From the NCBI RefSeq assembly GCF_001677475.2, contig NZ_CP015229.1: a DNA stretch of 64,000 nucleotides. One strand, given 5' to 3'. The notes beneath the pieces are model-generated. The model saw only the letters and a list, made by a program, of their open reading frames with translations. It was not told the origin of the DNA and did not search any database. Both the position numbers and the translations under genes were made by a program. Source of the stretch: Escherichia coli (GTDB taxonomy: Bacteria > Pseudomonadota > Gammaproteobacteria > Enterobacterales > Enterobacteriaceae). Numbering within the stretch: the first letter of the stretch is position 1; each line of letters starts with the position of its first letter. This document shows, in pieces, positions 1 through 64,000 of this stretch.

Positions 1-200
1 ACCACAAATCCCGAACAGTCCACACCGCGCCGCGTCATGCCACCATAACGATACGGCGTGCCATGCCAGCTCTGTAGCTGGTCGTTCAAACCGGCAATAA
101 CGGTAATCGAATCAGAAAGTCTGGCATTTGGCGGCGGTGCTTTATGGTGGCTACACCCGGCCAGAAACAGTGCTGTGATCAAAATAAGGCAGAAACGCAT
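1..200 (-). CDS. nlpC: NlpC/P60-family lipoprotein, N-terminal 66 codons (gene runs off window start)
   Basis: Minus-strand ATG at 200; translation MRFCLILITALFLAGCSHHK... has a lipobox (LAGC); position downstream of btuD as in E. coli. Confidence 0.8.
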   Translation of the reverse strand, partial: MRFCLILITALFLAGCSHHKAPPPNARLSDSITVIAGLNDQLQSWHGTPYRYGGMTRRGVDCSGFV

Positions 201-277
201 TCCGTACGGTTCCTCTGTTTTTTATTCTTGCATTAATTTAGCGTCGTAATTACCCGATTTTCAAGATACTAATGAAA

Positions 278-1027
278 TCAGATGGTCGAAATCAGCATTC
301 TGTGACCTTCGATATCCAGACGGCGAAAATTCATCCCATAGGCCTGCGCCAGATTTGGCGGCGTGAGCACCTCTTCTCTGCGTCCACTGGCCAGCATTTT
401 TCCACCTTTTAGCAACCACGCCCGATGCGCATGACGCAATGTGTGGTTGAGATCGTGACTGCTCATCACAATCGCCAGTCCTTGCTGACACAGCGCGCTC
501 AGAATTTTGTCTAACGCACTTTGTTGCGCAACATCAAGACTGTTCATCGGCTCATCAAGAAGCAGCAATTGGCCTGCGGGATTGGCTTGTGGTGTGATTT
601 GCAGCACCACCGCAGCAAGACGTACGCGTTGCCATTCACCGCCGGAAAGTTGATTGGTGCTACGTCCGAGTTTGTCATCAAGAGCCAGCGCCCCTGCGAC
701 ATCATTCAGTAGTTCGGTACGCGTTTTATCGTGCTGATGCAATGTCAGGTAGTGCCAGACCGGCATTGCAAACGGCGGCGTCTGCTGTTGTGAAAGATAG
801 GCGCGATGCAGCGCGAGTTTTGTTGCGGACCATGCTTCCAGTGGTTGCCCCGCGAACTGAATGCTTCCCTTACCGCTGGTCATTCCGGCCATTCGCGCCA
901 GTAAGGTACTCTTACCCGCGCCATTCGGCCCCACCAGGTGCAGGATCTCCCCAGCCCGAACCTCGCCAGAAAGCGGCCCCAGGCGGGTAGATTCCGCAAC
1001 ATCCTGTAACTGCATCACAATAGACAT
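278..1027 (-). CDS. btuD: vitamin B12 ABC transporter ATP-binding protein
   Basis: 249-aa ORF with Walker [10 protein letters not shown] and ABC signature LSGGE; btuCED synteny. Confidence 0.95.
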
Positions 1028-1578
1028 TATTTTGCCAACGCCAGTTTAATGCTTTCCATCACAATGGGATCTTCCGGCGTCATATCCGGGGAAAAACGCT
1101 GGATGACCAATCCGTCCCTGCCAACTAAAAATTTCTCAAAATTCCATAAAATATCATCAGGGTACAGCGGTGCACGACCTTTGCTGACCATACGGGCATA
1201 GAATCCGCTCTCTTCCGGCGCGACTGCGGTCGGCGCTGCGGCAATCAATTTTTGATACAGCGGATGGCGTCCTTCGCCATTAACTTCAATCTTACTGAAC
1301 ATCGGAAACGTCACCCCCCATGTGGTGGTACAGTAAGTTTTAATCTCTTCATCGCTGCCCGGTTCTTGTTCCAGAAACTGGTTGCACGGGAATCCCAGCA
1401 CCACAAAACCACGATCGGCCCAGGCTTTCTGAATATTCTCCAACTGCTCATATTGCGGCGTTAAGCCACACTTTGAGGCGACATTGACAATCAACAGCAC
1501 ATTACCAGCGTACTTCTCCAGCGTGGTCACTTCACCGTCGATATCTTTCACTACGGTCGTCAGAATGGAATCTTGCAT
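1027..1578 (-). CDS. btuE: glutathione peroxidase-like thioredoxin peroxidase
   Basis: 183-aa ORF, GPx-family sequence, overlaps btuD start (operon). Confidence 0.95.
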
Positions 1579-1640
1579 CGTTTCTCCTGGGTGTGGTCAG
1601 TAAAAATCTTAGCTTTTAATCATAGACCGTCTTTTTGCGG

Positions 1641-2621
1641 CTAACGTCCTGCTTTTAACAATAACCAGATAAACACCGGCGCACCTAACGTTGCGGTGAC
1701 CACGCCAATAGGCAGCTCTGCGGCAGCTAATGCCAGGCGCGCTACAACATCGGCCAGCAGCAATGCGCTCGCCCCTGCCAGCGCGCAGCCTGGAAGTAAT
1801 ACGCGATGATCGGTTAAACCACACAGCCGGAGAATATGTGGGATCACCAGACCAATAAAGCCGATAGCACCCGCCAGCGCCACACTGACGCCAACCATCC
1901 AGCCGGTCACTGCGACCAACACATTGCGCCAGAACCACAGGGGTAAACCCAGTTGCCGCGCCGAGATCTCGCCAAGTGCTAACATATTCATCGGCCTGGA
2001 CTGACAACAGATCCACAACAACACGGGGATCAATGCCAGCATCAGCCAGCTTTGCCGCCAGTCTACGCCGCCAAAACCGCCCATCATCCAGTACATCAGC
2101 TGACGCAAATCAACAGAGGTGGAAAAGTAGATAGCCCACGTCATTAGTGCGCTACAGATAATCCCTAATGCAACGCCAGCCAGCAATAACCGACTGGTCG
2201 AAAGATGACGACGGGCGAAACGTAAGAGTATTAAAGTGATGATAAGCGCGCCAGCAATCGCACACAGCCCCAGCGCCCAGTTGGGGAGTTGCCCTTGCCC
2301 AAGCAATACCGCGGCGATAAGCCCCACGCCTGCGCCATTAGAGACGCCAAGTAGTCCAGGTTCTGCCAGAGGATTTTCAAACAACGCCTGCATTACTGCG
2401 CCGGATATAGCCAGCGCCGCACCAACCAGCAATACAGCCAGCGTACGTGGCAGGCGAATTTGCCAGACGAACAGTTCGCCACGAGGAGTAAACCAGTCAC
2501 CTGGCGAGATCCATTGTTCACCGGCGCAAAGGCTTAAGAGAAGCGCCAGCAGCATCAAAACTGACAGGCATAATAACCAGCGAATATTTTGTCGCTGTTG
2601 TTGGCGGGCAAGTGTCAGCAT
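1641..2621 (-). CDS. btuC: vitamin B12 ABC transporter permease
   Basis: 326-aa polytopic membrane ORF; FecCD-type permease; synteny. Confidence 0.95.
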
Positions 2622-2679
2622 GGTATCCGTTCTGCTGAAGTGTCATGGCGTTGATTTTACGGTGACTCTTCGACAGTGA

Positions 2680-2704
2680 AAAGAAAAAAGGCCGCAGAGC
2701 GGCC
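2680..2704. repeat. attL core: 25-bp direct repeat aaagaaaaaaggccgcagagcggcc (copy of the ihfA terminator stem)
   Basis: Exact 25-bp identity with 39479-39503. Confidence 0.85.
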
Positions 2705-2793
2705 ATAAACACAAACAAAAATCAATAAGTTAGATAATTATCAAAGACTTACAGACACACAAAAACACAGCAAACCACAACAAATAACATAGA

Positions 2794-2813
2794 TGTGGTC
2801 AATTTGTGGATCA
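2794..2813. promoter_or_regulatory. putative integrase arm-type binding sites (tgtggtca / tgtggatca direct repeats)
   Basis: TGTGGNCA-like repeats adjacent to att core, matching tgtggaca near attR (39423-39430). Confidence 0.4.
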
Positions 2814-3344
2814 TCATCCAACAAATTTAGCAACAAATACAGCAACCGCCGCCGTGAAAATGGTTGTGCATACTGGCACAATAATGCCACTCCAACGCCA
2901 CTTCGTATTATCATCAACCTTGTCAAACCGCCGATTCATCTCATCCATAATCTTGTCAAAGCGTTTATCCATCGCTTCGGTAAGCTCACCCTTCAGGCTG
3001 TTAATGTCTGATTTGAGCTGCTCTTTCAGGTTAGCTGTATCAGATTTAAGCTCACCTTTCAGATTCGCAATATCGCATTTAAGATCACCTTTCAGATTCG
3101 CAATGTCTGCTTTGAGCTCACCTTTAACCTCACCAACATCGGCTTTGGTTGAGAGGTTTGTAGTGCGTTCAGCAAGCGTCGCAAGGTCGTTTCTTGTTAG
3201 CGATAAATCACCTTCGAGCCGCTCAATTCGCCTTTCAAGTTTATCTGACATTCCGCCTCCACTATCACCGCCTCCCCCACCGAAAGAGTTGCCAATGTCC
3301 TCACGAATAAGGGTTATGCCATGCTCACTTTTAGCATATGCCAC
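2814..3344 (-). CDS. hypothetical tail-anchored membrane protein with Gly-rich linker and five 11-residue coiled-coil repeats (prophage cargo)
   Basis: 176-aa ORF; repeats KADIANLKGDL/KCDIANLKGEL...; C-terminal hydrophobic helix IIVPVCTTIFTAAVAVFVAKFV; start abuts stop of upstream ORF. Confidence 0.6.
   Translation of the reverse strand: MAYAKSEHGITLIREDIGNSFGGGGGDSGGGMSDKLERRIERLEGDLSLTRNDLATLAERTTNLSTKADVGEVKGELKADIANLKGDLKCDIANLKGELKSDTANLKEQLKSDINSLKGELTEAMDKRFDKIMDEMNRRFDKVDDNTKWRWSGIIVPVCTTIFTAAVAVFVAKFVG
3000..3135. repeat. tandem ~33-bp coding repeats (about 4 copies) inside the cargo membrane-protein gene
   Basis: Repeated ...agctcacctttcagattcgcaat... units visible in the sequence. 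Confidence 0.7.
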
Positions 3345-3758
3345 TCAGATTCCCTCCCAAACTATATATCCTTTGTCTCTTGCCCAACAAACAACTGTGT
3401 GGGCTGTATATGTGGATGTGAAGCCGCAATAAGAACATGACACTTCATACCGAGTATTGTAGATGTTAATGGGCTCGTTCTCCTTGTGTATGGGAGTGAC
3501 ATATTCCCAATCATTTGAATCATCATAATCATCAAGTTCAGGGTCTGTGCCGTGAACAACCGTATGTGGAATAAACAAATCTAGGCGCCCACACGAGAGA
3601 CAAGAGGTTCTGGCTCCTCTATCTTTAAGGAATTGAATAAATAATTTGGGCGAAATCTGTTGCAGAACCTGCAAATGCCCACGTTCATTATCATTAAGAG
3701 ACCTGTCTGCATATGGAAAATCATCAAATTTAAGAGGCTTCATATAAGGCATCTCCAA
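3345..3758 (-). CDS. hypothetical Cys-rich protein (two CxxC motifs, possible zinc ribbon), prophage cargo
   Basis: 137-aa ORF immediately downstream of int, overlapping the int 3' end and followed without gap by the 176-aa ORF; start may be an internal Met (about 3743). Confidence 0.55.
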   Translation of the reverse strand: MEMPYMKPLKFDDFPYADRSLNDNERGHLQVLQQISPKLFIQFLKDRGARTSCLSCGRLDLFIPHTVVHGTDPELDDYDDSNDWEYVTPIHKENEPINIYNTRYEVSCSYCGFTSTYTAHTVVCWARDKGYIVWEGI

Positions 3759-4722
3759 GGGGATTAAATCTCACCGCATCCTGCAGGTAATCCGGCGCAA
3801 GATGGGCATAAATCATCGTTGTCTGAATCTTTGCGTGCCCCAGAATTTTCTGGAGCGTCAGAATATTGCCGCCGTTCATCATGAAATGACTGGCGAAGGT
3901 GTGGCGCAGCGCATGAACAGCCTGGCCGTCAGGAACATCAGGTGCGACCGTTTTGATGACATCGCGAACCAATGGATAATCCAGCGTCGGAAACACCAGT
4001 TTCCCGCCCCGTTTTTTGATCTTTTCAAACAGGCTTTCAGAAATAGGAACGGTACGGTTTTTGCTGTTCTTCGTTTTTGAAAAAGTGATTCGACAATGAA
4101 GAACACGGCGCTGCTCCAGTGCCGCTACCTCGCCCCATCGCGCCCCGGTCGACAGAAGGATTTCGACAGCCAGCCGTTCATCGGGATTTTCAGCCAGTGC
4201 ATCCAGCAACTGAACACATTCAGACTTACTCAGATATCCCATTTCGCGCTCGTTAACCTTCATTCCTTTAAGGCCTTGAACGGGGTTATCGTTAAGAAAA
4301 TGGCCGGATGAGATGAGTGCGGTAAACATCGCGCTTAACGCCCCAATCTCTCGATTTATGGTGCTGGGCTGTATCCCCTGCTCTATCCTGGACACACGTA
4401 GCTCGGTGAGCATCGTTGTATTAAGTTTATGCACGCACGGGTCATCCATTGCCTCACTCAAGCGCAGCAATTTAAGGCGCGTGTTATGCCCTGACTTCAT
4501 TAGCTGGCCGTGGTATTTCCACCACAAGTCAATAAGCACCGACAGCGGACGGCGATCAATGGAGTTTCCTTTCCACTCATTGTTATGCTGTTGCGCCAGC
4601 ACCCACCGCTCATATAAAACTGCATCCGATTTCGTTTTAAATTTTTTGCGAATGCGTTTGCCTTTACGCCCCTCCGGGCGCATGTCAAGAAGATACCCTC
4701 CCGGAATTGATTTTATGCTCAT
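3730..4722 (-). CDS. int: tyrosine integrase, P2 Int-like
   Basis: N-terminus MSIKSIPGGYLLDMRPEGRKGKRIRKKF... resembles P2 Int; C-terminal HxxR...Y catalytic region (HALRHTFASH...MIYAHL); start chosen at Met 51 of the longer ORF. Confidence 0.9.
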   Translation of the reverse strand: MSIKSIPGGYLLDMRPEGRKGKRIRKKFKTKSDAVLYERWVLAQQHNNEWKGNSIDRRPLSVLIDLWWKYHGQLMKSGHNTRLKLLRLSEAMDDPCVHKLNTTMLTELRVSRIEQGIQPSTINREIGALSAMFTALISSGHFLNDNPVQGLKGMKVNEREMGYLSKSECVQLLDALAENPDERLAVEILLSTGARWGEVAALEQRRVLHCRITFSKTKNSKNRTVPISESLFEKIKKRGGKLVFPTLDYPLVRDVIKTVAPDVPDGQAVHALRHTFASHFMMNGGNILTLQKILGHAKIQTTMIYAHLAPDYLQDAVRFNPLGDALYEAS

Positions 4723-4771
4723 TCGTGAAACCCCAGCGTTACAAGACCACCATGCCCCCAGCGCTCCATGA

Positions 4772-5083
4772 TTAGCCGGGCTGTGTGCCAGTCTTGCGGG
4801 GTTTTTGAGAAGGCGATGTGCTTTTTGGCCCATCAGGGGAGAGAGACGGACTGATCTGCCCAGCAGCCTCATTTGTTTCGTTACTCATCAACCACGTGGT
4901 GTATTTTTTAAAGTTCGGATGCATTGTGATTTTCAGTAAAACCTCCGTCCCCACACCTCTAATACCAGTCTCATATTGCTTAACTGTACCAACCGCAATA
5001 CCTATTGAATCCGCGAACTTTGCCTGGCTAAGTCCCTCAGATTCTCGAATTGCTTTTAGCTTCTTTGATATCTCTATTGACAT
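4772..5083 (-). CDS. C: immunity repressor, P2 C-like (HTH)
   Basis: 103-aa ORF upstream of int, divergent from cox; HTH and C-terminal tail resemble P2 C. Confidence 0.8.
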   Translation of the reverse strand: MSIEISKKLKAIRESEGLSQAKFADSIGIAVGTVKQYETGIRGVGTEVLLKITMHPNFKKYTTWLMSNETNEAAGQISPSLSPDGPKSTSPSQKPRKTGTQPG

Positions 5084-5178
5084 GGTGTGCACCTGAATAC
5101 TATATTGGTTATCAGTTGAGTACCACTTGACGCCACAAAAAGCCACAAATAGCACCAGATTGAATAGGTTATCACATC
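5084..5178. promoter_or_regulatory. lysis-lysogeny switch region (divergent Pc/Pe promoters and operator repeats)
   Basis: 95-bp gap between divergent C and cox; ggttatca direct repeats and a TTGACG -35-like hexamer. Confidence 0.5.
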
Positions 5179-5457
5179 ATGGCAAAAGTCCTGAACACAT
5201 ACGAACAAGCGGATTTTGAGCGTTTGGCGGCGTTCTACCCATACCGTGATGAGCATGGGTTACCTGTGCTTGAAGAAAGCCTGGAAGATTACGCGAAACG
5301 CACGAATCAAAGCATTCTTGCGGTAAGAAGGCAGGCCGACAGATCAGTAATCCCCGTCACCCAAGAAGGAAGAAACACAAAACGCAAAGTAAACCTTTTC
5401 GCAATATTCCTGAAAACCATCAGGAGCGCAGAGAAATACGTGCAGATGACAAAATAA
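5179..5457 (+). CDS. cox: Cox/Apl-like excisionase and transcriptional regulator
   Basis: 92-aa first gene of the early operon, divergent from C; size and position as P2 Cox. Confidence 0.7.
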   Translation: MAKVLNTYEQADFERLAAFYPYRDEHGLPVLEESLEDYAKRTNQSILAVRRQADRSVIPVTQEGRNTKRKVNLFAIFLKTIRSAEKYVQMTK

Positions 5458-5471
5458 CGAGGTGTAATTTT

Positions 5472-5810
5472 ATGCTGAAGCAACGCCATAATTTTCGTAC
5501 CGGAACGGAACGCCACGCTAACCGTTTCGCTACCAGTGCATCACGTAGTAACTCCCGCTACAGCCTGAGCGAAACACACGCTACACCTGATGGCCATCCC
5601 GTAAAACAAATTGGTGAACACACCTGGCTGATTGAGAAAGCTGGAATCGTGGTTCACAGATGCCAACGCAACCCATTTACCGGAAACCGCATTTTTGCTC
5701 TGAGCAACGGCGACACTCAGTTTGGACAGGATTTCACATTGTACGAAGCACTTCGCACGGTTGATCGTCTGCTTCGCGGGCAAAGTTTTATTAAACAGAC
5801 TGATTTATAA
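5472..5810 (+). CDS. hypothetical early protein
   Basis: 112-aa ORF in early operon. Confidence 0.5.
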   Translation: MLKQRHNFRTGTERHANRFATSASRSNSRYSLSETHATPDGHPVKQIGEHTWLIEKAGIVVHRCQRNPFTGNRIFALSNGDTQFGQDFTLYEALRTVDRLLRGQSFIKQTDL

Positions 5811-5820
5811 CAGGTGCGTT

Positions 5821-6099
5821 ATGACCAAAGAGCATGCACAAGGTGTATTTATCCGTTTTATTGATTTTCGCGGTGAACTGTTATTGCGCGCATCAGCTAT
5901 TGATGGAGTTGTCCCATCAGAAAAAAATGCAGCTACTTACGTTTATCTGAACGGCACGCGCCTGACCGTAGAACTTCCGTACCAGACTGTACACGGAATC
6001 ATTAGCGAAGCTGAAAAGGCACGTCAGGTTAATGGCAATGAACCCTATATCGAAATTATTTGCATGGATTCAGAAGCTGAAATCCAGAAAGCAGATTAA
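5821..6099 (+). CDS. hypothetical early protein
   Basis: 92-aa ORF with aggtg RBS upstream of ATG 5821. Confidence 0.5.
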   Translation: MTKEHAQGVFIRFIDFRGELLLRASAIDGVVPSEKNAATYVYLNGTRLTVELPYQTVHGIISEAEKARQVNGNEPYIEIICMDSEAEIQKAD

Positions 6100-6110
6100 A
6101 GGGTGTTGCA

Positions 6111-6353
6111 ATGGACAAAGAATATAAAACACTCATCAACAAAGCACTTGAGCGTTTTTATTTTCGCTTAAGCGCATCAGGCGTTCATGCTGAACGTGCA
6201 GCCCGTGACTCATTGACCAGGGCAATCCGGAGTCTGTATGACGTGGCTTTTTACGCTGATGATCTGGATGCACTTAACGAACTTTCCGAGCTGATCTGTG
6301 CCGCAGAATGCGGAGAACATATTGAACCGTATAAGCTGGGGAATATCGCATGA
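6111..6353 (+). CDS. hypothetical early protein
   Basis: 80-aa ORF, tightly spaced in early operon. Confidence 0.5.
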   Translation: MDKEYKTLINKALERFYFRLSASGVHAERAARDSLTRAIRSLYDVAFYADDLDALNELSELICAAECGEHIEPYKLGNIA

Positions 6354-6467
6354 GTATATTTATCTCATGGCTTGTTCTGATTATTTCGGTGGCCTGCGCC
6401 ATTGGGATTATGCGAATTATTAATTCAGTGAAAAAGATCGAGCGTTTTTTCTCTGATGAATAACGAT
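6351..6467 (+). CDS. possible small membrane peptide (38 aa, MSIFISWLVLIISVACAIGIMRII...)
   Basis: Short ORF overlapping the previous stop (ATGA); single hydrophobic helix; below the ORF-track size cut-off. Confidence 0.35.
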
Positions 6468-6556
6468 ACAAATAAAACATCAAATTAAATAAGAAAACGT
6501 GAAAACCATCCGTATTAACGGAGGTATTCGCACACGCAAATAACGGAGATACAAAA

Positions 6557-6967
6557 ATGCACGCAAAAGAAGAAGGTATCATCAGAGCACTGAAAGAAAT
6601 TTCAAAGATGGAAAGCGAAGTAGCGAAAAAAGCCGTGGCCAATGCTCACATGGACGTCGCAACCCACACAATGATAGTCGCAAAAGTCACGGCAGAAGCT
6701 GCCAAAATCATCGAAGAACAGGGTGTGGAACTTGCGCTTCTCAAAACTAAACCAGTCACCGGACTGGATTTATCTGACACCGGACGCCTTATTTACACTA
6801 TTGGCTCGGAGTCACAGCGATACACCATTATCGCCGGATTACAGAACAAATACCTGATCACTCCTCATCCCATAAGGGAATCAGCGCTTCTGACAAATCT
6901 CCGCCTGATAGAGCGCTCTCAAGTTGCATTCATTGATGACGCCCGACACACCGTATTTAACGCATAG
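6557..6967 (+). CDS. hypothetical early protein
   Basis: 136-aa ORF preceded by an AT-rich spacer and a ggag RBS. Confidence 0.5.
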   Translation: MHAKEEGIIRALKEISKMESEVAKKAVANAHMDVATHTMIVAKVTAEAAKIIEEQGVELALLKTKPVTGLDLSDTGRLIYTIGSESQRYTIIAGLQNKYLITPHPIRESALLTNLRLIERSQVAFIDDARHTVFNA

Positions 6968-6990
6968 GGTTACTGGACAAAGGGGGTGCA

Positions 6991-7194
6991 ATGGCAATTA
7001 AGCATTTTCCCGTCGTTCGCTTTACCTCCAGAGGGCGCGAATACGAGGTCGACGAACGCCTGATTACCACTATCGACAAACATCGTTCGGAAAAGGATGC
7101 ACACCACATCTACCTCACTGACGGTACTTACTTCTGCGCCACCAACGTGGCGCGGGTGAATCTTATCCGACAGGTACAGGAGCCACGCAGATGA
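6991..7194 (+). CDS. hypothetical early protein
   Basis: 67-aa ORF, overlaps next start. Confidence 0.45.
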   Translation: MAIKHFPVVRFTSRGREYEVDERLITTIDKHRSEKDAHHIYLTDGTYFCATNVARVNLIRQVQEPRR

Positions 7195-7457
7195 CCATTC
7201 TGGACTACATCGCTACTCATCCGGGTTGTAGCGGCGGAGAGATCGCCGCAGCACTGAATACTCCAACCACAGCCATTAATGCTGAGTTACGCCAACTTTG
7301 GCGCGGCGGCTTAGTCATCAGAACAAACCGCAGCACAGGTGGTCGCGCTCGCAAAACTGGAGGCCAGGCTTCTTACCACGTAAACCCGATGCCGTTCGGG
7401 TGCGGCAATCCACTTACCAACATGTTTAACCAGCTACTGAAGGAAGCCAGAACATGA
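7191..7457 (+). CDS. hypothetical early protein, possible winged-helix DNA-binding fold
   Basis: 88-aa ORF, ATGA-coupled to neighbours. Confidence 0.5.
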   Translation: MTILDYIATHPGCSGGEIAAALNTPTTAINAELRQLWRGGLVIRTNRSTGGRARKTGGQASYHVNPMPFGCGNPLTNMFNQLLKEART

Positions 7458-7753
7458 GCACCATCAACCACCAGAAGCTACGCGAACTGGCATTTTCCCT
7501 GCAACGAATGGCAACGCCTCAAAAATTACTGGCGTTTCGCGCAATGCTCTCGCCGTCTGCTGTGCTGGCACTGCTGGATGAGCAGGAGCACGCCAGAACC
7601 ACGGCTCCTGCCATTCGCCTGACACTCCATCATGAAATTGCTGATTTCTGCGCGACGCTGGAGGCACCAGGCGAACCGGAAACGCCGGAAGCAATACAGC
7701 AAGAGCTGCTGCAACGCATTGACAAGGTTTTTGATTTTTTTCTGAACCACTAA
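7454..7753 (+). CDS. hypothetical early protein
   Basis: 99-aa ORF, ATGA-coupled. Confidence 0.5.
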   Translation: MSTINHQKLRELAFSLQRMATPQKLLAFRAMLSPSAVLALLDEQEHARTTAPAIRLTLHHEIADFCATLEAPGEPETPEAIQQELLQRIDKVFDFFLNH

Positions 7754-7875
7754 GAAACCAGAACATGCACACACAAAAAAACCGCTTGCCATGCCGCAAT
7801 CAGTCAGGTTACATTTCCGCTGCACCTCATAAAACGGGTGCCGGGTTTCGCAGCCTGCTAACTACACAAGCGCAC

Positions 7876-7897
7876 AACCGCGCCAGCGGTTTTTTTG
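7876..7897 (+). terminator. putative intrinsic terminator (accgc-gcca-gcggt stem followed by a T run)
   Basis: GC hairpin followed by tttttttg on the plus strand, within the 7754-8075 non-coding gap. Confidence 0.5.
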
Positions 7898-8075
7898 TGC
7901 GTACTGTATTGCCACGTTTTTTTCGCGCCAGAATTATGGCGGGGCGTACGGGGCCGACTTCGGTCGGGCCGGGTTCTTGTGTAGCCGGTACTGCGAACCT
8001 CGTACGTCTCGCCACCCACAGTTTCGCAGCTCTGGATGGTAAGTTTTCACAACTTACTACACAAGAGGCCACACC

Positions 8076-8306
8076 ATGGCAAACCGCAAACAACAGCGCG
8101 CATACGCTGCGCGTCGTCACATCCAGACTGAAATCAACCGCAGACTTTCCCGCGCATTCCGCGTCACTAAAATCATGCACATCAATATGCTGCATGAGCG
8201 TAGCTGCGAACTTTCAAACCTCTATTCATCCGCTGTTTTCAGCTATCTGGCGGATGATCTGCGCGAGCTTCAGCAGCTCATCCAGCAGCAAAACAAACTC
8301 CATTAA
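8076..8306 (+). CDS. hypothetical protein
   Basis: 76-aa basic ORF after the structured gap. Confidence 0.45.
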   Translation: MANRKQQRAYAARRHIQTEINRRLSRAFRVTKIMHINMLHERSCELSNLYSSAVFSYLADDLRELQQLIQQQNKLH

Positions 8307-8378
8307 TTCCTGTTCCGGGCCTTTCCTGCACCTTGCGGCGGGAGGCCTTCGCACATCTGTAGTAAAGAGAATTGCAGC

Positions 8379-8768
8379 ATGATTGACGCTCATGACTTCA
8401 CAAGATGGGTGCGCACACAGGACACCCGTCTGGCTCCCGTTCTTCAGGGATTATTTGATCTTTACATCCGTGGTCGTGACAACAGAGCACGCACTACAAA
8501 ACCGGAGAATGCGGACACCCTTTATTTCACAGTAGACGACTGCTACCGCGTGGACTTCACACCACACGGGCTGGCGTTGCACTGCCTGACACCACACGGC
8601 GAATCACTGCTGGCGTATTACGACTCCCCGGCCTCCGTATTTGCGGCAATGCTGGCGCATCGCACTGCTGGCGGGTGTGCCTCGCTGAGTGAATACACCG
8701 CTGAATTTAACCGCCTTTCCGCCATCTTCTCGCAGGAGTGGCAGCGCGTGACGGGATACCAGCCATGA
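8379..8768 (+). CDS. hypothetical protein; stop overlaps start of gene A
   Basis: 129-aa ORF; ATGA overlap at 8765-8768. Confidence 0.5.
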   Translation: MIDAHDFTRWVRTQDTRLAPVLQGLFDLYIRGRDNRARTTKPENADTLYFTVDDCYRVDFTPHGLALHCLTPHGESLLAYYDSPASVFAAMLAHRTAGGCASLSEYTAEFNRLSAIFSQEWQRVTGYQP

Positions 8769-11605
8769 GTGAGTTTGCATGGAGCTGGAATGAACCACGG
8801 CCAGCCATTGATCCGGCCAGATTTACGGAGCGCAGGCAGGAAACTGAAACCGACCTGCAACGCGCCATCCGTTACTACCTTGAGGCAGACAAAAGGGCAC
8901 AGGAAGAACAGGAAGCGAAGGAAGAAGCCTTTTTCGCACAATCCACCGTGGGTAAAAAACTCATGGCATCCCTTGAGGAAGCCGGACAGCGTGAAAAGCT
9001 GGCACAGAGCATCATCAGTAAGCGCCGGGCAACAGAACAAGACACGGTAGCCCGTGCCTTTGCCACACTAAAGGCACTACCTGTTTATCTGCGTGAACCA
9101 CTGAGCCGCCACCTCTCTTTCCTGCGCAAAAAACAGGAAGCCGATCGCCGGAAAGGCAAAAAGAGCTGGCAGGCGGAACGCTATGCACGCGGAACCCTGC
9201 GCAAAATATTCGAACGTCTGGACCGCACCGACAGCCGCTGGCTGACACCGGGTTATCGCGCCCTTGCCGGACGCGAACGCCTGGACGATTTGCTTTACCT
9301 GCCGCAGCTCAACAAACACCAGATACAGACGCTGGCCACCATGACAGCGGCGATGTTCAGCAGCACCTTCGAAAAACTCTGCGATGGCTTTGGCGCGACT
9401 GATGGCGAGCTGACCATGGATGTAACGCTGAAGGCGTATCAGATGCTGGCCCGCATGGCGTTACACCTGCACGCCATGCCTCCGCATTATGACGTACTGA
9501 CAACAGACAAAGACCGGAGGAACGAACCAGACACAGAACTGCTGCCGGGCGCAATCCTTCGCCTGACCTGTGCGGAATGGTGGAAACGCAAACTGTGGCT
9601 GTTACGTTGCGAGTGGCGGGAAGAACAACTCCGAGCCGCCTGTCTGGTTTCCAGAAAAACATCGCCCTATCTGAGCCAGGACGCGTTAAGCGAGTTTCGC
9701 GCACAGCGCGAGAAAACACGCGATTTCCTGAAAAGTTTCATGCTGGAAAATGAAGACGGGTTCACGATTGATCTCGAGACGGTGTATTACGCGGGAGTAA
9801 GTAACCCGGTTCACCGTAAGGCAGAAATGATGGCCACCATGAAGGGACTGGAACTTCTGGCCGAAGCCCGTGGCGACAGAGCGGTGTTTCTGACCGTCAC
9901 CTGCCCGTCAAAATACCACGCAACAACGGAGAACGGTCATCCGAACCCCAAATGGAACGGGGCCACCATGCGCGACTCCAGCGATTACCTGGTTAACACG
10001 TTTTTTGCGGCGGTCCGCAAAAAACTGAACCGCGACGGCCTGCGCTGGTATGGCATCCGCACGGTGGAGCCTCACCATGACGGCACTGTGCACTGGCATA
10101 TGATGGTCTTTGCACATCCGGACGAGATTGAAACCATCGTGTCCCACGTCTGCGATATTGCCATTCAGGAGGACCGCCACGAGCTGGGCGATGACATAAC
10201 TCCGCGTTTTAAGGCGGAGTATGTCGACGGCTCAAAAGGCACACCAACCAGCTACATCGCCACCTACATCGGAAAGAACTTGGACAGCCGCGCCGTGGAT
10301 GGCATCGACCCGAAAACGGGCAAGCCACGCGTTGACCACGAAACCGGAAAATCAATGGCCGAGAGCGTGGAGCGCGCCATCGGCTGGGCGCGCCTTCACC
10401 GGGTCCGTCAGTTCCAGTTCTTTGGCATCCCCTCCCGTCAGGTGTGGCGTGAACTGCGCCGCCTTGCCAGCCAGATGGCACGCAATCCGGAAGGCCCGCA
10501 ACGGCTGAAAGATGATGCAATGGATGCGGTACTCGCTGCCGCCGATGCCGGGTGTTTTGCCACCTACATTGAAAAACAGGGTGGCGTGCTTGTTCCACGC
10601 AAGGACTACCTGATTCGCACCGCCTACGACCTCGCAGATGAGCTGAACGATTACGGCGAACAGAGCGTACAGATTTACGGGATCTGGTCACCACTCATCG
10701 GGGAATCCTCCCGTGTGTGCACGCATCCGGATAACTGGAAGTTGGTAAGACGTAAACCAGAACCGGAAGACAACGCCCACGAAAATGGTTTTGACCTTCA
10801 GGGCGGCCCTGCCGCCCCTTGGACTCGTGGCAATAACTGTCCCCGTGTACAGGAAACGGACAATAACGGGACAGAACTGCCGGAAGAACGGCCAGCACCG
10901 TGGCCGCAGCTCCCTGACGGCGTTGAAGTGAACGAATGGATGCGCTCACTGAAACAGCACGAACGCCGGGCGCTGATGCGTTCGCTTCGTGACAAACAGG
11001 CAAAAAACAGCAGTGATGAAATGCAGAGCTGGACACAGAGCCGCAAACAGCAGCGGCCTTTGCCTGATAACCACGAATTACTCGCTAAAGAATGGCGGGA
11101 GTCTGCTGAATCTCTCGGCCTGCATATCGGTGAACAACAGATGCAGCACCTGTTACGGGGCGGCAGCCTGTACGTTGACGGCAGCATCATTGCACCGCAG
11201 GGATTTGAAATTGTACGCAAACCGGATACCCGCCCGGACAGCCGAATCACGCAGCTCTGGCAGCGCCTGAGCCGTAATCATGGCGTAAGCAGCACGGAGA
11301 TCCGCCATAACCCGGTCGCCAGCTATCTGGCACAGCTGGGGGCATCAGACCCTGAAGTCGCCGCACGCCTGGCATCCACACTTCAGCAGGACCAGAACAC
11401 CATGAAAACACCCGTTACCGTGCTTTCTGACATGCTGCGCGCCATCCGCGACGCAGAGCACGCACAGAGAATCAGTGAAACCACTGAACGCGCCCGCCGC
11501 AAAGCAGACCTGCTGCGGGGTGGCCTGACCAGTGGAAACAAAAAACAGACAGAAACGGGACTCATGAATCCCGTAAATGAGCAAAAAACGCGCAGCGATA
11601 TATGA
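8765..11605 (+). CDS. A: replication initiation endonuclease, P2 gpA-like (rolling-circle HUH nickase) with long C-terminal extension
   Basis: HUH-type motif in GTVHWHMMVFAHPD; position after early genes; 946 aa from ATG 8765. Confidence 0.85.
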   Translation: MSEFAWSWNEPRPAIDPARFTERRQETETDLQRAIRYYLEADKRAQEEQEAKEEAFFAQSTVGKKLMASLEEAGQREKLAQSIISKRRATEQDTVARAFATLKALPVYLREPLSRHLSFLRKKQEADRRKGKKSWQAERYARGTLRKIFERLDRTDSRWLTPGYRALAGRERLDDLLYLPQLNKHQIQTLATMTAAMFSSTFEKLCDGFGATDGELTMDVTLKAYQMLARMALHLHAMPPHYDVLTTDKDRRNEPDTELLPGAILRLTCAEWWKRKLWLLRCEWREEQLRAACLVSRKTSPYLSQDALSEFRAQREKTRDFLKSFMLENEDGFTIDLETVYYAGVSNPVHRKAEMMATMKGLELLAEARGDRAVFLTVTCPSKYHATTENGHPNPKWNGATMRDSSDYLVNTFFAAVRKKLNRDGLRWYGIRTVEPHHDGTVHWHMMVFAHPDEIETIVSHVCDIAIQEDRHELGDDITPRFKAEYVDGSKGTPTSYIATYIGKNLDSRAVDGIDPKTGKPRVDHETGKSMAESVERAIGWARLHRVRQFQFFGIPSRQVWRELRRLASQMARNPEGPQRLKDDAMDAVLAAADAGCFATYIEKQGGVLVPRKDYLIRTAYDLADELNDYGEQSVQIYGIWSPLIGESSRVCTHPDNWKLVRRKPEPEDNAHENGFDLQGGPAAPWTRGNNCPRVQETDNNGTELPEERPAPWPQLPDGVEVNEWMRSLKQHERRALMRSLRDKQAKNSSDEMQSWTQSRKQQRPLPDNHELLAKEWRESAESLGLHIGEQQMQHLLRGGSLYVDGSIIAPQGFEIVRKPDTRPDSRITQLWQRLSRNHGVSSTEIRHNPVASYLAQLGASDPEVAARLASTLQQDQNTMKTPVTVLSDMLRAIRDAEHAQRISETTERARRKADLLRGGLTSGNKKQTETGLMNPVNEQKTRSDI

Positions 11606-11653
11606 AGCGCGCACAAAACAGGCAAAAACGGGATTTTAGAATCCCGTAAACGA
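11540..11653. repeat. two ~35-bp imperfect direct repeats, each containing the palindrome acggga-N4-6-tcccgt; candidate parC-like centromere/operator
   Basis: Repeat 1 at 11553-11580 (inside the A 3' end), repeat 2 at 11626-11653 (just upstream of parM). Confidence 0.5.
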
Positions 11654-11681
11654 TTAATTAATCAACATAAGGAAAAGCGAC

Positions 11682-12641
11682 ATGAAAATTTGTATCGACG
11701 ACGGCTCCACCAACATCAAGCTGGCATGGACTGAGAACGGCGAACGCCGCAACGCCATCAGCCCGAACAGCTTCAAGTCGGAATGGTCTGCGCCGTTCGG
11801 TGGCACGCAGCCCGCGAACTACATGCTTGATGGCGTGCGCTATGGTTTTGATCCGGTCAGCGATCGCTTTGTCCAGACGACCGACACGCAATACCAGTAC
11901 AGCGATGTGAATGTCATTGCCATTCATCACGCGCTGGTCAAATCAGGCATCACGCCACAGGAGGTGGATGTGGTTGTCACCCTGCCACTGAGCGAGTATT
12001 TCGACACAAACGCACAGCCGGACATGGCCAACATCAACCGCAAAAAAGCGAACGTTATGCGCCCGGTGGAGTACCAGAACGGCGAAGCATTCACTATCCG
12101 TAACGTGCGGGTTATGCCTGAATCCATTCCGGCTGGCTTTAAGGCACTGGCTGACATGAGTCCGTTTGAATCCCTGCTGATTGTAGATTTGGGCGGAACC
12201 ACGCTGGATGTGGCAAAGGTTCAGGGGCAACTGGCAGGTATCAGCCAGGTGTTTTGCGATCCACACGTAGGCGTTTCTCTGATGGCCGATGCCGTACTGT
12301 CGGTGATGGCCACTAACGGTATGCGCACCAGTCACCACATCGCCAATACCATTATCGAACATCGCCATAATGAAGCCTGGCTGCGCCAGCACATCCACAA
12401 TGACGCGCATTACGCCAGCCTGATGGAGGTTATTCGTGAAAAGGAAGAAACACTGAAACAACGCGTGATCCGCGCGCTGGCGGGTTTTTCGGGTTACGGG
12501 CGGGTGATGGTTGTCGGTGGAGGGGCGGAGATTGTGGCACCCGCTATCCGCGAAGCCTGCGGAGTTCATGCGACTTTCATCGCGGACGGGGTGCCACAGT
12601 TTGCTCTGGTTAATGGGCTGTACGCAATGGACAAGGAGTAA
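11682..12641 (+). CDS. parM: actin-like segregation ATPase, ParM/StbA family
   Basis: 319 aa; motifs IDDGSTNIKL, ISPNSFK, VMPESIPAG, DLGGTTLD, GGGAE, VNGLY parallel plasmid R1 ParM as recalled. Confidence 0.8.
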   Translation: MKICIDDGSTNIKLAWTENGERRNAISPNSFKSEWSAPFGGTQPANYMLDGVRYGFDPVSDRFVQTTDTQYQYSDVNVIAIHHALVKSGITPQEVDVVVTLPLSEYFDTNAQPDMANINRKKANVMRPVEYQNGEAFTIRNVRVMPESIPAGFKALADMSPFESLLIVDLGGTTLDVAKVQGQLAGISQVFCDPHVGVSLMADAVLSVMATNGMRTSHHIANTIIEHRHNEAWLRQHIHNDAHYASLMEVIREKEETLKQRVIRALAGFSGYGRVMVVGGGAEIVAPAIREACGVHATFIADGVPQFALVNGLYAMDKE

Positions 12642-12645
12642 ACCA

Positions 12646-12957
12646 ATGACGACACCAACCAGACGGATAAGTTTCTATCTGAAGCCTGCGGCCGTCAAGA
12701 ACGAAAGCGAAGCATGCGCCTGGCTGGACAGCCTTACACCAGAAGCCCGCAAAAGCGGCCAACGCGTGGCTTTTCTGGCCGGGCTGGCACTTCTGAAAAT
12801 GAATCCGGCAGAGGCTTACCGACTGGCTGCATGGGCTGACGATGAGGCGTTATCAGTGACACAAACCAGGACAGAATGCCCCGCGTCACAGCCAGTATCA
12901 ACCGCACAGATAACCAGTCAGATGGCCGGAAATATCCGGGCGTTATTTCCCGAATAA
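12646..12957 (+). CDS. parR: ParR/StbB-like partition adaptor (DNA-binding)
   Basis: 103 aa directly after parM; RRISFYLKP...LDSLTPEARKS...AFLAGLALL and C-terminal NIRALFPE resemble R1 ParR as recalled. Confidence 0.65.
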   Translation: MTTPTRRISFYLKPAAVKNESEACAWLDSLTPEARKSGQRVAFLAGLALLKMNPAEAYRLAAWADDEALSVTQTRTECPASQPVSTAQITSQMAGNIRALFPE

Positions 12958-12962
12958 CACAA

Positions 12963-12986
12963 CATCAGGGCGCATCCGCCCTGATG
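12963..12986 (+). terminator. hairpin after parR (catcagggcg-catc-cgccctgatg)
   Basis: 10-bp perfect stem; weak T tract, so terminator function is uncertain. Confidence 0.35.
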
Positions 12987-13020
12987 ACTTTAATCCGGGA
13001 ACATAAACAAGGGGGACACA

Positions 13021-13356
13021 ATGCAACACATTGACAGAGAAAAAGCGCAGCGACTGATTGAGCGAATGGAAGCGCTGGCGAAAGAAGAAAATGTCAACAT
13101 CCAAAAAATAGCTGAATGTGGCCAGATAGTTCTTCGTCGTGAAAAAGACATCAAGCAACTGATGTCTGGCGAAATCAGCAAAACATGGACTTCAGGCAAG
13201 AAGACGATTTATTGCAGCTTCTGCAATAAATCCCAGCACGAAGTCATAAAGGTGATTGCCGGACCGTCTGTTTACATCTGCAATGAGTGCGTGGATTTGT
13301 GCAATGAAATTATCAGAAGAGAAGTGACAGACCATGAAGAAAAAACGCATGAATGA
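13021..13356 (+). CDS. stand-alone ClpX zinc-binding-domain (ZBD) homologue with unique N-terminal region
   Basis: 111 aa; segment [39 protein letters not shown] closely matches the E. coli ClpX N-terminal C4 zinc-finger as recalled; no AAA+ module follows. Confidence 0.75.
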
Positions 13357-13418
13357 CGAATTTGACGGCTTTTAATTTTATCGGGGCACACTGTCTCCCC
13401 CCGCACGAGGAAAACACG

Positions 13419-13943
13419 ATGAAAAAATACGAATACATGCTAATGAAAGAAGCACTGCGGGCTGGTCTGGCTCCCTGTCCTGTATCCGTAGAAGCTGTTG
13501 TTGGGAACACGATTTTCCGAACGCTGCGAAATCGCGTATCCGTGAAGATGATTCACCAACCACCCAAATCTACCAGCATGATCTATCTGCCGCTGCCCGA
13601 GGCTATCAAACTTATGCGTTCGCTGAAATTTGCGATTTGGATGCAGACACAACTCAACAAAGCGGTGCAAAACACCTTCGTTAAGAAACTGATGCCGGAG
13701 CTTGCTGCCAGATGTGCAAAATGTACCAGACCCGCACTTCAATTTGATCTGTCATTGATTCAACAAGCTACGGAGGCAGAACTGTACCGCCTGTCACCTC
13801 TCCATGATGTTCACACGGAAGCCTCAGAAATGTTCCGGCTCATGTTTCAATTTAATTTTGCCGTTCGACGCACACGCGTTCAGGTCAATCGCATGATGCA
13901 GGCGCAGGAAGAGCTGACGCAACACAAAGGAGGCAACCAGTGA
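13419..13943 (+). CDS. hypothetical protein (cargo, gene A-proximal hotspot)
   Basis: 174-aa ORF from ATG 13419 with RBS; stop overlaps next start. Confidence 0.55.
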   Translation: MKKYEYMLMKEALRAGLAPCPVSVEAVVGNTIFRTLRNRVSVKMIHQPPKSTSMIYLPLPEAIKLMRSLKFAIWMQTQLNKAVQNTFVKKLMPELAARCAKCTRPALQFDLSLIQQATEAELYRLSPLHDVHTEASEMFRLMFQFNFAVRRTRVQVNRMMQAQEELTQHKGGNQ

Positions 13944-14464
13944 GCAAGATTGACTATCAGGCATTACGCGAACGCTATTCACCTGCGCCAGTACCGAAAT
14001 GCCCTATTTGCGGCGAGGAAATGTCAATTCAGCGAATATCTGGAGCACAGGTTGTTTATGCCTGCTCCGGTTATGGTGATGATGGAGATTTCAAAATTGG
14101 TCGAACTCTTGCCGACGAACATTATGAAAAATCGCGCGTAACAGTGTTGGATGTCGGGGATCCTGAAGTATTGGCGCTACTTGATTGGCTGGAAACTAAA
14201 GACAACCGAATCGCTGAACTGGAAAAAATCGCCACTGACTATGCACTTAAATTCCAGAAAGCACAGGACGCATTAAAGCATGCCGCTTTGCTGCATAGCC
14301 GGACGGCGCAACAAACAAATAATTTTGCAGTATCGCTTCCGGACATAAGCGAATATTTCATTAATGACGTATTTCAGCCCTTGCGATACGAGCGGGATGT
14401 TGAAAGAGCCATCATAAAGGCTGGCGGAAAAGCATTGTGGCAGGAGAAACACGACGACAGATAA
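13940..14464 (+). CDS. hypothetical protein with N-terminal CxxC...C zinc-ribbon-like motif
   Basis: 174-aa ORF ATGA-coupled to previous gene; CPICGEEM...YACSGYG. Confidence 0.55.
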   Translation: MSKIDYQALRERYSPAPVPKCPICGEEMSIQRISGAQVVYACSGYGDDGDFKIGRTLADEHYEKSRVTVLDVGDPEVLALLDWLETKDNRIAELEKIATDYALKFQKAQDALKHAALLHSRTAQQTNNFAVSLPDISEYFINDVFQPLRYERDVERAIIKAGGKALWQEKHDDR

Positions 14465-15041
14465 AAATAACACCTGATCTCCCTCAAACCAGGGCGATAA
14501 TCGCGCATCGCCCTGCTGCACAATAGTGCACAAATTTGCACAATTTTTTTGAACGACTTTTTGCCCTTCCGGCCCGCGTGGCGGCTGGATCCGTCAAGGA
14601 TCCGTGCGTGCACAAAAAAACGCGTTTTTTCTGCGCGCAGGTGACGGGGGAACAGCCCGCGTTTCAGGGGGTAAATAGCGTTCCCTTAACGATGTCGCAG
14701 CGACACGACAGAATGGCCGTATCGCTCACGCTGAGCGTGAAAAATACGTGAGGGATTCTGATTTGATGGGGTGAAAGGTAAGGCCGTCAAAATCGCACTG
14801 AGGCGGCGAGAACATGCAGTCAGCGCGGTGGGATTGTGTAGAGTCTGGCCGTCGATGATAGCGATAAGTCGGAAGATGTCGTGAAATTATCTGATTGATA
14901 CGGGAGCTGGAGAGCCGGGGCATAAATTTTTTATGCCCCGGCGAAGCAGCAGACAAGCGAAGCGCGTCAGTGATGCGGCACCTTGCCGACCACACTTCAT
15001 AAGTGCAAAATACGAGCAAAGAAATCAATGGAGGCTGTTTT

Positions 15042-15566
15042 ATGGTCATTAATTACAAGCAGTTACGAGAAAAACGAGAGCAGGTAAAGGAAAGTTTTCG
15101 CCGCAATGAAGATCTGACCCCGCTTGTACACCTTGCCCAGGGAATTGTTGATGCTTATGAAATCTCTCTGGAGCTGCCATCACAGACATGGACGGATAGC
15201 GACGGTAATCGCCAGCATTACGTTTCATGCGGACTGGAAACAACTGAAGGGTTTCGCAGAATGCCTTTATCTCAGATTCCTGCCGCTACCCCCAAAGCAA
15301 GGGGCGGCAATGATGAGCGAAAACTGATTTTCAGCATTGAGACAGTGGTTGACGACACACCTGGCGAAGTCGCGTTCGTGCATACTCCTCTTTCGATCGC
15401 AATGTATAACGATGAAATACAGGTTCGCGTTAATAATAATATCGTGCCACTTAAAGAAGGTAATTCACCATACACCACCGTTTGTGAAGCCATTCAATAT
15501 TACGTTCTCTCTGAAATTGATAATCTCAAGCCTGACGGCACCCAGAAAATGGTTCAACTCTGGTAA
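15042..15566 (+). CDS. hypothetical protein between cos region and portal gene
   Basis: 174-aa ORF convergent with Q; the ORF-track alternative start is 15003. Confidence 0.5.
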   Translation: MVINYKQLREKREQVKESFRRNEDLTPLVHLAQGIVDAYEISLELPSQTWTDSDGNRQHYVSCGLETTEGFRRMPLSQIPAATPKARGGNDERKLIFSIETVVDDTPGEVAFVHTPLSIAMYNDEIQVRVNNNIVPLKEGNSPYTTVCEAIQYYVLSEIDNLKPDGTQKMVQLW

Positions 15567-15580
15567 AAAGGACAGCCCCA

Positions 15581-16627
15581 TCACGGGGCTGTTTTTTCAT
15601 CAAGAAGAGCATAAGAATTAAAACGGATCACCTCTTCGCCAAGCCAGTCATTGATATGCTTCATAGCCTCCATGACGGGCATCAGCTCGTTAATTGCGTA
15701 AACCCGCGCGGCCTTCTCCACATCACCAAACGCACTTTTTTCACCCGGCATCGCCCCCATCAGTTGCGGCGGAACGCGGTGCGCAGCCAGCACATCATCA
15801 CGGGATGCCGCCTTAACATTCATGAACTCATCCTTTGCGGTGATCTGCTGGAACGGCAAAATTTGCACCCCCTCTTTGCCCCCGTTGGGCGCATGAATGA
15901 GCACGTTTTTAAACGCACCACCACCACGCGCACCCTGTAGCGTTTCTTTCAGGGAGTCCATGCTTTCGCGGTTTACCTGCGCTGCACCGATGTAGATGAT
16001 GCACCCGGCGTGGGATCCGTTGTCGTAATACAGTTTTCTGAACATGTCCGCCGAATGAGACAGGCTGGCCGAGAGTAATGCGCCGAGATATTCCGGCATG
16101 CCGTAGATTTCCTGGTTAATGTCAGGATTCATCAGGTGGCACACTTTGCTTGGGCGAAACTGAAACGCGTCCTTGCCATCCTGCACATACCACCATGATT
16201 CAAGATCGCTTCCGCGTCGCATGTATTTCGCCAGGGCGTGCCGTAATTTAAGCGGTTCGCCGAGCATATTGCTTCGAAGCTCAAGGAATGCGTTACCGAA
16301 CACAAACCAGTCCAGCGCCAGCGCCGAGAAATCCTGCCGGGAAAGCAGCGGGTGCGGGATGTAGCAACCGAGTAATACATTGCGCTTAAAGTAAAGCGCA
16401 GACTGATGCCAGGACGTTTGCCGGGCAGCTCTTGCCAGACCGTACCAGTCCACCGGGGTTTCATACCACCGCCCGTTATCAGCACAGTACATATTGTCCA
16501 GCAGGTCATGCCCGGTCAGGCGATAAGGACCATCAAATGTGAATGCACTGAGCGATGATTCTTTCCTGAGCGCATCAGCGAGATCAATGCGTGAACTCAT
16601 GCGCACTTTTTTATTTTTTCTGCTCAT
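15581..16627 (-). CDS. Q: portal protein, P2 gpQ-like
   Basis: 348 aa; position and orientation as P2 Q, overlapping P. Confidence 0.85.
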   Translation of the reverse strand: MSRKNKKVRMSSRIDLADALRKESSLSAFTFDGPYRLTGHDLLDNMYCADNGRWYETPVDWYGLARAARQTSWHQSALYFKRNVLLGCYIPHPLLSRQDFSALALDWFVFGNAFLELRSNMLGEPLKLRHALAKYMRRGSDLESWWYVQDGKDAFQFRPSKVCHLMNPDINQEIYGMPEYLGALLSASLSHSADMFRKLYYDNGSHAGCIIYIGAAQVNRESMDSLKETLQGARGGGAFKNVLIHAPNGGKEGVQILPFQQITAKDEFMNVKAASRDDVLAAHRVPPQLMGAMPGEKSAFGDVEKAARVYAINELMPVMEAMKHINDWLGEEVIRFNSYALLDEKTAP

Positions 16628-18378
16628 CAGAACTCCATAACCGTGAAACGCTCGTTTTCTCCTTCGCCGCCAATCGGTTCGTTAATGACAGCAAGCATGG
16701 TTGCCCACGCAAGGTCGCCGTGGCTGATCCCCCTCGCGCGGTCCGTTTCGTAAGTGATAAAGCCGCCCGGTGTTTTCACCTTACGCACGGCGTTAAAGGC
16801 CGCGACCAGCTCGCGTTCGGCGCGATCGTATTCCCAGCGCCCGGCACGCATTATTTGCAGCATTTTCAGTACCAGCGACCGTTTTGATGACAGCGTGAAG
16901 GTGTACGGAATAGCAGCAGGGAAAAACCGTTTCACTATCTGATAAACAGCCTCCCCGTTCCCGCCCGTCACATCAATGCCGATGTGTTCCACGTTGTAGC
17001 GATACGTGAACTCTTCAATGACTCTGGCCTGTTCTTCAAACTCCAGCCCCTGAACGCGTCGCGTCTCCACCGTTCGAAAACGGCCACCAGGAACAGCCGG
17101 AGGAACCACCACGGACACAGCGCCGCTGTCGCCGTTGCCACTGCTGCCGTTTGCGTCATACCCAATCCATACCAGACGATTCCCCATCGGGCGGGGAGCA
17201 AAAGGTTTCCAGTCTTTCCAGTCGTCGTATCCGTCAACACCGCAGCCAATCAGGATATTCAGGTTAAATGCCGATTCCCCTTCGCGAACAAACTCACACA
17301 TATAGAGATTGAGGAACTCGTCTTCGGTGTTTTCATCACGGATTTCGTCAATATCGGTGTGTTTCCAGCCGTGATTAACCACATCTTCCAGCGTGACAAT
17401 TTGCCGCCACGTCCGGTCAGGGCAGATAAGCCCGTTATGCAGCGTTTTCCAGTCCACAGAAAAACGCTGGCGTTTATGCGAGGCCTTTTTCTCGTTCCAG
17501 CGGTCGCCGTTCCAGTAGGCGTATGCCTCGTGCGTTTCGGTGGATGGCGTGGAGAAGTAGGTGCGCCGCAGTCCGCTGAGGGTTGCCATAGCGCCAGCCA
17601 CCTTGCGCAGTTCAGCAAAGCGACTGACCCAGAAAAATTCATCAAAATAAAAATTGCCCGTATAGGACTGTGCCGACGCAGCAGAAGTGCCGAGAAAATG
17701 CAGCTCTGCGCCGTTGGAGAGGATGATTTTATCGCCCCCTTTCAGCTCCACATCAACTTCAGCCGCGGCCTTCTGAATAATGCTTTTAAACTGGAACGCC
17801 TGACGACGCGACGCAGACAAAAAAATCTGGTTACGCTGGTAAGGTTGCGCCACATCGTCACGCAGCGCCATCAGCAGCGCTTCCTGTGCAAAATACCAGG
17901 TTGCCCCAATCTGTCGGGATTTCAGGATCATCCTGTTACGTATCCCGGCTTCCCTGCAAAGGGTCAGGGAGTCAAACCAGCCCCGCTGATGCCACTCCAG
18001 CCTGCTGATGATTTTTTCCCGCAGTGCGGCAATCTGTTCCGGCGTGAAATGATTTTTGAGTTTTTTCGCCCGGCCTTTCTTTCCTGCGGCCATCACATCC
18101 GGCTGGCCATCATGCAGCTTTTTAAGCTGCCGGGTCAGCAGGTCTATTTCCTTAAAGTCACCGCCTGTTTTATTCTGTTTTTCAGTAAGCTGGATGAGGC
18201 GCGCATCGATGGACTGCGTGACACGCTGCACGGGTGGCGCTTCATCCCACTGGTCGCGTTTTTTCCACGCATAAATCGTGTTCGGGTTTATTCCCATCAG
18301 ACGTGATATTTCTGCGGGCGGATAACCCTGCCAGTAAAGTTGCCGCGCACGCTGGCGCACAAAAGCGTCCTGAATCAT
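16627..18378 (-). CDS. P: terminase large (ATPase) subunit, P2 gpP-like
   Basis: 583 aa; synteny with Q; divergent from O. Confidence 0.85.
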   Translation of the reverse strand: MIQDAFVRQRARQLYWQGYPPAEISRLMGINPNTIYAWKKRDQWDEAPPVQRVTQSIDARLIQLTEKQNKTGGDFKEIDLLTRQLKKLHDGQPDVMAAGKKGRAKKLKNHFTPEQIAALREKIISRLEWHQRGWFDSLTLCREAGIRNRMILKSRQIGATWYFAQEALLMALRDDVAQPYQRNQIFLSASRRQAFQFKSIIQKAAAEVDVELKGGDKIILSNGAELHFLGTSAASAQSYTGNFYFDEFFWVSRFAELRKVAGAMATLSGLRRTYFSTPSTETHEAYAYWNGDRWNEKKASHKRQRFSVDWKTLHNGLICPDRTWRQIVTLEDVVNHGWKHTDIDEIRDENTEDEFLNLYMCEFVREGESAFNLNILIGCGVDGYDDWKDWKPFAPRPMGNRLVWIGYDANGSSGNGDSGAVSVVVPPAVPGGRFRTVETRRVQGLEFEEQARVIEEFTYRYNVEHIGIDVTGGNGEAVYQIVKRFFPAAIPYTFTLSSKRSLVLKMLQIMRAGRWEYDRAERELVAAFNAVRKVKTPGGFITYETDRARGISHGDLAWATMLAVINEPIGGEGENERFTVMEF

Positions 18379-18532
18379 TGCTCCCCCTGAGTAATTACAG
18401 GAAGATTACCCGCGCGCGAAACCGTTCTCCTTAACCCCCTGTTCTGGCCGTTTTCTTACAACAAAAGCCCTTTGTATCAGCCTGTTACGCTTTGCCATCA
18501 TGACTGAAGAACCAGTCAGAGGGGCAAAAACT

Positions 18533-19369
18533 ATGGCTAATGAAAAAAAGACATCCCGCAAAAAGTTTCGCGTGGCTGTCTCCGGATCAACTGTTGATGG
18601 CCGTGAAATCAGCCCGGTACATCTGCGTGAAGCCGCCGAGAACTTCAACCCGGATGTTTACGCTGCCCGCGTGAACGTTGAGCACTATCTCTCGCCATGC
18701 CCGTCAAGCGAATTTTCCGCAATGGGCGATGTCACCGCGCTGAGTACGGAAGATATTACGGAAGGCCCGCTGGCCGGACGTACTGCGCTGTATGCAGAAA
18801 TCGAACCGACCGAGCGCATGAAGCAGCTTGTCGCTGACGGCAAGAAAATCTATTCCAGTATCGAACTGCACCCGCAGTTCTCCGTTAACGGGCGCGCCTA
18901 TCTGGTCGGGCTGGCGATGACCGACACCCCGGCAAGCCTGGGCACTGAGCGCCTGAAATTCACGGCACAGCAGCGTCAGGCGGTGATGACGTTCAACAGT
19001 ATCCAGGGTGAAGCACCGCTTATCTCCGAAGCCATCGAGTCTGAAATCATCGAAATGGCAGAACAACGCCAGGAAGAAGGCAGCCAGTGGTTTAACCGCG
19101 TAATGGGGATTATTGGTCGTGGGCGCAAAGCGGATGACGCCAGTTTCTCCCGTATTCAGGAAGCGGTGGAAGGCGTCGCAACGTCACAGGCCGACATTAT
19201 CGACCGTTTTAATGTGCTGGAAACCCGCCATCAGCAGGACCGCCAGAAAATCACGTCACTGACCACAGAGCTGGCAGCACTGAAGGAAAAACTGCGCACG
19301 CAGGACGGCGATCCGCAGAACCGGTTCACCGCAACGGGCGCAGCCTCCGACCAGCTGGCTGACTTCTGA
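18533..19369 (+). CDS. O: capsid scaffolding protein, P2 gpO-like
   Basis: Start MANEKKTSRKKFRVAVSGSTVDGREIS aligns with recalled P2 gpO N-terminus. Confidence 0.8.
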   Translation: MANEKKTSRKKFRVAVSGSTVDGREISPVHLREAAENFNPDVYAARVNVEHYLSPCPSSEFSAMGDVTALSTEDITEGPLAGRTALYAEIEPTERMKQLVADGKKIYSSIELHPQFSVNGRAYLVGLAMTDTPASLGTERLKFTAQQRQAVMTFNSIQGEAPLISEAIESEIIEMAEQRQEEGSQWFNRVMGIIGRGRKADDASFSRIQEAVEGVATSQADIIDRFNVLETRHQQDRQKITSLTTELAALKEKLRTQDGDPQNRFTATGAASDQLADF

Positions 19370-19391
19370 TAAGACAAAGGAGCAAATTTTT

Positions 19392-20444
19392 ATGAATCTG
19401 GTGATGTCAGATATTACCCGCAACAAGCTGGGTTGCTATATGGCGCAGCAGGCGTCGCTTAACAATATCCCGGTATCTGCACTGGTATCGCGATTTACCG
19501 TAGAACCCTCGGTGCAGCAGCGTTTTGAAAACGCAGTAAAGGAGAGCACTGAATTTACAAAAAAAATTAACGTGTTCGGTGTGACCGACCAGAAAGGCGA
19601 AAAAATCCTCCTGGACACCACCGGGCCGATTGCGCGCACGAATACCAGTTATGACGGCACAAAACGCCGTAACCCGAATAACGTGGTTGATCTGAAAAAC
19701 CGCAAATATCAGTGCGAACAGGTGAACTACGACACGTTTATTTCGTATCCGAAGCTTGATGCCTGGGCGGCACACCCTGATTTTCAGTCACGCGTCAGCA
19801 CACGGATTGCCCGGCAGGTGGCGCTTGACCGCATCATGATCGGTTTCAACGGCACGTCTCACGCAGATGAGTCCAACTTCAGCACCAACAATCTGCTTCA
19901 GGACGTTAACGTGGGATGGCTGGAGCACATCAGAACCGACGCCAGCGAGCGCGTAATGAATGACGTGACGCTGACCTCCCGCAACATGGACAACACTGTG
20001 GCGCACGCGGGTAAGTATGCGAACGCTGATGCACTGGTACAGGACGCGCGCTCATCCCTGCTGGATGAATGGCACAAGGAAGCTGACGACCTCGTGGTGA
20101 TTATGGGGCGCAACCTGTTTAACTCGCTGCGTCTGCCCGTACTGAACAGCATCAGCGGCCAGAATCCCAATGCGGAATTACTTGCCGGACAGCTCATCCT
20201 GTCATCGCGCGCCATTGGCGGGCTGGATGTATTCCTTGCGCCGTTCTTCCCGGATGCAACGATGCTGATCACCTCGTTCAACAACCTGTCGATTTACTGG
20301 CAGAAAGGAACAATGCGTCGCCTGATGAAAGACGAGCCGGAATACAACCGCATCGCCACCTACCAGTCCATCAATGACGCTTATGTCGTTGAAGACTATG
20401 GCAAGTGCGCGATGGTCACTGGCCTGAAGTTCGCCGACAGCTAA
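19392..20444 (+). CDS. N: major capsid protein, P2 gpN-like
   Basis: 350 aa; FTVEPSV... and C-terminal YVVEDY motifs as in P2 gpN. Confidence 0.85.
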   Translation: MNLVMSDITRNKLGCYMAQQASLNNIPVSALVSRFTVEPSVQQRFENAVKESTEFTKKINVFGVTDQKGEKILLDTTGPIARTNTSYDGTKRRNPNNVVDLKNRKYQCEQVNYDTFISYPKLDAWAAHPDFQSRVSTRIARQVALDRIMIGFNGTSHADESNFSTNNLLQDVNVGWLEHIRTDASERVMNDVTLTSRNMDNTVAHAGKYANADALVQDARSSLLDEWHKEADDLVVIMGRNLFNSLRLPVLNSISGQNPNAELLAGQLILSSRAIGGLDVFLAPFFPDATMLITSFNNLSIYWQKGTMRRLMKDEPEYNRIATYQSINDAYVVEDYGKCAMVTGLKFADS

Positions 20445-20489
20445 TCAACTCACGGCGGGCATCATACCCGCCTGTAACGGAGAGAAAAA

Positions 20490-21290
20490 ATGATTACTCC
20501 TGCACAGCAACACTGGCAGAACGTGATGGCACAGCGCGCAGGCCGGGCGAATGAAGGCGTGGACCACGCCGCGCGTACCGCGCATGAAGAGGTGCTGTAT
20601 CGTCTGCGTCTGGCACAGGCCCGGCTTAAGGGCGTACAGGCCAGAAGCGCGAAAGCCGCCATCAAAAAAGAGTTGTTGCCGGATTTTTCCGGCTGGATTG
20701 AGGGAACGCTGGAGGCTGACGGCGGGCAGCAGGATGAAGTGATTGCCACGCTGATGGTGTGGGCGATTGACTGCGGCGATCTTCCGCTGGCGTTGCGTAT
20801 TGGTGCGTATGTGGTCCGTCATAACCTCATTATGCCGGATAACTTTGGCCGTACTGCTGCCACGGTACTGACCGAAGAAATCTGCAACCCGGTACTGACG
20901 CAGGCCGGGACGGATGCCGACGCGGATTTATCCGCCTTTATCGAACCACTGGATACCCTCCGGGAGATTGTCACCGACCAGGACATGCCGGACGAAGTGC
21001 GCGCCAAATTATGCAAGGCGTGCGCCTTTGCCCGTCGTGGTCTGAGTGATGCGGACAGCATGGCCCTGTCACTGAAGCTGCTGCGCGAAGCAATGCACCT
21101 GAACCCGAACGCAGGTGTGAAACGCGAGATTGCAACCCTTTCCCGCGCCCTGAAAAAAGCCGATTCCGCAGCCGCACCAGAAGACGCCAGCGCACAGCAA
21201 ACGCAGGACGAAAGCAGCAAAAGTAAAAAGACAACGCGGAAGCCTGCAACACGAAAAACCACCGCGACGCAGAAGGCGAAGCGCGGTTAA
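20490..21290 (+). CDS. M: terminase small (endonuclease) subunit, P2 gpM-like
   Basis: 266 aa; MPDEVRAKL and AGVKKEI-like motifs shared with P2 gpM as recalled. Confidence 0.8.
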   Translation: MITPAQQHWQNVMAQRAGRANEGVDHAARTAHEEVLYRLRLAQARLKGVQARSAKAAIKKELLPDFSGWIEGTLEADGGQQDEVIATLMVWAIDCGDLPLALRIGAYVVRHNLIMPDNFGRTAATVLTEEICNPVLTQAGTDADADLSAFIEPLDTLREIVTDQDMPDEVRAKLCKACAFARRGLSDADSMALSLKLLREAMHLNPNAGVKREIATLSRALKKADSAAAPEDASAQQTQDESSKSKKTTRKPATRKTTATQKAKRG

Positions 21291-21383
21291 CGACTGACCC
21301 CGTCAGCGGGCGGCGTGCGCGGTGTTCCGGTTTGACTCCGTGACCGTTTACACCGCGCACCCACCGCCCGATTTTTTTCAGGA

Positions 21384-21887
21384 GTGAACCCCATGAGTAT
21401 GGTTGCCAGAAATGAACCCAGACCCGCAGAGGACGACATCACCGATACCGATGATGGCGATACCCGCATTTCAGCGGGTGCATTCTGGCCGGATATTGTG
21501 CTGCGCGAGCTGCGTCTGGCGGTACGACTGCCGGGCCGCGTGACTACCTCCCGCCTGCTGCATACTGCCACCGGGGCTGTGGCACACGTTACCCGCGAGC
21601 TGGAAGCATGGCAGCAGGAACAGCAGGCAGCTGGCCATCAGACGCTGGCCGATGTTCCGGCACCCGTAATTAACGGAGAAAGCGTCAATCTCTGGCACTG
21701 GCGCAATGCTGTTTATACCGCCACGCGCGCCCTGATTCTGGAGCGTTATCGTGATGCAGACACAACGGACAAGGGCGACCGCCGGGCGGACGCACTGGAT
21801 ATACAGACATCGGATTTGTGGCGTGATGTGAGCTGGGCCATCTCTGACATTCTGTGCCGCCCACGAATCTTTGCGGAGTTGTGCTGA
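21384..21887 (+). CDS. L: head completion/stabilisation protein, P2 gpL-like
   Basis: 167 aa by synteny. Confidence 0.7.
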   Translation: MNPMSMVARNEPRPAEDDITDTDDGDTRISAGAFWPDIVLRELRLAVRLPGRVTTSRLLHTATGAVAHVTRELEAWQQEQQAAGHQTLADVPAPVINGESVNLWHWRNAVYTATRALILERYRDADTTDKGDRRADALDIQTSDLWRDVSWAISDILCRPRIFAELC

Positions 21888-22087
21888 TGAAAGTAAAGGC
21901 ACTGGAAGGCGACACCGTGGATTCGCTCTGTTTCCGGTACTACGGCACGACGCAGGGCGTCACCGAAAAGGTGCTGGATGCCAACCCCGGACTCTGTCAG
22001 CAGGTATTTCTGGACGCCGGGCAGGAAGTGGAGATGCCGGAGCCGGAGAAGAAGAAACGAGAAATGATTCAGTTGTGGGGGGAGTAG
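21887..22087 (+). CDS. X: tail protein X, P2 gpX-like
   Basis: 66 aa; ATG overlaps L stop (ATGA). Confidence 0.7.
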   Translation: MKVKALEGDTVDSLCFRYYGTTQGVTEKVLDANPGLCQQVFLDAGQEVEMPEPEKKKREMIQLWGE

Positions 22088-22089
22088 CA

Positions 22090-22413
22090 GTGAGCACCAT
22101 TCAAACAGGGATCACAGAGCAGGTTATTGCGTGGCTCTTTGACCACCTGCCAACGGTGTATGCAGTAGGCGCGGCGGTCAGCATTTCCGCGCTGATGAGT
22201 CTTTATGACGGACGAACACTGGTTCAGACCGTAACGGGATCGCTGGCGTGCGGCGTTCTTGCCATGGCCGTGGCCGGGTCGTTGCGCTTCTTCGGGTTTC
22301 CTGAAGATGCCGTGACGTTTATCGGCGCATCAATCGGTTTTATGGGGGCAGAGAAAGCACGCGACAAGGTTATTGCGGCCTTTAATCGCAGGGTGAAGGA
22401 GAAGGACGAATGA
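22090..22413 (+). CDS. Y: holin (P2 gpY position)
   Basis: GTG start after RBS; about 107 aa with hydrophobic helices; precedes the endolysin. Confidence 0.6.
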   Translation: MSTIQTGITEQVIAWLFDHLPTVYAVGAAVSISALMSLYDGRTLVQTVTGSLACGVLAMAVAGSLRFFGFPEDAVTFIGASIGFMGAEKARDKVIAAFNRRVKEKDE

Positions 22414-22802
22414 GCAACACATTTAAATTCAGCAGCCGGAGCGAAATGAATTTGCAGGGCGTAAATCCTGATCTGGTGAAAGTGACCCGACGGGCACTGG
22501 AAATCTCGGAAGTGGATTTTGGTATCACCGAAGGGTTGCGCAGCCGTTACCGCCAGAAGCAACTTGTGGCCACAGGTAAGAGCCAGACCATGAACAGCCG
22601 CCACCTTACGGGGCATGCCGTGGATGTTGTGGCTTATATCGGCAGCCAGGTGTCATGGGAATGGCCGCTGTACGAAAAAATCGCAGCAGCATTCAGACAG
22701 GCCAGCCGGGAACTGAATATTCCGGTGGAATGGGGCGGCGACTGGAAGACCCTGAAAGACGGACCGCATTTTCAGTTACCACACGGAGCCTATCCGGCAT
22801 GA
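22410..22802 (+). CDS. endolysin, peptidase M15 (L-Ala-D-Glu endopeptidase) type
   Basis: 130 aa; HLTGHAVD ... GGDW ... DGPH motifs resemble T5-type endolysin rather than P2 lysozyme K. Confidence 0.7.
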   Translation: MSNTFKFSSRSEMNLQGVNPDLVKVTRRALEISEVDFGITEGLRSRYRQKQLVATGKSQTMNSRHLTGHAVDVVAYIGSQVSWEWPLYEKIAAAFRQASRELNIPVEWGGDWKTLKDGPHFQLPHGAYPA

Positions 22803-23206
22803 AGCTCTGGCCCACGCTGGGTGTCGCTTTCCTTCTGATTGCCGCATGGGGAACATCCATGCGTCTGTCGTGGTCGCTGGGCCGGGAGAACGCCAGAAAC
22901 GAAGCGCAGGCCAGCACCCTGAAAAGTACCGCCGACACCCTGAATATCATCAGCGCCGGGGTACAGGATATGCAGCAGGTGCTGGCGCAACTCCGCGTGG
23001 AAAATCAGCAACGCAATCAGGACGGAGAGGTAAGACGTGAACAGCTACGCAACGATATTGCAAAAGATGAATGCGCCCACGCTTTGCCTGACGCTCGTTT
23101 TACTGACAGGCTGCGCAGGCACGCAGAACGCGCCACTGCCAGCGCCGTCAGTCCGGCTTATACCGCAGACGCTGACCATACCGGTAACGCCTCCCCCCTT
23201 CCCTGA
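22799..23206 (+). CDS. lysB: i-spanin (LysB-like)
   Basis: 135 aa with N-terminal TM helix; follows endolysin. Confidence 0.65.
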   Translation: MKLWPTLGVAFLLIAAWGTSMRLSWSLGRENARNEAQASTLKSTADTLNIISAGVQDMQQVLAQLRVENQQRNQDGEVRREQLRNDIAKDECAHALPDARFTDRLRRHAERATASAVSPAYTADADHTGNASPLP

Positions 23207-23357
23207 TACTCCCACATGGGGAAATCTCGGTATATGGGGCGACCGCCTTCTGGATGCACTGGAAACCTGTAACGCGGATAAACGGGCCATTGAATTACTG
23301 GAACAGCGCAGGCTGCAACGACTGAACAACGAGGACAACAACCATGCTGAAAACTGA
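23037..23357 (+). CDS. lysC: o-spanin lipoprotein (LysC-like), embedded/overlapping in lysB
   Basis: Lipobox LLTGC; alternative-frame overlap with lysB; real start may be the internal Met (MNAPTL...). Confidence 0.6.
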   Translation: MNSYATILQKMNAPTLCLTLVLLTGCAGTQNAPLPAPSVRLIPQTLTIPVTPPPFPDTPTWGNLGIWGDRLLDALETCNADKRAIELLEQRRLQRLNNEDNNHAEN

Positions 23358-23811
23358 TTCCCTGCGTGAAGCCATGACCCGTTCATGCCGATGGTGTCAG
23401 GCCAACCCGGAAAAATTCACCATTTTCGTGGAGAGCGGCAACATTGAAACGACAGGAGAAACCCCATCGTTTGTTTACCGCTATCAGATGGTGATGTTTG
23501 TCATGGATTACGCCGGGGAGCTGGACGACCTCACGCTGCCGCTGCTGGCGTGGTTATCCGAAAATCAGCCACAGTTGTTGCTCAACCCGGAGCGTAATCA
23601 GGACATCAAATTCTCCGCCGTTATCAATGACGATGACAGCGCCGATCTCCTGTTTACGCTCCCCCTGCGGGAACGCGTTCGCATCACGCGCAGCAGTCAG
23701 GGCACACCGCAGGCAGAACACCTGCCGGAGCCAAAACCACGCCTGCCATCTTCCGAAGGCGACTGGTCGCATGTATTCCGGGATGTGACGTGGGGTGAAA
23801 GCGATGGATAA
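23344..23811 (+). CDS. R: tail completion protein, P2 gpR-like
   Basis: 155 aa; synteny. Confidence 0.75.
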   Translation: MLKTDSLREAMTRSCRWCQANPEKFTIFVESGNIETTGETPSFVYRYQMVMFVMDYAGELDDLTLPLLAWLSENQPQLLLNPERNQDIKFSAVINDDDSADLLFTLPLRERVRITRSSQGTPQAEHLPEPKPRLPSSEGDWSHVFRDVTWGESDG

Positions 23812-24439
23812 GGCATTCACCCGCGTGGATGAAACCTTTGAGGCCATCCGCGACAGCCTGAATCAGCAGGCCATCAATAACATCGCCAGAAAGCTGGCAC
23901 AGGATTTACGCCGCGCCCAGCAGGCGCGTATCCGGTCACAGAAAGCGCCGGACGGGACCGCGTGGACACCACGCAGACGCCGCGTAACCCGGATACAGGA
24001 ACGCATTCGCTTTATCTGGAATAACGAAGCACGCACGCTGAAAAACTGGCATCACGACACGGGGAAATACGGGCGAACCATTACCGGGTGGGATGAGGAT
24101 AAAAACAATATCCGCACGTTTTACCGGGATGACATCGACCGTTTTCTGGAAATACGCACCCGGCGCATCAACCAGGACAGCACAAAGCGCGTCCCCATGT
24201 TCGTAAAACTGCGCACCGCCCGCTACCTGAAAGCCCGTGCAGATGCTTCCGGTGTGACGGTGGGTTACAGCGGCGTGGCTGCACGTATTGCACGCGTTCA
24301 TCAGTTTGGTGAGCGCGATCAGGTTGCGCCGGGCATTTTCACCGATTACCCGGTACGTGAGCTGTTGGGCATCAGTCAGGCAGATGAACGCCTGATTTAT
24401 AACACGGTGCTGGGCCGGATTGCGGAGGCTGTACGGTGA
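23795..24439 (+). CDS. S: tail completion / virion morphogenesis protein, P2 gpS-like (longer than P2 S)
   Basis: 214 aa by synteny. Confidence 0.65.
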   Translation: MKAMDKAFTRVDETFEAIRDSLNQQAINNIARKLAQDLRRAQQARIRSQKAPDGTAWTPRRRRVTRIQERIRFIWNNEARTLKNWHHDTGKYGRTITGWDEDKNNIRTFYRDDIDRFLEIRTRRINQDSTKRVPMFVKLRTARYLKARADASGVTVGYSGVAARIARVHQFGERDQVAPGIFTDYPVRELLGISQADERLIYNTVLGRIAEAVR

Positions 24440-25017
24440 GCGCAGAACTCATGCGGCTGCTGAGCAACATCATCCGCACCGGGATCATCTCTGAAGTTGA
24501 TGAGGAATCCTGGTGCGTGCGCGTTCGCAGCGGCGAACTGGAAACAGGCTGGCTGCGCTGGAACACCACTCGCGCGGGAGCCTTCAATGTGTGGCTGCCG
24601 CCATCACCAGGCGAACAGGTGGTAATTGCCTGCATCGGCGGCAACCCGGAAACCGCCATGATAATTGGCAGCCTGTGGAGTGATGCCAGTCCGGCCCCCG
24701 GCAAAAGCCTGAAAGAAATCGTGATCAGCGCGCCGGACGGCGCGGTGTTCCGCTACGACGCGGACGCTGGCGCACTGAGCGCCAGCGGCATGAAAACGGC
24801 CACTTTACAGGCATCCGTCAGCGTGACACTGGATACGCCCGTCGTGGAATGCACAAACCTTCTGAGAACGGCGACGCTTGACGTCACAAAAGGAGGAAAG
24901 ATGAGCGGCAATATCACGCACAGCGGCGGCAACTTCACCTCAAACGGCATTACCGTGCATACGCATAAACACGGTGGCGTGAAAGGCGGCAGCGATTCGA
25001 CAGGAGGCCCGCAGTGA
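24436..25017 (+). CDS. V: baseplate spike protein, P2 gpV-like
   Basis: 193 aa; synteny. Confidence 0.8.
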   Translation: MSAELMRLLSNIIRTGIISEVDEESWCVRVRSGELETGWLRWNTTRAGAFNVWLPPSPGEQVVIACIGGNPETAMIIGSLWSDASPAPGKSLKEIVISAPDGAVFRYDADAGALSASGMKTATLQASVSVTLDTPVVECTNLLRTATLDVTKGGKMSGNITHSGGNFTSNGITVHTHKHGGVKGGSDSTGGPQ

Positions 25018-25364
25018 CAACCCGCTACACAGGAATGAACCCGGACGGAACGGGAAACCTGAACGATATGGAGCACCTGAAACAGTCAGTCAGGGACATC
25101 CTGACCACCCCGCTGGCAAGCCGGGTTATGCGACGGGAATATGGCAGCCTTGTGCCTGATTTGATTGACGAACCCATGAATAACACCACGCGTCTGCAAT
25201 GCATGAGTGCTGCCGTGATTGCACTGACACGATGGGAACCCCGCATTGCCCTGGACGCCATCGACGTTGTCTGGAAGGCAGGAGGCCGCGCCGGGGTGAC
25301 GCTGTCGGGCACTGTCATGCAGACCATGCAGAATGTTGAATTAACCATCACGCTGAGGGAGTAA
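25014..25364 (+). CDS. W: baseplate protein, P2 gpW-like
   Basis: 116 aa; synteny. Confidence 0.8.
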   Translation: MTTRYTGMNPDGTGNLNDMEHLKQSVRDILTTPLASRVMRREYGSLVPDLIDEPMNNTTRLQCMSAAVIALTRWEPRIALDAIDVVWKAGGRAGVTLSGTVMQTMQNVELTITLRE

Positions 25365-25367
25365 ATC

Positions 25368-26264
25368 ATGCCTGCCGTTGACCTTTCACAGTTACCGGAA
25401 CCCGCCATCATCGCGGAGCCTGACTTTGAGGCAATTCTGGCTGACACAAAGGCCATGATGATTGCGTCCTATCCCGCCGAACAGCGTGAAGCCGTCTCCG
25501 CCGCGCTGGAGCTGGAATCGGAACCCCTGAACGTTATCGCCCAGACAACAGCGTTTCGTGAAATGCTGTTACGCCAGCGGGTCAATGAGGGGGCACGCGC
25601 CTGCATGTTAAGCCACAGCGCCGGGACAGACCTGGACAACCTCGCGGGCAATATGAACACAAAGCGCCTGACCATCACTCCGGCAACGGATACCACCGAC
25701 GCGGTGATGGAGAGCGACACCTCGCTGAGACTGCGGGCGCAGCGGGCGTATGACGGCCTGAGTGTTGCAGGCCCGTCAGGCGCATACGAGTATTTTGCAC
25801 GCAGCGCCAGCGGTCTGGTGCGTGATGCGCGGGCCATCAGCCCGTCTCCGGCCTGTGTGACGGTTTCCATTCTGTCCACTGAAGGCGACGGCACAGCAAC
25901 GGAGGCGTTGCTTAATACCGTTCGCGCCGTTCTGAATGCAGAGGATACCCGCCCGGTGGCCGACCGCCTTACTGTACAGAGCGCCAGAATCGTGACATGG
26001 CGGCTGAATGCAAAACTGTACTTTTACCCCGGCCCGGAATCCGAACCTATTCTGGCCGCGGCGGAATCGTCATTCAGGAAGTGGCTGGCTGAACAGGGGC
26101 TTATCGGTCAGGACGTGGCGTTGTCCGCCATTGCTGCCGCACTGCATGTGCACGGTGTGCAACGCGTGGAGATAATCGAACCCACACAGAATATGGCCAT
26201 CAGCGACATACAGGCGGCGCGCTGTGAGTCATTCACCATCAGCGAAGGTGGACGCAATGAGTAA
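25368..26264 (+). CDS. J: baseplate protein, P2 gpJ-like
   Basis: 298 aa; synteny. Confidence 0.8.
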   Translation: MPAVDLSQLPEPAIIAEPDFEAILADTKAMMIASYPAEQREAVSAALELESEPLNVIAQTTAFREMLLRQRVNEGARACMLSHSAGTDLDNLAGNMNTKRLTITPATDTTDAVMESDTSLRLRAQRAYDGLSVAGPSGAYEYFARSASGLVRDARAISPSPACVTVSILSTEGDGTATEALLNTVRAVLNAEDTRPVADRLTVQSARIVTWRLNAKLYFYPGPESEPILAAAESSFRKWLAEQGLIGQDVALSAIAAALHVHGVQRVEIIEPTQNMAISDIQAARCESFTISEGGRNE

Positions 26265-26865
26265 TTCGTTGTTACCACCATCAGCCAGCAATTTCATGCG
26301 TTGTGCCGAAGCCGTCGGAACACGCATTACAGACATTCCGGTAGACCTCAACACGCTGTGGTCGCCGGACACCTGCCCGGTGCATCTGCTGCCTTATCTC
26401 GCCTGGGCGTTTTCCGTTGACCGCTGGGATCGCAACTGGCCGGAAGAGACAAAGCGACAGGTGATTCGTGATGCATGGCTGATACACCGACACAAAGGGA
26501 CCATCAGCGCACTGCGAAGAGCCGTGGAGCCTCTCGGCTACCTGATTGAAGTAAAGGAGTGGTGGCAACTCAACGAGGAGCCGGGAACATTTCGCATTGT
26601 TGTCGGAGTACTTGATCAGGGCATCACCGATGAAATGTATCAGGAACTTGAGCGCCTTATTGCGGATGCAAAACCAGTAAGTCGCCATCTGACGGGGCTG
26701 GCGATCAGCCTGAGTGTGAACGGAAAGATTTTCGTTGGTACGGGATGCTATCACGGCGATGCCCTGACGGTTTATCCCTACACCCCGGAGTCCATTATTG
26801 TCGAAGGGGATTATTTCCCTGCCCCGGCCATTCATTTAATTGATAATCTGAGAGTAAACGCATGA
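26257..26865 (+). CDS. I: baseplate/tail protein, P2 gpI-like
   Basis: about 202 aa; start overlaps J stop. Confidence 0.75.
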
Positions 26866-28346
26866 CAGTGAAATACTACGCCATTCTGACTAATCAGGGC
26901 GCGGCACGACTGGCTAACGCGACGATGCTCGGCAGTAAGCTGAATCTGACGCAAATGGCCGTTGGTGATGCAAATGGTGTGTTACCAACACCAGACCCTG
27001 CACAAACAAAACTGATTAACCAGAAACGCATTGCACCGCTGAATCTTCTGAGTATTGACCCGAACAACCAGAACCAGATTATCGCGGAGCAAATCATCCC
27101 TGAGAACGAGGGCGGATTCTGGATCCGTGAGATTGGTCTTTATGATGATGAAGGCGTACTCATTGCGGTGGCAAACTGCCCGGAAACGTACAAACCGCAG
27201 TTGCAGGAAGGCAGTGGACGCACCCAGACTATCCGCATGATTCTGGTTGTCACGAACACCGAAGCCATCACGCTGAAAATCGACCCGTCTGTGGTTCTGG
27301 CAACCCGCAAATATGTGGATGACAAAATCTCAGAGCACGAGCAGTCACGACGTCACCCGGACGCCTCGCTGACTGTAAAAGGTTTTACTCAGTTAAGCAG
27401 CGCAATTAACAGTGAATCAGAAACACTGGCCGCAACACCGAAAGCGGTTAAGGCTGCATATGACCTGGCTAACGGGAAATATACCGCCCAGAACGCCACC
27501 ACAACACAAAAAGGGATTGTTCAGCTCAGTAGCGCCACAAACAGCACGTCTGAAACGCTGGCAGCGACACCAAAAGCTGTTAAGGCGGTAATGGATGAAA
27601 CGAGCAAGAAAGCACCATTAAACAGCCCGGCACTGACCGGAACGCCAACAACACCAACAGCGCCACAGGGGACTAATAGTACCCAGATCGCAAGCACGGC
27701 TTTCGTTATGGCCGCGATTGCCGCACTTGTAGATTCGTCACCTGATGCACTGAACACGCTGAACGAACTGGCTGCGGCGCTGGGCAATGACCCGAATTTT
27801 GCGACCACCATGACTAACGCGCTTGCGGGTAAGCAACCGAAGGATGCCACCCTGACGGCGCTGGCGGAGCTTGCTACATCAGCAGATAAACTCCCATATT
27901 TTACAGGGGCAGATCGTGCCGCGTTAACCGCGTTGACAAGTGTTGGACGTGCCATTCTTGGTAAAACCAGCACTCAGGGAGTTCTTGATTACCTTGGTTT
28001 GGGAGAAGCGGCTAAAAGGAATGTAGGGACAGGGGCGAATCAGATACCTGATATGGGTAGCTTCACGCTTTCTGTTTCAGGTACTGGATATCAAAAATTA
28101 CCATCAGGTTTTATTCTTCAGTGGGGATCAATCGGCGCACCAGGCATTGCACAGGATGTAGTAACCCATTTCCCGATTGCATTTCCAAACAGATGTCTGC
28201 GTGTTTTGGTCTCACAAGACTACACACCAGATAGCGGGGCTGTTGGTTATATTGCCTGTGCAGGTTTTAGTCCCGACCCGGTTAAATTTATATCCAGAGC
28301 CAGTACTCCTGGCCTCGGCGCTTCATTTTTAGCGTTAGGCTGTTAA
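26862..28346 (+). CDS. H: tail fibre protein, P2 gpH-like; C-terminal variable part lies in an invertible segment
   Basis: 494 aa; conserved N-terminus [20 protein letters not shown]; repeated [11 protein letters not shown] motifs. Confidence 0.85.
27982..28007. repeat. hix/gix-like crossover site inside gene H (ttcttgattaccttggtttgggagaa)
   Basis: Resembles recalled hixL; a 15-bp core ttggtttgggagaag recurs inverted at 29815-29840. Confidence 0.6.
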
Positions 28347-28367
28347 TTTAGCTATATGGAGTGAAAA

Positions 28368-28808
28368 ATGAATTACATATATTCCGCGACTACAAACTCT
28401 TTCTATCCGCTGGAGATGAAAGAGGATTACACTCAAGCTGACTCATGGCCAGATGATGCTGTTGAAGTTGATGAGCAAGTGTATATTGAGTTTTCCGGAT
28501 TACCGCCGAAAGGAAAAATCCGTATCGCTGGAGAAAATGGTTTTCCTGCATGGTCTGAAATTCCACCACCAACACATGAGGAACAAATTGCTGCAGCCGA
28601 ATTGGAGAAGCAGCAATTGATTAATCAGGCCAACGATTATATGAACAGTAAACAATGGCCTGGTAAAGCGGCTATTGGTCGTCTGAAAGGTGAGGAACTG
28701 GCGCAATATAATTTGTGGCTGGATTATCTGGACGCACTGGAACTGGTTGATACCTCCAGTGCTCCAGATATTGAATGGCCTACGCCTCCGGCAGTTCAGG
28801 CCAGATGA
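28368..28808 (+). CDS. G: tail fibre assembly chaperone (P2 gpG-like)
   Basis: 146 aa directly after H. Confidence 0.8.
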   Translation: MNYIYSATTNSFYPLEMKEDYTQADSWPDDAVEVDEQVYIEFSGLPPKGKIRIAGENGFPAWSEIPPPTHEEQIAAAELEKQQLINQANDYMNSKQWPGKAAIGRLKGEELAQYNLWLDYLDALELVDTSSAPDIEWPTPPAVQAR

Positions 28809-29376
28809 CATCCGGCGCGGTGCTGGTATCTGTTGCCGTCACCGCGTCAATGTAATCCAGCACAGCGTTAAGTCTGGTTGTTTCTGCCTGCGTCAGTTTA
28901 CGTCCGGCCTGTAATTTCAGCTGAATCAGACTAATGGAAGCCATTGCTGCATCAATCAGTGACTGGCGCTGTGCTTCTGCCGTTTCTACTGCGGCACCGT
29001 GTTGTGCCTCAGTATCTGTCACCCATTTCTCACCATCCCATTTATCATATGGCGTTAACGGTGAAAGCGTGACATAACCGTTTTTGATGGCACCGATATA
29101 ATCCACTGTAACAGCAGCACCATTTTCGATTGAGTAAACAGTCTCATTGCGATGGTCTTCTTCATGGCTCCATCCCTTACCTGTAAATACTGCCACTCTT
29201 CCCGGAATGTTTTTGCCAGGGTCAATTCCAGTGGAACAGGCGGGCATACTTACGCCAGTATTAATATATTCATCAGACCAGCCCGTATACTCAGATGTTT
29301 CAGCATCATAATAAAAACAACGCATATCGCCCGGCACTGTAGCCAGTCCATTTTCATCAAAAATTGGGGTCATCAT
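28780..29376 (-). CDS. alternative tail fibre assembly chaperone (tfa'), convergent with G
   Basis: 198-aa minus-strand ORF; C-terminus ...IWPELPEA parallels G C-terminus ...IEWPTPPA. Confidence 0.75.
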   Translation of the reverse strand: MMTPIFDENGLATVPGDMRCFYYDAETSEYTGWSDEYINTGVSMPACSTGIDPGKNIPGRVAVFTGKGWSHEEDHRNETVYSIENGAAVTVDYIGAIKNGYVTLSPLTPYDKWDGEKWVTDTEAQHGAAVETAEAQRQSLIDAAMASISLIQLKLQAGRKLTQAETTRLNAVLDYIDAVTATDTSTAPDVIWPELPEA

Positions 29377-29832
29377 TTAGCCCTCACCAGAAAGTTAAAT
29401 GCAATATTTCGCGGTCTGACGGCAACAAAATTCACACCATCACCCACAGAGTTACTGGTGAAATTAAATCGTGAAAATCCTGGCTGATTTCCGGCGATAC
29501 CATCATGAAAATTAATTGCGTGGCCCGCACCATCGCCTATATTCCCGGCAAACTGAGAAAAGTTTGTAGCTGCCTGCCAGCTTAATAATTCGCGACCACC
29601 GTCTACACCTCGCCCGTCATCCCAGATACGAATGAAATCACCGCGGGCTTCAGGTAATACCAGCGAAGGAAACACTTTCGCCAGCACAGGGTAATCAGTG
29701 GCAGAAAATTTCGCCCCGTTGAACTTCAAAAACACCATACCGGACCAGCTGTCGATTACAGTATTTGGCATTGCCGCGGAGGGCCAGAAGAACGGAACGC
29801 CAATAGCTGGAGTACCTTCTCCCAAACCAACG
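29373..29832 (-). CDS. alternative tail-fibre C-terminal variable segment (promoterless; fuses to H after inversion)
   Basis: Minus-strand ORF reading ...NVGLGEGTPAI... from the hix-like site, paralleling H ...[11 protein letters not shown]. Confidence 0.65.
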
Positions 29833-29840
29833 TTTAAGAA
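29815..29840. repeat. hix/gix-like crossover site (inverted copy)
   Basis: Reverse complement carries ttggtttgggagaag. Confidence 0.6.
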
Positions 29841-29897
29841 AATGCAGAGATTACGGCTAACTGGCATCATCCCCGGTTTTTATTCAGGGGATCCATC

Positions 29898-30497
29898 ATG
29901 CTTATTGGCTATGTCCGCGTATCAACAAATGACCAGAATACAGAATTGCAGCGTAACGCGCTGGAGTGCGCAGGATGTGAACTGATTTTTGAAGATAAAA
30001 TCAGCGGAACGAAATCAGCCAGACCGGGATTGAAAAAACTACTCAGAACGCTATCAGAAGGAGATACGCTGGTTGTCTGGAAGCTGGACAGACTGGGCAG
30101 AAGTATGAAACACCTGATCACGCTTATTGAGGAATTGCGGGAAAAAGGGGTTAATTTCCGTAGTCTGACGGACAGCATCGACACATCAACACCCATGGGG
30201 CGTTTCTTTTTTCACGTCATGGGGGCTTTAGCCGAAATGGAACGTGAATTAATTGTAGAGCGTACACTGGCCGGACTGGCAGCAGCACGCGCACAAGGAC
30301 GCATTGGCGGACGTCGCCCGAAGTTGACAAAAGAACAACACGAGCAAATAGCGAGGCTGATTAAAAACGGTCATGACAGGAAACAACTGGCGATCATTTA
30401 CGACATCGGCATATCGACGATTTATCGCTATCACCCTGCAGGCGATATACAGGCTGAAGAAACAACCAGGCAGACTCAGGAAAATGAAAACCGCTAA
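29898..30497 (+). CDS. pin: serine DNA invertase, Hin/Gin/Pin/Cin family
   Basis: 199 aa; N-terminal GYVRVSTNDQ catalytic-serine motif and C-terminal HTH; adjacent to invertible tail-fibre segment. Confidence 0.9.
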   Translation: MLIGYVRVSTNDQNTELQRNALECAGCELIFEDKISGTKSARPGLKKLLRTLSEGDTLVVWKLDRLGRSMKHLITLIEELREKGVNFRSLTDSIDTSTPMGRFFFHVMGALAEMERELIVERTLAGLAAARAQGRIGGRRPKLTKEQHEQIARLIKNGHDRKQLAIIYDIGISTIYRYHPAGDIQAEETTRQTQENENR

Positions 30498-30518
30498 TCT
30501 GACCATTAGCGGTTTTGC
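30489..30518 (+). terminator. intrinsic terminator after pin (ccgctaat...attagcgg + tttt)
   Basis: Hairpin followed by T run. Confidence 0.55.
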
Positions 30519-30523
30519 GTTAA

Positions 30524-31018
30524 TCAAAACAGCCCTTTAACGGAGCTGGCCGCGCTGTTAAGGGATGATGTGACCTTATCTTTGAAGCCGGACAGCATAT
30601 CACTGAATGATGAGGATTGCAGGCGCTCCCGCAAATCCTCATCACAGCGTTCAAGAGTCAGTGAAAATTCTATCTTTTTCGCCTTACCGTAGCGATCAAA
30701 CTCGGAACGGGTCGTATTCGTTTCAGTCAGTACATACATGCCGTAAATTTGCCCGACACCATCAATCAGAGGCCAGGGGCGTCCTGTATATGCCTGCGTG
30801 GTCAGCAACGAAAGCGACACTTCGCCACCTGTAATTTCAGGATAAAGCACGCCGGAAAGCACAATGCGATCATCACCTGCACCGATATACTGCCAGCTTG
30901 CTGAACGGTTAACGCGTTCATTTTTCACATGCCGCCAGCTTTTGTTTTGCTGTAACTGCTGATGCGGCAGTGTGCGCAGCTCAAAAACAAACATGCCGTA
31001 GATCATCATCATGACCAT
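30524..31018 (-). CDS. U: tail protein, P2 gpU-like
   Basis: 164 aa; last gene of the minus-strand FI-FII-E-T-U block. Confidence 0.7.
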   Translation of the reverse strand: MVMMMIYGMFVFELRTLPHQQLQQNKSWRHVKNERVNRSASWQYIGAGDDRIVLSGVLYPEITGGEVSLSLLTTQAYTGRPWPLIDGVGQIYGMYVLTETNTTRSEFDRYGKAKKIEFSLTLERCDEDLRERLQSSSFSDMLSGFKDKVTSSLNSAASSVKGLF

Positions 31019-31024
31019 GACTCC

Positions 31025-33868
31025 TCAATCTTTATCGTAAAAACTGCCACGTCCGGCACGGGCGCGCCGTTCCATCTCTGCCCTGACCATTTCACCGACC
31101 AGTTTCGCCAGTTCGCGGGGATTCTGCGTAACAACGTTATGCAGATGAACATGAATTTCACCGCCAAATCCGGAGACAGCAGGCTCCCGATTACGGGAAG
31201 CTGCAGGAACTGATGCCACTGGCGATCGTATGGCCTCCGCCACCGGGCGGGAGCTGGCCGCAACAACAGGGACCAGCGCCGGAGGCAGCGGAGCCGGGAC
31301 TACGGGTGTGATATTAATTGCGGGGGCAGGCTTACTGACCTGCGCAATCTTCCGCTCCTGCCACTCCCCACGAACAGCCAGTGCGCGGGGCAGGTTCTTA
31401 AAGACAATATCGCCGGGGCCAATGCGTTTTTTCGTCTCATCAACCAGCTTACCTGTGTTATCAGCAATTTTGCTGAGTCTGCGTAGCGTCCCGGTATTGC
31501 TGTCTGTGAGCGGTTTGTTGTCTTTGGGTTTATCACCTCCGGTGCCATTGCCATTTTCCACAGGCTTCGGCGGATTGATTTTCGCAAGGTCCCCCTGAAG
31601 CAAGGCAACCTTGTCCTGAAGAATGGCCGCACGCTGTGCGTCTTCGATTTTCTTGCGCGCCTTTTCCGCTTCATCCGGAAGGACGCCAAGTTTTTCAAGT
31701 ATCCACGCCAGCGTATCCAGTAGCATTTTTGCAGGTGTCAGAACAAGCTGTAACGCACCGCCAAGAACGTTACCGAATATCTCGCCAGCACTGGTACATT
31801 TATCCAGCGTTTCCTTGCTGGACTCCATCGGTGACAGCAGCGATTTAAACCAGTTAAACACCTGGCTGATCCCGCTTCCGATTGCGTCAAAAACAGGACC
31901 AAACCGTTCAAAGGTTTCGCGCAACGGGGTCAGCCTTTCCATAATCCCGCTGAACACCCCGGCATAAAACGCCTTGATGGGTTCCCAGTATTTCCAGATG
32001 AGAACCGCCGCAGCCACAAACGCGGCAACAATCAATCCGACCGGACTGAACAGCGCCCCGATAGCGCCACCCAGCAACGAGATGGAACCTGTTACCATTC
32101 CCCATAGTGCTGGCAGCACCCTGACGACATTCATTGATCCGGTCAGGAGAGAAAAACCAAGACGTAACGTGGCCAGTTTCCCGTGAAGCACGCCAATAAC
32201 CAGCGACAACGAGCCAATCGTTGCAGTCATTGCCAGCAACGCACCGCCTGCTATCAGTAGCTGGCGCGTCAGTGCCGGATGGGCCTGCGCCAGCGCCGTC
32301 ACCCTTGATACCACCCGCGTGAGCCACTGCGTGACAGAACGCAGCGGGCCGTCAATCAGATCTGCAATGCGGATGCGCAACCCTTCCCATGCACTGCCGA
32401 GTGATTTCAGATCGCCATCAAGGTTGTTGGCCATAACCTTTGCCGTGCGTTCAGCCTCACCGCGTGCGCCTTCAAGTTCTTTTCTCAGTTTGGGTAAGGA
32501 ACCGTCACCTGCCGCATCAACGAGGGCCATAAACGATGTGAAAGCCTCTTCCCCGGCGATGTCCTTAAAGAAGGATACCCGGTCAACTTCCCCGTATTTG
32601 CGGGTGGCTTTATAAAGGTCGGCCAGCACATCCTCCATCGGGCGCATTTTGCCGTTCGCGTCAGAAACTGCCACACCAAGCTCTTTCAGCGCCTCTGCTG
32701 CTGCCTTTGGCGGTGATGCCAGACGAGCCAGGCTGGCACGCATTGCCGTCCCGGCATCACTCCCTCTGATACCCATATTCGCCAGCACGCCCGCCATCGC
32801 TGCGGCCTGCTCCAGCGATATTCCCAGCTTACCCGCCACCGGACCTGCATATTTCATGGTTTCGCCCAGTGCGCGAAGGTCAGTGTTGGTACGGGTAAAC
32901 GCTGCGGTGAGTGTGTCACCAACCCGGTCCATCTGGTCAGCAGAAAGGCCGAACTGCGTCAGGATATTTGAGCCAATATCCGCCGTCTCGCCGAGATCCA
33001 TACCGCCAGCCGTTGCCATGCTCAACACGCCGGGAAGCGCAGCCTGAATGGCCTGCGGTGTGAAGCCAGCCATTGCAAGAAATGCCTGTCCACTGGCGGC
33101 ATCGCCTGCGGTGAACTGCGTTTCAGAGCCAAGTTTTAACGCCTGCTCACGCAGCGCCTTAAACTGTGGGCTGTTCTGGTCGATTCGCGTCAGTGCCTGA
33201 ACGCGGGACATCTCTTTCCCGAACCCGATCGCAGGCTGCAAAAAACGCCCGGCAGCATAGCCGCCAGCCGCTGCCGCACCAATTGCCAGCGCACCACCTG
33301 TTTTCAGTTTTCCAGCAGTTTCCTGCGCGCGCGAATACCGCTCACGCGCCCGCGTTACACGCGCAAGCGTCTGCCGTTCGCGTTCAAGCTGGTTGTTGTA
33401 CTGTTCGGTGCGTCTGATGGCCTGCTGGATGGTGTTATCGCTGCCTGTCAGGGAAATGCCGTGGCGTTTCAGCTCTCCGCCAAGCTCCCGCATTTTCTGA
33501 ATTTCCCGTGTGCGCGATTCATTCAGGCGTTCAAGCCGGGTGCTTAACTGCTGCATCAGCTTTTGTTGTTTTTCGCTGAGCACTGTACCCGTGCGTTGTA
33601 ACTGATTAAGGGCGTTAAGCTGGCGTCGTGCTTTCACGATGCCCGCATCCGCTTTACTGACAGCGTCACGGGCGCGCTCAAACGAACGCGCCTGACGCTC
33701 GAGATTTTTGATCGCCCCCTGCGTTCGCTGGATGGAGTCACCAAACTGCCCCATCAGGCGGCGGGCGTTTTCGGCAGGCCGGGTCAGCCTGTCAACGGCG
33801 CTGAAAGCGACCCGGATATCAAGAGTCTTCATTGTCTGCATTCCCGCTGCGAAGTGCCGCCCGCTCAC
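31025..33868 (-). CDS. T: tail tape measure protein, P2 gpT-like
   Basis: 947 aa, helical/Gly-Ala-rich; synteny. Confidence 0.85.
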   Translation of the reverse strand: MSGRHFAAGMQTMKTLDIRVAFSAVDRLTRPAENARRLMGQFGDSIQRTQGAIKNLERQARSFERARDAVSKADAGIVKARRQLNALNQLQRTGTVLSEKQQKLMQQLSTRLERLNESRTREIQKMRELGGELKRHGISLTGSDNTIQQAIRRTEQYNNQLERERQTLARVTRARERYSRAQETAGKLKTGGALAIGAAAAGGYAAGRFLQPAIGFGKEMSRVQALTRIDQNSPQFKALREQALKLGSETQFTAGDAASGQAFLAMAGFTPQAIQAALPGVLSMATAGGMDLGETADIGSNILTQFGLSADQMDRVGDTLTAAFTRTNTDLRALGETMKYAGPVAGKLGISLEQAAAMAGVLANMGIRGSDAGTAMRASLARLASPPKAAAEALKELGVAVSDANGKMRPMEDVLADLYKATRKYGEVDRVSFFKDIAGEEAFTSFMALVDAAGDGSLPKLRKELEGARGEAERTAKVMANNLDGDLKSLGSAWEGLRIRIADLIDGPLRSVTQWLTRVVSRVTALAQAHPALTRQLLIAGGALLAMTATIGSLSLVIGVLHGKLATLRLGFSLLTGSMNVVRVLPALWGMVTGSISLLGGAIGALFSPVGLIVAAFVAAAVLIWKYWEPIKAFYAGVFSGIMERLTPLRETFERFGPVFDAIGSGISQVFNWFKSLLSPMESSKETLDKCTSAGEIFGNVLGGALQLVLTPAKMLLDTLAWILEKLGVLPDEAEKARKKIEDAQRAAILQDKVALLQGDLAKINPPKPVENGNGTGGDKPKDNKPLTDSNTGTLRRLSKIADNTGKLVDETKKRIGPGDIVFKNLPRALAVRGEWQERKIAQVSKPAPAINITPVVPAPLPPALVPVVAASSRPVAEAIRSPVASVPAASRNREPAVSGFGGEIHVHLHNVVTQNPRELAKLVGEMVRAEMERRARAGRGSFYDKD

Positions 33869-34357
33869 GCCAGCTAACCACTTCGCCGGGCGTCATCATG
33901 AAGATTTCGGCGGGCGACCAGTTAAAAATGGCGGCGATATCTGCCACCAGATCTTCGATGTGCTCAAAGCACACCAGGGTAATTACGCTGCCGTCTCCTG
34001 CACGCTCTTCGCGCCAGAGTCTGGCTCGCTCATAAAATTTACAGCCACAGCGCACAACTGAATAAAATCGCGTGACGACATTTTTTTAATCATCACTTCA
34101 TCCAGTCGTGGCGAGGTCACGCGAGGCAACAGCGTAAACATGGTATCCGCTTTCAGATTCAGCACATCAGACAGCGACAGACCACGCAGGGATCCAGCCT
34201 GCTCAATAGCCCCGGTGATCTCCACATACGTGATTTTTTCGCCACCACGCTCAATTGGTCGGGTCAGTTTTACGCCACGTTCGACAGCCATATCCTCACC
34301 TGCCGTCACATCATCCGCCACGGTGTTATTCCGGGTTTCAGTATCGATGTCTTTCAT
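33819..34357 (-). CDS. tail assembly chaperone E+E' (predicted -1 programmed frameshift product)
   Basis: A7 slippery run (plus-strand ttttttt at 34081-34087) inside E; the -1 frame stays open to 33819 and overlaps the T start. Confidence 0.55.
33983..34357 (-). CDS. E: tail assembly chaperone, P2 gpE-like
   Basis: 124-aa ORF between tube and tape measure genes. Confidence 0.7.
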   Translation of the reverse strand: MKDIDTETRNNTVADDVTAGEDMAVERGVKLTRPIERGGEKITYVEITGAIEQAGSLRGLSLSDVLNLKADTMFTLLPRVTSPRLDEVMIKKMSSRDFIQLCAVAVNFMSEPDSGAKSVQETAA

Positions 34358-34412
34358 CAGTTGTCTCCTTTTCAGTCAGAGGCGACGCACTGCGCCGCCT
34401 GCATATTACTTA

Positions 34413-34925
34413 TCAGCCAAGCCCAAGCGCGGAACGGATACGGTCAGGCACAATGTCCTTGCCGTCCTTCCGGTAGATGTGGTTCAACAGGTCGATTTCC
34501 CACAGCGGGCGATCGTTAACGCTCAGCTTGTAGTAGGTGTTTTTGACAGCGTAAGTGTGTGATGTGGCTTCGCCCTGTTTGGCTTCCCCCATATCAATTT
34601 CCGTCACACGCCCACGCATCTCGATTTCATACAGATCGCTTTCTGCATCGGTGTAGTATTCACCCGCAAAACGCAGCAGCGTGCCGTCAATCGTGCCGCC
34701 ATATTTAAGGAACAGCGCACGAACAGCTCCCCCCATGACAAAACTCGCATCAAGCGCGGAGTCGTCCAGACCGAGATCAATACTTACCGCCCCCATCATG
34801 CCACCACCACGATAGCTGTCGGTTTTGCGCGTCAGTTTGGGCGGCGTGACGGATGTCACTTTACCCACTTCGTTTTCACCATCCACAAACAACGTAAAAA
34901 AGCGAAGATGTTTTGGTACAGCCAT
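34413..34925 (-). CDS. FII: tail tube protein, P2 gpFII-like
   Basis: 170 aa; synteny. Confidence 0.85.
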   Translation of the reverse strand: MAVPKHLRFFTLFVDGENEVGKVTSVTPPKLTRKTDSYRGGGMMGAVSIDLGLDDSALDASFVMGGAVRALFLKYGGTIDGTLLRFAGEYYTDAESDLYEIEMRGRVTEIDMGEAKQGEATSHTYAVKNTYYKLSVNDRPLWEIDLLNHIYRKDGKDIVPDRIRSALGLG

Positions 34926-36109
34926 CAGGCACCTCCCAGCACCGCAAATGCGGGACCAAAGAATTCATCAGTAAACGTCTGGTAAAGCTCCATGTCTTCC
35001 AGCGGGGGAACAGGCGTATATTTGTAGCGAATACGCACACGTCCCTGACGTAAATTCGTGGTGCCGTTATCCACCACGTCATACCAGCACTCCGCGCCAA
35101 TCAGTTTCCCGGCAGTAACCAGCGAATCCAGTTTTGCCCTGATGGCACTGATAACATCCTTCACGTTCGCAGGCGTCAGTGGACTGTCGATGGTTTCAAA
35201 CTGCGCTTCCGCAATTGAATCAGCCAGCACCTGTGCGGTTCGGGTATACACCTCAAAGATGTAGGCGTTCGTTTCCGGTGTGCGGTTGCCCCAGAAGCGG
35301 AACCCGTTGCGACGAATAATGGTCGTGATTTCTTTGTTGTTGAGGCTGTTGGCATCGCTGTCTTCGGCCTGCAACGACCAGAACACATGCCTCGACATCC
35401 CCAGCACATTTTTAACCGGAACGTTGGACAGTGATTTGTGCCATCCCTGCTCATGGTCAATGTACGCACGAAGGCCGCACGCATAGGCAGGCGCGGGGAA
35501 CGTTTCGTTTTTGCCACTTTTCGGGTTGTAGGCGATGAAGTCTGGCCATAAGAGCATCACCTCACGTTCGTTGAATTTCTGGCGGTAGGTAATTGCCTCG
35601 GCCATCGTGTTACAGCCATGACATGAGGCATACACAAACGCGCGCAGTTTACCCGCAATCACGCACAGGGATTTTGTCACCGCCTCCGTGTCCAGCTCCG
35701 GCGCGGCCAGAATACGCGGACGGTATCCGATGCTTTCATCCTGCTCTGCAACAAGCAGCGCATACATCCCCGTATAGCTGCCGTCAGATTCAGAACCACC
35801 GATAACCAGTTGATCCTGCGTTTTTCCGTCTTCTTCTTTGTGTTCAGCCACGCGAACGACGATCACCTTTGTGCTCACCTGGTCTGCGATGGCCTTAAGC
35901 GCACGATAAAGCGTCCCCGTTGTTCCGCATTTTCCCAGCACGTCATTGACGCGGGTCAGCAGTGTGGGCTTGTTCAGCGGGAACAGCTCCGCGTCCGCAT
36001 CATCTGCCGTTGCCACGATACCGATAACACTGGAATCAACATCATTAATCGCTGTTACCAGGTCGGTACTTTCCGTAACACGGGCACCATGAAAACGAGT
36101 TTCACTCAT
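34925..36109 (-). CDS. FI: contractile tail sheath protein, P2 gpFI-like
   Basis: 394 aa; motifs GWHKSLSNV, IRRNGFRFWGNRT, YTRTAQV, YTPVPPLE match recalled P2 FI. Confidence 0.9.
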   Translation of the reverse strand: MSETRFHGARVTESTDLVTAINDVDSSVIGIVATADDADAELFPLNKPTLLTRVNDVLGKCGTTGTLYRALKAIADQVSTKVIVVRVAEHKEEDGKTQDQLVIGGSESDGSYTGMYALLVAEQDESIGYRPRILAAPELDTEAVTKSLCVIAGKLRAFVYASCHGCNTMAEAITYRQKFNEREVMLLWPDFIAYNPKSGKNETFPAPAYACGLRAYIDHEQGWHKSLSNVPVKNVLGMSRHVFWSLQAEDSDANSLNNKEITTIIRRNGFRFWGNRTPETNAYIFEVYTRTAQVLADSIAEAQFETIDSPLTPANVKDVISAIRAKLDSLVTAGKLIGAECWYDVVDNGTTNLRQGRVRIRYKYTPVPPLEDMELYQTFTDEFFGPAFAVLGGA

Positions 36110-36266
36110 AGCTTCAGCCCCTTGTATCCGTTAAATGATTCGGCAACAATCATCACCCACCACGCGCGTAATCTCACCCCTGCGCCGTTCTCCCGCCACG
36201 GCGACAACAAAAAGCAGTAATCCCCTCCGCACGCACATGCGACCATGCCGCACAGGGAGGGAACAG

Positions 36267-37376
36267 ATGACCGACACCACCATGCAATTGCTCAGTCAGG
36301 GCACAGACCCCGTGAAAATGCCGGATTTTGATATTCTCGCGGAGGGTAAAACGCTGTCAGGCGTGGCAGAGCGCCTGATGAGCCTGTCACTGACCGACAA
36401 CCGGGGATTTGAGGCGGACCAGCTCACCATCACGCTGGATGATGCGGATGGTCAGTTGCAGCTACCGCCACGGGGCGTGCGCCTGACGGTTCTCATTGGC
36501 TGGAAAGGAGAACCGCTGACAGAAAAAGGCACTTACATTGTTGATGAAATCGCTCACGAAGGACCGCCGGACAGGCTGACTGTTTCAGCCAGAAGCGCAG
36601 ATTTTCGGGATGAATTTAACGTTAAACGTGAGGTGTCCTGGCATGATGTGACCGTTGAGCGTGTGGTATCCGCCATCGCTCATCGGTACGGTCTGAAACC
36701 GCAAATCAGCGAAATGCTGATGGATATCGAAATCGACCACGCCGACCAGACCGAAGAAAGCGACATGTCCTTCCTTACGCGCATGGCGGAAATGCTGGGC
36801 GCAATCACCACGGTAAAAAGCGGCAATCTGTTATTCATCATGCCAGGTGGTGGCGTGAACGCACAGGGCCAGCCGTTGCCATCGTTCGCCATCACACGCA
36901 GCAGCGGCGATCGCCATCAGTTCCGCATTGCTGACCGCGAGGCGTATACGGGGGTGCGCGCCTACTGGCTTGATCTTAACTATGGGAAAAAGAAAAAAGT
37001 CAGCGTGAAACGCCGCAAACCACCCAAACCGAAAAAGGAGAAAAGCAGCAGCCGCGAAGGTGACTATATGGAAGGTGCGGAAGGCAACGTGTTTGTGTTA
37101 CGCAAGACTTATCAGAACGAGCAGGCAGCAAGACGCGCAGCGGCGGCAAAGTGGCAGCAGCTACAACGCGGAGCCGCATCATTTTCCATCACGCTGGCAC
37201 GTGGACGCGCAGAACTCTACCCCGAAATGCATGGCACAGTAACAGGATTTAAAAGCGAGATTGATAATCAGGACTGGATTATTGCAAAAGCCGAGCACAC
37301 CATTGATAACAGCGGCTTTACCACGCAGCTTGAGCTTGAGGCAAAAATCCCGGAATGGATAGCAGAAACAGAGTGA
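36267..37376 (+). CDS. D: tail protein / late control protein, P2 gpD-like
   Basis: 369 aa; MSLSLTDNRGFEADQLTITLDD..., DHADQTEESDMSFLTR, GFTTQLELE match recalled P2 gpD. Confidence 0.9.
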   Translation: MTDTTMQLLSQGTDPVKMPDFDILAEGKTLSGVAERLMSLSLTDNRGFEADQLTITLDDADGQLQLPPRGVRLTVLIGWKGEPLTEKGTYIVDEIAHEGPPDRLTVSARSADFRDEFNVKREVSWHDVTVERVVSAIAHRYGLKPQISEMLMDIEIDHADQTEESDMSFLTRMAEMLGAITTVKSGNLLFIMPGGGVNAQGQPLPSFAITRSSGDRHQFRIADREAYTGVRAYWLDLNYGKKKKVSVKRRKPPKPKKEKSSSREGDYMEGAEGNVFVLRKTYQNEQAARRAAAAKWQQLQRGAASFSITLARGRAELYPEMHGTVTGFKSEIDNQDWIIAKAEHTIDNSGFTTQLELEAKIPEWIAETE

Positions 37377-37502
37377 ACAACCTCGACGTTTTATTTAATA
37401 TACAAAAGCCTTCTGGACACGGTAAGGCAAGAACAAGGATAGAAGATCCTTTACAGTCAGAGTTACAGGTTATACCTGTAAGCAAAAACAAAGGCATATA
37501 TT

Positions 37503-38261
37503 ATGTTCAGTTTGTTTTCGTTAACTGCCGGAGCAAATGTGCGCTGGCATGATTTACCTGGTCAGGGTATTCCTGTTGTTTTTATTCATGGACTTGGCTG
37601 TTCCTCTTCTTATGAATATCCACGGGTTGTTGCAGATCCTGTATTTGGTGGACAACGAGCGATATTGATAGATCTCCCTGGATATGGATTCAGTGATAAG
37701 CCTAAAGGATTCGATTACAGCATATCCCATCAAGCTAAGGTTGTTATTGAAGTAGTAGAAACCTTAAATCTCTCACAGTTCCATATTTATGGTCACAGTA
37801 TGGGGGGAAGTATTGCGATTGAAGTAGCCAGACAACTACATGAGAGAACAAGAAAGCTTGTGGTTTCTGAGCCTAATTTTCACTCTGGTGGAGGTACCTA
37901 TAGCCGTAAGATAATAGAGAAGCCAGAAGCAGAGTTTATTTCGCATATATATAATGAATTACTGGAGTGTGAAACATCCCCATGGAAAGGTGAACTCCAG
38001 AATGCAGCCCCATGGGCAATATGGCGAGGAGCCAAAAGTCTGGTTGATGGAACCACTCCATCATGGCGAGATATATTCCTTAATCTGTCCTGTTCACGAA
38101 CACTAATTTTTGGCGAACAATCATTGCCAGATAATGATTTCCAGTATATAAAAGAATCAGGAATATCTGTTGCAATAGTGCCAAACGCCGGACACTCCAT
38201 GTCATGGGAAAACCCATCAGCACTGGCCGAAATTTTACACACAGAATTTTATAAAGAGTAA
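37503..38261 (+). CDS. alpha/beta-hydrolase fold protein (esterase/lipase-type), prophage cargo
   Basis: 252 aa; oxyanion HGLG, nucleophile elbow GHSMGG, C-terminal His (NAGHS); AT-rich island between D and ogr. Confidence 0.7.
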   Translation: MFSLFSLTAGANVRWHDLPGQGIPVVFIHGLGCSSSYEYPRVVADPVFGGQRAILIDLPGYGFSDKPKGFDYSISHQAKVVIEVVETLNLSQFHIYGHSMGGSIAIEVARQLHERTRKLVVSEPNFHSGGGTYSRKIIEKPEAEFISHIYNELLECETSPWKGELQNAAPWAIWRGAKSLVDGTTPSWRDIFLNLSCSRTLIFGEQSLPDNDFQYIKESGISVAIVPNAGHSMSWENPSALAEILHTEFYKE

Positions 38262-38621
38262 AATTGCTCATATATAAATGTTGTTCCATCAGTATCATAT
38301 TATCAAAGGGCAGGAGGTAAATTTATCTTCTGCCATTTCACTCAAATCAGGCGATTTGATAGCACGCATTTTATGAGATGCTTGAAACTTATAAATATAT
38401 AAGAACGTCTTGTTATCAAAATATATAAGCACAGAAAGCAAACACTTTCCCATAATTACTTTGTTAATTTTTTGCCTGATAATAAATGGCATAATAAACA
38501 GTATCAGAGAGTATTTTTATTAATAATTAAACACACATTCCTCAATCTGACATGACTGTTAGTTGGCATATTTACAAATACAATTTAAAATAACGACAGC
38601 AAAACGTTAAGGGAGGTCGCT

Positions 38622-38882
38622 ATGTTCCGTTGTCCGCTTTGTGGCGCATCTGCCCGTATCCGCACCAGTCGTCCAGAAAATGATTCAAACACCGTACGGC
38701 AAAAGTATTACCAATGTAACAACCTGGAATGCGGCGTATGCTTCTCAACACTGGAAGCTTTCCATAAATTCACATCGAAACACGCCTCCGGCGCTCACTC
38801 TTCAGAAAGTATCCCGTGGCATGAACTGCCAGCTTCCCACAGAGGAAACAATCAGATGAGTTTGCCCTTACCTCAAAATTAA
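38622..38882 (+). CDS. ogr: late gene transcription activator, Ogr/Delta zinc-finger family
   Basis: MFRCPLCGASARIRTSR...YYQCNNLECGVCF resembles recalled P2 Ogr (CPLC...C..C). Confidence 0.85.
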   Translation: MFRCPLCGASARIRTSRPENDSNTVRQKYYQCNNLECGVCFSTLEAFHKFTSKHASGAHSSESIPWHELPASHRGNNQMSLPLPQN

Positions 38883-38942
38883 CAGGCAGAATTGCCGGAG
38901 TAACAAAAAAGCGATAGATTACGCGCGGGTGCCTTTCGGCTG

Positions 38943-64000: not shown

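Follow-up and report, generated by a model that had tools for sequence, protein, structure and literature searches.

A probable P2-type cos site, a likely transcript-end hairpin and an inserted accessory gene beside the portal gene of a P88-like Escherichia coli prophage

Overview

In a P88-like prophage, the interval before the 3′ terminus of portal gene Q very probably comprises a P88-type version of the P2-family packaging site (cos), an inserted accessory gene and, between the two, an old hairpin of transcript-end type, an arrangement that is divergent but otherwise ordinary. The prophage (Xuanwuvirus, Peduoviridae) is intact and lies within the 64,000-nt stretch of DNA analysed here, hereafter the window. 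Positions 14517–14676 are likely to be its cos, with the hairpin at 14914–14942 a transcript-end stem-loop and the cassette carrying a 174-aa open reading frame (ORF174) an insertion, both of them separate from cos.

In the mechanism proposed, the phage terminase, formed from the homologues of gpM (20490–21290) and gpP (16627–18378), would recognise an array of TGCAC motifs, three at −123, −113 and −103 and one at −31 relative to a 19-bp core, and would introduce staggered nicks on either side of that core, GGTGACGGGGGAACAGCCC, so that 5′ overhangs of 19 nt would result, like those of P2, 186 and P4. The hairpin would be the old transcript-end stem-loop of the convergent P–Q operon, and the ~640-bp cassette with ORF174 would have been inserted between hairpin and Q, equipped with its own ribosome-binding site and terminator. 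The nicks are predicted to within ~2 nt, their register being uncertain by that amount because the repeats lie 2 nt farther from the core than in P2; the overhang length and the pairing of protein with repeats are likewise predictions.

Prophage context and gene order

Gene A (8738–11605) is followed by accessory genes, the non-coding block, and then Q, P, O, N and M, which is the order of P2; 186 also has the A, block, Q order. The block at 14517–14676 thus lies between A and the 3′ end of Q, with Q and P transcribed toward it. The packaging genes concerned are:

15581–16627, minus strand: portal gene (gpQ homologue), Pfam Phage_portal, 47% identity to P2 gpQ
16627–18378, minus strand: terminase large subunit (gpP homologue), 44% identity to P2 gpP over its full length
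20490–21290, plus strand: terminase small subunit (gpM homologue), 36% identity to P2 gpM, E = 1e-41

Cognate terminase subunits are encoded near the block; the gpP homologue is the enzyme expected to cut at cos, and the gpM homologue the presumed reader of the TGCAC repeats. No gene is called from 14465 to 15041, a length of 577 bp that the first-pass annotation put at ~540 bp. The region is present in 1145 of 5426 complete E. coli genomes, as P88-like prophages. P88 itself can be induced (PMC5285337).

Architecture and conservation of the probable cos block

The block and the spacer that follows it are made up as follows:

14517–14550, plus strand: three phased TGCAC repeats (14517, 14527, 14537) and a T-run; putative far recognition array, left edge of all conservation
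14551–14604, plus strand: block spacer GCCCTTCCGGCCC, moderately conserved (majority fraction 0.73–0.86), with two copies of GGATCCGT at 14587 and 14598 (direct repeat D3)
14605–14639, plus strand: near element, comprising a fourth TGCAC (14609–14613), the palindrome AAAAAACGCGTTTTTT (14615–14630) and GCGCGCA; abuts the predicted nick
14640–14658, plus strand: G-rich 19-bp core GGTGACGGGGGAACAGCCC, predicted cohesive end (left, Q-proximal 5′ overhang) with putative cut positions
14659–14676, plus strand: right flank of the core GCGTTTCAGGGGGTAAAT, conserved; end of the cos block
14677–14913, no strand: spacer from cos to hairpin, lineage-specific and non-coding

The cos sites of P2, 186 and P4 have 19-nt 5′ cohesive ends, GGCGAGGCGGGGAAAGCAC and GGCGTGGCGGGGAAAGCAT (Ziermann & Calendar 1990, via PMC9122126), and the block in the window resembles these sites in several respects. 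It is positioned between the post-A accessory region and the 3′ end of the portal gene; its G-rich 19-bp core shares the start GG(C/T)GA; it is asymmetric, with ~125 nt on the A side and 20–40 nt on the Q side; the gpM and gpP encoded with it are homologous; and, as in that group, the site is common to a satellite that lacks packaging genes. Four TGCAY motifs are placed at near-equal offsets from the 19-mer, TGCAC at −123, −113, −103 and −31 in the window and TGCAT at −123 (−124), −111, −101 and −29 in P2, 186 and P4, and a short inverted repeat separates the last of them from the core in all four genomes. This layout (~123, 112, 102 and 30 nt before the left nick) is an observation of the present analysis and is not taken from the literature. 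In the window, the near element as a whole forms a 15-nt imperfect inverted repeat (I1, I10).

The differences are equally consistent. Six of the 19 core positions depart from P2 GGCGAGGCGGGGAAAGCAC; the repeats are uniformly TGCAC, as opposed to TGCAT, and are phased at 10/10 nt instead of 12/10; the near inverted repeat is AT-rich (AAAAAACGCGTTTTTT), whereas theirs is GC-rich; TGCGCGC stands before the core, theirs after it; and the terminase subunits are only 36–44% identical to those of P2. In combination, these sequence differences suggest a packaging specificity separate from that of P2, 186 and P4.

Among 102 distinct relatives, the majority-base fraction is 0.93–0.99 in the far repeats and 0.4–0.6 to the left of 14516, so that conservation has a sharp onset at 14517; it ends at ~14680, past which the fraction drops from 0.85 to 0.68. 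Within the block, TGCACAAAAAA reaches 0.99 and GCGCGCA 0.90, with the 19-mer and GCGCA forming the most conserved part. With 75% identity across the block, Enterobacter phage phiT5282H still has GCGCAGGTGACGGGGGAACAGCCC unchanged, its similarity to the window ending at ~14661–14680. The TGCAC repeats are nearly identical in phiT5282H and in a satellite-like island described below, and the spacer at 14551–14604 differs from the window in sequence in both of these, with its length kept. Even where the A–cos interval holds wholly different cargo, the lineages concerned keep the block beside the portal gene. The TGCAC layout, the placement of the 19-mer by the portal gene and the sharing with the satellite together delimit cos to ~14517–14676.

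Beyond the block, the spacer at 14677–14913 is alignable among P88-like phages only. Between the 19-mer and the hairpin, the sites that vary among 55 distinct relatives are distributed over the three codon phases as 39/32/31, nearly all indels are of 1 nt, and the non-coding status of this part is supported. Small ORFs annotated here in relatives were rejected: their position and strand vary by record, they have no codon periodicity, and they are crossed by 1-nt indels. An Rfam search (E ≤ 1) gave no match in the region and one chance nadA match outside it. A single copy of the Ogr-type dyad TGT-N12-ACA occurs at 14693–14710, within chance expectation; it was not retained as a candidate, the pattern being absent from the known P/O late-promoter region of the same phage.

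The 19-bp core

The 19-mer ggtgacgggggaacagccc, placed at 14640–14658 by the first-pass annotation, is found at exactly those coordinates. Its likeness to the P2/186 cohesive end, claimed at the same time, is real in that 13 of 19 positions agree with P2 cosL and 11 of 19 with 186 cos, but at the level of 64 kb it is no better than chance and by itself carries no significance: 13/19 against P2 cos is also reached by 15 more 19-mers of the window, and ~0.13 matches of this grade are expected by chance inside the 577-bp interval. Raw similarity of the 19-mer to the cos of P2, 186, SEN4 and Smp131 was accordingly discarded as stand-alone evidence. The accompanying claim of a P2-type cos, centred on this 19-mer at a P2-like position, holds on other grounds, namely the architecture, intermediate 19-mers, conservation of the block and its sharing with a satellite.

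The intermediates are provided by two Klebsiella phages in which GCGCGCA likewise stands 5′ of the core. In 3LV2017 (GCGCGCA|GGCGAGGCGGGGGAGCAAGC), the first 12 nt of the core equal P2 cos, the P2-type start GGCGAGGCGGGG being joined to a left flank of the window type, and the core is in register with the window 19-mer; that of Kp4845-1 (GCGCGCA|GGTGACGGGGGGCAAGCCC) aligns in register and differs from the window core at three positions. Predicted cos sequences have been given for Salmonella SEN4/SEN5 (ggcgaggcgggggaacgag; PMC5261728) and for Smp131 (GGCGTGGCGGGGAGACGAG; PMC3931495). Together with the cores of 3LV2017 and Kp4845-1, these Peduoviridae predictions, made by analogy with P2, are versions of a single core.

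At least 120 IMG/VR viral contigs contain the exact 19-mer, always 270–950 nt before the portal stop codon; IMG/VR loci are sub-ranges of contigs, and a match near the end of a locus is uninformative about contig ends. With the upstream repeats as the sole anchor, the exact 19-mer is at +114 in ~131 of 143 loci. Its position near the portal gene is kept where Q is 68–81% and A 29–56% identical (A ~30% where Q is 68%). Deletions within the core are present in two virion-derived assemblies, Chuche (−7 nt) and P884B11 (−5 nt); should these prove genuine, the requirement for the exact core would be looser than proposed.

The literature searched contains no published cos site for P88-like prophages and no virion-end mapping for any P88-like phage, and the P88 paper makes no mention of cos; the window variant GGTGAC...CAGCCC is absent from the papers retrieved with GGTGACGGGGG. 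No phage-collection record starts or ends at the core.

A satellite-like island that shares the block

A 12.7-kb island found at two loci (L123, L141) lacks portal, terminase and tail genes and encodes a capsid protein that shares only 35% identity with gpN of the window. It matches the window at 14516–14676 (81% over 162 nt), with the similarity stopping at 14676, and otherwise only in two short, weak, unrelated segments; it has no partition genes, and yet the cos block is kept. These features suggest that the island is a mobilisable satellite. P2 and P4 have only cos in common (PMC9122126), and the pairing of this island with a P88-like prophage parallels that case.

Among ~190 loci, no classical P4-type satellite (psu, delta, sid) carries the window-type cos; the only satellite-like carriers to turn up belong to the capsid-carrying island family. 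Its integrase, AlpA, primase and Ogr/Delta module is P4-like, with a P2-family capsid gene of its own in the place of sid and psu; no description of it was found in the papers searched.

The hairpin

14914–14942, no strand: perfect inverted repeat with 13-bp arms, GCCGGGGCATAAA TTT TTTATGCCCCGGC; probable ancestral stem-loop at the 3′ end of the P–Q operon

The arms occupy 14914–14926 and 14930–14942, separated by 3 nt. A hairpin with an 8-bp stem, ggggcata-aattttt-tatgcccc, had been reported at 14925–14951; that sequence in fact lies at 14917–14939, the coordinates having been off by 8–12 nt, and the hairpin, with its 13-nt arms, is larger than was described. The predicted fold (−30 kcal/mol, z of −7 to −8 on both strands) is far beyond chance, none of 200 shuffled sequences being as stable.

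In relatives without the ORF (P88 and the loci L016 and L032), the hairpin begins 26 nt after the Q stop codon, and in the window the ORF174 cassette separates the two. Its positional counterpart is the stem-loop of P2 tQ or 186 tW, likewise a stable structure ~5–30 nt from the portal stop; it differs from these in having no U-tract on either strand and, in the window, in the ~640 bp that the cassette puts between it and Q. Directly 3′ of the stem, the plus strand reads GGCGAAGC and the minus strand GCUCUCCAG, and because a U-tract is missing the hairpin is not a canonical intrinsic terminator; it was not called by the terminator scan. Cargo genes have been inserted on both sides of it, and the hairpin is therefore always found between convergent genes.

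ORF174 and its cassette

14979–~15617, plus strand: inserted accessory cassette (moron), ~640 bp, in place of ~30 nt found in P88, the final Q codons among them
15042–15566, plus strand: 174-aa ORF, PHROG 5091; ATG at 15042, TAA at 15564–15566, GGAGG ribosome-binding site at 15031–15035
15567–15597, no strand: bidirectional intrinsic terminator of ORF174 and Q, 9-bp stem with a T-run, called on the minus strand by the terminator scan; inverted repeat I6

The first-pass annotation had an ORF of 174 aa inserted between the non-coding region and Q, and both parts of this are borne out: start and stop codons are present in the sequence as listed, and relative to P88 the ORF is an insertion whose junctions can be mapped, on the left after ...gcgcgtcag (14978) and on the right at ~15612–15618. 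Like hotspot cargo and morons generally, the cassette is inserted with respect to close relatives, is lower in GC than the core genes (45–49%, against 52–57% in the packaging genes), has its own ribosome-binding site and terminator, and is carried by only a subset of near-identical prophages: of the 1145 complete E. coli genomes with the region, 396 have it, as do about a fifth of IMG/VR loci. It falls inside the defined gpA–gpQ interval, a P2 defence hotspot (PMC9122126; bioRxiv 10.64898/2026.02.27.708500) whose cargo in P2 includes old and tin (Rousset et al. 2022, PMC9122126). The cassette stands on the Q side of cos, whereas old, tin and the other cargo of the window stand on the A side.

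The scan called no plus-strand promoter upstream of ORF174; the best candidate read by eye, TTGCCG-17-CAAAAT at 14983–15011, matches at 8 of 12 positions. Downstream, the terminator at 15567–15597 folds at −21.5/−18.2 kcal/mol (z −5.1/−4.5) with a U-run on both strands, and the Q stop codon lies inside its loop. This terminator now also ends Q, and has taken over the role of the hairpin.

With a dN/dS of 0.08–0.14 at dS 0.13–0.19, ORF174 is a real gene under strong purifying selection. The product belongs with PHROG 5091 (E = 7e-67), members of which occupy variable 'moron' sites in several phage types, and has no sequence match in Pfam, NCBIfam or the PDB. Its AF2 model (pLDDT 82) has no significant structural neighbour and describes a small alpha+beta protein without enzymatic motifs; chaperone, immunity and inhibitor proteins are among its weak fold matches. 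On the other side of the hairpin a distant paralogue (hhalign probability 98.3%) has been captured independently, and remote homologues lie between antiterminator Q and the holin gene of lambdoid prophages, a classic moron site. As a guess, the protein is most likely a small cytoplasmic protein-binding factor involved in phage–host or phage–phage conflict.

Alternative readings

The conserved block might instead be another cis element, such as a parC centromere for ParM/StbB-like genes, a replication origin or a regulatory region. Genes for ParM (11682–12641) and a Plasmid_stab_B protein do lie 1.5–3 kb upstream, and centromeres are typically short phased repeat arrays, of which three TGCAC at 10-bp spacing could be an instance; against this, P2, 186 and P4 share the repeat layout without ParM, the site there being an experimentally defined cos, and the block stays by the portal gene whatever the A–cos cargo and recurs in a satellite without partition genes. 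The centromere reading of the repeats was rejected on these grounds, and any such element is scarcely credible as an account of the block. A closer competitor keeps cos in the block and moves the cohesive ends, for instance to GCGTGGCGG (14577–14585), which equals nine consecutive bases (positions 2–10) of 186 cos, or changes the overhang length. The P884B11 record (LR595891) begins nearby, at window position 14562, and the small core deletions in the two virion-derived assemblies could mean that the core is dispensable. However, conservation within the block is lowest at 14570–14599 (majority fraction 0.73–0.76), which differs in the satellite and phiT5282H, whereas it is highest in the 19-mer with GCGCA, which is in register both with the P2-like core of 3LV2017 and with the TGCAY offsets. 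The two ends of the P884B11 record meet with no redundant sequence, which marks it as a plain circular permutation opened at an arbitrary point of a circular assembly, and it was set aside as evidence of physical ends. Cohesive ends elsewhere in the block are thus unlikely, and the 19-mer is preferred.

For the hairpin, a functional part in the packaging signal, as a termination or cosQ-like element, would fit a perfect and very stable structure that is invariant among P88-like phages and stands 256 nt from the core. A cos component had indeed been suggested at the outset, but the hairpin is missing from phiT5282H and the group with Q ~70% identical, both of which share the exact 19-mer and repeats, and also from the satellite island, which has the cos block; where the ORF is absent it stands 26 nt beyond the end of Q, at the position of the annotated P2 and 186 terminators, and cargo on either side keeps it between convergent genes. 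A packaging role is consequently very improbable, and the transcript-end reading is favoured. As to ORF174, it could be gpA–gpQ hotspot cargo that acts as a one-gene factor in anti-phage defence or counter-defence, and no neutral passenger. Its location in that interval, the purifying selection, the independent capture of a paralogue on the other side of the hairpin, the homologues at the lambdoid Q/holin site and the small non-enzymatic fold all point this way; it resembles no family in the PADLOC catalogue of defence proteins at E ≤ 0.1, and a defence role is possible but doubtful.

Implications

The general view of P2-family packaging is unchanged by these findings, which would extend a known system to a divergent branch. 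A signal of ~160 bp would allow the genomes of P88-like phages to be given their correct orientation and termini, and cos-plasmid or phagemid vectors to be designed for a P88-type helper. TGCAC versus TGCAT may be a specificity code, in which case helper–satellite packaging would become predictable. A more ambitious proposal, rather improbable as it stands, is that the TGCAC cos defines a packaging-specificity group apart from P2, 186 and P4 and is pirated by the satellite family, with the ORF174 family a new conflict protein repeatedly captured at late-gene boundaries; if true, this packaging group would be the one used by P88-like phages, which roughly one in five complete E. coli genomes carries. 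The locus shows, moreover, that both flanks of cos, the one facing the portal gene and the one facing gene A, receive accessory genes.

Prophage setting and gene order

The window carries a P2-family prophage within an E. coli-type chromosome; the flanks (btuCED-nlpC and the chb operon) match E. coli genomes at 99% identity. Its nearest phage records are the P88-like phages of the genus Xuanwuvirus, at 91–95% identity. Among 5426 complete E. coli genomes, the region is present in 1145, and 396 of these 1145 include the 174-aa ORF (ORF174). Gene order is given below, in P2 naming.

Features from gene A to the small terminase gene
8738–11605, replication gene A
11682–12641, ParM
after ParM, Plasmid_stab_B protein
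13021–13356, ClpX-zinc-finger protein, 111 aa
after the ClpX-zinc-finger gene, 196-aa ORF, no family
13940–14464, Ead/Ea22-like gene
14465–15041, gene-free stretch, 577 bp
15042–15566, 174-aa ORF
15581–16627, minus strand, portal gene Q
16627–18378, minus strand, large terminase P
beyond P, O and N, then small terminase M (20490–21290)

The cargo between A and cos (11682–14464) comprises a ParM/Plasmid_stab_B partition pair, a ClpX-type zinc finger, the 196-aa ORF and an Ead/Ea22-like protein. The partition pair is kept in P88, 569R5, Chuche and P884B11; the genes to its right vary among relatives. Directly past the Ead/Ea22-like gene and just ahead of the cos block, at 14490–14515, lies a perfect 9-bp inverted repeat, CAGGGCGAT N8 ATCGCCCTG, which has no T-run, sits with the variable cargo and is not kept in relatives.

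Location and architecture of the probable cos site

The first-pass annotation had proposed that a 19-mer at 14640–14658 resembles the P2/186 cohesive end. The 19-mer is exactly where it was placed, as is ORF174, and the match is real (13/19 against P2, 11/19 against 186) but weak: 15 other 19-mers in the window match P2 cos equally well, so that similarity to P2 cos alone proves nothing. We nevertheless conclude that cos spans about 14517–14676, because of its architecture, the intermediate forms of its core, its conservation across lineages and its sharing with a satellite-like island.

For P2, 186 and P4, the right and left genome ends were joined and the sequence upstream of the left nick inspected. 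In each, TGCAT is found at −123 (−124), −111, −101 and −29, and a short inverted repeat separates the last copy from the core. In the window, TGCAC stands at −123, −113, −103 and −31 relative to the 19-mer. After the last copy come the palindrome AAAAAACGCGTTTTTT, part of an imperfect inverted repeat of 15 nt, and GCGCGCA, which leads into the 19-mer. By position and architecture the block is of the same type as P2/186/P4 cos, and appears to belong to a divergent branch of it. Klebsiella phage 3LV2017 has GCGCGCA followed by GGCGAGGCGGGGGAGCAAGC, the first 12 nt of which are those of P2 cos while the left flank is that of the window, and Kp4845-1 has GCGCGCA followed by GGTGACGGGGGGCAAGCCC; both are intermediate forms. 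M and P are 36% and 44% identical to the P2 terminase subunits, a divergence that fits a co-diverged recognition site; M is the presumed reader of the repeats. By analogy, virion DNA would have its left end at 14640 and a 5′ overhang of 19 nt. The nick register is uncertain to within about 2 nt, since P2 has its repeats 2 nt closer to the core. In a literature search the core sequence was not found in any paper, nor was a paper describing the cos of P88.

Two virion-derived assemblies have small deletions right at the predicted core, opposite window 14648–14660: Chuche (L009) lacks 7 nt inside it, and P884B11 (L001) has lost 5 nt at the 3′ edge and carries one base change. The deletions may be genuine variants, or errors that arose in assembly where the DNA physically ends.

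Conservation across lineages and in a satellite-like island

The exact 19-mer occurs in at least 120 IMG/VR contigs and, in the loci having Q, always 270–950 nt ahead of the portal stop. This spacing holds in lineages with 68–81% identity in Q, 73–85% in P and only 29–56% in A. In 102 distinct sequences, conservation sets in sharply at 14517 and decays past about 14680, with peaks at the repeats, TGCACAAAAAA and GCGCGCA plus core. In Enterobacter phage phiT5282H (Novemvirus) the block has only 75% identity and the sequence outside it cannot be aligned, yet GCGCAGGTGACGGGGGAACAGCCC and the TGCAC array are preserved almost intact. When loci were anchored on the upstream repeats alone, to avoid selection on the 19-mer, the same 19-mer stood at +114 in about 131 of 143, the remainder being one- to few-base variants. 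One IMG/VR locus (L199) has the full block and exact 19-mer, no portal gene within 7 kb rightwards and a gene A reduced to a fragment; this may be a prophage in decay or a different sort of element.

P2 and P4 have only cos in common (PMC9122126), and this is mirrored here by a 12.7-kb satellite-like island that bears the exact 19-mer without Q, P or A, and is found in 54 complete E. coli genomes. Its DNA is 81% identical to window 14516–14676 over 162 nt; apart from that, it shows just two short, weak matches to other parts of the window. Between its capsid protein and the window gpN, identity is no more than 35%. This capsid-carrying island with the same cos is among the most interesting by-products, outside the finding proper, together with the consistent change from the TGCAT of P2-type repeats to TGCAC, which may encode helper specificity.

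The spacer and the hairpin

The interval 14677–14913 is alignable only among P88-like phages. Its substitutions fall 39/32/31 by codon phase, with no periodicity, its indels are mostly of 1 nt, no Rfam family matched, and the small ORFs annotated there in various records conflict in position and strand; it is treated as spacer. A TGT-N12-ACA dyad (TGTCGCAGCGACACGACA) at 14693–14710, 35 nt past the core, keeps its outer triplets in P884B11 and 569R5 and varies in its inner bases. It resembles the site at which Ogr/Delta activates the late promoters of P2; this assignment was rejected, since chance can account for one match in the interval and the phage's own P/O promoter region does not follow the pattern.

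The hairpin reported at 14925–14951 lies instead at 14917–14939; its stem is perfect, as described, but larger, with 13-nt arms at 14914–14926 and 14930–14942. It folds at −30 kcal/mol (z −7 to −8; 0 of 200 shuffles as good). The satellite-like island and some lineages with the cos block lack it, which places it outside cos. In P88 and other relatives without the ORF it starts 26 nt past the Q stop, the place equivalent to that of the annotated terminators tQ of P2 and tW of 186, and phiT5282H has its own stem-loop there. Neither strand has a U-tract, one of the features that define an intrinsic terminator. We infer a transcript-end or 3′-stabilising stem-loop of the P-Q operon. Both hairpin and ORF are ordinary features for loci of the P2-type cos region.

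The ORF174 cassette

Compared with P88, 14979 to about 15617 is an insertion that takes the place of some 30 nt, the final codons of Q among them. The cassette has a lower GC content (45–49%, against 52–57%) and brings a GGAGG ribosome-binding site and a canonical bidirectional terminator (15567–15597) with the Q stop codon in its loop. ORF174 (PHROG 5091) is, from its codon substitutions, a real gene (dN/dS 0.08–0.14, dS up to 0.19, 19 alleles). E. coli, Salmonella and Trabulsiella have homologues at 46–87% identity. Remote ones, at 25–40% (gene at 5001–5486 in loci L135, L136, L138 and L139; at 5001–5474 in L134), are found in lambdoid prophages, where antiterminator Q and the holin gene flank them, and one lies inside a myovirus baseplate module. 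The insertion relative to P88 and the homologues at several accessory sites make ORF174 a recurrent accessory gene (moron), here in the gpA-gpQ hotspot that Rousset et al. reported (PMC9122126). A role in phage conflict is our best guess, and a tentative one.

Some P88-like phages (L032, L016, L114) carry a 167-aa distant paralogue (hhalign probability 98.3%) 333–836 nt past the 19-mer, on the cos side of the hairpin and not, like ORF174, on its Q side. In the cos-Q interval the same protein family has therefore been captured twice, once on each side of the hairpin.

Follow-up and report, generated by a model that had tools for sequence, protein, structure and literature searches.

The tail-fibre locus described here lies in the window, the 64-kb stretch of Escherichia coli DNA that was analysed as a whole, within a prophage of the P2 family (P88-like, Xuanwuvirus; Peduoviridae) that spans about 2680-39503. 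All P2 late genes are present together with int, A and ogr, and the prophage appears to be complete and intact. Its late gene set is of P2 type, but FI-FII-E-T-U runs opposite to V-W-J-I-H-G and the invertase gene separates the two blocks; this gene order is that of P88 (NC_026014) and E. coli 1303, and across the invertase/gpU region the DNA is 82-84% identical to P88-group phages. At the locus itself the order is tail-fibre gene H, a chaperone gene, a convergent second chaperone gene and an alternative H tip, both on the minus strand, and a serine invertase gene on the plus strand (Table 1), a layout proposed in an earlier note on this DNA and borne out by the ORFs, Pfam and PHROGs.

Table 1. 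Features of the tail-fibre locus, in window coordinates
Feature	Position	Strand	Remarks
Hc, constant part of H	26862..27993	+	Residues 1-377 plus first bases of codon 378
Left site, pix/gix-like, 26 bp	27982..28007	+	TTCTTGATTACC-TT-GGTTTGGGAGAA; central dinucleotide 27994-27995
Invertible segment	27994..29830	.	1,837 bp between central dinucleotides of both sites
Hv, tip currently fused to H	27996..28346	+	116 aa, stop included; Gp53-like_C domain
Tfa, short chaperone	28368..28808	+	146 aa, cognate to Hv; phrog_188 (tail fiber assembly), E 2e-66; PF02413 Caudo_TAP
Tfa', long alternative chaperone	28780..29376	-	198 aa; phrog_105, E 1e-83; Caudo_TAP_N and Caudo_TAP
Hv', silent alternative tip, collar-type	29373..29828	-	151 aa plus stop; at present promoterless and without the H N-terminus
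Right site, 26 bp	29817..29842	-	Minus-strand reading TTTTCTTAAACG-TT-GGTTTGGGAGAA; central dinucleotide 29829-29830
Short leader	29829..29870	-	MMPVSRNLCIFLNV; opens the frame into the tip held by the invertase-proximal slot (ORF 29373-29870); analogue of the e14 stfE leader
Serine DNA invertase	29898..30497	+	199 aa; outside the invertible segment
Putative recombinational (Fis-dependent) enhancer	29916..29987	+	5' end of the invertase gene; homologous to the annotated P1 cin enhancer (nt 19-90)
Terminator-like hairpin	30487..30516	.	12-bp stem, consensus match only; between the convergent invertase gene and gpU tail gene

The H ORF (26862-28346, plus strand, 494 aa) combines a constant part, in which Pfam detects a Phage_tail_fib N-terminal domain and two Phage_fiber_2 repeats, with a tip whose match to PF21882 covers H residues 412-494 (E 1.3e-13). 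The collar-type label of the alternative tip rests on its matches to the tail collar fibre groups phrog_3100 (E 2e-52) and phrog_523 (E 7e-42), the match to the Collar Pfam domain being weak and not significant (E 0.14). Fusion of tip to constant part is in frame both ways, in the current H and after inversion in silico, and a separate Tfa/Caudo_TAP chaperone comes after each tip, with the flipped H joined to Tfa' by an ATGA overlap. The short Tfa is the predicted chaperone of the current orientation and presumably the one now expressed; the two chaperone genes are convergent, and their last 29 bp overlap. Inversion in silico yielded an uninterrupted H of 529 aa that is identical at 525/529 positions to an annotated protein of one comparison locus (L004), and an exact-sequence look-up of this flipped H returned no record, near-identical proteins (525/529) being those that exist. 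NCBIfam assigned none of the fibre and chaperone proteins to a curated family, and its matches to the invertase were all below threshold.

The invertase had been assigned to the Pin/Hin family, and the assignment holds. Pfam places a Resolvase domain (PF00239) at residues 3-135 (E 1.1e-51) and an HTH_7 domain (PF02796) at residues 138-181 (E 8.6e-13), the ORF is of full length, and the catalytic Ser9 as well as R65, R68, H106 and M114 are the same as in Gin, Cin and PinE. Identity is 87% to the P88 invertase, 83% to PinE, 76% to Cin and 74% to Gin, and the alignment to the Gin structures 4m6f and 3uj3 in the PDB is gap-free (E about 1e-92), for 4m6f over residues 1-187 with E 4e-92. The putative enhancer begins 86 bp away from the centre of the nearest site, and the stretch in question is 79-81% identical to P1 and Mu versus 65-66% elsewhere in the gene, a difference partly explained by conservation of the protein. 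Among synonymous codons, 13/21 in this stretch are identical to those of Mu versus 40/111 in the rest of the gene, and 10/21 versus 39/112 to those of P1, which is a modest excess. Fis sites may lie in this part of the gene, as suggested by homology within a protein-coding stretch.

Inverted hix-like sites had also been claimed for the two ends of the segment; the left one stands as placed, while the right one is in register at 29817-29842 and not at 29815-29840, an offset of 2 bp. The left site falls inside the H coding sequence (codons ...LDYLGLGE). Common to both, in inverted orientation, is TTGGTTTGGGAGAA, which comprises the core plus the inner half-site, and the core dinucleotide is TT at each when read from outside to inside. 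The top inverted-repeat pair of the region has its arms here (27991-28008 and 29816-29833; 18 nt, 94% complementary), and the exact 15-mer TTGGTTTGGGAGAAG has two copies only in the 64 kb, one per strand (27994-28008 and 29816-29830); we estimate the chance of an exact inverted 15-mer pair in 3.1 kb at about 0.005. With cix and gix query sequences taken from the annotated P1 and Mu phage records, the two sites were the best matches on both strands of the window to P1 cixR/cixL and Mu gix; the left site matched cixR at 20/26 positions and the right site at 19/26, compared with 18/26 for the best unrelated match and 17 for seven more. The core and inner half are identical to those of the e14 P-segment sites (14/14), the right site agrees at 25/26 positions with the invertase-proximal e14 site and at 26/26 with the invertase-proximal site of the P2-like element of E2348/69, and the published e14 inverted repeat TTGGTTTGGGAGAAGG (PMC12529663) has an exact match at 29815-29830. 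The distance from the right site centre to the invertase ATG is 68 bp, and 67 bp in Mu and e14.

When the entire window was scanned for half-sites and for complete sites, no third recombination site of the kind seen in multi-segment systems such as Min or the 3-IR EPEC locus came up, and no further core copies within 3 mismatches were found in the region; the half-site scan of the 64 kb gave 24/24 for the two real sites and 18/24 for the next best. Shufflons in the strict sense depend on Rci, a tyrosine recombinase, and on several sfx sites, so the label of shufflon given earlier is inaccurate for a locus with exactly two sites and a serine recombinase, without Rci or a third site. The R64-type shufflon (Rci) is alike in that adhesin C-termini are swapped by DNA inversion, but it has a tyrosine recombinase with multiple sfx sites and segments, and acts on the pilus adhesin pilV.

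Focusing on the state of the segment in other genomes, we compared orientations across strains. In seven loci (L004, L005, L011, L013, L015, L016 and L018) the interior is reversed, and colinearity of the flanks extends to 28008 on the left and resumes at 29816 on the right. Hc is colinear at 98-99.9% up to 28008 in loci of both orientations, and in the five flipped loci that share the window's H gene, colinearity is lost exactly at the repeats (28008 / 29816). Among 10 public loci with a 100%-identical invertase protein, the gp53-like tip is on H in 4 and the collar-type tip in 6. The in-silico flipped junction was found in NZ_CM143728.1 (99.7% over 995 nt) and the unflipped one in NZ_CP115358.1 (99.5%), while the Hv cassette occupies the silent slot in L013 (94.9%) and E2348/69 (96.6%). 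Outer half-sites stay put among the loci, and a G/A polymorphism of the inner half-site occurs on either side. The junction of the silent copy reads ...NVGLGE-GTPAI now and ...YLGLGE-GTPAI once inverted, and with the breakpoints at 28008 and 29816 this agrees with the earlier proposal that the two H C-termini diverge at the sites. Inversion as a means of switching the fibre tip is likewise upheld by the open 529-aa frame and by the loci in both orientations. A mutated invertase or sites, absent similarity on alignment, or a single orientation only, any of which the earlier note had counted against its reading, were not what we observed: enzyme and sites are intact, the sites are the top cix/gix matches in the window, and both orientations occur across strains (4 versus 6 of the 10 loci above).

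The same comparisons bear on whether the segment still flips. It could be the remnant of an ancestral invertible segment that no longer does so, with the strain differences reflecting old events or the replacement of cassettes by homologous recombination. Tip and chaperone cassettes have clearly been swapped between phages, since 28545-29061 (approximately 430-560 bp, the 3' ends of the chaperone genes) is the only stretch common to e14, pro483, L012, L019 and L020, whose tips differ. A sigma-70 scan upstream of the invertase gene detected no strong consensus promoter, which would also fit a loss of activity. Invertase genes are known for weak expression. Against such a remnant stand the full-length invertase ORF with its catalytic residues and the two intact 26-bp sites, equal or nearly equal to those that flip experimentally in e14 and E2348/69; flipping in clonal cultures is on record for e14 and, in E2348/69, for the Mu-like as well as the P2-like prophages (PMC4272514). 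Moreover, both orientations occur among loci with 100%-identical invertases and flanks of 98-99.9% identity, with breakpoints exactly at the 18-bp repeat, a pattern unexpected from general recombination. We therefore regard a segment that has ceased to flip as highly improbable; with its anatomy, sites and enzyme intact, the switch looks functional.

Overall, the locus is very probably a two-site inversion switch of the serine-invertase (Pin/Gin/Cin/Hin) family, set in the tail-fibre operon of a P2-family (P88-like) prophage that appears intact. In the proposed mechanism, the invertase encoded just beyond the segment would bind the two 26-bp sites while host Fis sits on the enhancer near the start of the enzyme's own gene; both sites would be cut at the central TT/AA dinucleotide, and the strands rotated and religated, so that 27994-29830 becomes inverted. 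Codons 1-378 of H and the promoter of the late operon would not move; as the segment now lies, they would lead into the gp53-like tip and short chaperone, and once it is inverted, into the collar-type tip and long chaperone. A lysogen population could thereby release virions with two receptor-binding tips, a form of bet-hedging on host range. The dependence on Fis and the enhancer, the exact cleavage position and activity in the window's strain are parts of this mechanism that we infer. Host-range switching by inversion is suggested by the precedent of Mu and P1 and by phage P88, for which host range is set by the tail-fibre C-terminus (PMC5285337).

Tail-fibre switches of the Pin/Gin type are already known, and this is an ordinary example. 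Judged by sequence, its closest match among inversion systems is the e14 P segment with PinE of E. coli K-12, reportedly described by Plasterk and van de Putte in 1985. The two have the same order of fibre, tfa, convergent tfa', fibre tip' and an invertase outside the segment, a segment of 1.8 kb, a 29-bp overlap of the chaperone genes (tfaP/tfaE in e14) and the same core and inner half of the sites (TT-GGTTTGGGAGAA), the invertase-proximal outer half differing at 1/12 positions; the 3' halves of the e14 tfa genes are 90% identical in DNA to those of the window. However, e14 is a lambdoid remnant, defective and with a short stfP, and its tip sequences are unlike the window's, whereas the window has an apparently complete P2-family prophage in which the tip is joined to the 378-aa constant region of a P2-type H. 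The P2-like inversion of the EPEC strain E2348/69 (NC_011601 2977580-2979467), for which phase variation has been shown experimentally (PMC4272514, Table S1), shares with the window, at 96.6% identity and in the opposite orientation, the gp53-like tip, the short tfa and the 3' portion of the long tfa, but it lies in a truncated prophage remnant with tail genes in the standard P2 orientation, and its invertase is only about 73% identical.

The Mu G segment (Gin) and the P1 C segment (Cin), both named earlier for comparison along with e14, follow the same logic of a constant S/H N-terminus with two tip-plus-chaperone cassettes, and have the invertase outside the segment and an enhancer in its 5' end, the window's being putative. 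Their 26-bp sites match the window's at 18-20/26 positions, with 67-68 bp from site to ATG, but the segments are longer (3 and 4.2 kb), the tips are unrelated, the inverted repeats are longer, and the phages belong to other families. P88 has the same overall architecture, its FI-U tail genes likewise following the invertase on the opposite strand, yet its H is much longer (764 aa) and its sites are without a match within 2 mismatches of the 14-mer. In pro483 (Peduovirus) the sites are near-identical (TTCTCGCATACC-TT-GGTTTGGGAGAA and TTTTCATAAACG-TT-GGTTTGGGAGAA) and the invertase is 81% identical, whereas the tail genes keep the P2 orientation.

The short leader upstream of the alternative tip raises a further alternative, in which the switch mainly serves the host: the slot ORF would express a free-standing tip that blocks the receptors of other phages, and inversion would toggle superinfection exclusion. 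The leader followed by GLGE (MMPVSRNLCIFLNV-GLGE) parallels that of e14 (MMPFACYFFIFINV-GLGE), and the predicted slot protein, at present of 165 aa and collar-type, would become after inversion a 130-aa protein of leader plus gp53-like tip, analogous to StfE2 of e14, which is reported to inhibit T2 adsorption (PMC12529663); RefSeq annotates a 132-aa gp53-like CDS of this kind in L004. The slot, however, now holds the collar-type rather than the gp53-like tip, and conservation of the leader is not independent evidence because the leader coincides in part with the outer half-site and with the region upstream of the invertase gene. The prophage also looks complete, unlike e14, so that the classical role of switching the virion tip suffices. 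A switch mainly for the host's benefit is therefore unlikely. We hold as similarly doubtful the broader proposal that the invertase-proximal slot is not silent, its leader permitting a free-standing tip that coats or blocks receptors, so that a flip would change both virion host range and superinfection exclusion; other Pin-type invertases could drive such a flip in trans because the sites match those of e14.

If the two-site tail-fibre switch is read as above, the prophage could display two tips, of which the annotation of this genome gives only one, and the "partial" tail-fibre gene adjoining the invertase would be a functional alternative cassette and no pseudogene. Importance beyond annotation is little; uses lie in predicting the host range of the induced phage, in guarding against misassembly or mis-annotation at the locus, and in cataloguing swappable tip/chaperone cassettes for engineering P2-type phages or tailocins. 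Among the prophage cargo genes, PADLOC gave no match. The FI-U tail block (30524-36109), on the strand opposite to that in P2, was considered as a second, larger invertase-mediated inversion and rejected: the weak gix-like matches at 30520-30545 (16-17/26) and 36070-36095 (15) are at background level, and its orientation is typical of the lineage, since the viable phage P88 has the same order.

A classical tail-fibre inversion switch is the best explanation of this locus. On this model a Pin-type invertase would invert a 1,837-bp segment, probably with dependence on Fis and an enhancer, and a fixed late promoter and the constant region of tail-fibre gene H would be read into either of two tip-plus-chaperone cassettes. 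Every element named in the earlier note (H, two chaperones, an alternative H C-terminus and a recombinase) was found, with tfa and tfa' overlapping by 29 bp; its term shufflon fails in the strict sense, because the recombinase is of the serine type and there are two sites. The system belongs to the Hin/Gin/Cin/Pin inversion systems, and the element that hosts it is a P88-like Peduoviridae prophage.

Coordinates of the inversion locus and the prophage integrase
Feature	Position	Strand	Details
Integrase	3730-4872	-	
H tail-fibre gene	26862-28346	+	494 aa
Left 26-bp site	27982-28007		TTCTTGATTACC-TT-GGTTTGGGAGAA
Short Tfa chaperone	28368-28808	+	146 aa; Caudo_TAP
Long Tfa' chaperone, convergent with Tfa	28780-29376	-	198 aa; Caudo_TAP_N + Caudo_TAP
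Alternative H C-terminus (coding)	29376-29828	-	
Right 26-bp site	29817-29842	-	minus-strand reading TTTTCTTAAACG-TT-GGTTTGGGAGAA
Recombinase (invertase)	29898-30497	+	199 aa

The arms of the strongest inverted repeat in this region, 27991-28008 and 29816-29833, hold, one per strand, the only two copies of the exact 15-mer TTGGTTTGGGAGAAG in 64 kb. With the gix site annotated in the Mu record and the cixL/cixR sites annotated in that of P1 as references, we scored all 26-mers of the window on both strands; against cixR the two sites outranked every other 26-mer (20/26 and 19/26, versus 18/26 for the best unrelated 26-mer and 17 for seven others). The left hix-like site lies exactly where it had been proposed, while the right one had been placed 2 bp out of register. 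Comparison with the Mu, P1 and e14 segments showed the e14 P segment of E. coli K-12 to be the closest known system: its sites, much closer than those of P1 and Mu, share the core and inner half-site with the window, and its invertase-proximal outer half-site differs by one base. The published e14 inverted repeat (TTGGTTTGGGAGAAGG / CCTTCTCCCAAACCAA; PMC12529663) occurs exactly at 29815-29830. A half-site scan found no third recombination site, which makes this a simple two-site switch.

The invertase carries Pfam Resolvase and HTH_7 domains, and its residues 1-187 align without gaps to Gin crystal-structure sequences (E about 1e-92). Identity is 87% to the P88 invertase, 83% to PinE of e14, 81% to that of pro483, 76% to Cin of P1, and 74% to Gin of Mu. 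Ser9 and the remaining conserved residues examined are all present, including H106 and M114, positions at which Fis-independent Gin mutants occur; Gin structure 4m6f has V at position 114. Positions 29916-29987, homologous to the annotated P1 cin enhancer (nt 19-90), are 79-81% identical to P1/Mu, compared with 65% across the remainder of the gene, with an excess of identical synonymous codons relative to Mu (13/21 versus 40/111), and 68 bp separate the site centre from the invertase ATG (67 bp in Mu and e14). A putative Fis enhancer here is thus supported, but not conclusively, since the invertase is most conserved in the residues that this same stretch encodes.

In-silico reverse complementation of 27994-29830 yielded an uninterrupted 529-aa H whose stop overlaps the Tfa' start (ATGA), and which agrees at 525/529 residues with a tail protein annotated in E. 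coli CFIAFB20190157. The two tips are unrelated to each other: the current one has a Gp53-like_C domain (PF21882, E 1e-13), and the alternative one is assigned by PHROGs to collar-type tail fibres (E 2e-52 and 7e-42), with no significant hit to Pfam Collar. Each tip has its own Caudo_TAP chaperone, the longer of which adds Caudo_TAP_N. Tail-fibre inversion affects host range in Mu and P1. From this precedent, and because host range in P88 is determined by the C-terminal part of its tail fibre (PMC5285337), we infer a host-range effect of the switch. A role serving the host is unlikely; here the invertase-proximal slot, with its own leader ORF, would make a product acting like e14 StfE2, an inversion product that a 2025 paper claims to block T2 adsorption (PMC12529663). 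The short leader ORF in that slot (MMPVSRNLCIFLNV) does parallel the e14 stfE leader, but its expression is only putative and the prophage looks complete.

Inversion was judged by comparison across strains, in natural relatives. As one piece, the 995-nt flipped junction matched NZ_CM143728.1 (99.7%) and NZ_CM129860.1 (97.5%), and the present-orientation junction matched NZ_CP115358.1 (99.5%). Exact look-up of the 199-aa invertase returned ten distinct public loci, four with the gp53-like tip fused to H (including the window's source genome) and six with the collar-type tip. In pairwise BLAST, flanks were colinear to 28008 and from 29816 on, with the interior reversed; breakpoints were identical in five of the six flipped loci (L011, L013, L015, L016 and L018), and in the sixth, L014, where the H gene differs, the left-hand match extends only to 27329. 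Inverted matches covered 27991-29416 in L013 (94.9%), 28746-29833 in L011 (96.3%) and 28545-29833 in L015 and L016 (96.5%), and both window cassettes occur elsewhere in the opposite slot. That the locus is a frozen relic, its orientation differences arising by cassette exchange, is very improbable: such exchange is evident, with only 28545-29061 (3' ends of the tfa genes) widely common to loci, yet it leaves unexplained why loci that share an identical invertase have their breakpoints at an 18-bp repeat. Among the compared loci each outer half-site keeps to its own side, and an inner half-site G/A polymorphism (GGTTTGGGAGAA versus GGTTTAGGAGAA) appears now on the H side, now on the invertase side (L004, L005, L012, L015, L016, L019), as expected from exchange at the central dinucleotide; the polymorphism is a natural marker consistent with crossover at the central TT.

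The switch was correctly recognised in the earlier note but is already known: experiments have shown such inversion in P2-like prophages. In clonal cultures, paired-end sequencing and PCR found mixed orientations for e14 (51% forward), for a Mu-like prophage and for two P2-like loci of EPEC E2348/69 (PMC4272514). The flipping E2348/69 locus NC_011601 2977580-2979467 carries 27991-29061 in the opposite orientation at 96.6% identity, and its invertase-proximal site is identical to the window's (26/26). Sequenced E. coli often carry copies that are identical or nearly so, and 330 blocks of the collection are indexed for the invertase protein.

Within the locus, the chaperone genes' overlapping 3' halves (28545-29061) are conserved, at about 88-92% identity, in e14, in pro483 and in many loci, with flanking tips swapped, and look like a homologous-recombination hotspot for cassette exchange; they contain a coding-derived inverted repeat (28718-28735 / 28844-28861; LDYLDA/LDYIDA motif).

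The P2-family prophage (~36.8 kb) lies in Escherichia chromosome, with ihfA-pheST-rplT-infC-thrS and katE/espL1/pfkB in the flanks, and is bracketed by a 25-bp exact direct repeat (AAAGAAAAAAGGCCGCAGAGCGGCC; 2680-2704 and 39479-39503) that adjoins the ihfA 3' end and is likely attL/attR. Among 5,425 complete E. coli genomes, the best matches to the flanks are 98.8% and 98.4% identical; this level in the core genes of 39400-64000 suggests a host lineage poorly represented in that set. The espL1 ORF (47359-49257, 632 aa) is open, whereas it is frameshifted in strain 1303. Gene order follows the E. coli 1303 prophage (97.4% identical over 22000-34000, the 12 kb around the locus; 96.7% for the 3.8-kb query 26800-30600) and phage P88 (genus Xuanwuvirus), and 9,485 bp around the locus match GCA_025810455.1 contig ABIYSL010000002.1 at 100%. 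Tail genes U, T, E/E', FII and FI (30524-36109, minus) oppose V-W-J-I-H-G and D (36135-37376, plus), an arrangement absent from P2 and pro483 but shared with P88 and the 1303 prophage, and thus typical of the Xuanwuvirus lineage; no convincing gix-like sites were found at the block's ends. The long gpD ORF opens at 36135, but because its PHROG match begins only at residue 43 the true start is probably near residue 46, which would leave a divergent intergenic region of ~150 bp.

Two cargo slots gave no PADLOC match. One, at 37503-38261 in a low-GC stretch between gpD and ogr, is a second variable slot encoding a 252-aa alpha/beta-hydrolase (esterase/lipase-like PHROG matches) where 1303 has an AAA-family ATPase. 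In the other (13021-15566), which separates the ParM-like partition genes from the portal gene, there are four small ORFs, none matching the TOPRIM and hypothetical-protein genes that 1303 carries at this position; one 111-aa product has a ClpX-type zinc-finger-like C-terminus (CSFC...CNEC; phrog_6797, phrog_12435), and the slot may be a hotspot, so far uncharacterised, for accessory or defence genes. Downstream of replication endonuclease A, the stretch 11682-12957 carries genes for a ParM-like segregation ATPase and its partition partner, as in the 1303 prophage, a pair unusual for an integrated P2-type phage.

Follow-up and report, generated by a model that had tools for sequence, protein, structure and literature searches.

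In phage P2 the tail genes FI, FII, E, E', T, U and D form one operon, transcribed from the PF promoter and read through to ogr, and the reference annotation (NC_001895) places H, G, FI, FII, E, T, U, D and ogr on a single strand. The window analysed here, a 64,000-nucleotide stretch of Escherichia coli DNA, carries a P2-like prophage in which part of this operon points the other way. The open reading frames place U, T, E, FII and FI on the minus strand (30524-36109) and D and ogr on the plus strand, so that the first-pass annotation was right to describe the block as inverted relative to P2, and right also about the length of the divergent region between FI and D, which is 157 bp (36110-36266). 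The baseplate and fibre genes, H (26862-28346) among them, are on the plus strand too. Two questions follow from this layout: whether it is an artefact, a switch or a settled gene order, and how D would be transcribed once it had been parted from the rest of its operon.

The inverted block and the prophage that carries it

Read leftward from the spacer on the minus strand, the inverted operon begins with the tail sheath gene FI (34925-36109; phrog_23, E-value 8e-126; 46% identical to P2 FI), followed by the tail tube gene FII (34413-34925; phrog_55, E-value 1e-58; 43% identical to P2 FII) and the tail assembly chaperone gene E (33983-34357; phrog_103, E-value 1e-36). The PHROG label for phrog_55, the FII family, is 'head closure'. 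Overlapping the end of E in the open reading frame list is a further minus-strand frame (33819-34055), whose translation is predicted to be E', an extension of E reached by frameshift as in P2-type tail chaperones; a 156-bp CDS named 'tail protein' is annotated there in P88 and P88_4B11. The open frame of the tape measure gene T extends to a GTG at 33868, but an ATG at 33832 is the likelier start because it yields 2808 bp, the CDS length annotated in P88_4B11 (31025-33832, minus strand; phrog_28, E-value 5e-214). The block ends with the tail protein gene U (30524-31018, minus strand; phrog_76, E-value 9e-75), which is 99% identical to U of P88. Between U and the convergent invertase gene to its left, a terminator scan found a hairpin with a 12-pair stem set between an A-run and a T-run (30487-30516; -18.6 kcal/mol, z = -2.2), which is probably a bidirectional intrinsic terminator that would end the FI-to-U operon.

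On the other side of the spacer, D (36267-37376, plus strand; phrog_52, E-value 1e-165) encodes a protein of the late control D/baseplate hub family and is 49% identical to P2 D. We place its start at 36267 because a ribosome-binding site, GGGAGGG (36255-36261), and the alignment across genera both favour it; an in-frame ATG at 36135 would lengthen the frame but lacks a ribosome-binding site, and was rejected. Downstream of D lies ogr (38622-38882, plus strand; phrog_603), encoding a zinc-finger late activator. Its product is 38% identical to P2 Ogr by BLASTP (E-value 1e-14) and retains all four cysteines of the zinc-finger motif in the arrangement C-X2-C-X24-C-X4-C; its score of 43 bits against the NCBIfam Ogr equivalog is below the cut-off of 116. 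Between D and ogr there is an AT-rich insert of 1.2 kb (37382-38580, plus strand; GC content 0.376 vs 0.524 for the prophage), with breakpoints set by comparison with P88_4B11, which lacks it. The insert carries an alpha/beta-hydrolase reading frame (37503-38261, plus strand; Pfam Abhydrolase_1, E-value 4e-20) that had no match in the PADLOC defence library, and it is cargo, lying outside the tail module.

The prophage is bounded by a 25-bp att repeat with copies at 2680 and 39479, and it is a P88-like member of the genus Xuanwuvirus, family Peduoviridae. From the invertase to ogr it is colinear, on a single strand of the match, with P88, P88_4B11, Shae_phiSM and others at 94-96% nucleotide identity. 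Against the Xuanwuvirus type members, identity of 94-96% spans 58-72% of two large queries, with the fibre and cargo parts uncovered. PHROG matches within the prophage comprise the integrase, A, R, S, FI, FII, E, T, U, D, ogr and the invertase, and megablast matches across 5500-20000 bear terminase, portal and scaffold annotations. Nucleotide identity, the P2-type gene set and gene order all agree with assignment to Xuanwuvirus. P88 and its genus share with this prophage the plus-strand invertase, the minus-strand series U-T-E-FII-FI, plus-strand D and ogr and an FI-D spacer of 156-157 bp. The P88-type phages differ in their tail-fibre segments: H is 63% identical, and positions 28000-29899 are uncovered by their matches.

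Distribution and age of the inverted order

The suggestion that the block might be a misassembly does not survive comparison with other genomes. Of 5426 complete E. coli genomes, 1357 (about a quarter), each assembled independently, contain the FI-D junction as a contiguous sequence, and it recurs in sequenced virion genomes such as P88; we therefore put the chance of an artefact peculiar to this window at next to nil.

Hardly more credible is the idea that the 5.6-kb block is a segment switched by the neighbouring invertase, or else a recent inversion particular to this strain. A DNA invertase gene of the Gin/Cin/Hin type (29898-30497, plus strand; phrog_125, E-value 1e-99) does abut the U end and forms the left border of the block. 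Its crossover sites, however, occur in only two copies in the window (27991-28008 and 29816-29833), and both flank the tail-fibre segment, which is what this invertase serves rather than FI to U. Because there is no third crossover site and no inverted repeats flank the block (no pair joins 30.5 kb to 36.1-36.3 kb), we reject inversion of the block by the invertase. The population data also speak against this idea: 80 IMG/VR loci and 44 diverse loci show a single orientation, and among the 1381 E. coli records matching the junction 1359 are contiguous, the remainder being partial matches. The prophage thus resembles the Mu G and P1 C segments in having an invertase and a fibre segment with 18-nt inverted crossover sites, to the left of the block, but unlike those segments the FI-to-U block has no crossover sites and stands in one orientation everywhere examined; it is fixed and not a switch.

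The comparison with related phages, which the first-pass annotation had named beforehand among its refuting tests, gave the inverted order as the conserved norm. Annotated records of P88, P88_4B11 and Salmonella SEN5 show this order, and tblastn recovers it in Klebsiella phages of the genera Reginaelenavirus and Reipivirus. A scan of IMG/VR by alignment of D returned only relatives at least 99% identical, and was used for orientation and cargo counts; all 80 of these have the same order, with an FI-D spacer of 156-157 bp in every one. Diversity for the conservation analysis was supplied by a scan of species-representative genomes. Here gene order follows the divergence of D closely. Where D is at least 61% identical to that of the window and FI is present, the block is inverted in 42 of 42 loci; a 43rd locus at this level of identity (L136) has lost FI to T, with U still opposite D in strand. 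At 54% identity or less, every scorable locus has the P2 order, as do P2 itself, Wadgaonvirus, Felsduovirus, Arsenicumvirus and Arsyunavirus.

Neighbour-joining trees of D and of FI both group the 44 inverted loci as a single clade that includes no locus of P2 order, which suggests that the inversion happened once, long ago. At least four genera of Peduoviridae have the inverted order as their fixed state, in many hosts among the Enterobacterales that range from Escherichia to Photorhabdus and Providencia. That the inversion is a fixed, clade-wide character is, taken alone, a conclusion we hold with near certainty. The proposed polarity, with the P2 order as the ancestral state, depends on the choice of outgroup and on distance trees, as distinct from a rooted likelihood analysis. 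The gene order is already visible in public annotations and is not new. The inverted block is discussed in none of the papers found by a literature search on Xuanwuvirus, P88, SEN4/SEN5, P2-like inversions and Peduoviridae synteny, and both the clade-defining status of the inversion and the account of promoter capture set out below may be undescribed.

The control region between FI and D

What, then, drives transcription in the two directions from the spacer? A generic sigma-70 scan of the FI-D spacer in both directions found no full -35/-10 promoter. In P2, late transcription is known to fail in an rpoA109 host. P2 late promoters have been given the consensus TGT-N12-ACA, and in a study of phage Smp131 one such site, read on both strands, was assigned to PP' and PO' (PMC3931495). 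An exact search for TGT-N12-ACA finds nothing in the FI-D spacer, but it misses the local site, which reads TCT-N12-ACA, its left half-site being one mismatch away from the P2 consensus. The core occupies 36189-36206 (centre 36197.5) and belongs to a longer dyad, GTTCT-N12-ACAAC (36187-36208), identified by motif search, which resembles the P2 PF site GTTGT-N12-CCAAC and which we predict to be an Ogr-type late-activator site common to the FI and D promoters. Exact matches to GTTCT-N12-ACAAC number only two in the 64 kb, against about 0.1 expected by chance on our own arithmetic; the other lies in the divergent spacer between P and O (18441-18462) and serves as an internal comparison. That second dyad is flanked by TAATCT 48.5 nt from its centre on the P side and by CATCAT at 49.5 nt on the O side.

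Two further candidates arising from these searches were set aside. The FI-D spacer does not appear to be a duplicate of the P/O spacer, as alignment scores of 21 and 19 fall inside the shuffled range (mean 15.7, maximum 27). A one-mismatch match to the motif at 12942-12963 was rejected as a late promoter: a hairpin follows directly, and TAT takes the place of TGT/TCT.

In a set of 38 unique spacers from the inverted clade, the half-sites of the dyad are kept across genera and the 12-nt sequence between them is free to vary. A minority of inverted loci (L102, L121, L123 and L134) have no strict T[GC]T-N12-ACA core where one is expected; they have recognisable variants, for example GTTCT-N12-AGAAC in Providencia. 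The centre of the TGT-N12-ACA motif lies 79.5-83.5 nt upstream of the FI ATG in P2-order lineages and 75-89 nt upstream in inverted lineages, and these like distances imply that the FI side is the same PF promoter.

The same 38 spacers have -10-like hexamers placed symmetrically about the dyad, 48.5 nt to either side. On the FI side this is GATGAT (36149-36154, minus strand), whose last T is 48.5 nt from the dyad centre and whose position is conserved throughout the set; by analogy with P2 it would place the FI start near 36142, with a leader of about 33 nt. On the D side the candidate promoter element is an extended -10-like sequence, TGcGACCAT (36238-36246, plus strand; clade consensus tG.aA..AT), the hexamer GACCAT of which ends at the same distance from the centre. 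From this element we would predict a D start near 36253 and a very short leader of about 14 nt.

A different inverted repeat in the spacer had drawn attention in the first-pass annotation: the palindrome CGCCG-N11-CGGCG at 36183-36203. The palindrome is there, exact, with 5-bp arms in mid-spacer, and it is kept among near-identical Xuanwuvirus sequences, but the conserved element is the overlapping dyad, and a functional role for the palindrome itself finds little in its favour. Matches to the palindrome with at most one mismatch number 5 in the window vs 3.1 expected, a count that 19 of 100 shuffles reach, and by our own arithmetic, if any short spacing is allowed, chance alone should produce palindromes with 5-bp arms within 157 bp. 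The palindrome lies mostly inside the dyad's non-conserved 12-nt spacer, where the sequences of Reginaelenavirus, Senquatrovirus, Reipivirus and some 35 further lineages are unrelated, and its centre is at 36193 whereas that of the dyad is at 36197.5. It is very improbable that CGCCG-N11-CGGCG is the operator for some regulator, and judged on sequence it appears to be incidental.

A probable shared activator site for two promoters

The nearest parallel to the FI-D spacer is the PP/PO region of P2, where the dyad (3063-3080) is centred exactly midway between annotated starts at 3016 and 3127. In both regions a single dyad stands midway between divergent units, each of the two -10 hexamers ends 48.5 nt from its centre, and about 111 bp separate the starts, which are annotated in P2 and predicted in the window. 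The two differ in the left half-site (TGT in P2, TCT here) and in what they control, which is packaging and head genes for PP/PO and the genes from sheath to U, plus D, for the FI-D spacer. As at PP/PO, a single copy could serve a promoter on each side, since the site is a dyad predicted to sit about 55 nt upstream of a start site. We find it likely, on this anatomy, that the spacer is a two-way late promoter built around one shared site, with Ogr predicted to bind the dyad and to be needed for firing in both directions. Of the three first-pass readings, the evidence favours a lineage-specific order with a bidirectional late promoter; the order is a property of the clade, and the promoter is a prediction from the layout of the spacer.

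The strongest alternative accepts the fixed inversion but would have the dyad serve FI only, with D on a separate, Ogr-independent promoter such as a housekeeping extended -10. The D side does carry a conserved TGn extended -10 together with a GC-rich block, and promoters of this kind can fire without an activator; were this so, D would be truly uncoupled from late control. Against it, the spacer has a single conserved dyad, the -10 of D stands at the same 48.5 nt from that dyad as the -10 of FI and both -10 elements of P2 PP/PO, and a prophage would not normally express a baseplate hub protein constitutively. We consider this alternative unlikely. The first-pass annotation had also raised the possibility that the inversion uncoupled D from the FI promoter, which is correct in the evolutionary sense that D is now a separate transcription unit; in the regulatory sense it probably does not hold, since the same activator site adjoins D and co-regulation is likely to have been kept.

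Compared with the P2 F operon, the prophage retains the FI-to-U internal order with genes at 33-48% protein identity, an activator of the Ogr family and, some 80 nt upstream of the FI ATG, an activator dyad of the same type. FI to U, however, is inverted relative to H-G and D-ogr, and D, which has lost its overlap with U, is preceded by a ribosome-binding site and a predicted promoter of its own. The history we propose is that the stretch from the PF promoter to U, taking in FI, FII, E/E' and T, was inverted in an ancestor of the clade while D and ogr stayed put, and that the layout has been fixed since. The PF activator site would have moved with FI in the inversion and landed beside D. Late in infection, Ogr would bind GTTCT-N12-ACAAC and activate leftward transcription of FI-FII-E-T-U, from the predicted FI start to the hairpin beyond U, as well as rightward transcription of D, possibly with read-through to ogr. 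Taken as a whole, this statement, of a fixed ancestral inversion with a shared-site, two-way, Ogr-dependent late promoter, has our good confidence. A broader reading is that the inversion made the one-way PF symmetric and two-way, splitting the tail operon under continued late control, and that the freed D-ogr interval became a hotspot for cargo insertion; towards this we lean, with rather less assurance.

For annotation, the consequence is that this layout is normal in very common enterobacterial prophages and ought not to be marked as rearranged or misassembled. The inversion could also act as a quick synteny marker in the classification of Peduoviridae prophages. Its wider value is modest: a clean case of operon re-wiring, in which one inversion marks a P2-like clade of at least four ICTV genera, and in which the symmetry of the dyad would give a simple account of how the essential gene D stayed under late control after leaving its operon.

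Orientation of the tail block in the prophage

U (30524-31018), T (31025-33868, probable ATG at 33832), E (33983-34357, with an overlapping E' frame), FII (34413-34925) and FI (34925-36109) lie on the minus strand of the window, and D (36267-37376) and ogr (38622-38882) on the plus strand, which also carries the baseplate and fibre genes upstream of the block. The ORF list and PHROG profile matches bear out these gene calls, which were those of the first-pass annotation, and the sequence contains the divergent 157-bp spacer that it described between FI and D. In the annotated P2 record (NC_001895), H, G, FI, FII, E, T, U, D and ogr all share one strand and U abuts D. Thus the block is, as had been proposed, inverted relative to P2. 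A two-way hairpin at 30487-30516 would terminate the FI-to-U operon. Further upstream, the tail-completion gene S (23795-24439) overlaps the following baseplate gene (24436-25017) at 24436-24439, leaving no intergenic space for a separate PV promoter, which in P2 lies between S/orf30 and V; the genes from head to fibre may form a single long operon.

The prophage spans about 36.8 kb between two copies of a 25-bp direct repeat, AAAGAAAAAAGGCCGCAGAGCGGCC, at 2680-2704 and 39479-39503, which mark its ends (att core); the right copy falls inside an Rfam match to the STnc540 sRNA (39427-39579). By megablast against phage records it is 94-96% identical to Escherichia phage P88, P88_4B11, Citrobacter phage Shae_phiSM and other Xuanwuvirus, with which the stretch from invertase to ogr is colinear in full on a single strand. 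The integrase gene lies at 3730-4872 and the A-type replication gene at 8738-11605, the latter followed directly by a gene for a ParM-like partition protein (11682-12641, plus strand; phrog_691, E 4e-90), unusual in an integrating P2-type phage. The early region also holds adjacent plus-strand matches, above the Rfam gathering score, to the Hfq-binding sRNA isrK (7822-7896) and to C4 antisense RNA (7932-8019). Past ogr and before the right att site comes an ORF (39073-39213, plus strand) for a 46-aa hok/gef-type membrane toxin, whose P88 homologue is annotated as 'MokW-like host killing'.

D and ogr are separated in the window by an AT-rich 1.2-kb insert (37382-38580, GC 0.376) that fills exactly the space from the D stop codon to 41 nt upstream of ogr. 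The product of its ORF (37503-38261, plus strand) is an alpha/beta-fold hydrolase of 252 aa (Pfam Abhydrolase_1), for which the PADLOC defence library gave no match. Of 80 near-identical IMG/VR prophages, 37 have a gap of 38-42 bp, 37 have one of 1.0-3.8 kb and six end before ogr; this variability marks the junction as a cargo hotspot of the P88 group.

Distribution and origin of the inverted order

Annotated genomes of P88, P88_4B11 and Salmonella phage SEN5 (Senquatrovirus) share the arrangement, with invertase or fibre genes on the plus strand, U-T-E-FII-FI on the minus strand and D on the plus strand, and tblastn with the window proteins recovers it in Klebsiella phages of Reginaelenavirus and Reipivirus. 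All 80 IMG/VR relatives have it, with spacers of 156-157 bp. P2 order is found in P2, Wadgaonvirus, Felsduovirus SopEPhi and two unclassified Klebsiella phages, as well as in Shewanella Arsenicumvirus, Enterobacter ENT4 and Ralstonia Arsyunavirus.

Scanning a single genome for each bacterial species with a D-protein alignment yielded 80 loci, which fall cleanly into two groups. The block is inverted in 42 of the 42 that retain FI and have a D at least 61% identical to that of the window, in hosts that include Citrobacter, Edwardsiella, Serratia, Enterobacter, Pantoea, Erwinia, Kosakonia, Klebsiella, Raoultella, Yokenella, Providencia, Photorhabdus, Xenorhabdus, Morganella, Hafnia, Rouxiella and Yersinia. 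A 43rd inverted-clade locus, L136 in Providencia rettgeri RB151 (NZ_CP017671.1), looks like a decayed prophage that has lost FI, FII, E and T; its U lies on the minus strand, opposite to D and about 1.3 kb away. Every scorable locus with D identity of 54% or less has P2 order. The D and FI neighbour-joining trees, with the Ralstonia phage as root, both place the 44 inverted loci in a single clade (stem lengths 0.18 and 0.27) with no P2-order member within it, and the simplest reading is one inversion in the clade's ancestor. Because P2 order is widespread among distant lineages we take it as ancestral, and an ancestral P2 order with a single inversion event is very probable.

We considered whether the block could be a switch, since a Gin/Cin/Hin-type invertase gene (29898-30497) adjoins its U end. 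This was rejected: no inverted repeats flank the block in the window, the only two copies of the invertase crossover sequence in the window (27991-28008 and 29816-29833) flank the tail-fibre segment, and no genome examined within the clade has the opposite orientation. The invertase serves this segment, which is invertible and about 1.8 kb long; 18-nt inverted crossover sites inside H delimit it, and alternative fibre C-termini and assembly genes lie on its opposite strand. The invertase-U junction (30200-30900) is kept in only 620 E. coli genomes, against 1357 for the FI-D junction, and in many the homology ends just beyond the stop codon of U; sequence past that point is therefore variable, resembling the Z/fun position of P2. 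Misassembly, which the first-pass annotation had allowed for, is disposed of by the E. coli genomes: 1357 of the 5426 complete ones have the FI-D junction (query 35800-36600) uninterrupted, and 1359 of the 1381 matching records keep 80% or more of the query in a single stretch. The inversion is fixed and clade-wide, a lineage-specific norm, and is almost certainly neither artefact nor switch.

The FI-D spacer as a candidate two-way late promoter

The window contains exactly two copies of the motif GTTCT-N12-ACAAC, one in the divergent P/O spacer (18441-18462) and one in the FI-D spacer (36187-36208), against a chance expectation, by arithmetic estimate, of about 0.1 copies. It matches the P2 late-promoter consensus TGT-N12-ACA (PMC3931495) with one mismatch and is close to the P2 PF site, GTTGT-N12-CCAAC. 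Across genera the half-sites are kept (GTTGT-N12-ACAAC in Reginaelenavirus, GTTGT-N12-ACAAT in SEN5, GGTCT-N12-ACAAC in Reipivirus) and the 12-nt spacer is wholly different. In nearly all inverted loci the FI ATG is preceded, 75-89 nt upstream, by the strict core T[GC]T-N12-ACA; the four that lack it (L102, L121, L123 and L134 of the species scan) have close variants in its place, among them GTTCT-N12-AGAAC (Providencia) and GGCCT-N12-ACAAC (Erwinia psidii). In P2-order lineages TGT-N12-ACA lies 79.5-83.5 nt upstream of the FI ATG, and this similar distance identifies the FI side as the PF promoter, moved with the inversion. The palindrome CGCCG-N11-CGGCG previously pointed out in the spacer is indeed present (36183-36203), but is incidental: palindromes this strong occur at about chance frequency in the window, it falls mostly within the dyad's variable spacer with its centre 4.5 nt off, and it is absent from other genera sharing the inverted order.

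Aligning 38 unique spacers, anchored on the dyad, showed conserved half-sites, an unconserved N12 and a conserved -10-like hexamer on the FI strand; on the D strand, a conserved TGn extended -10 is followed by a ribosome-binding site and the ATG. In the window, the FI-side hexamer GATGAT (36149-36154, minus strand) and the D-side hexamer GACCAT (36241-36246, plus strand) each end 48.5 nt from the dyad centre (36197.5). In the P2 record, one activator region lies between the PP and PO start sites (3016 and 3127); its dyad, TGT-N12-CCA (3063-3080), is centred at 3071.5, their exact midpoint, and a distance of 48.5 nt again separates this centre from the ends of the -10 hexamers, TAGCCT and GAAACT. 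The FI-D spacer thus shares the geometry of a known two-way late promoter of P2, which by analogy places the predicted start sites near 36142 and 36253. The P/O spacer of the window has the same layout, TAATCT lying 48.5 nt and CATCAT 49.5 nt from its dyad centre. The ogr product shares 38% identity with P2 Ogr, and all four zinc-finger cysteines are present.

The main rival reading is that D has a promoter independent of Ogr. By analogy with PP/PO, we consider it likely that a single dyad, bound by Ogr, drives the FI-to-U operon on one side and D on the other, and the D transcript may read through towards ogr; the bidirectional late promoter suggested earlier is consistent with the dyad, the conserved -10-like elements on both sides and their spacing, with activation in both directions argued from P2.

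A literature search found no paper explicitly stating the inversion or the shared-site promoter. The inverted gene order itself is known and ordinary: public annotated genomes that show it were deposited years ago, and about one in four complete E. coli genomes has it. An explicit account of the inversion and of the shared-site promoter is a small interpretive addition rather than a discovery.

What the first reader, a model, noticed from the sequence alone, without database searches (positions are those of the whole stretch)
33819..34357. Predicted -1 programmed ribosomal frameshift in tail chaperone gene E (E+E')
An A7 run (plus-strand ttttttt at 34081-34087) lies inside E, and the -1 frame remains open for about 88 further codons, overlapping the tape-measure start. 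This is the conserved tail-assembly-chaperone frameshift arrangement (P2 E/E', lambda G/GT).
Basis: partly seen in the sequence, partly recalled or inferred. Interest (0 to 1): 0.3.

Follow-up and report, generated by a model that had tools for sequence, protein, structure and literature searches.

The report
Tail chaperone frameshift, slip site misplaced

Summary
The sequence facts are right. On the minus strand, E (34357..33983, 124 aa) holds an A7 run at 34087..34081. The -1 frame is open from there for 88 codons to TGA 33821..33819 and overlaps the tape-measure start (ATG 33832) by 14 nt. The -1 product carries the Pfam Phage_P2_GpE domain, and the E+E' fusion matches P2 E+E' (BLASTP 1e-28). 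The prophage is a Xuanwuvirus (P88-like, P2 family).

The slip-site assignment is not supported:
- P2's annotated site (GGT TTT TTG) aligns with window GTA AAT TTT ATG, a canonical A_AAT_TTT heptamer at 34040..34034.
- All 88 related loci have a heptamer at that position.
- In 11 loci a -1-frame stop abuts it.
- In the P88 clade, which also has the A7 run, a -1-frame TGA lies between the A7 run and the heptamer.
- Nucleotide diversity shows E-frame-only selection from A7 to the heptamer, then -1-frame selection.

RefSeq annotates E and a separate 51-aa "GpE family" gene, with no frameshift. No stimulatory RNA structure was found, as reported for P2.

Verdict: a new member of a known kind; low interest.

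The parts
33983..34357 (-). Gene E: tail assembly chaperone, 124 aa, including the TAA stop at 33985..33983
   Evidence: ORF and translation. PHROG 103 'tail protein' 1e-36. Pfam Phage_TAC_7 at 20.6 bits, below the cut-off of 25. RefSeq annotates it as 'tail protein' WP_000651572.1.
34365..34370 (-). Shine-Dalgarno AAGGAG, 7 nt upstream of the E start codon
   Evidence: Read from the sequence. Duplex with the anti-SD sequence is -8.7 kcal/mol.
34034..34040 (-). Proposed slippery heptamer A_AAT_TTT. E-frame codons are GTA AAT TTT = V106 N107 F108, followed by ATG.
   Evidence: It aligns with the -1 frameshift site annotated in the P2 record, GGT TTT TTG. All 88 relatives have a heptamer in one of two registers here. 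It is unchanged in 71 of 71 window-clade sequences. The shift in codon-position diversity falls here.
33819..34034 (-). E' extension read in the -1 frame after the slip: 71 codons (YERARLW...NEDS) plus TGA. E+E' is 179 aa, about 19.9 kDa.
   Evidence: Translation. Pfam Phage_P2_GpE 2.9e-12. BLASTP of the fusion against P2 E+E' gives 1e-28. AlphaFold model of the fusion has pLDDT 84.3.
33983..34033 (-). Stretch coding in both frames: the E C-terminus and the start of E'
   Evidence: No variable site among 46 window-clade haplotypes. Across Xuanwuvirus-like loci the most variable codon position is E position 2, which is the E' wobble position.
34081..34087 (-). A7 run (codons K91, K92 and the first base of M93).
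   Evidence: Phasing is AAA_AAA_A. P88-clade relatives have a -1-frame stop downstream of it. No stable structure is predicted downstream (z +0.79).
34086..34088 (-). TAA stop in the -1 frame, which sets the upstream limit for any productive -1 shift
33819..33974 (-). Separate 51-aa 'GpE family phage tail protein' CDS as annotated in RefSeq (GTG start), with no frameshift annotated
   Evidence: WP_000333503.1. No Shine-Dalgarno sequence: duplex -3.2 kcal/mol. The GTG is not conserved in Klebsiella relatives.
31025..33832 (-). Gene T: tape measure protein. Its ATG at 33832 overlaps the end of E' by 14 nt.
   Evidence: Pfam PhageMin_Tail 2.3e-58. RefSeq start.
34413..34925 (-). Gene FII: tail tube protein, immediately upstream of E
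   Evidence: Pfam Phage_tube 2.1e-45.

Best explanation
E and E' are the Xuanwuvirus (P88-like) counterparts of phage P2 genes E and E+E'. Most ribosomes that start at ATG 34357 terminate at TAA 33985..33983 and make the 124-aa chaperone E. A minority slip back one base at A_AAU_UUU (34040..34034). In that slip, tRNA-Asn moves from AAU to AAA in the P site and tRNA-Phe moves from UUU to UUU in the A site. A P-site-only slip of tRNA-Phe on U_UUU would give the same protein. Those ribosomes then read YERARLW... in the -1 frame to TGA 33821..33819 and make the 179-aa fusion E+E'. By analogy with lambda G/GT, the shared E part binds the tape measure protein and the E' domain recruits tail tube or sheath subunits. 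Neither protein ends up in the virion. Shown here: the ORF geometry, the homology, conservation of the site, where selection on the -1 frame begins, and the lack of an independent start signal. Inferred: that the fusion is actually made, its frequency, and the roles of the two domains.
For: Homology: the -1 ORF holds Pfam Phage_P2_GpE (46.3 bits, cut-off 23), and the fusion aligns with P2 E+E' along its whole length (33% identity, E 1e-28). Site homology: the P2 record annotates the -1 shift at TTTTTTG (GGT TTT TTG; Lynch 2010 PMC3091744), and in the protein alignment V-G-F-L of P2 equals V-N-F-M of the window. Comparative data from 88 loci: 37 have only X_XXT_TTY, 28 have both registers, 23 have only T_TTT_TTN, and none lacks both. 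In L044 and the L074 group (11 loci) the -1-frame stop abuts TTT TTT, so the shift must occur there. Selection: in 33 Xuanwuvirus-like haplotypes, diversity at E codon positions 1/2/3 is 0.11/0.09/0.38 between the A7 run and the heptamer, 0.07/0.27/0.17 from the heptamer to the E stop, and 0.03/0.15/0.05 after it. The change-point lies 0 to +6 codons from the heptamer. Other clades show the same flip. No independent start: both candidate GTG codons lack a Shine-Dalgarno sequence (+0.3 and -3.2 kcal/mol, against -8.7 for E). The motif is slip-prone in E. coli: A_AAU_UUU gave 0.07 / 0.36 / 11.4 % with no, IS911 or IS3 stimulators, which with stimulators is higher than P2's U_UUU_UUG at 0.12 / 0.25 / 0.77 % (Sharma 2014 PMC4066793 Table S3). 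Viability: Citrobacter phage PhiSM has an identical E/E' overlap sequence and is a plaque-forming temperate phage (PMC6456863). Structure: the AlphaFold model of the heptamer fusion is confident (pLDDT 84.3, pTM 0.74), with one helix (residues 95-111) running across the junction at 108/109.
Against: There is no experimental evidence for this phage. No conserved downstream stem-loop or pseudoknot was found: RNAalifold gave 0 pairs, the single-sequence fold has z -1.29, and there is no Rfam match. I saw no Shine-Dalgarno-like sequence in the 20 bases upstream of the heptamer. In reporter assays A_AAU_UUU without stimulators is near background (0.07 %), so the real efficiency is unknown. P2 shares this gap, since no hairpin is reported there either. 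The P2-type heptamer T_TTT_TTG is broken here (TTG changed to ATG), so the site is homologous in position but not identical in sequence. In this clade the -1 frame is open from the A7 run, so a minor contribution from A7 cannot be excluded.
Confidence: 0.85

Rival explanations
1. One reading: the -1 shift takes place on the A7 run (34087..34081). It would give E(1-92) + NVVTRFYSVVRCGCKF + YERARLW..., also 179 aa.
For: In this clade the -1 frame opens exactly at the A7 run. The run is present in 73 of 73 window-clade viral contigs. tRNA-Lys is known to be slip-prone, and A_AAA gives 0.26 % with a pseudoknot.
Against: The phasing is AAA_AAA_A, so the heptamer is U_AAA_AAA; the P-site tRNA would land on UAA. 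The A_AAA tetramer is the weakest of the six active tetramers. No structure is predicted downstream (z +0.79). The P88 clade keeps the same A7 run but has a -1-frame TGA between it and the heptamer. More distant relatives have A-runs of only 2-5 there. Between the A7 run and the heptamer only the E frame is conserved (position-3 diversity 0.38). Window versus L023 shows 5 substitutions, all silent in E and all changing the -1 frame. This fusion would replace E residues 93-108, which include the invariant D97 and F108 and form a confidently modelled helix.
Confidence: 0.05
2. E' is a separate small gene started at its own GTG (33974, 51 aa, as in RefSeq; or 34055, 78 aa), with no frameshift.
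For: Public annotation calls it that way in hundreds of genomes. The PHROG 1756 profile starts at the 34055 GTG.
Against: Neither GTG has a Shine-Dalgarno sequence. The 33974 GTG is GTT in Klebsiella relatives. Selection on the -1 frame begins at the heptamer, 60 nt upstream of that GTG. A slippery heptamer is conserved at this position in 88 of 88 loci. From my memory of Christie et al. 2002 (paper not held), P2 E' is made only as an extension of E.
Confidence: 0.05
3. The fusion arises at the nucleic-acid level: RNA polymerase slippage (A7 to A8 in the mRNA) or genomic A7/A8 variation at the homopolymer.
For: Public assemblies hold A8 alleles that encode exactly the A7-type fusion as one ORF. 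This is a 15-member protein cluster on several sequence backgrounds, and 11 of 11 contigs read have A8. A7 and U7 runs are linked to transcriptional slippage in Sharma 2014.
Against: None of 73 IMG/VR contigs has A8. Three of the 11 A8 contigs carry other homopolymer indels that split the tube gene, as read errors would. The selection argument against the A7 ribosomal model applies here as well. From my own knowledge, 7 A's is short for efficient slippage by E. coli RNA polymerase.
Confidence: 0.03
4. The -1 ORF is a decaying remnant and no E' product is needed.
For: None specific. Many prophages are defective.
Against: There is strong purifying selection in the E' frame. The sequence is present in 1373 of 5426 complete E. 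coli genomes. It is identical in the plaque-forming phage PhiSM.
Confidence: 0.02

Closest known systems
Phage P2 genes E and E+E' (Christie et al. 2002; record NC_001895 annotates the -1 frameshift after TTTTTTG)
   Same: Same gene order (FI-FII-E/E'-T-U). Homologous proteins (E 1e-28 for the fusion; GpE Pfam domain). The -1 extension has no start signal and overlaps the start of T. The slip site is at the homologous codons near the end of the shared helix. No downstream hairpin is detectable.
   Different: E is 124 aa against 91 aa (a disordered N-terminal extension of about 25 aa and a longer C-terminus after the site). The dual-coding overlap is 51 nt, against about 21 nt in P2. The heptamer is A_AAT_TTT, one codon upstream in register; the P2-type T_TTT_TTG is destroyed by TTG to ATG. 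The whole FI-U block is inverted relative to gene D, as in phage P88.
Phage lambda G / GT tail assembly chaperones (Levin 1993; Xu, Hendrix and Duda 2004, 2013, 2014; reviewed in PMC5009743)
   Same: Same position between the major tail gene and the tape measure gene. Same logic: a -1 frameshift sets a fixed ratio of short and long chaperone.
P88-clade Xuanwuvirus and Klebsiella Reipivirus E/E' loci (this analysis)
   Same: Closest relatives; same architecture and same slip position.
   Different: The P88 clade has both overlapping heptamers (A_AAT_TTT_TTG) and a -1-frame stop after the A7 run. The Reipivirus clade has C_CCT_TTC only. The window clade has A_AAT_TTT only.

Membership tests
P2-type E / E+E' tail assembly chaperone pair | Lies between the tail tube gene and the tape measure gene | tested here: met
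   FII (Phage_tube, 2.1e-45) is upstream and T (PhageMin_Tail, 2.3e-58) is downstream.
P2-type E / E+E' tail assembly chaperone pair | The upstream ORF is homologous to P2 gpE | tested here: met
   BLASTP of the fusion against P2 E+E' gives 1e-28 and covers the E part. PHROG 103 scores 1e-36. Pfam Phage_TAC_7 alone is below threshold (20.6 against 25 bits), and there is no NCBIfam match.
P2-type E / E+E' tail assembly chaperone pair | The -1 frame ORF carries the GpE (E') domain and overlaps the start of T | tested here: met
   Pfam PF06528 at 46.3 bits, above the cut-off of 23. The overlap with T is 14 nt.
P2-type E / E+E' tail assembly chaperone pair | A slippery heptamer in the E frame at the conserved position | tested here: met
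   A_AAT_TTT at 34040..34034 aligns with P2's T_TTT_TTG, shifted by one codon in register. All 88 relatives have a heptamer here.
P2-type E / E+E' tail assembly chaperone pair | E' has no translation start of its own | tested here: met
   Neither GTG has a Shine-Dalgarno sequence. -1-frame constraint starts upstream of GTG 33974.
P2-type E / E+E' tail assembly chaperone pair | The fusion protein is made at a set fraction (about 10 % in P2) and is essential | not testable with these tools
   Only indirect support: phage PhiSM, with the identical sequence, forms plaques.
Lambda G/GT-like tail assembly chaperones (functional class) | Tail chaperone fold | tested here: inconclusive
A-run slippery sites (dnaX / IS type A_AAA_AAR) | X_XXZ_ZZN phasing of the run in the zero frame | tested here: not met
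   E-frame codons are ATT AAA AAA ATG, so the heptamer is U_AAA_AAA.
A-run slippery sites (dnaX / IS type A_AAA_AAR) | The site and an open -1 frame are conserved in relatives | tested here: not met
   The P88 clade has the A7 run but a TGA in the -1 frame downstream of it. Distant relatives lack the run.
A-run slippery sites (dnaX / IS type A_AAA_AAR) | A downstream stimulatory structure or an upstream Shine-Dalgarno-like element | tested here: not met
   The fold of the 90 nt downstream has z +0.79. I saw no Shine-Dalgarno-like sequence upstream.

The most novel reading that the evidence does not exclude
Two clades of the P2 family, this E. coli/Citrobacter Xuanwuvirus clade and Klebsiella Reipivirus, have lost the canonical T_TTT_TTG heptamer. 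They rely instead on a heptamer one codon upstream (A_AAT_TTT, C_CCT_TTC). This would mean the slip site can move between two overlapping registers. In addition, the conserved A7 run in this clade could act as a second, minor slippage point (ribosomal, transcriptional, or an A7/A8 mutational switch) that yields an alternative fusion or switches tail assembly off.
Probability: 0.06. Interest if true: 0.4.

Novelty: new member of a known kind. Interest (0 to 1): 0.15.

Why it matters
The practical value is for annotation. RefSeq and phage records for this very common prophage (1373 of 5426 complete E. coli genomes) list E and a separate 51- or 78-aa "GpE family" protein, and none of the records I inspected (an E. 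coli RefSeq genome, phages P88, Chuche and Shae_phiSM) annotates the 179-aa frameshift product. A smaller point is that the family gives a natural series of slip sites at one position: T_TTT_TTG, A_AAT_TTT_TTG, A_AAT_TTT, C_CCT_TTC. None has a recognisable stimulatory structure. That series could help explain why P2-type frameshifting is reported as efficient although the heptamers are weak in reporter assays. None of this changes current understanding of tail assembly.

Tried and rejected
- Downstream RNA stimulator: RNAalifold on 15 diverse relatives gave no consensus pairs. Single-sequence folds were not better than shuffles (z -1.29 after the heptamer, +0.79 after the A7 run). Local hairpins seen in the window (GCCAG-ACU-CUGGC) are not kept in P88 by my reading.
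- Rfam: no family at the locus, only chance-level hits to osmY and SNORD82.
- NCBIfam: no match for E or E'.
- Christie et al. 2002 could not be read because it is not held. P2 facts come from the GenBank record, from Lynch 2010, from Atkins 2016, and in part from my memory of the abstract.
- A literature search for "Xuanwuvirus" found nothing on the frameshift.
- I first suspected that the opposite orientation of the FI-U block relative to D was a rearrangement. Phage P88 has the same layout, so it is normal for the genus.
- I did not model the A7-type fusion. No alignment exists for its out-of-frame segment, so the comparison would not be fair.
Full report
**1. What is there**

On the minus strand the window carries a P2-family tail gene block:

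| Gene | Coordinates | Evidence |
|---|---|---|
| FI (sheath) | 36109..34925 | Pfam sheath domains |
| FII (tube) | 34925..34413 | Pfam Phage_tube |
| E-like ORF, 124 aa | 34357..33983 | |
| T (tape measure) | RefSeq-type start ATG 33832, ends 31025 | |
| U | 31018..30524 | Pfam Phage_P2_GpU |

The E-like ORF has a strong Shine-Dalgarno sequence, AAGGAG at 34370..34365.

The A7 run is at 34087..34081. In the E frame it reads ATT AAA AAA ATG (I90 K91 K92 M93). The -1 frame has TAA at 34088..34086 and is then open for 88 codons to TGA 33821..33819. It overlaps the T start by 14 nt.

The motif alone carries no weight. A7 occurs 27 times in the window against 22.6 +/- 5.9 expected, and AAATTTT occurs 20 times against 19.9 expected.

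**2. Identity of the element**

- The locus is 99.5 % identical to Xuanwuvirus P884B11, 99.0 % to Citrobacter phage Shae_phiSM and about 86 % to phage P88.
- It occurs in 1373 of 5426 complete E. coli genomes.
- The prophage lies next to ihfA and pheT.
- The -1 ORF matches Pfam Phage_P2_GpE (2.9e-12, above threshold) and PHROG 1756. E matches PHROG 103 and, below threshold, Phage_TAC_7.
- Public records annotate E and a separate 51-aa "GpE family phage tail protein" starting at GTG 33974, with no frameshift. The exact-sequence look-up finds the 124-, 51- and 78-aa forms in hundreds of contigs, but not the heptamer-type 179-aa fusion.

**3. Where the shift happens**

The P2 record annotates E (91 aa), E+E' (142 aa) and the -1 site at GGT TTT TTG. 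Lynch 2010 states the same. In the alignment of fused proteins, P2 V-V-G-F-L equals window A-V-N-F-M. The homologous window codons are GTA AAT TTT ATG (34042..34031). They contain a canonical X_XXY_YYZ heptamer, A_AAT_TTT (34040..34034), one codon upstream in register of P2's T_TTT_TTG. The P2-type heptamer itself is broken here by TTG to ATG.

I collected 80 related viral contigs plus phage records and examined this position:

| Heptamer content at the site | Loci |
|---|---|
| T_TTT_TTN only | 23 |
| Both registers | 28 |
| X_XXT_TTY only | 37 |
| Neither | 0 |

- The 37 loci with X_XXT_TTY only are the window clade (A_AAT_TTT, 20 loci) and the Klebsiella Reipivirus clade (C_CCT_TTC, 17 loci).
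- In L044 and the L074 group (11 loci) a -1-frame stop directly abuts TTT TTT, so the shift can only be there.
- In the P88 clade the A7 run is also present (I-K-K-M), but a -1-frame TGA lies between it and the heptamer. A shift at the A7 run would terminate after a few codons.
- Outside Xuanwuvirus-like loci the longest A-run in the 60 nt upstream is 2 to 5.

**4. Selection test**

E codon position 3 is E' position 1, and E position 2 is the E' wobble position. Nucleotide diversity in 33 Xuanwuvirus-like haplotypes:

| Segment | E pos 1 | E pos 2 | E pos 3 |
|---|---|---|---|
| Upstream of the A7 run | 0.10 | 0.04 | 0.20 |
| A7 run to heptamer | 0.11 | 0.09 | 0.38 |
| Heptamer to E stop | 0.07 | 0.27 | 0.17 |
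| After E stop | 0.03 | 0.15 | 0.05 |

- The switch from E-frame to E'-frame constraint therefore lies at the heptamer, not at the A7 run. The per-codon table places the change-point 0 to +6 codons from the heptamer.
- Window versus L023, both with the ATG variant and a -1 frame open from the A7 run: 5 substitutions between the A7 run and the heptamer. None changes E, and all five change the -1 frame.
- Within the window clade (71 sequences, 46 haplotypes), the heptamer context is invariant and the 48 nt from heptamer to E stop has no variable site.
- The same flip is seen in the other clades, including Reipivirus.

**5. Rival readings**

- Independent initiation of E' is unlikely. The two GTG candidates have no Shine-Dalgarno sequence (+0.3 and -3.2 kcal/mol, against -8.7 for E). 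The 33974 GTG is not conserved. -1-frame constraint starts upstream of it.
- The A7 run is in AAA_AAA_A phasing, which gives U_AAA_AAA. The A_AAA tetramer is the weakest active tetramer in E. coli (0.13 % alone, 0.26 % with a pseudoknot). No structure follows it.
- An A7-type fusion would replace E residues 93-108. These include the invariant D97 and F108 and, in the AlphaFold model of the fusion, form a confident helix (95-111) running through the junction (pLDDT 84.3, pTM 0.74).

**6. Mechanism and its gaps**

A_AAU_UUU belongs to the R_RR.U_UU.Y class that Sharma et al. found frameshift-prone. Its measured rates were 0.07 / 0.36 / 11.4 % without, with IS911 and with IS3 stimulators. For U_UUU_UUG they were 0.12 / 0.25 / 0.77 %.

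I found no conserved stimulator. This matches what is reported for P2. Efficiency in the native context is therefore unknown. For P2 it is reported as two- to three-fold that of lambda.

A phage with the identical overlap sequence, PhiSM, forms plaques. The ATG variant is therefore compatible with tail assembly.

**7. Side finding**

The exact look-up found the A7-type fusion as a real called protein. All 11 contigs I read carry A8 instead of A7. Three also have other homopolymer indels that split the tube gene, which points to read errors. None of 73 IMG/VR contigs has A8. I regard these as errors or rare inactivating mutations, not as evidence for recoding at the A7 run.

**8. Verdict**

The P2-type E/E+E' frameshift is present by strong homology and comparative evidence (confidence 0.85, not experimentally shown). 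The slip site is A_AAT_TTT at 34040..34034, not the A7 run. This is a new, unannotated member of a well-known kind, and interest is low.

Noticed in passing
window 34081-34087; loci L091-L101: Public assemblies (Logan, JGI, NCBI) contain alleles with A8 instead of A7, which fuse E and E' into one 179-aa ORF. All 11 contigs read have A8, on several sequence backgrounds. Three also carry other homopolymer indels. None of 73 IMG/VR contigs has A8. These are probably read errors, though some may be real inactivating mutations.
   Followed up: partly
window 37503-38261 (+): A 252-aa alpha/beta hydrolase ORF (Pfam Abhydrolase_1, 1.9e-20) with GC of 0.36-0.41, against 0.52-0.60 in the neighbouring tail genes. 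It sits between gene D and the ogr/hok end of the prophage. It looks like a low-GC cargo gene, and phage P88 has no such gene at that place.
   Followed up: partly
window 7822-8019 (+): Rfam matches above threshold to isrK (7822-7896) and C4 antisense RNA (7932-8019), upstream of the gene A-type replication gene (8738-11605). This is an antisense-RNA immunity element of the kind I recall from P1/P7, here in a P2-family prophage.
   Followed up: no
window 28368-30497: A DNA invertase gene (29898-30497, +) lies next to oppositely oriented tail-fibre assembly cassettes (28368-28808 +; 28780-29376 - and 29373-29870 -). This is probably an invertible host-range segment.
   Followed up: no
window 30524-37376: The FI-FII-E-T-U block is on the minus strand, while gene D (36135-37376) and the head and baseplate genes are on the plus strand. 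This is unlike P2 but the same as in phage P88, so it is the normal Xuanwuvirus layout rather than a rearrangement.
   Followed up: yes
window 38300-43600: The prophage end, with ogr-like and hok/gef genes and an STnc540 match (39427-39579), abuts the host genes ihfA, pheT, pheS and the Phe leader (43420-43544). The flank is 96-98 % identical to E. coli genomes.
   Followed up: partly

Follow-up and report, generated by a model that had tools for sequence, protein, structure and literature searches.

Variable slots in P2-like prophages and related systems

P2-like prophages carry hotspots in which a variable, AT-rich and non-essential insert lies between the core genes of near-identical prophages, with cargo that differs from phage to phage. 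These hotspots are rich in defence systems (PMC9122126; 10.64898/2026.02.27.708500), and 'DprA-PRTase' is listed among them (10.1101/2024.10.15.618418). They also hold non-defence cargo, including partition systems, toxins and neaT (PMC9122126; PMC3573123). A 'third hotspot' described in 2024 covers the D-ogr-int-C region (10.1101/2024.10.15.618418). The neaT gene, from prophage phi-b0847 of E. coli CFT073, is a rare and strongly AT-rich single-gene enzyme moron of a P2-like prophage. It encodes an acyltransferase with relatives scattered over unrelated phages, and affects host fitness rather than phage growth (PMC3573123). A different kind of precedent is provided by mobile insertion cassettes, or transporter IS, in which the ends of an insertion sequence (IS) surround passenger genes without a transposase.

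The locus described here, from a P2-like prophage of Escherichia coli, shares features with the hotspots and with neaT, and cassettes with other cargo at the same position resemble mobile insertion cassettes. It holds a rare AT-rich single gene, as neaT does, but one of another enzyme class, and the slot is exactly the gap between D and ogr, while that of neaT is Z/fun. The hotspot is of a known kind, and what is new is a rare hydrolase cargo gene. In the P2-hotspot literature, no description was found of the boundaries of the D-ogr slot, of IS-type ends or of a hydrolase cargo, and a search for IS-bounded cassettes in P2 returned nothing relevant.

Layout of the D-ogr locus

The window, meaning the whole stretch of 64,000 nucleotides that was analysed, contains a P2-like prophage integrated between btuC (1641-2621) and ihfA (39521-39820). 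The pheT-ihfA DNA that flanks the prophage is 98.7% identical to E. coli genomes. An insert of 1245 bp (37377-38621) separates D from ogr and encloses one ORF:

36282..37376, + strand: tail gene D, left conserved flank of the cargo slot (ORF open from 36135)
37503..38261, + strand: alpha/beta-fold serine hydrolase gene, 252 aa, assigned from Pfam and motifs
38622..38882, + strand: ogr-type zinc-finger late-gene activator, 86 aa, right conserved flank of the slot

The D product matches the PHROG 52 tail protein (3.8e-164) and is annotated in relatives as 'late control D / VgrG-Pvc8 family'. The ogr product is recognized by NCBIfam PRK09678 (3.4e-11) and PHROG 603, and its relatives are annotated as ogr/Delta-like. 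A first-pass annotation had described a 252-aa ORF in this gap with AT-rich flanks and a spacer of roughly 360 bp ahead of ogr, and the ORF is present exactly as claimed. Measured in 300-nt windows, GC content is 0.52-0.60 in the flanking tail genes, 0.40-0.44 over the hydrolase ORF, 0.29-0.36 in the downstream spacer (38262-38621) and 0.46-0.53 from ogr onward. The AT-rich flanks and the spacer are therefore real, and the insert (0.29-0.44) stands apart from the tail-gene backbone. The known RNA families detected between 36000 and 40000 are limited to sok and the chromosomal STnc540.

Phage P2 has no gene at this position, as the same annotation had stated. D ends at 23954 and ogr starts at 24036 in P2, and the 81-bp spacer between them contains only the annotated ogr promoter. 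The P2 record carries a single terminator after ogr, annotated 'for ogr transcript and F operon', and the late F-operon transcript reads through D into ogr.

Occupancy and cargo of the D-ogr slot

The D protein is 99-100% identical to that of the window in 80 IMG/VR loci. Six of these viral contigs end before ogr, leaving 74 loci to be counted. The gap is empty in 38 of them, with a D-ogr spacer of 38-42 bp, and holds an insert of 1,009-3,814 bp in the other 36. By length, these inserts form 18 classes that differ in their genes; every class is AT-rich (GC 0.33-0.43), and the cargo lies in either orientation. The D-ogr gap is therefore hypervariable, and the AT-rich cargos that alternate in it number at least 18.

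The hydrolase insert occupies one of the 74 viral loci. A search of 50,697 deposited phage records at the DNA and protein levels found no close homologue, and the one match, at 29% identity, comes from an unannotated faecal contig. The D/ogr lineage itself is present in 1,201 of 5,426 complete E. coli genomes. A contiguous D-ogr junction is found in 720 of the 1,201, and the remainder are split at the same point. Five of the 5,426 genomes contain the hydrolase cassette. They do so at two different attachment sites, which indicates that the cassette travels with the phage. The hydrolase gene is an accessory single-gene cargo, or 'moron', and not part of the P2 backbone: it is present or absent between near-identical core genes, is missing from P2 and differs from the backbone in composition. 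The earlier view that it lies outside the backbone is thus upheld, with 38 of the 74 near-identical loci empty and close homologues missing from the deposited phages.

Sister prophages, i.e. those with other cargo between the same two genes, carry PIN-domain, YecA-family, DUF2971, AAA-ATPase and hypothetical proteins according to RefSeq annotation. Some sister cargos match defence models, namely a PifA-like KAP NTPase (1.1e-64), PDC-S06 (2e-277), PDC-S31/DUF2971 (3.7e-27) and a PRTase adjoining a DprA-like protein. Most sister cargos match no defence model.

The position of the hydrolase gene invites the explanation that it is a lytic-cycle helper or counter-defence factor, transcribed together with D late in infection and removing an immune signal of the host or a host molecule that stands in the way of phage growth. 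The gene is codirectional with D and ogr, the terminator scan called nothing from the D stop codon to the hydrolase ORF, and the + strand of 37377..37502 showed no consensus sigma-70 promoter. The P2 late transcript, moreover, passes through D into ogr. Occupancy argues against such a role, since the hydrolase is missing from 99% of otherwise near-identical prophages and is thus not needed for growth. Cargo of either orientation in the slot, and chromosomal and transposon-borne homologues that exist outside any phage, weigh on the same side. A 2026 survey of P2 elements also recorded no types other than Anti_RM and Anti_CRISPR, in 28 of 1,511 elements (10.64898/2026.02.27.708500). A lytic or counter-defence role is therefore considered very unlikely.

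The hydrolase and its predicted active site

The hydrolase signature claimed in the first-pass annotation (HGLG, GHSMGG and a C-terminal His) is present in full, and the residues expected to form the active site map as follows:

nt 37587-37592, + strand: oxyanion H29-G30 (HGLG motif)
nt 37797-37799, + strand: nucleophile S99 in GHSMGG, from the motif
nt 37869-37871, + strand: probable catalytic acid E123, from conservation and predicted strand position
nt 38193-38195, + strand: C-terminal His H231, from the motif

The protein matches Pfam Abhydrolase_1 (3.9e-20), Abhydrolase_6 (1.3e-16, residues 25-243) and Hydrolase_4 (6.2e-09), and its match in PHROGs is PHROG 789, 'esterase/lipase'. Its homologues number 482. 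Across 33 homologues, H29, G30, G97-H-S99-M-G-G, E123-P-N, G129-G-G and H231 are invariant. Predicted strand 93-98 ends at the elbow G97-G102, and predicted strand 21-28 at H29-G30. An AlphaFold2 model built from the 33 homologues (pLDDT 93.7, pTM 0.92) has the usual strand order of alpha/beta-hydrolases and a helical cap at residues of about 130-195. Family profiles, the elbow with the HG motif and the predicted three-dimensional fold all place the protein in the alpha/beta-hydrolase superfamily. Its sequence identifies it as an intact serine hydrolase of the small esterase type.

Assignment to a subfamily stops at this level: the alpha/beta-hydrolase fold stands, and every named NCBIfam family falls far under its cut-off. 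The named enzymes compared were MenH, PcaD, RutD, BioH, the YbfF-type esterase, haloalkane dehalogenase, the BphD/MhpC C-C hydrolases and macrolide esterases. The best equivalog matches score 66 bits where the curated cut-off is 307, and 60 where it is 209; the remaining ones score less, and the matches span only residues of about 10-130. Alignment to solved enzymes likewise covers only the N-terminal half.

The hydrolase is 16-23% identical to small alpha/beta-fold carboxylesterases such as Thermogutta TtEst (4uhc), Exiguobacterium EaEST (5h3h) and the P. fluorescens aryl esterase (1va4), classed as 'family V' lipolytic enzymes. Its cap and beta7 region cannot be aligned with theirs by sequence, and its acid is probably a Glu after strand beta6, whereas theirs is an Asp after beta7. 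Membership of the clade of haloalkane dehalogenases, epoxide hydrolases, Cif and fluoroacetate dehalogenase was also considered and rejected. Enzymes of the haloalkane dehalogenase, Cif and fluoroacetate dehalogenase type use an Asp nucleophile, while the elbow residue of the hydrolase is Ser99 in 33 of 33 sequences; the NCBIfam scores, at 50-55 bits, fall short of the cut-offs (241-466).

The usual position of the acid, after beta7, is occupied by Ser207. The nearby Asp210 is not conserved and is substituted in Klebsiella-type sequences. Glu123, in contrast, is invariant and immediately follows predicted strand beta6 (116-122). The catalytic triad is therefore probably Ser99-His231-Glu123, with the acid after beta6 rather than the usual Asp after beta7, as judged from conservation and the predicted structure. 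An acid after beta6 is known from DhaA-type enzymes. A signal peptide was considered for the N-terminus and rejected: this segment is a predicted beta-hairpin of the fold and has no charged n-region. The protein is probably cytoplasmic.

Comparison of hydrolase alleles bears on whether the gene is maintained or is a neutral passenger, i.e. a gene trapped in the slot by recombination and useless to both phage and host. Neutral carriage would fit the rarity of the cassette (5 of 5,426 genomes, 1 of 74 viral loci), its decayed ends and the omega of 0.43 between the window allele and that of locus L001, a value that in the comparison of the window with E. coli NCTC9022 comes from 20 differences. 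The other values are lower. Four comparisons of prophage-borne alleles with the window or L001 were made, and omega is 0.11-0.19 in three of them; the most distant prophage alleles give 0.11 over a dS of 0.23, and comparison with relatives outside P2 gives 0.06-0.15. Every prophage-borne allele has an uninterrupted ORF with the full set of catalytic motifs, and a terminator-like hairpin downstream (see below) is kept via compensatory changes. Judged by these patterns, the ORF is a real and selectively maintained gene rather than a chance ORF, and neutral carriage is considered very unlikely.

IS481-type boundaries of the slot

At an empty site, the D stop codon is followed by GCA, ACTTAGA, ATAGCGGCAGCACCACGTTAAGGGAGGTCGCT and ATG. 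At an occupied site, GCA and ACTTAGA after the D stop codon lead into TGCATTAGCTCAGAC, the cargo and GTCTGAGCTAGTACA, followed by a second ACTTAGA and ATAGCGG. The sister cassettes thus have inverted-repeat ends inside a 7-bp direct repeat, ACTTAGA, which matches at 5-7 of 7 positions in most cases. When a hidden Markov model (HMM) of the right arms is run against the left arms, nearly all of its matches fall on the opposite strand and form collinear blocks.

Scanning viral contigs with the end motif recovered a complete element, L107, with a 346-aa transposase that scores above the NCBIfam IS481 cut-off (283.6 against 224 bits) and inverted repeats of 35 nt that are 83% complementary. The ends of one sister cassette (L064) resemble the L107 inverted repeats (z 5.5 and 8.8 relative to shuffled sequences), and the ends of three others (L065, L042 and L069) are matched by an HMM of IS right ends at E 8e-5 to 2e-3. 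Nine more full-length IS copies with readable ends, on unrelated contigs, have the common ends TGTATTAG...CTAGTACA. Perfect 7-bp duplications of varied sequence flank four of the nine complete copies read. The complete IS481-family copies and the sister cassettes therefore agree in their ends and in the length of the duplication. Sequence comparison identifies the slot boundaries of the sister cassettes as the terminal inverted repeats of an IS481-family element, flanked by a 7-bp duplication.

The sister cassettes resemble mobile insertion cassettes in having such ends, TGCATTAGCTCAGAC...GTCTGAGCTAGTACA, and a 7-bp repeat. They differ in that all slot cassettes occupy one target in one phage lineage, and the ends of the hydrolase cassette are decayed. 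ERIC/REP repeats, Ogr-binding dyads and invertase crossover sites do not appear to match the arms and were dropped as explanations; IS481 ends explain the arms directly. A coding role for the left arm was rejected as well, on account of stop codons and of indels that are not multiples of three across cassettes. Unrelated tail genes (L101-L103 and L106) likewise contain the left-arm motif in frame. A distant P2-like phage carries a cargo-less, palindromic copy of roughly 250 bp beside the cargo of its Z/fun slot.

The right arm of the sister cassettes contains TTGGAG and, together with the target, forms TAGAAT. This pair aligns with the -10 of the P2 ogr promoter, which suggests that the right arm supplies the ogr promoter in occupied phages.

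The hydrolase cassette was not found outside D-ogr in the 5,426 E. coli genomes, and the PDC-S06 cassette occurs in them once, also in the slot. No cassette was seen outside the slot, and a single old insertion with later swapping of the interior is at least as likely as repeated transposition.

Flanks of the hydrolase cassette

Around the hydrolase gene, the cassette comprises the following elements:

37377..37502, + strand: upstream flank, 126 bp, at the position of the left IS-type arm of sister cassettes; decayed
38262..38621, no strand assigned: AT-rich non-coding spacer from hydrolase to ogr, 360 bp, GC about 0.29-0.36
38309..38334, + strand: terminator-like hairpin, 48 nt past the hydrolase stop, followed by a weak U-tract
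38533..38587, + strand: probable right arm, decayed, related to those of the sister cassettes, which match the right inverted repeat of an IS481-family element
38563..38591, + strand: predicted ogr promoter, TTGGCA-17 nt-TAAAAT, in the right arm, 30 nt before the ogr start codon

The upstream flank is 96-100% identical in E. coli relatives that have the same cassette. It contains a weak ribosome-binding site, AAAGG, 9-13 nt ahead of the hydrolase ATG. HMMs of the left arms of other cassettes and of IS left ends do not match it.

On the other side of the gene, the right-arm HMM, built from other cassettes with that of the window left out, has its top match in the 64-kb window at 38533..38587. 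The match is weak for the IS-derived part alone (E 0.11) and reaches E 7e-14 when the last 32 nt, which are common to empty sites, are included. The window contains no other copies of the arms, and HMMs from complete IS copies match nothing at this cassette. Its direct repeat agrees at three of seven positions (ACCTCGA vs ATTTAAA), and the first 20 nt of its left flank are complementary to the right end at 13 of 20. With an unrecognised left flank and such residual similarity, the IS ancestry of this cassette is deduced from its position; the cassette would be a decayed member of the IS-bounded set.

The predicted ogr promoter in the right arm is the best promoter-like site in the region, with 10 of 12 matches. 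In alignments it falls on TTGGAG...TAGAAT of the sister cassettes and, in P2, on the -10 that is annotated for the ogr promoter.

The hairpin at 38309..38334 has a predicted RNA folding energy of -16.3 kcal/mol (z -6.3). E. coli NCTC9022 has a homologous hairpin with another stem sequence and the same structure (-15.5 kcal/mol, z -5.7). Retention of the fold despite a different stem fits a terminator. A simple terminator scan did not call this hairpin, as its T-run criterion was unmet. On sequence and folding grounds, the transcription unit of the hydrolase probably ends at this hairpin.

The spacer as a whole is 78% identical to that of relatives, as against 95-98% in the flanks. This value is odd beside a hydrolase ORF with dS of 0.05-0.08. 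A second gene in the spacer was considered and rejected: the sole ORF there, a minus-strand frame of 65 aa (38295..38492), is broken by stop codons in all relatives.

Homologues, origin and possible function

Homologues of about 60% identity are chromosomal and syntenic in Enterobacter hormaechei and Klebsiella michiganensis, where they adjoin a GhoT/OrtT-type gene near an aldehyde dehydrogenase and have host-like GC contents of 0.54 and 0.62. Closer homologues, of 71-79% identity, occupy more varied sites. On Salmonella contigs they lie beside the resolvase of a Tn3-type transposon, and on large Salmonella plasmids at a site other than the Tn3-type one; in Enterobacter sp. 638 the gene lies at the end of a non-P2 myovirus prophage, and in Citrobacter freundii at a chromosomal site. 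Those of Yersinia and Lelliottia adjoin integrases, and the Lelliottia homologue (75%) stands beside an integrase island encoding CTD6 and MC2 domain proteins. No neighbour gene is common to the Tn3-type, prophage-end, integrase-island and chromosomal contexts. For both groups, similarity ends at the ends of the hydrolase ORF, and the flanks of the cassette are not common to them. More distant homologues (42%) on Vibrio plasmids belong to an operon in the order GNAT, hydrolase and ABM-monooxygenase, in which stop and start codons overlap.

Such a distribution is consistent with a general small-molecule enzyme picked up repeatedly by mobile elements. We infer that the hydrolase was captured from a family resident on Enterobacter and Klebsiella chromosomes, and the fall of its GC content to 0.40 suggests long residence in AT-rich cassettes.

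The explanation that best accounts for the locus, and one considered moderately probable, is that the hydrolase gene is a rare moron cassette in the hypervariable D-ogr slot, encoding a small-molecule esterase-type enzyme kept for the benefit of the lysogen. The cytoplasmic substrate of the enzyme would be a small-molecule ester, thioester or lactone, and the phage would keep the enzyme for the help that it gives the lysogen, through detoxification or metabolism, and not for virion assembly or phage regulation. Its transcript would stop at its own terminator-like hairpin, and late in infection the gene may also be read through from D. A role in host physiology is favoured by the syntenic chromosomal homologues in two genera, the Vibrio operon and the lack of a PADLOC match. 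Several observations point the other way: the slot also holds defence-type genes, no consensus promoter lies upstream, and the 71-79% relatives stand at the edges of mobile elements, one of them beside a conflict-system island.

These last observations bear on single-gene anti-phage defence, a role that the first-pass annotation had put forward next to lysogenic conversion. The hydrolase would then destroy a metabolite, a lipid or a phage-made molecule required by an incoming phage, or would damage the infected cell (abortive infection). The same slot of sister prophages holds the PifA-like, PDC-S06, PDC-S31 and PRTase plus DprA-like cargos, P2 hotspots are rich in defence systems as outlined above, and the Lelliottia homologue lies next to the CTD6/MC2 island. 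Yet the protein matches none of the 5,027 PADLOC models (PADLOC-DB v2.0.0), even at E up to 1, and its cassette lacks any gene for a sensor or partner. It is unusual for defence genes to be conserved and syntenic on the chromosome, as this family is in Enterobacter and Klebsiella. No single-gene alpha/beta-hydrolase defence was found in the literature, and P2 hotspots also contain the partition systems, toxins and neaT mentioned at the outset. A defence function is thus judged unlikely.

A broader proposal combines both aspects of the locus. Here the slot would be the interior of an IS481-family element that has been domesticated and now drives ogr from its right end, with transposase-less cargos still exchanged or mobilised in trans, and the hydrolase would provide a new single-enzyme anti-phage or anti-defence function outside defence catalogues. 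Taken together, these propositions are quite unlikely. The lytic-cycle role and neutral carriage discussed earlier are also less likely than an enzyme kept for the benefit of the lysogen.

Implications

The variable slots of P2-like prophages are a proven source of new immune systems, and this D/ogr lineage alone accounts for such prophages in roughly one of every five complete E. coli genomes. About 40-50% of the D-ogr slots are occupied, and most of the cargos are rare. The anatomy of the slot (7-bp repeat, IS481-type ends and right-end ogr promoter) provides a simple rule for harvesting them. Among these cargos, the conserved serine hydrolase is a candidate lysogen-benefit or defence enzyme. 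If it is defensive, it would represent a new enzyme class in phage immunity; if it is metabolic, it would be a further reminder that the cargo of hotspots is not all defence.

Cargo positions and tail block of the prophage

ORFs also lie at two further variable positions of the P2-like prophage:
2814-3758, two ORFs flanked by btuC and the integrase gene
11682-15566, about six ORFs in the classical A-to-Q hotspot

The first (window 2814-3758) is the integrase-attachment-site cargo position named in a 2026 survey of P2 and P4 (10.64898/2026.02.27.708500). One of its ORFs encodes a coiled-coil protein of 176 aa that has a hydrophobic helix at its C terminus; the product of the other (137 aa) contains cysteine pairs that suggest a zinc ribbon. 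Searches of both with the PADLOC defence-system models returned weak coiled-coil matches only. The proteins encoded in the A-to-Q hotspot include an actin-like one (PRTRC_D/ParM-type, a weak match) and another that carries a ClpX-type zinc finger; PADLOC gave no match for any of its approximately six ORFs (window 11682-15566).

Upstream of the tail gene D, the following features adjoin one another:
28780-29870, putative alternative tail-fibre segments, judged by appearance
29898-30497, serine invertase gene
30524-36109, minus strand, tail block FI-FII-E-T-U

In P2, the genes from FI to D form one operon, whereas in this prophage FI-FII-E-T-U is inverted relative to D. The arrangement (window 28780-36109) is common to the E. 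coli relatives. The reading frame of D is open from window position 36135 (regions concerned: window 36135-36282 and, in the E. coli hydrolase-cassette relative L001, 5147-6000). Annotation of D is inconsistent between records of this lineage: RefSeq relatives carry a D shortened to 266 aa ("VgrG/Pvc8 family") together with a pseudogene fragment overlapping it on the opposite strand, and further records give the full "late control D" protein.

Sequences flanking ogr

The hydrolase gene and ogr are separated by a spacer (window 38262-38621) that shares just 78% identity with its counterpart in the E. coli relatives. Its neighbours show a dS of 0.05-0.08 (hydrolase ORF) and 95-97% identity (ogr). 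The divergence of the spacer could reflect either a recombination break at the 3′ end of the hydrolase ORF or unusually fast change.

Downstream of ogr lie:
38927-39213, hok/sok-type toxin-antisense locus, still within the prophage and ahead of the right attachment site
39073-39213, Hok ORF of this locus
39427-39579, minus strand, match to the enterobacterial sRNA STnc540

With 48.4 bits, the Rfam match to sok in the window stays below its gathering score (59). In most viral loci with a near-identical D and ogr on the contig (69 of 74), ogr is followed by a hok-like ORF, as it is in E. coli relatives at other attachment sites; phage P2 lacks one. At 42.8 bits, the Rfam match to STnc540 exceeds its gathering score (38). 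It lies just beyond the prophage and overlaps ihfA at its 3′ end, together with the sequence immediately downstream.

Hydrolase homologues and IS481-type elements elsewhere

A 75% hydrolase homologue is found in Lelliottia amnigena (L017 1220-5686) at the border of an integrase island, which encodes proteins with the conflict-system domains CTD6 and MC2. The homologue of Enterobacter sp. 638 has the same chromosomal neighbourhood as in Lelliottia amnigena, but comes after a prophage.

One phage contig (L107) carries a complete IS481-family element between tail genes E and T:
L107 4600-6520, region with the complete element
L107 5415-6455, its transposase

It is adjoined by a pair of short, overlapping ORFs resembling a BrnT/BrnA toxin-antitoxin module, and 14 nt of its right end are repeated in its own left flank. 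A palindromic copy of the IS481-type ends, about 250 bp long and without cargo, occurs on another viral contig (L105 1441-1700; also L104 2780-2990). Its host phage is a distant P2-like phage (49% identity in D), where it sits between a Z/fun-slot cargo gene and the tail-fibre assembly gene G. Remnants of the IS481-type family are therefore present at a second P2 hotspot.
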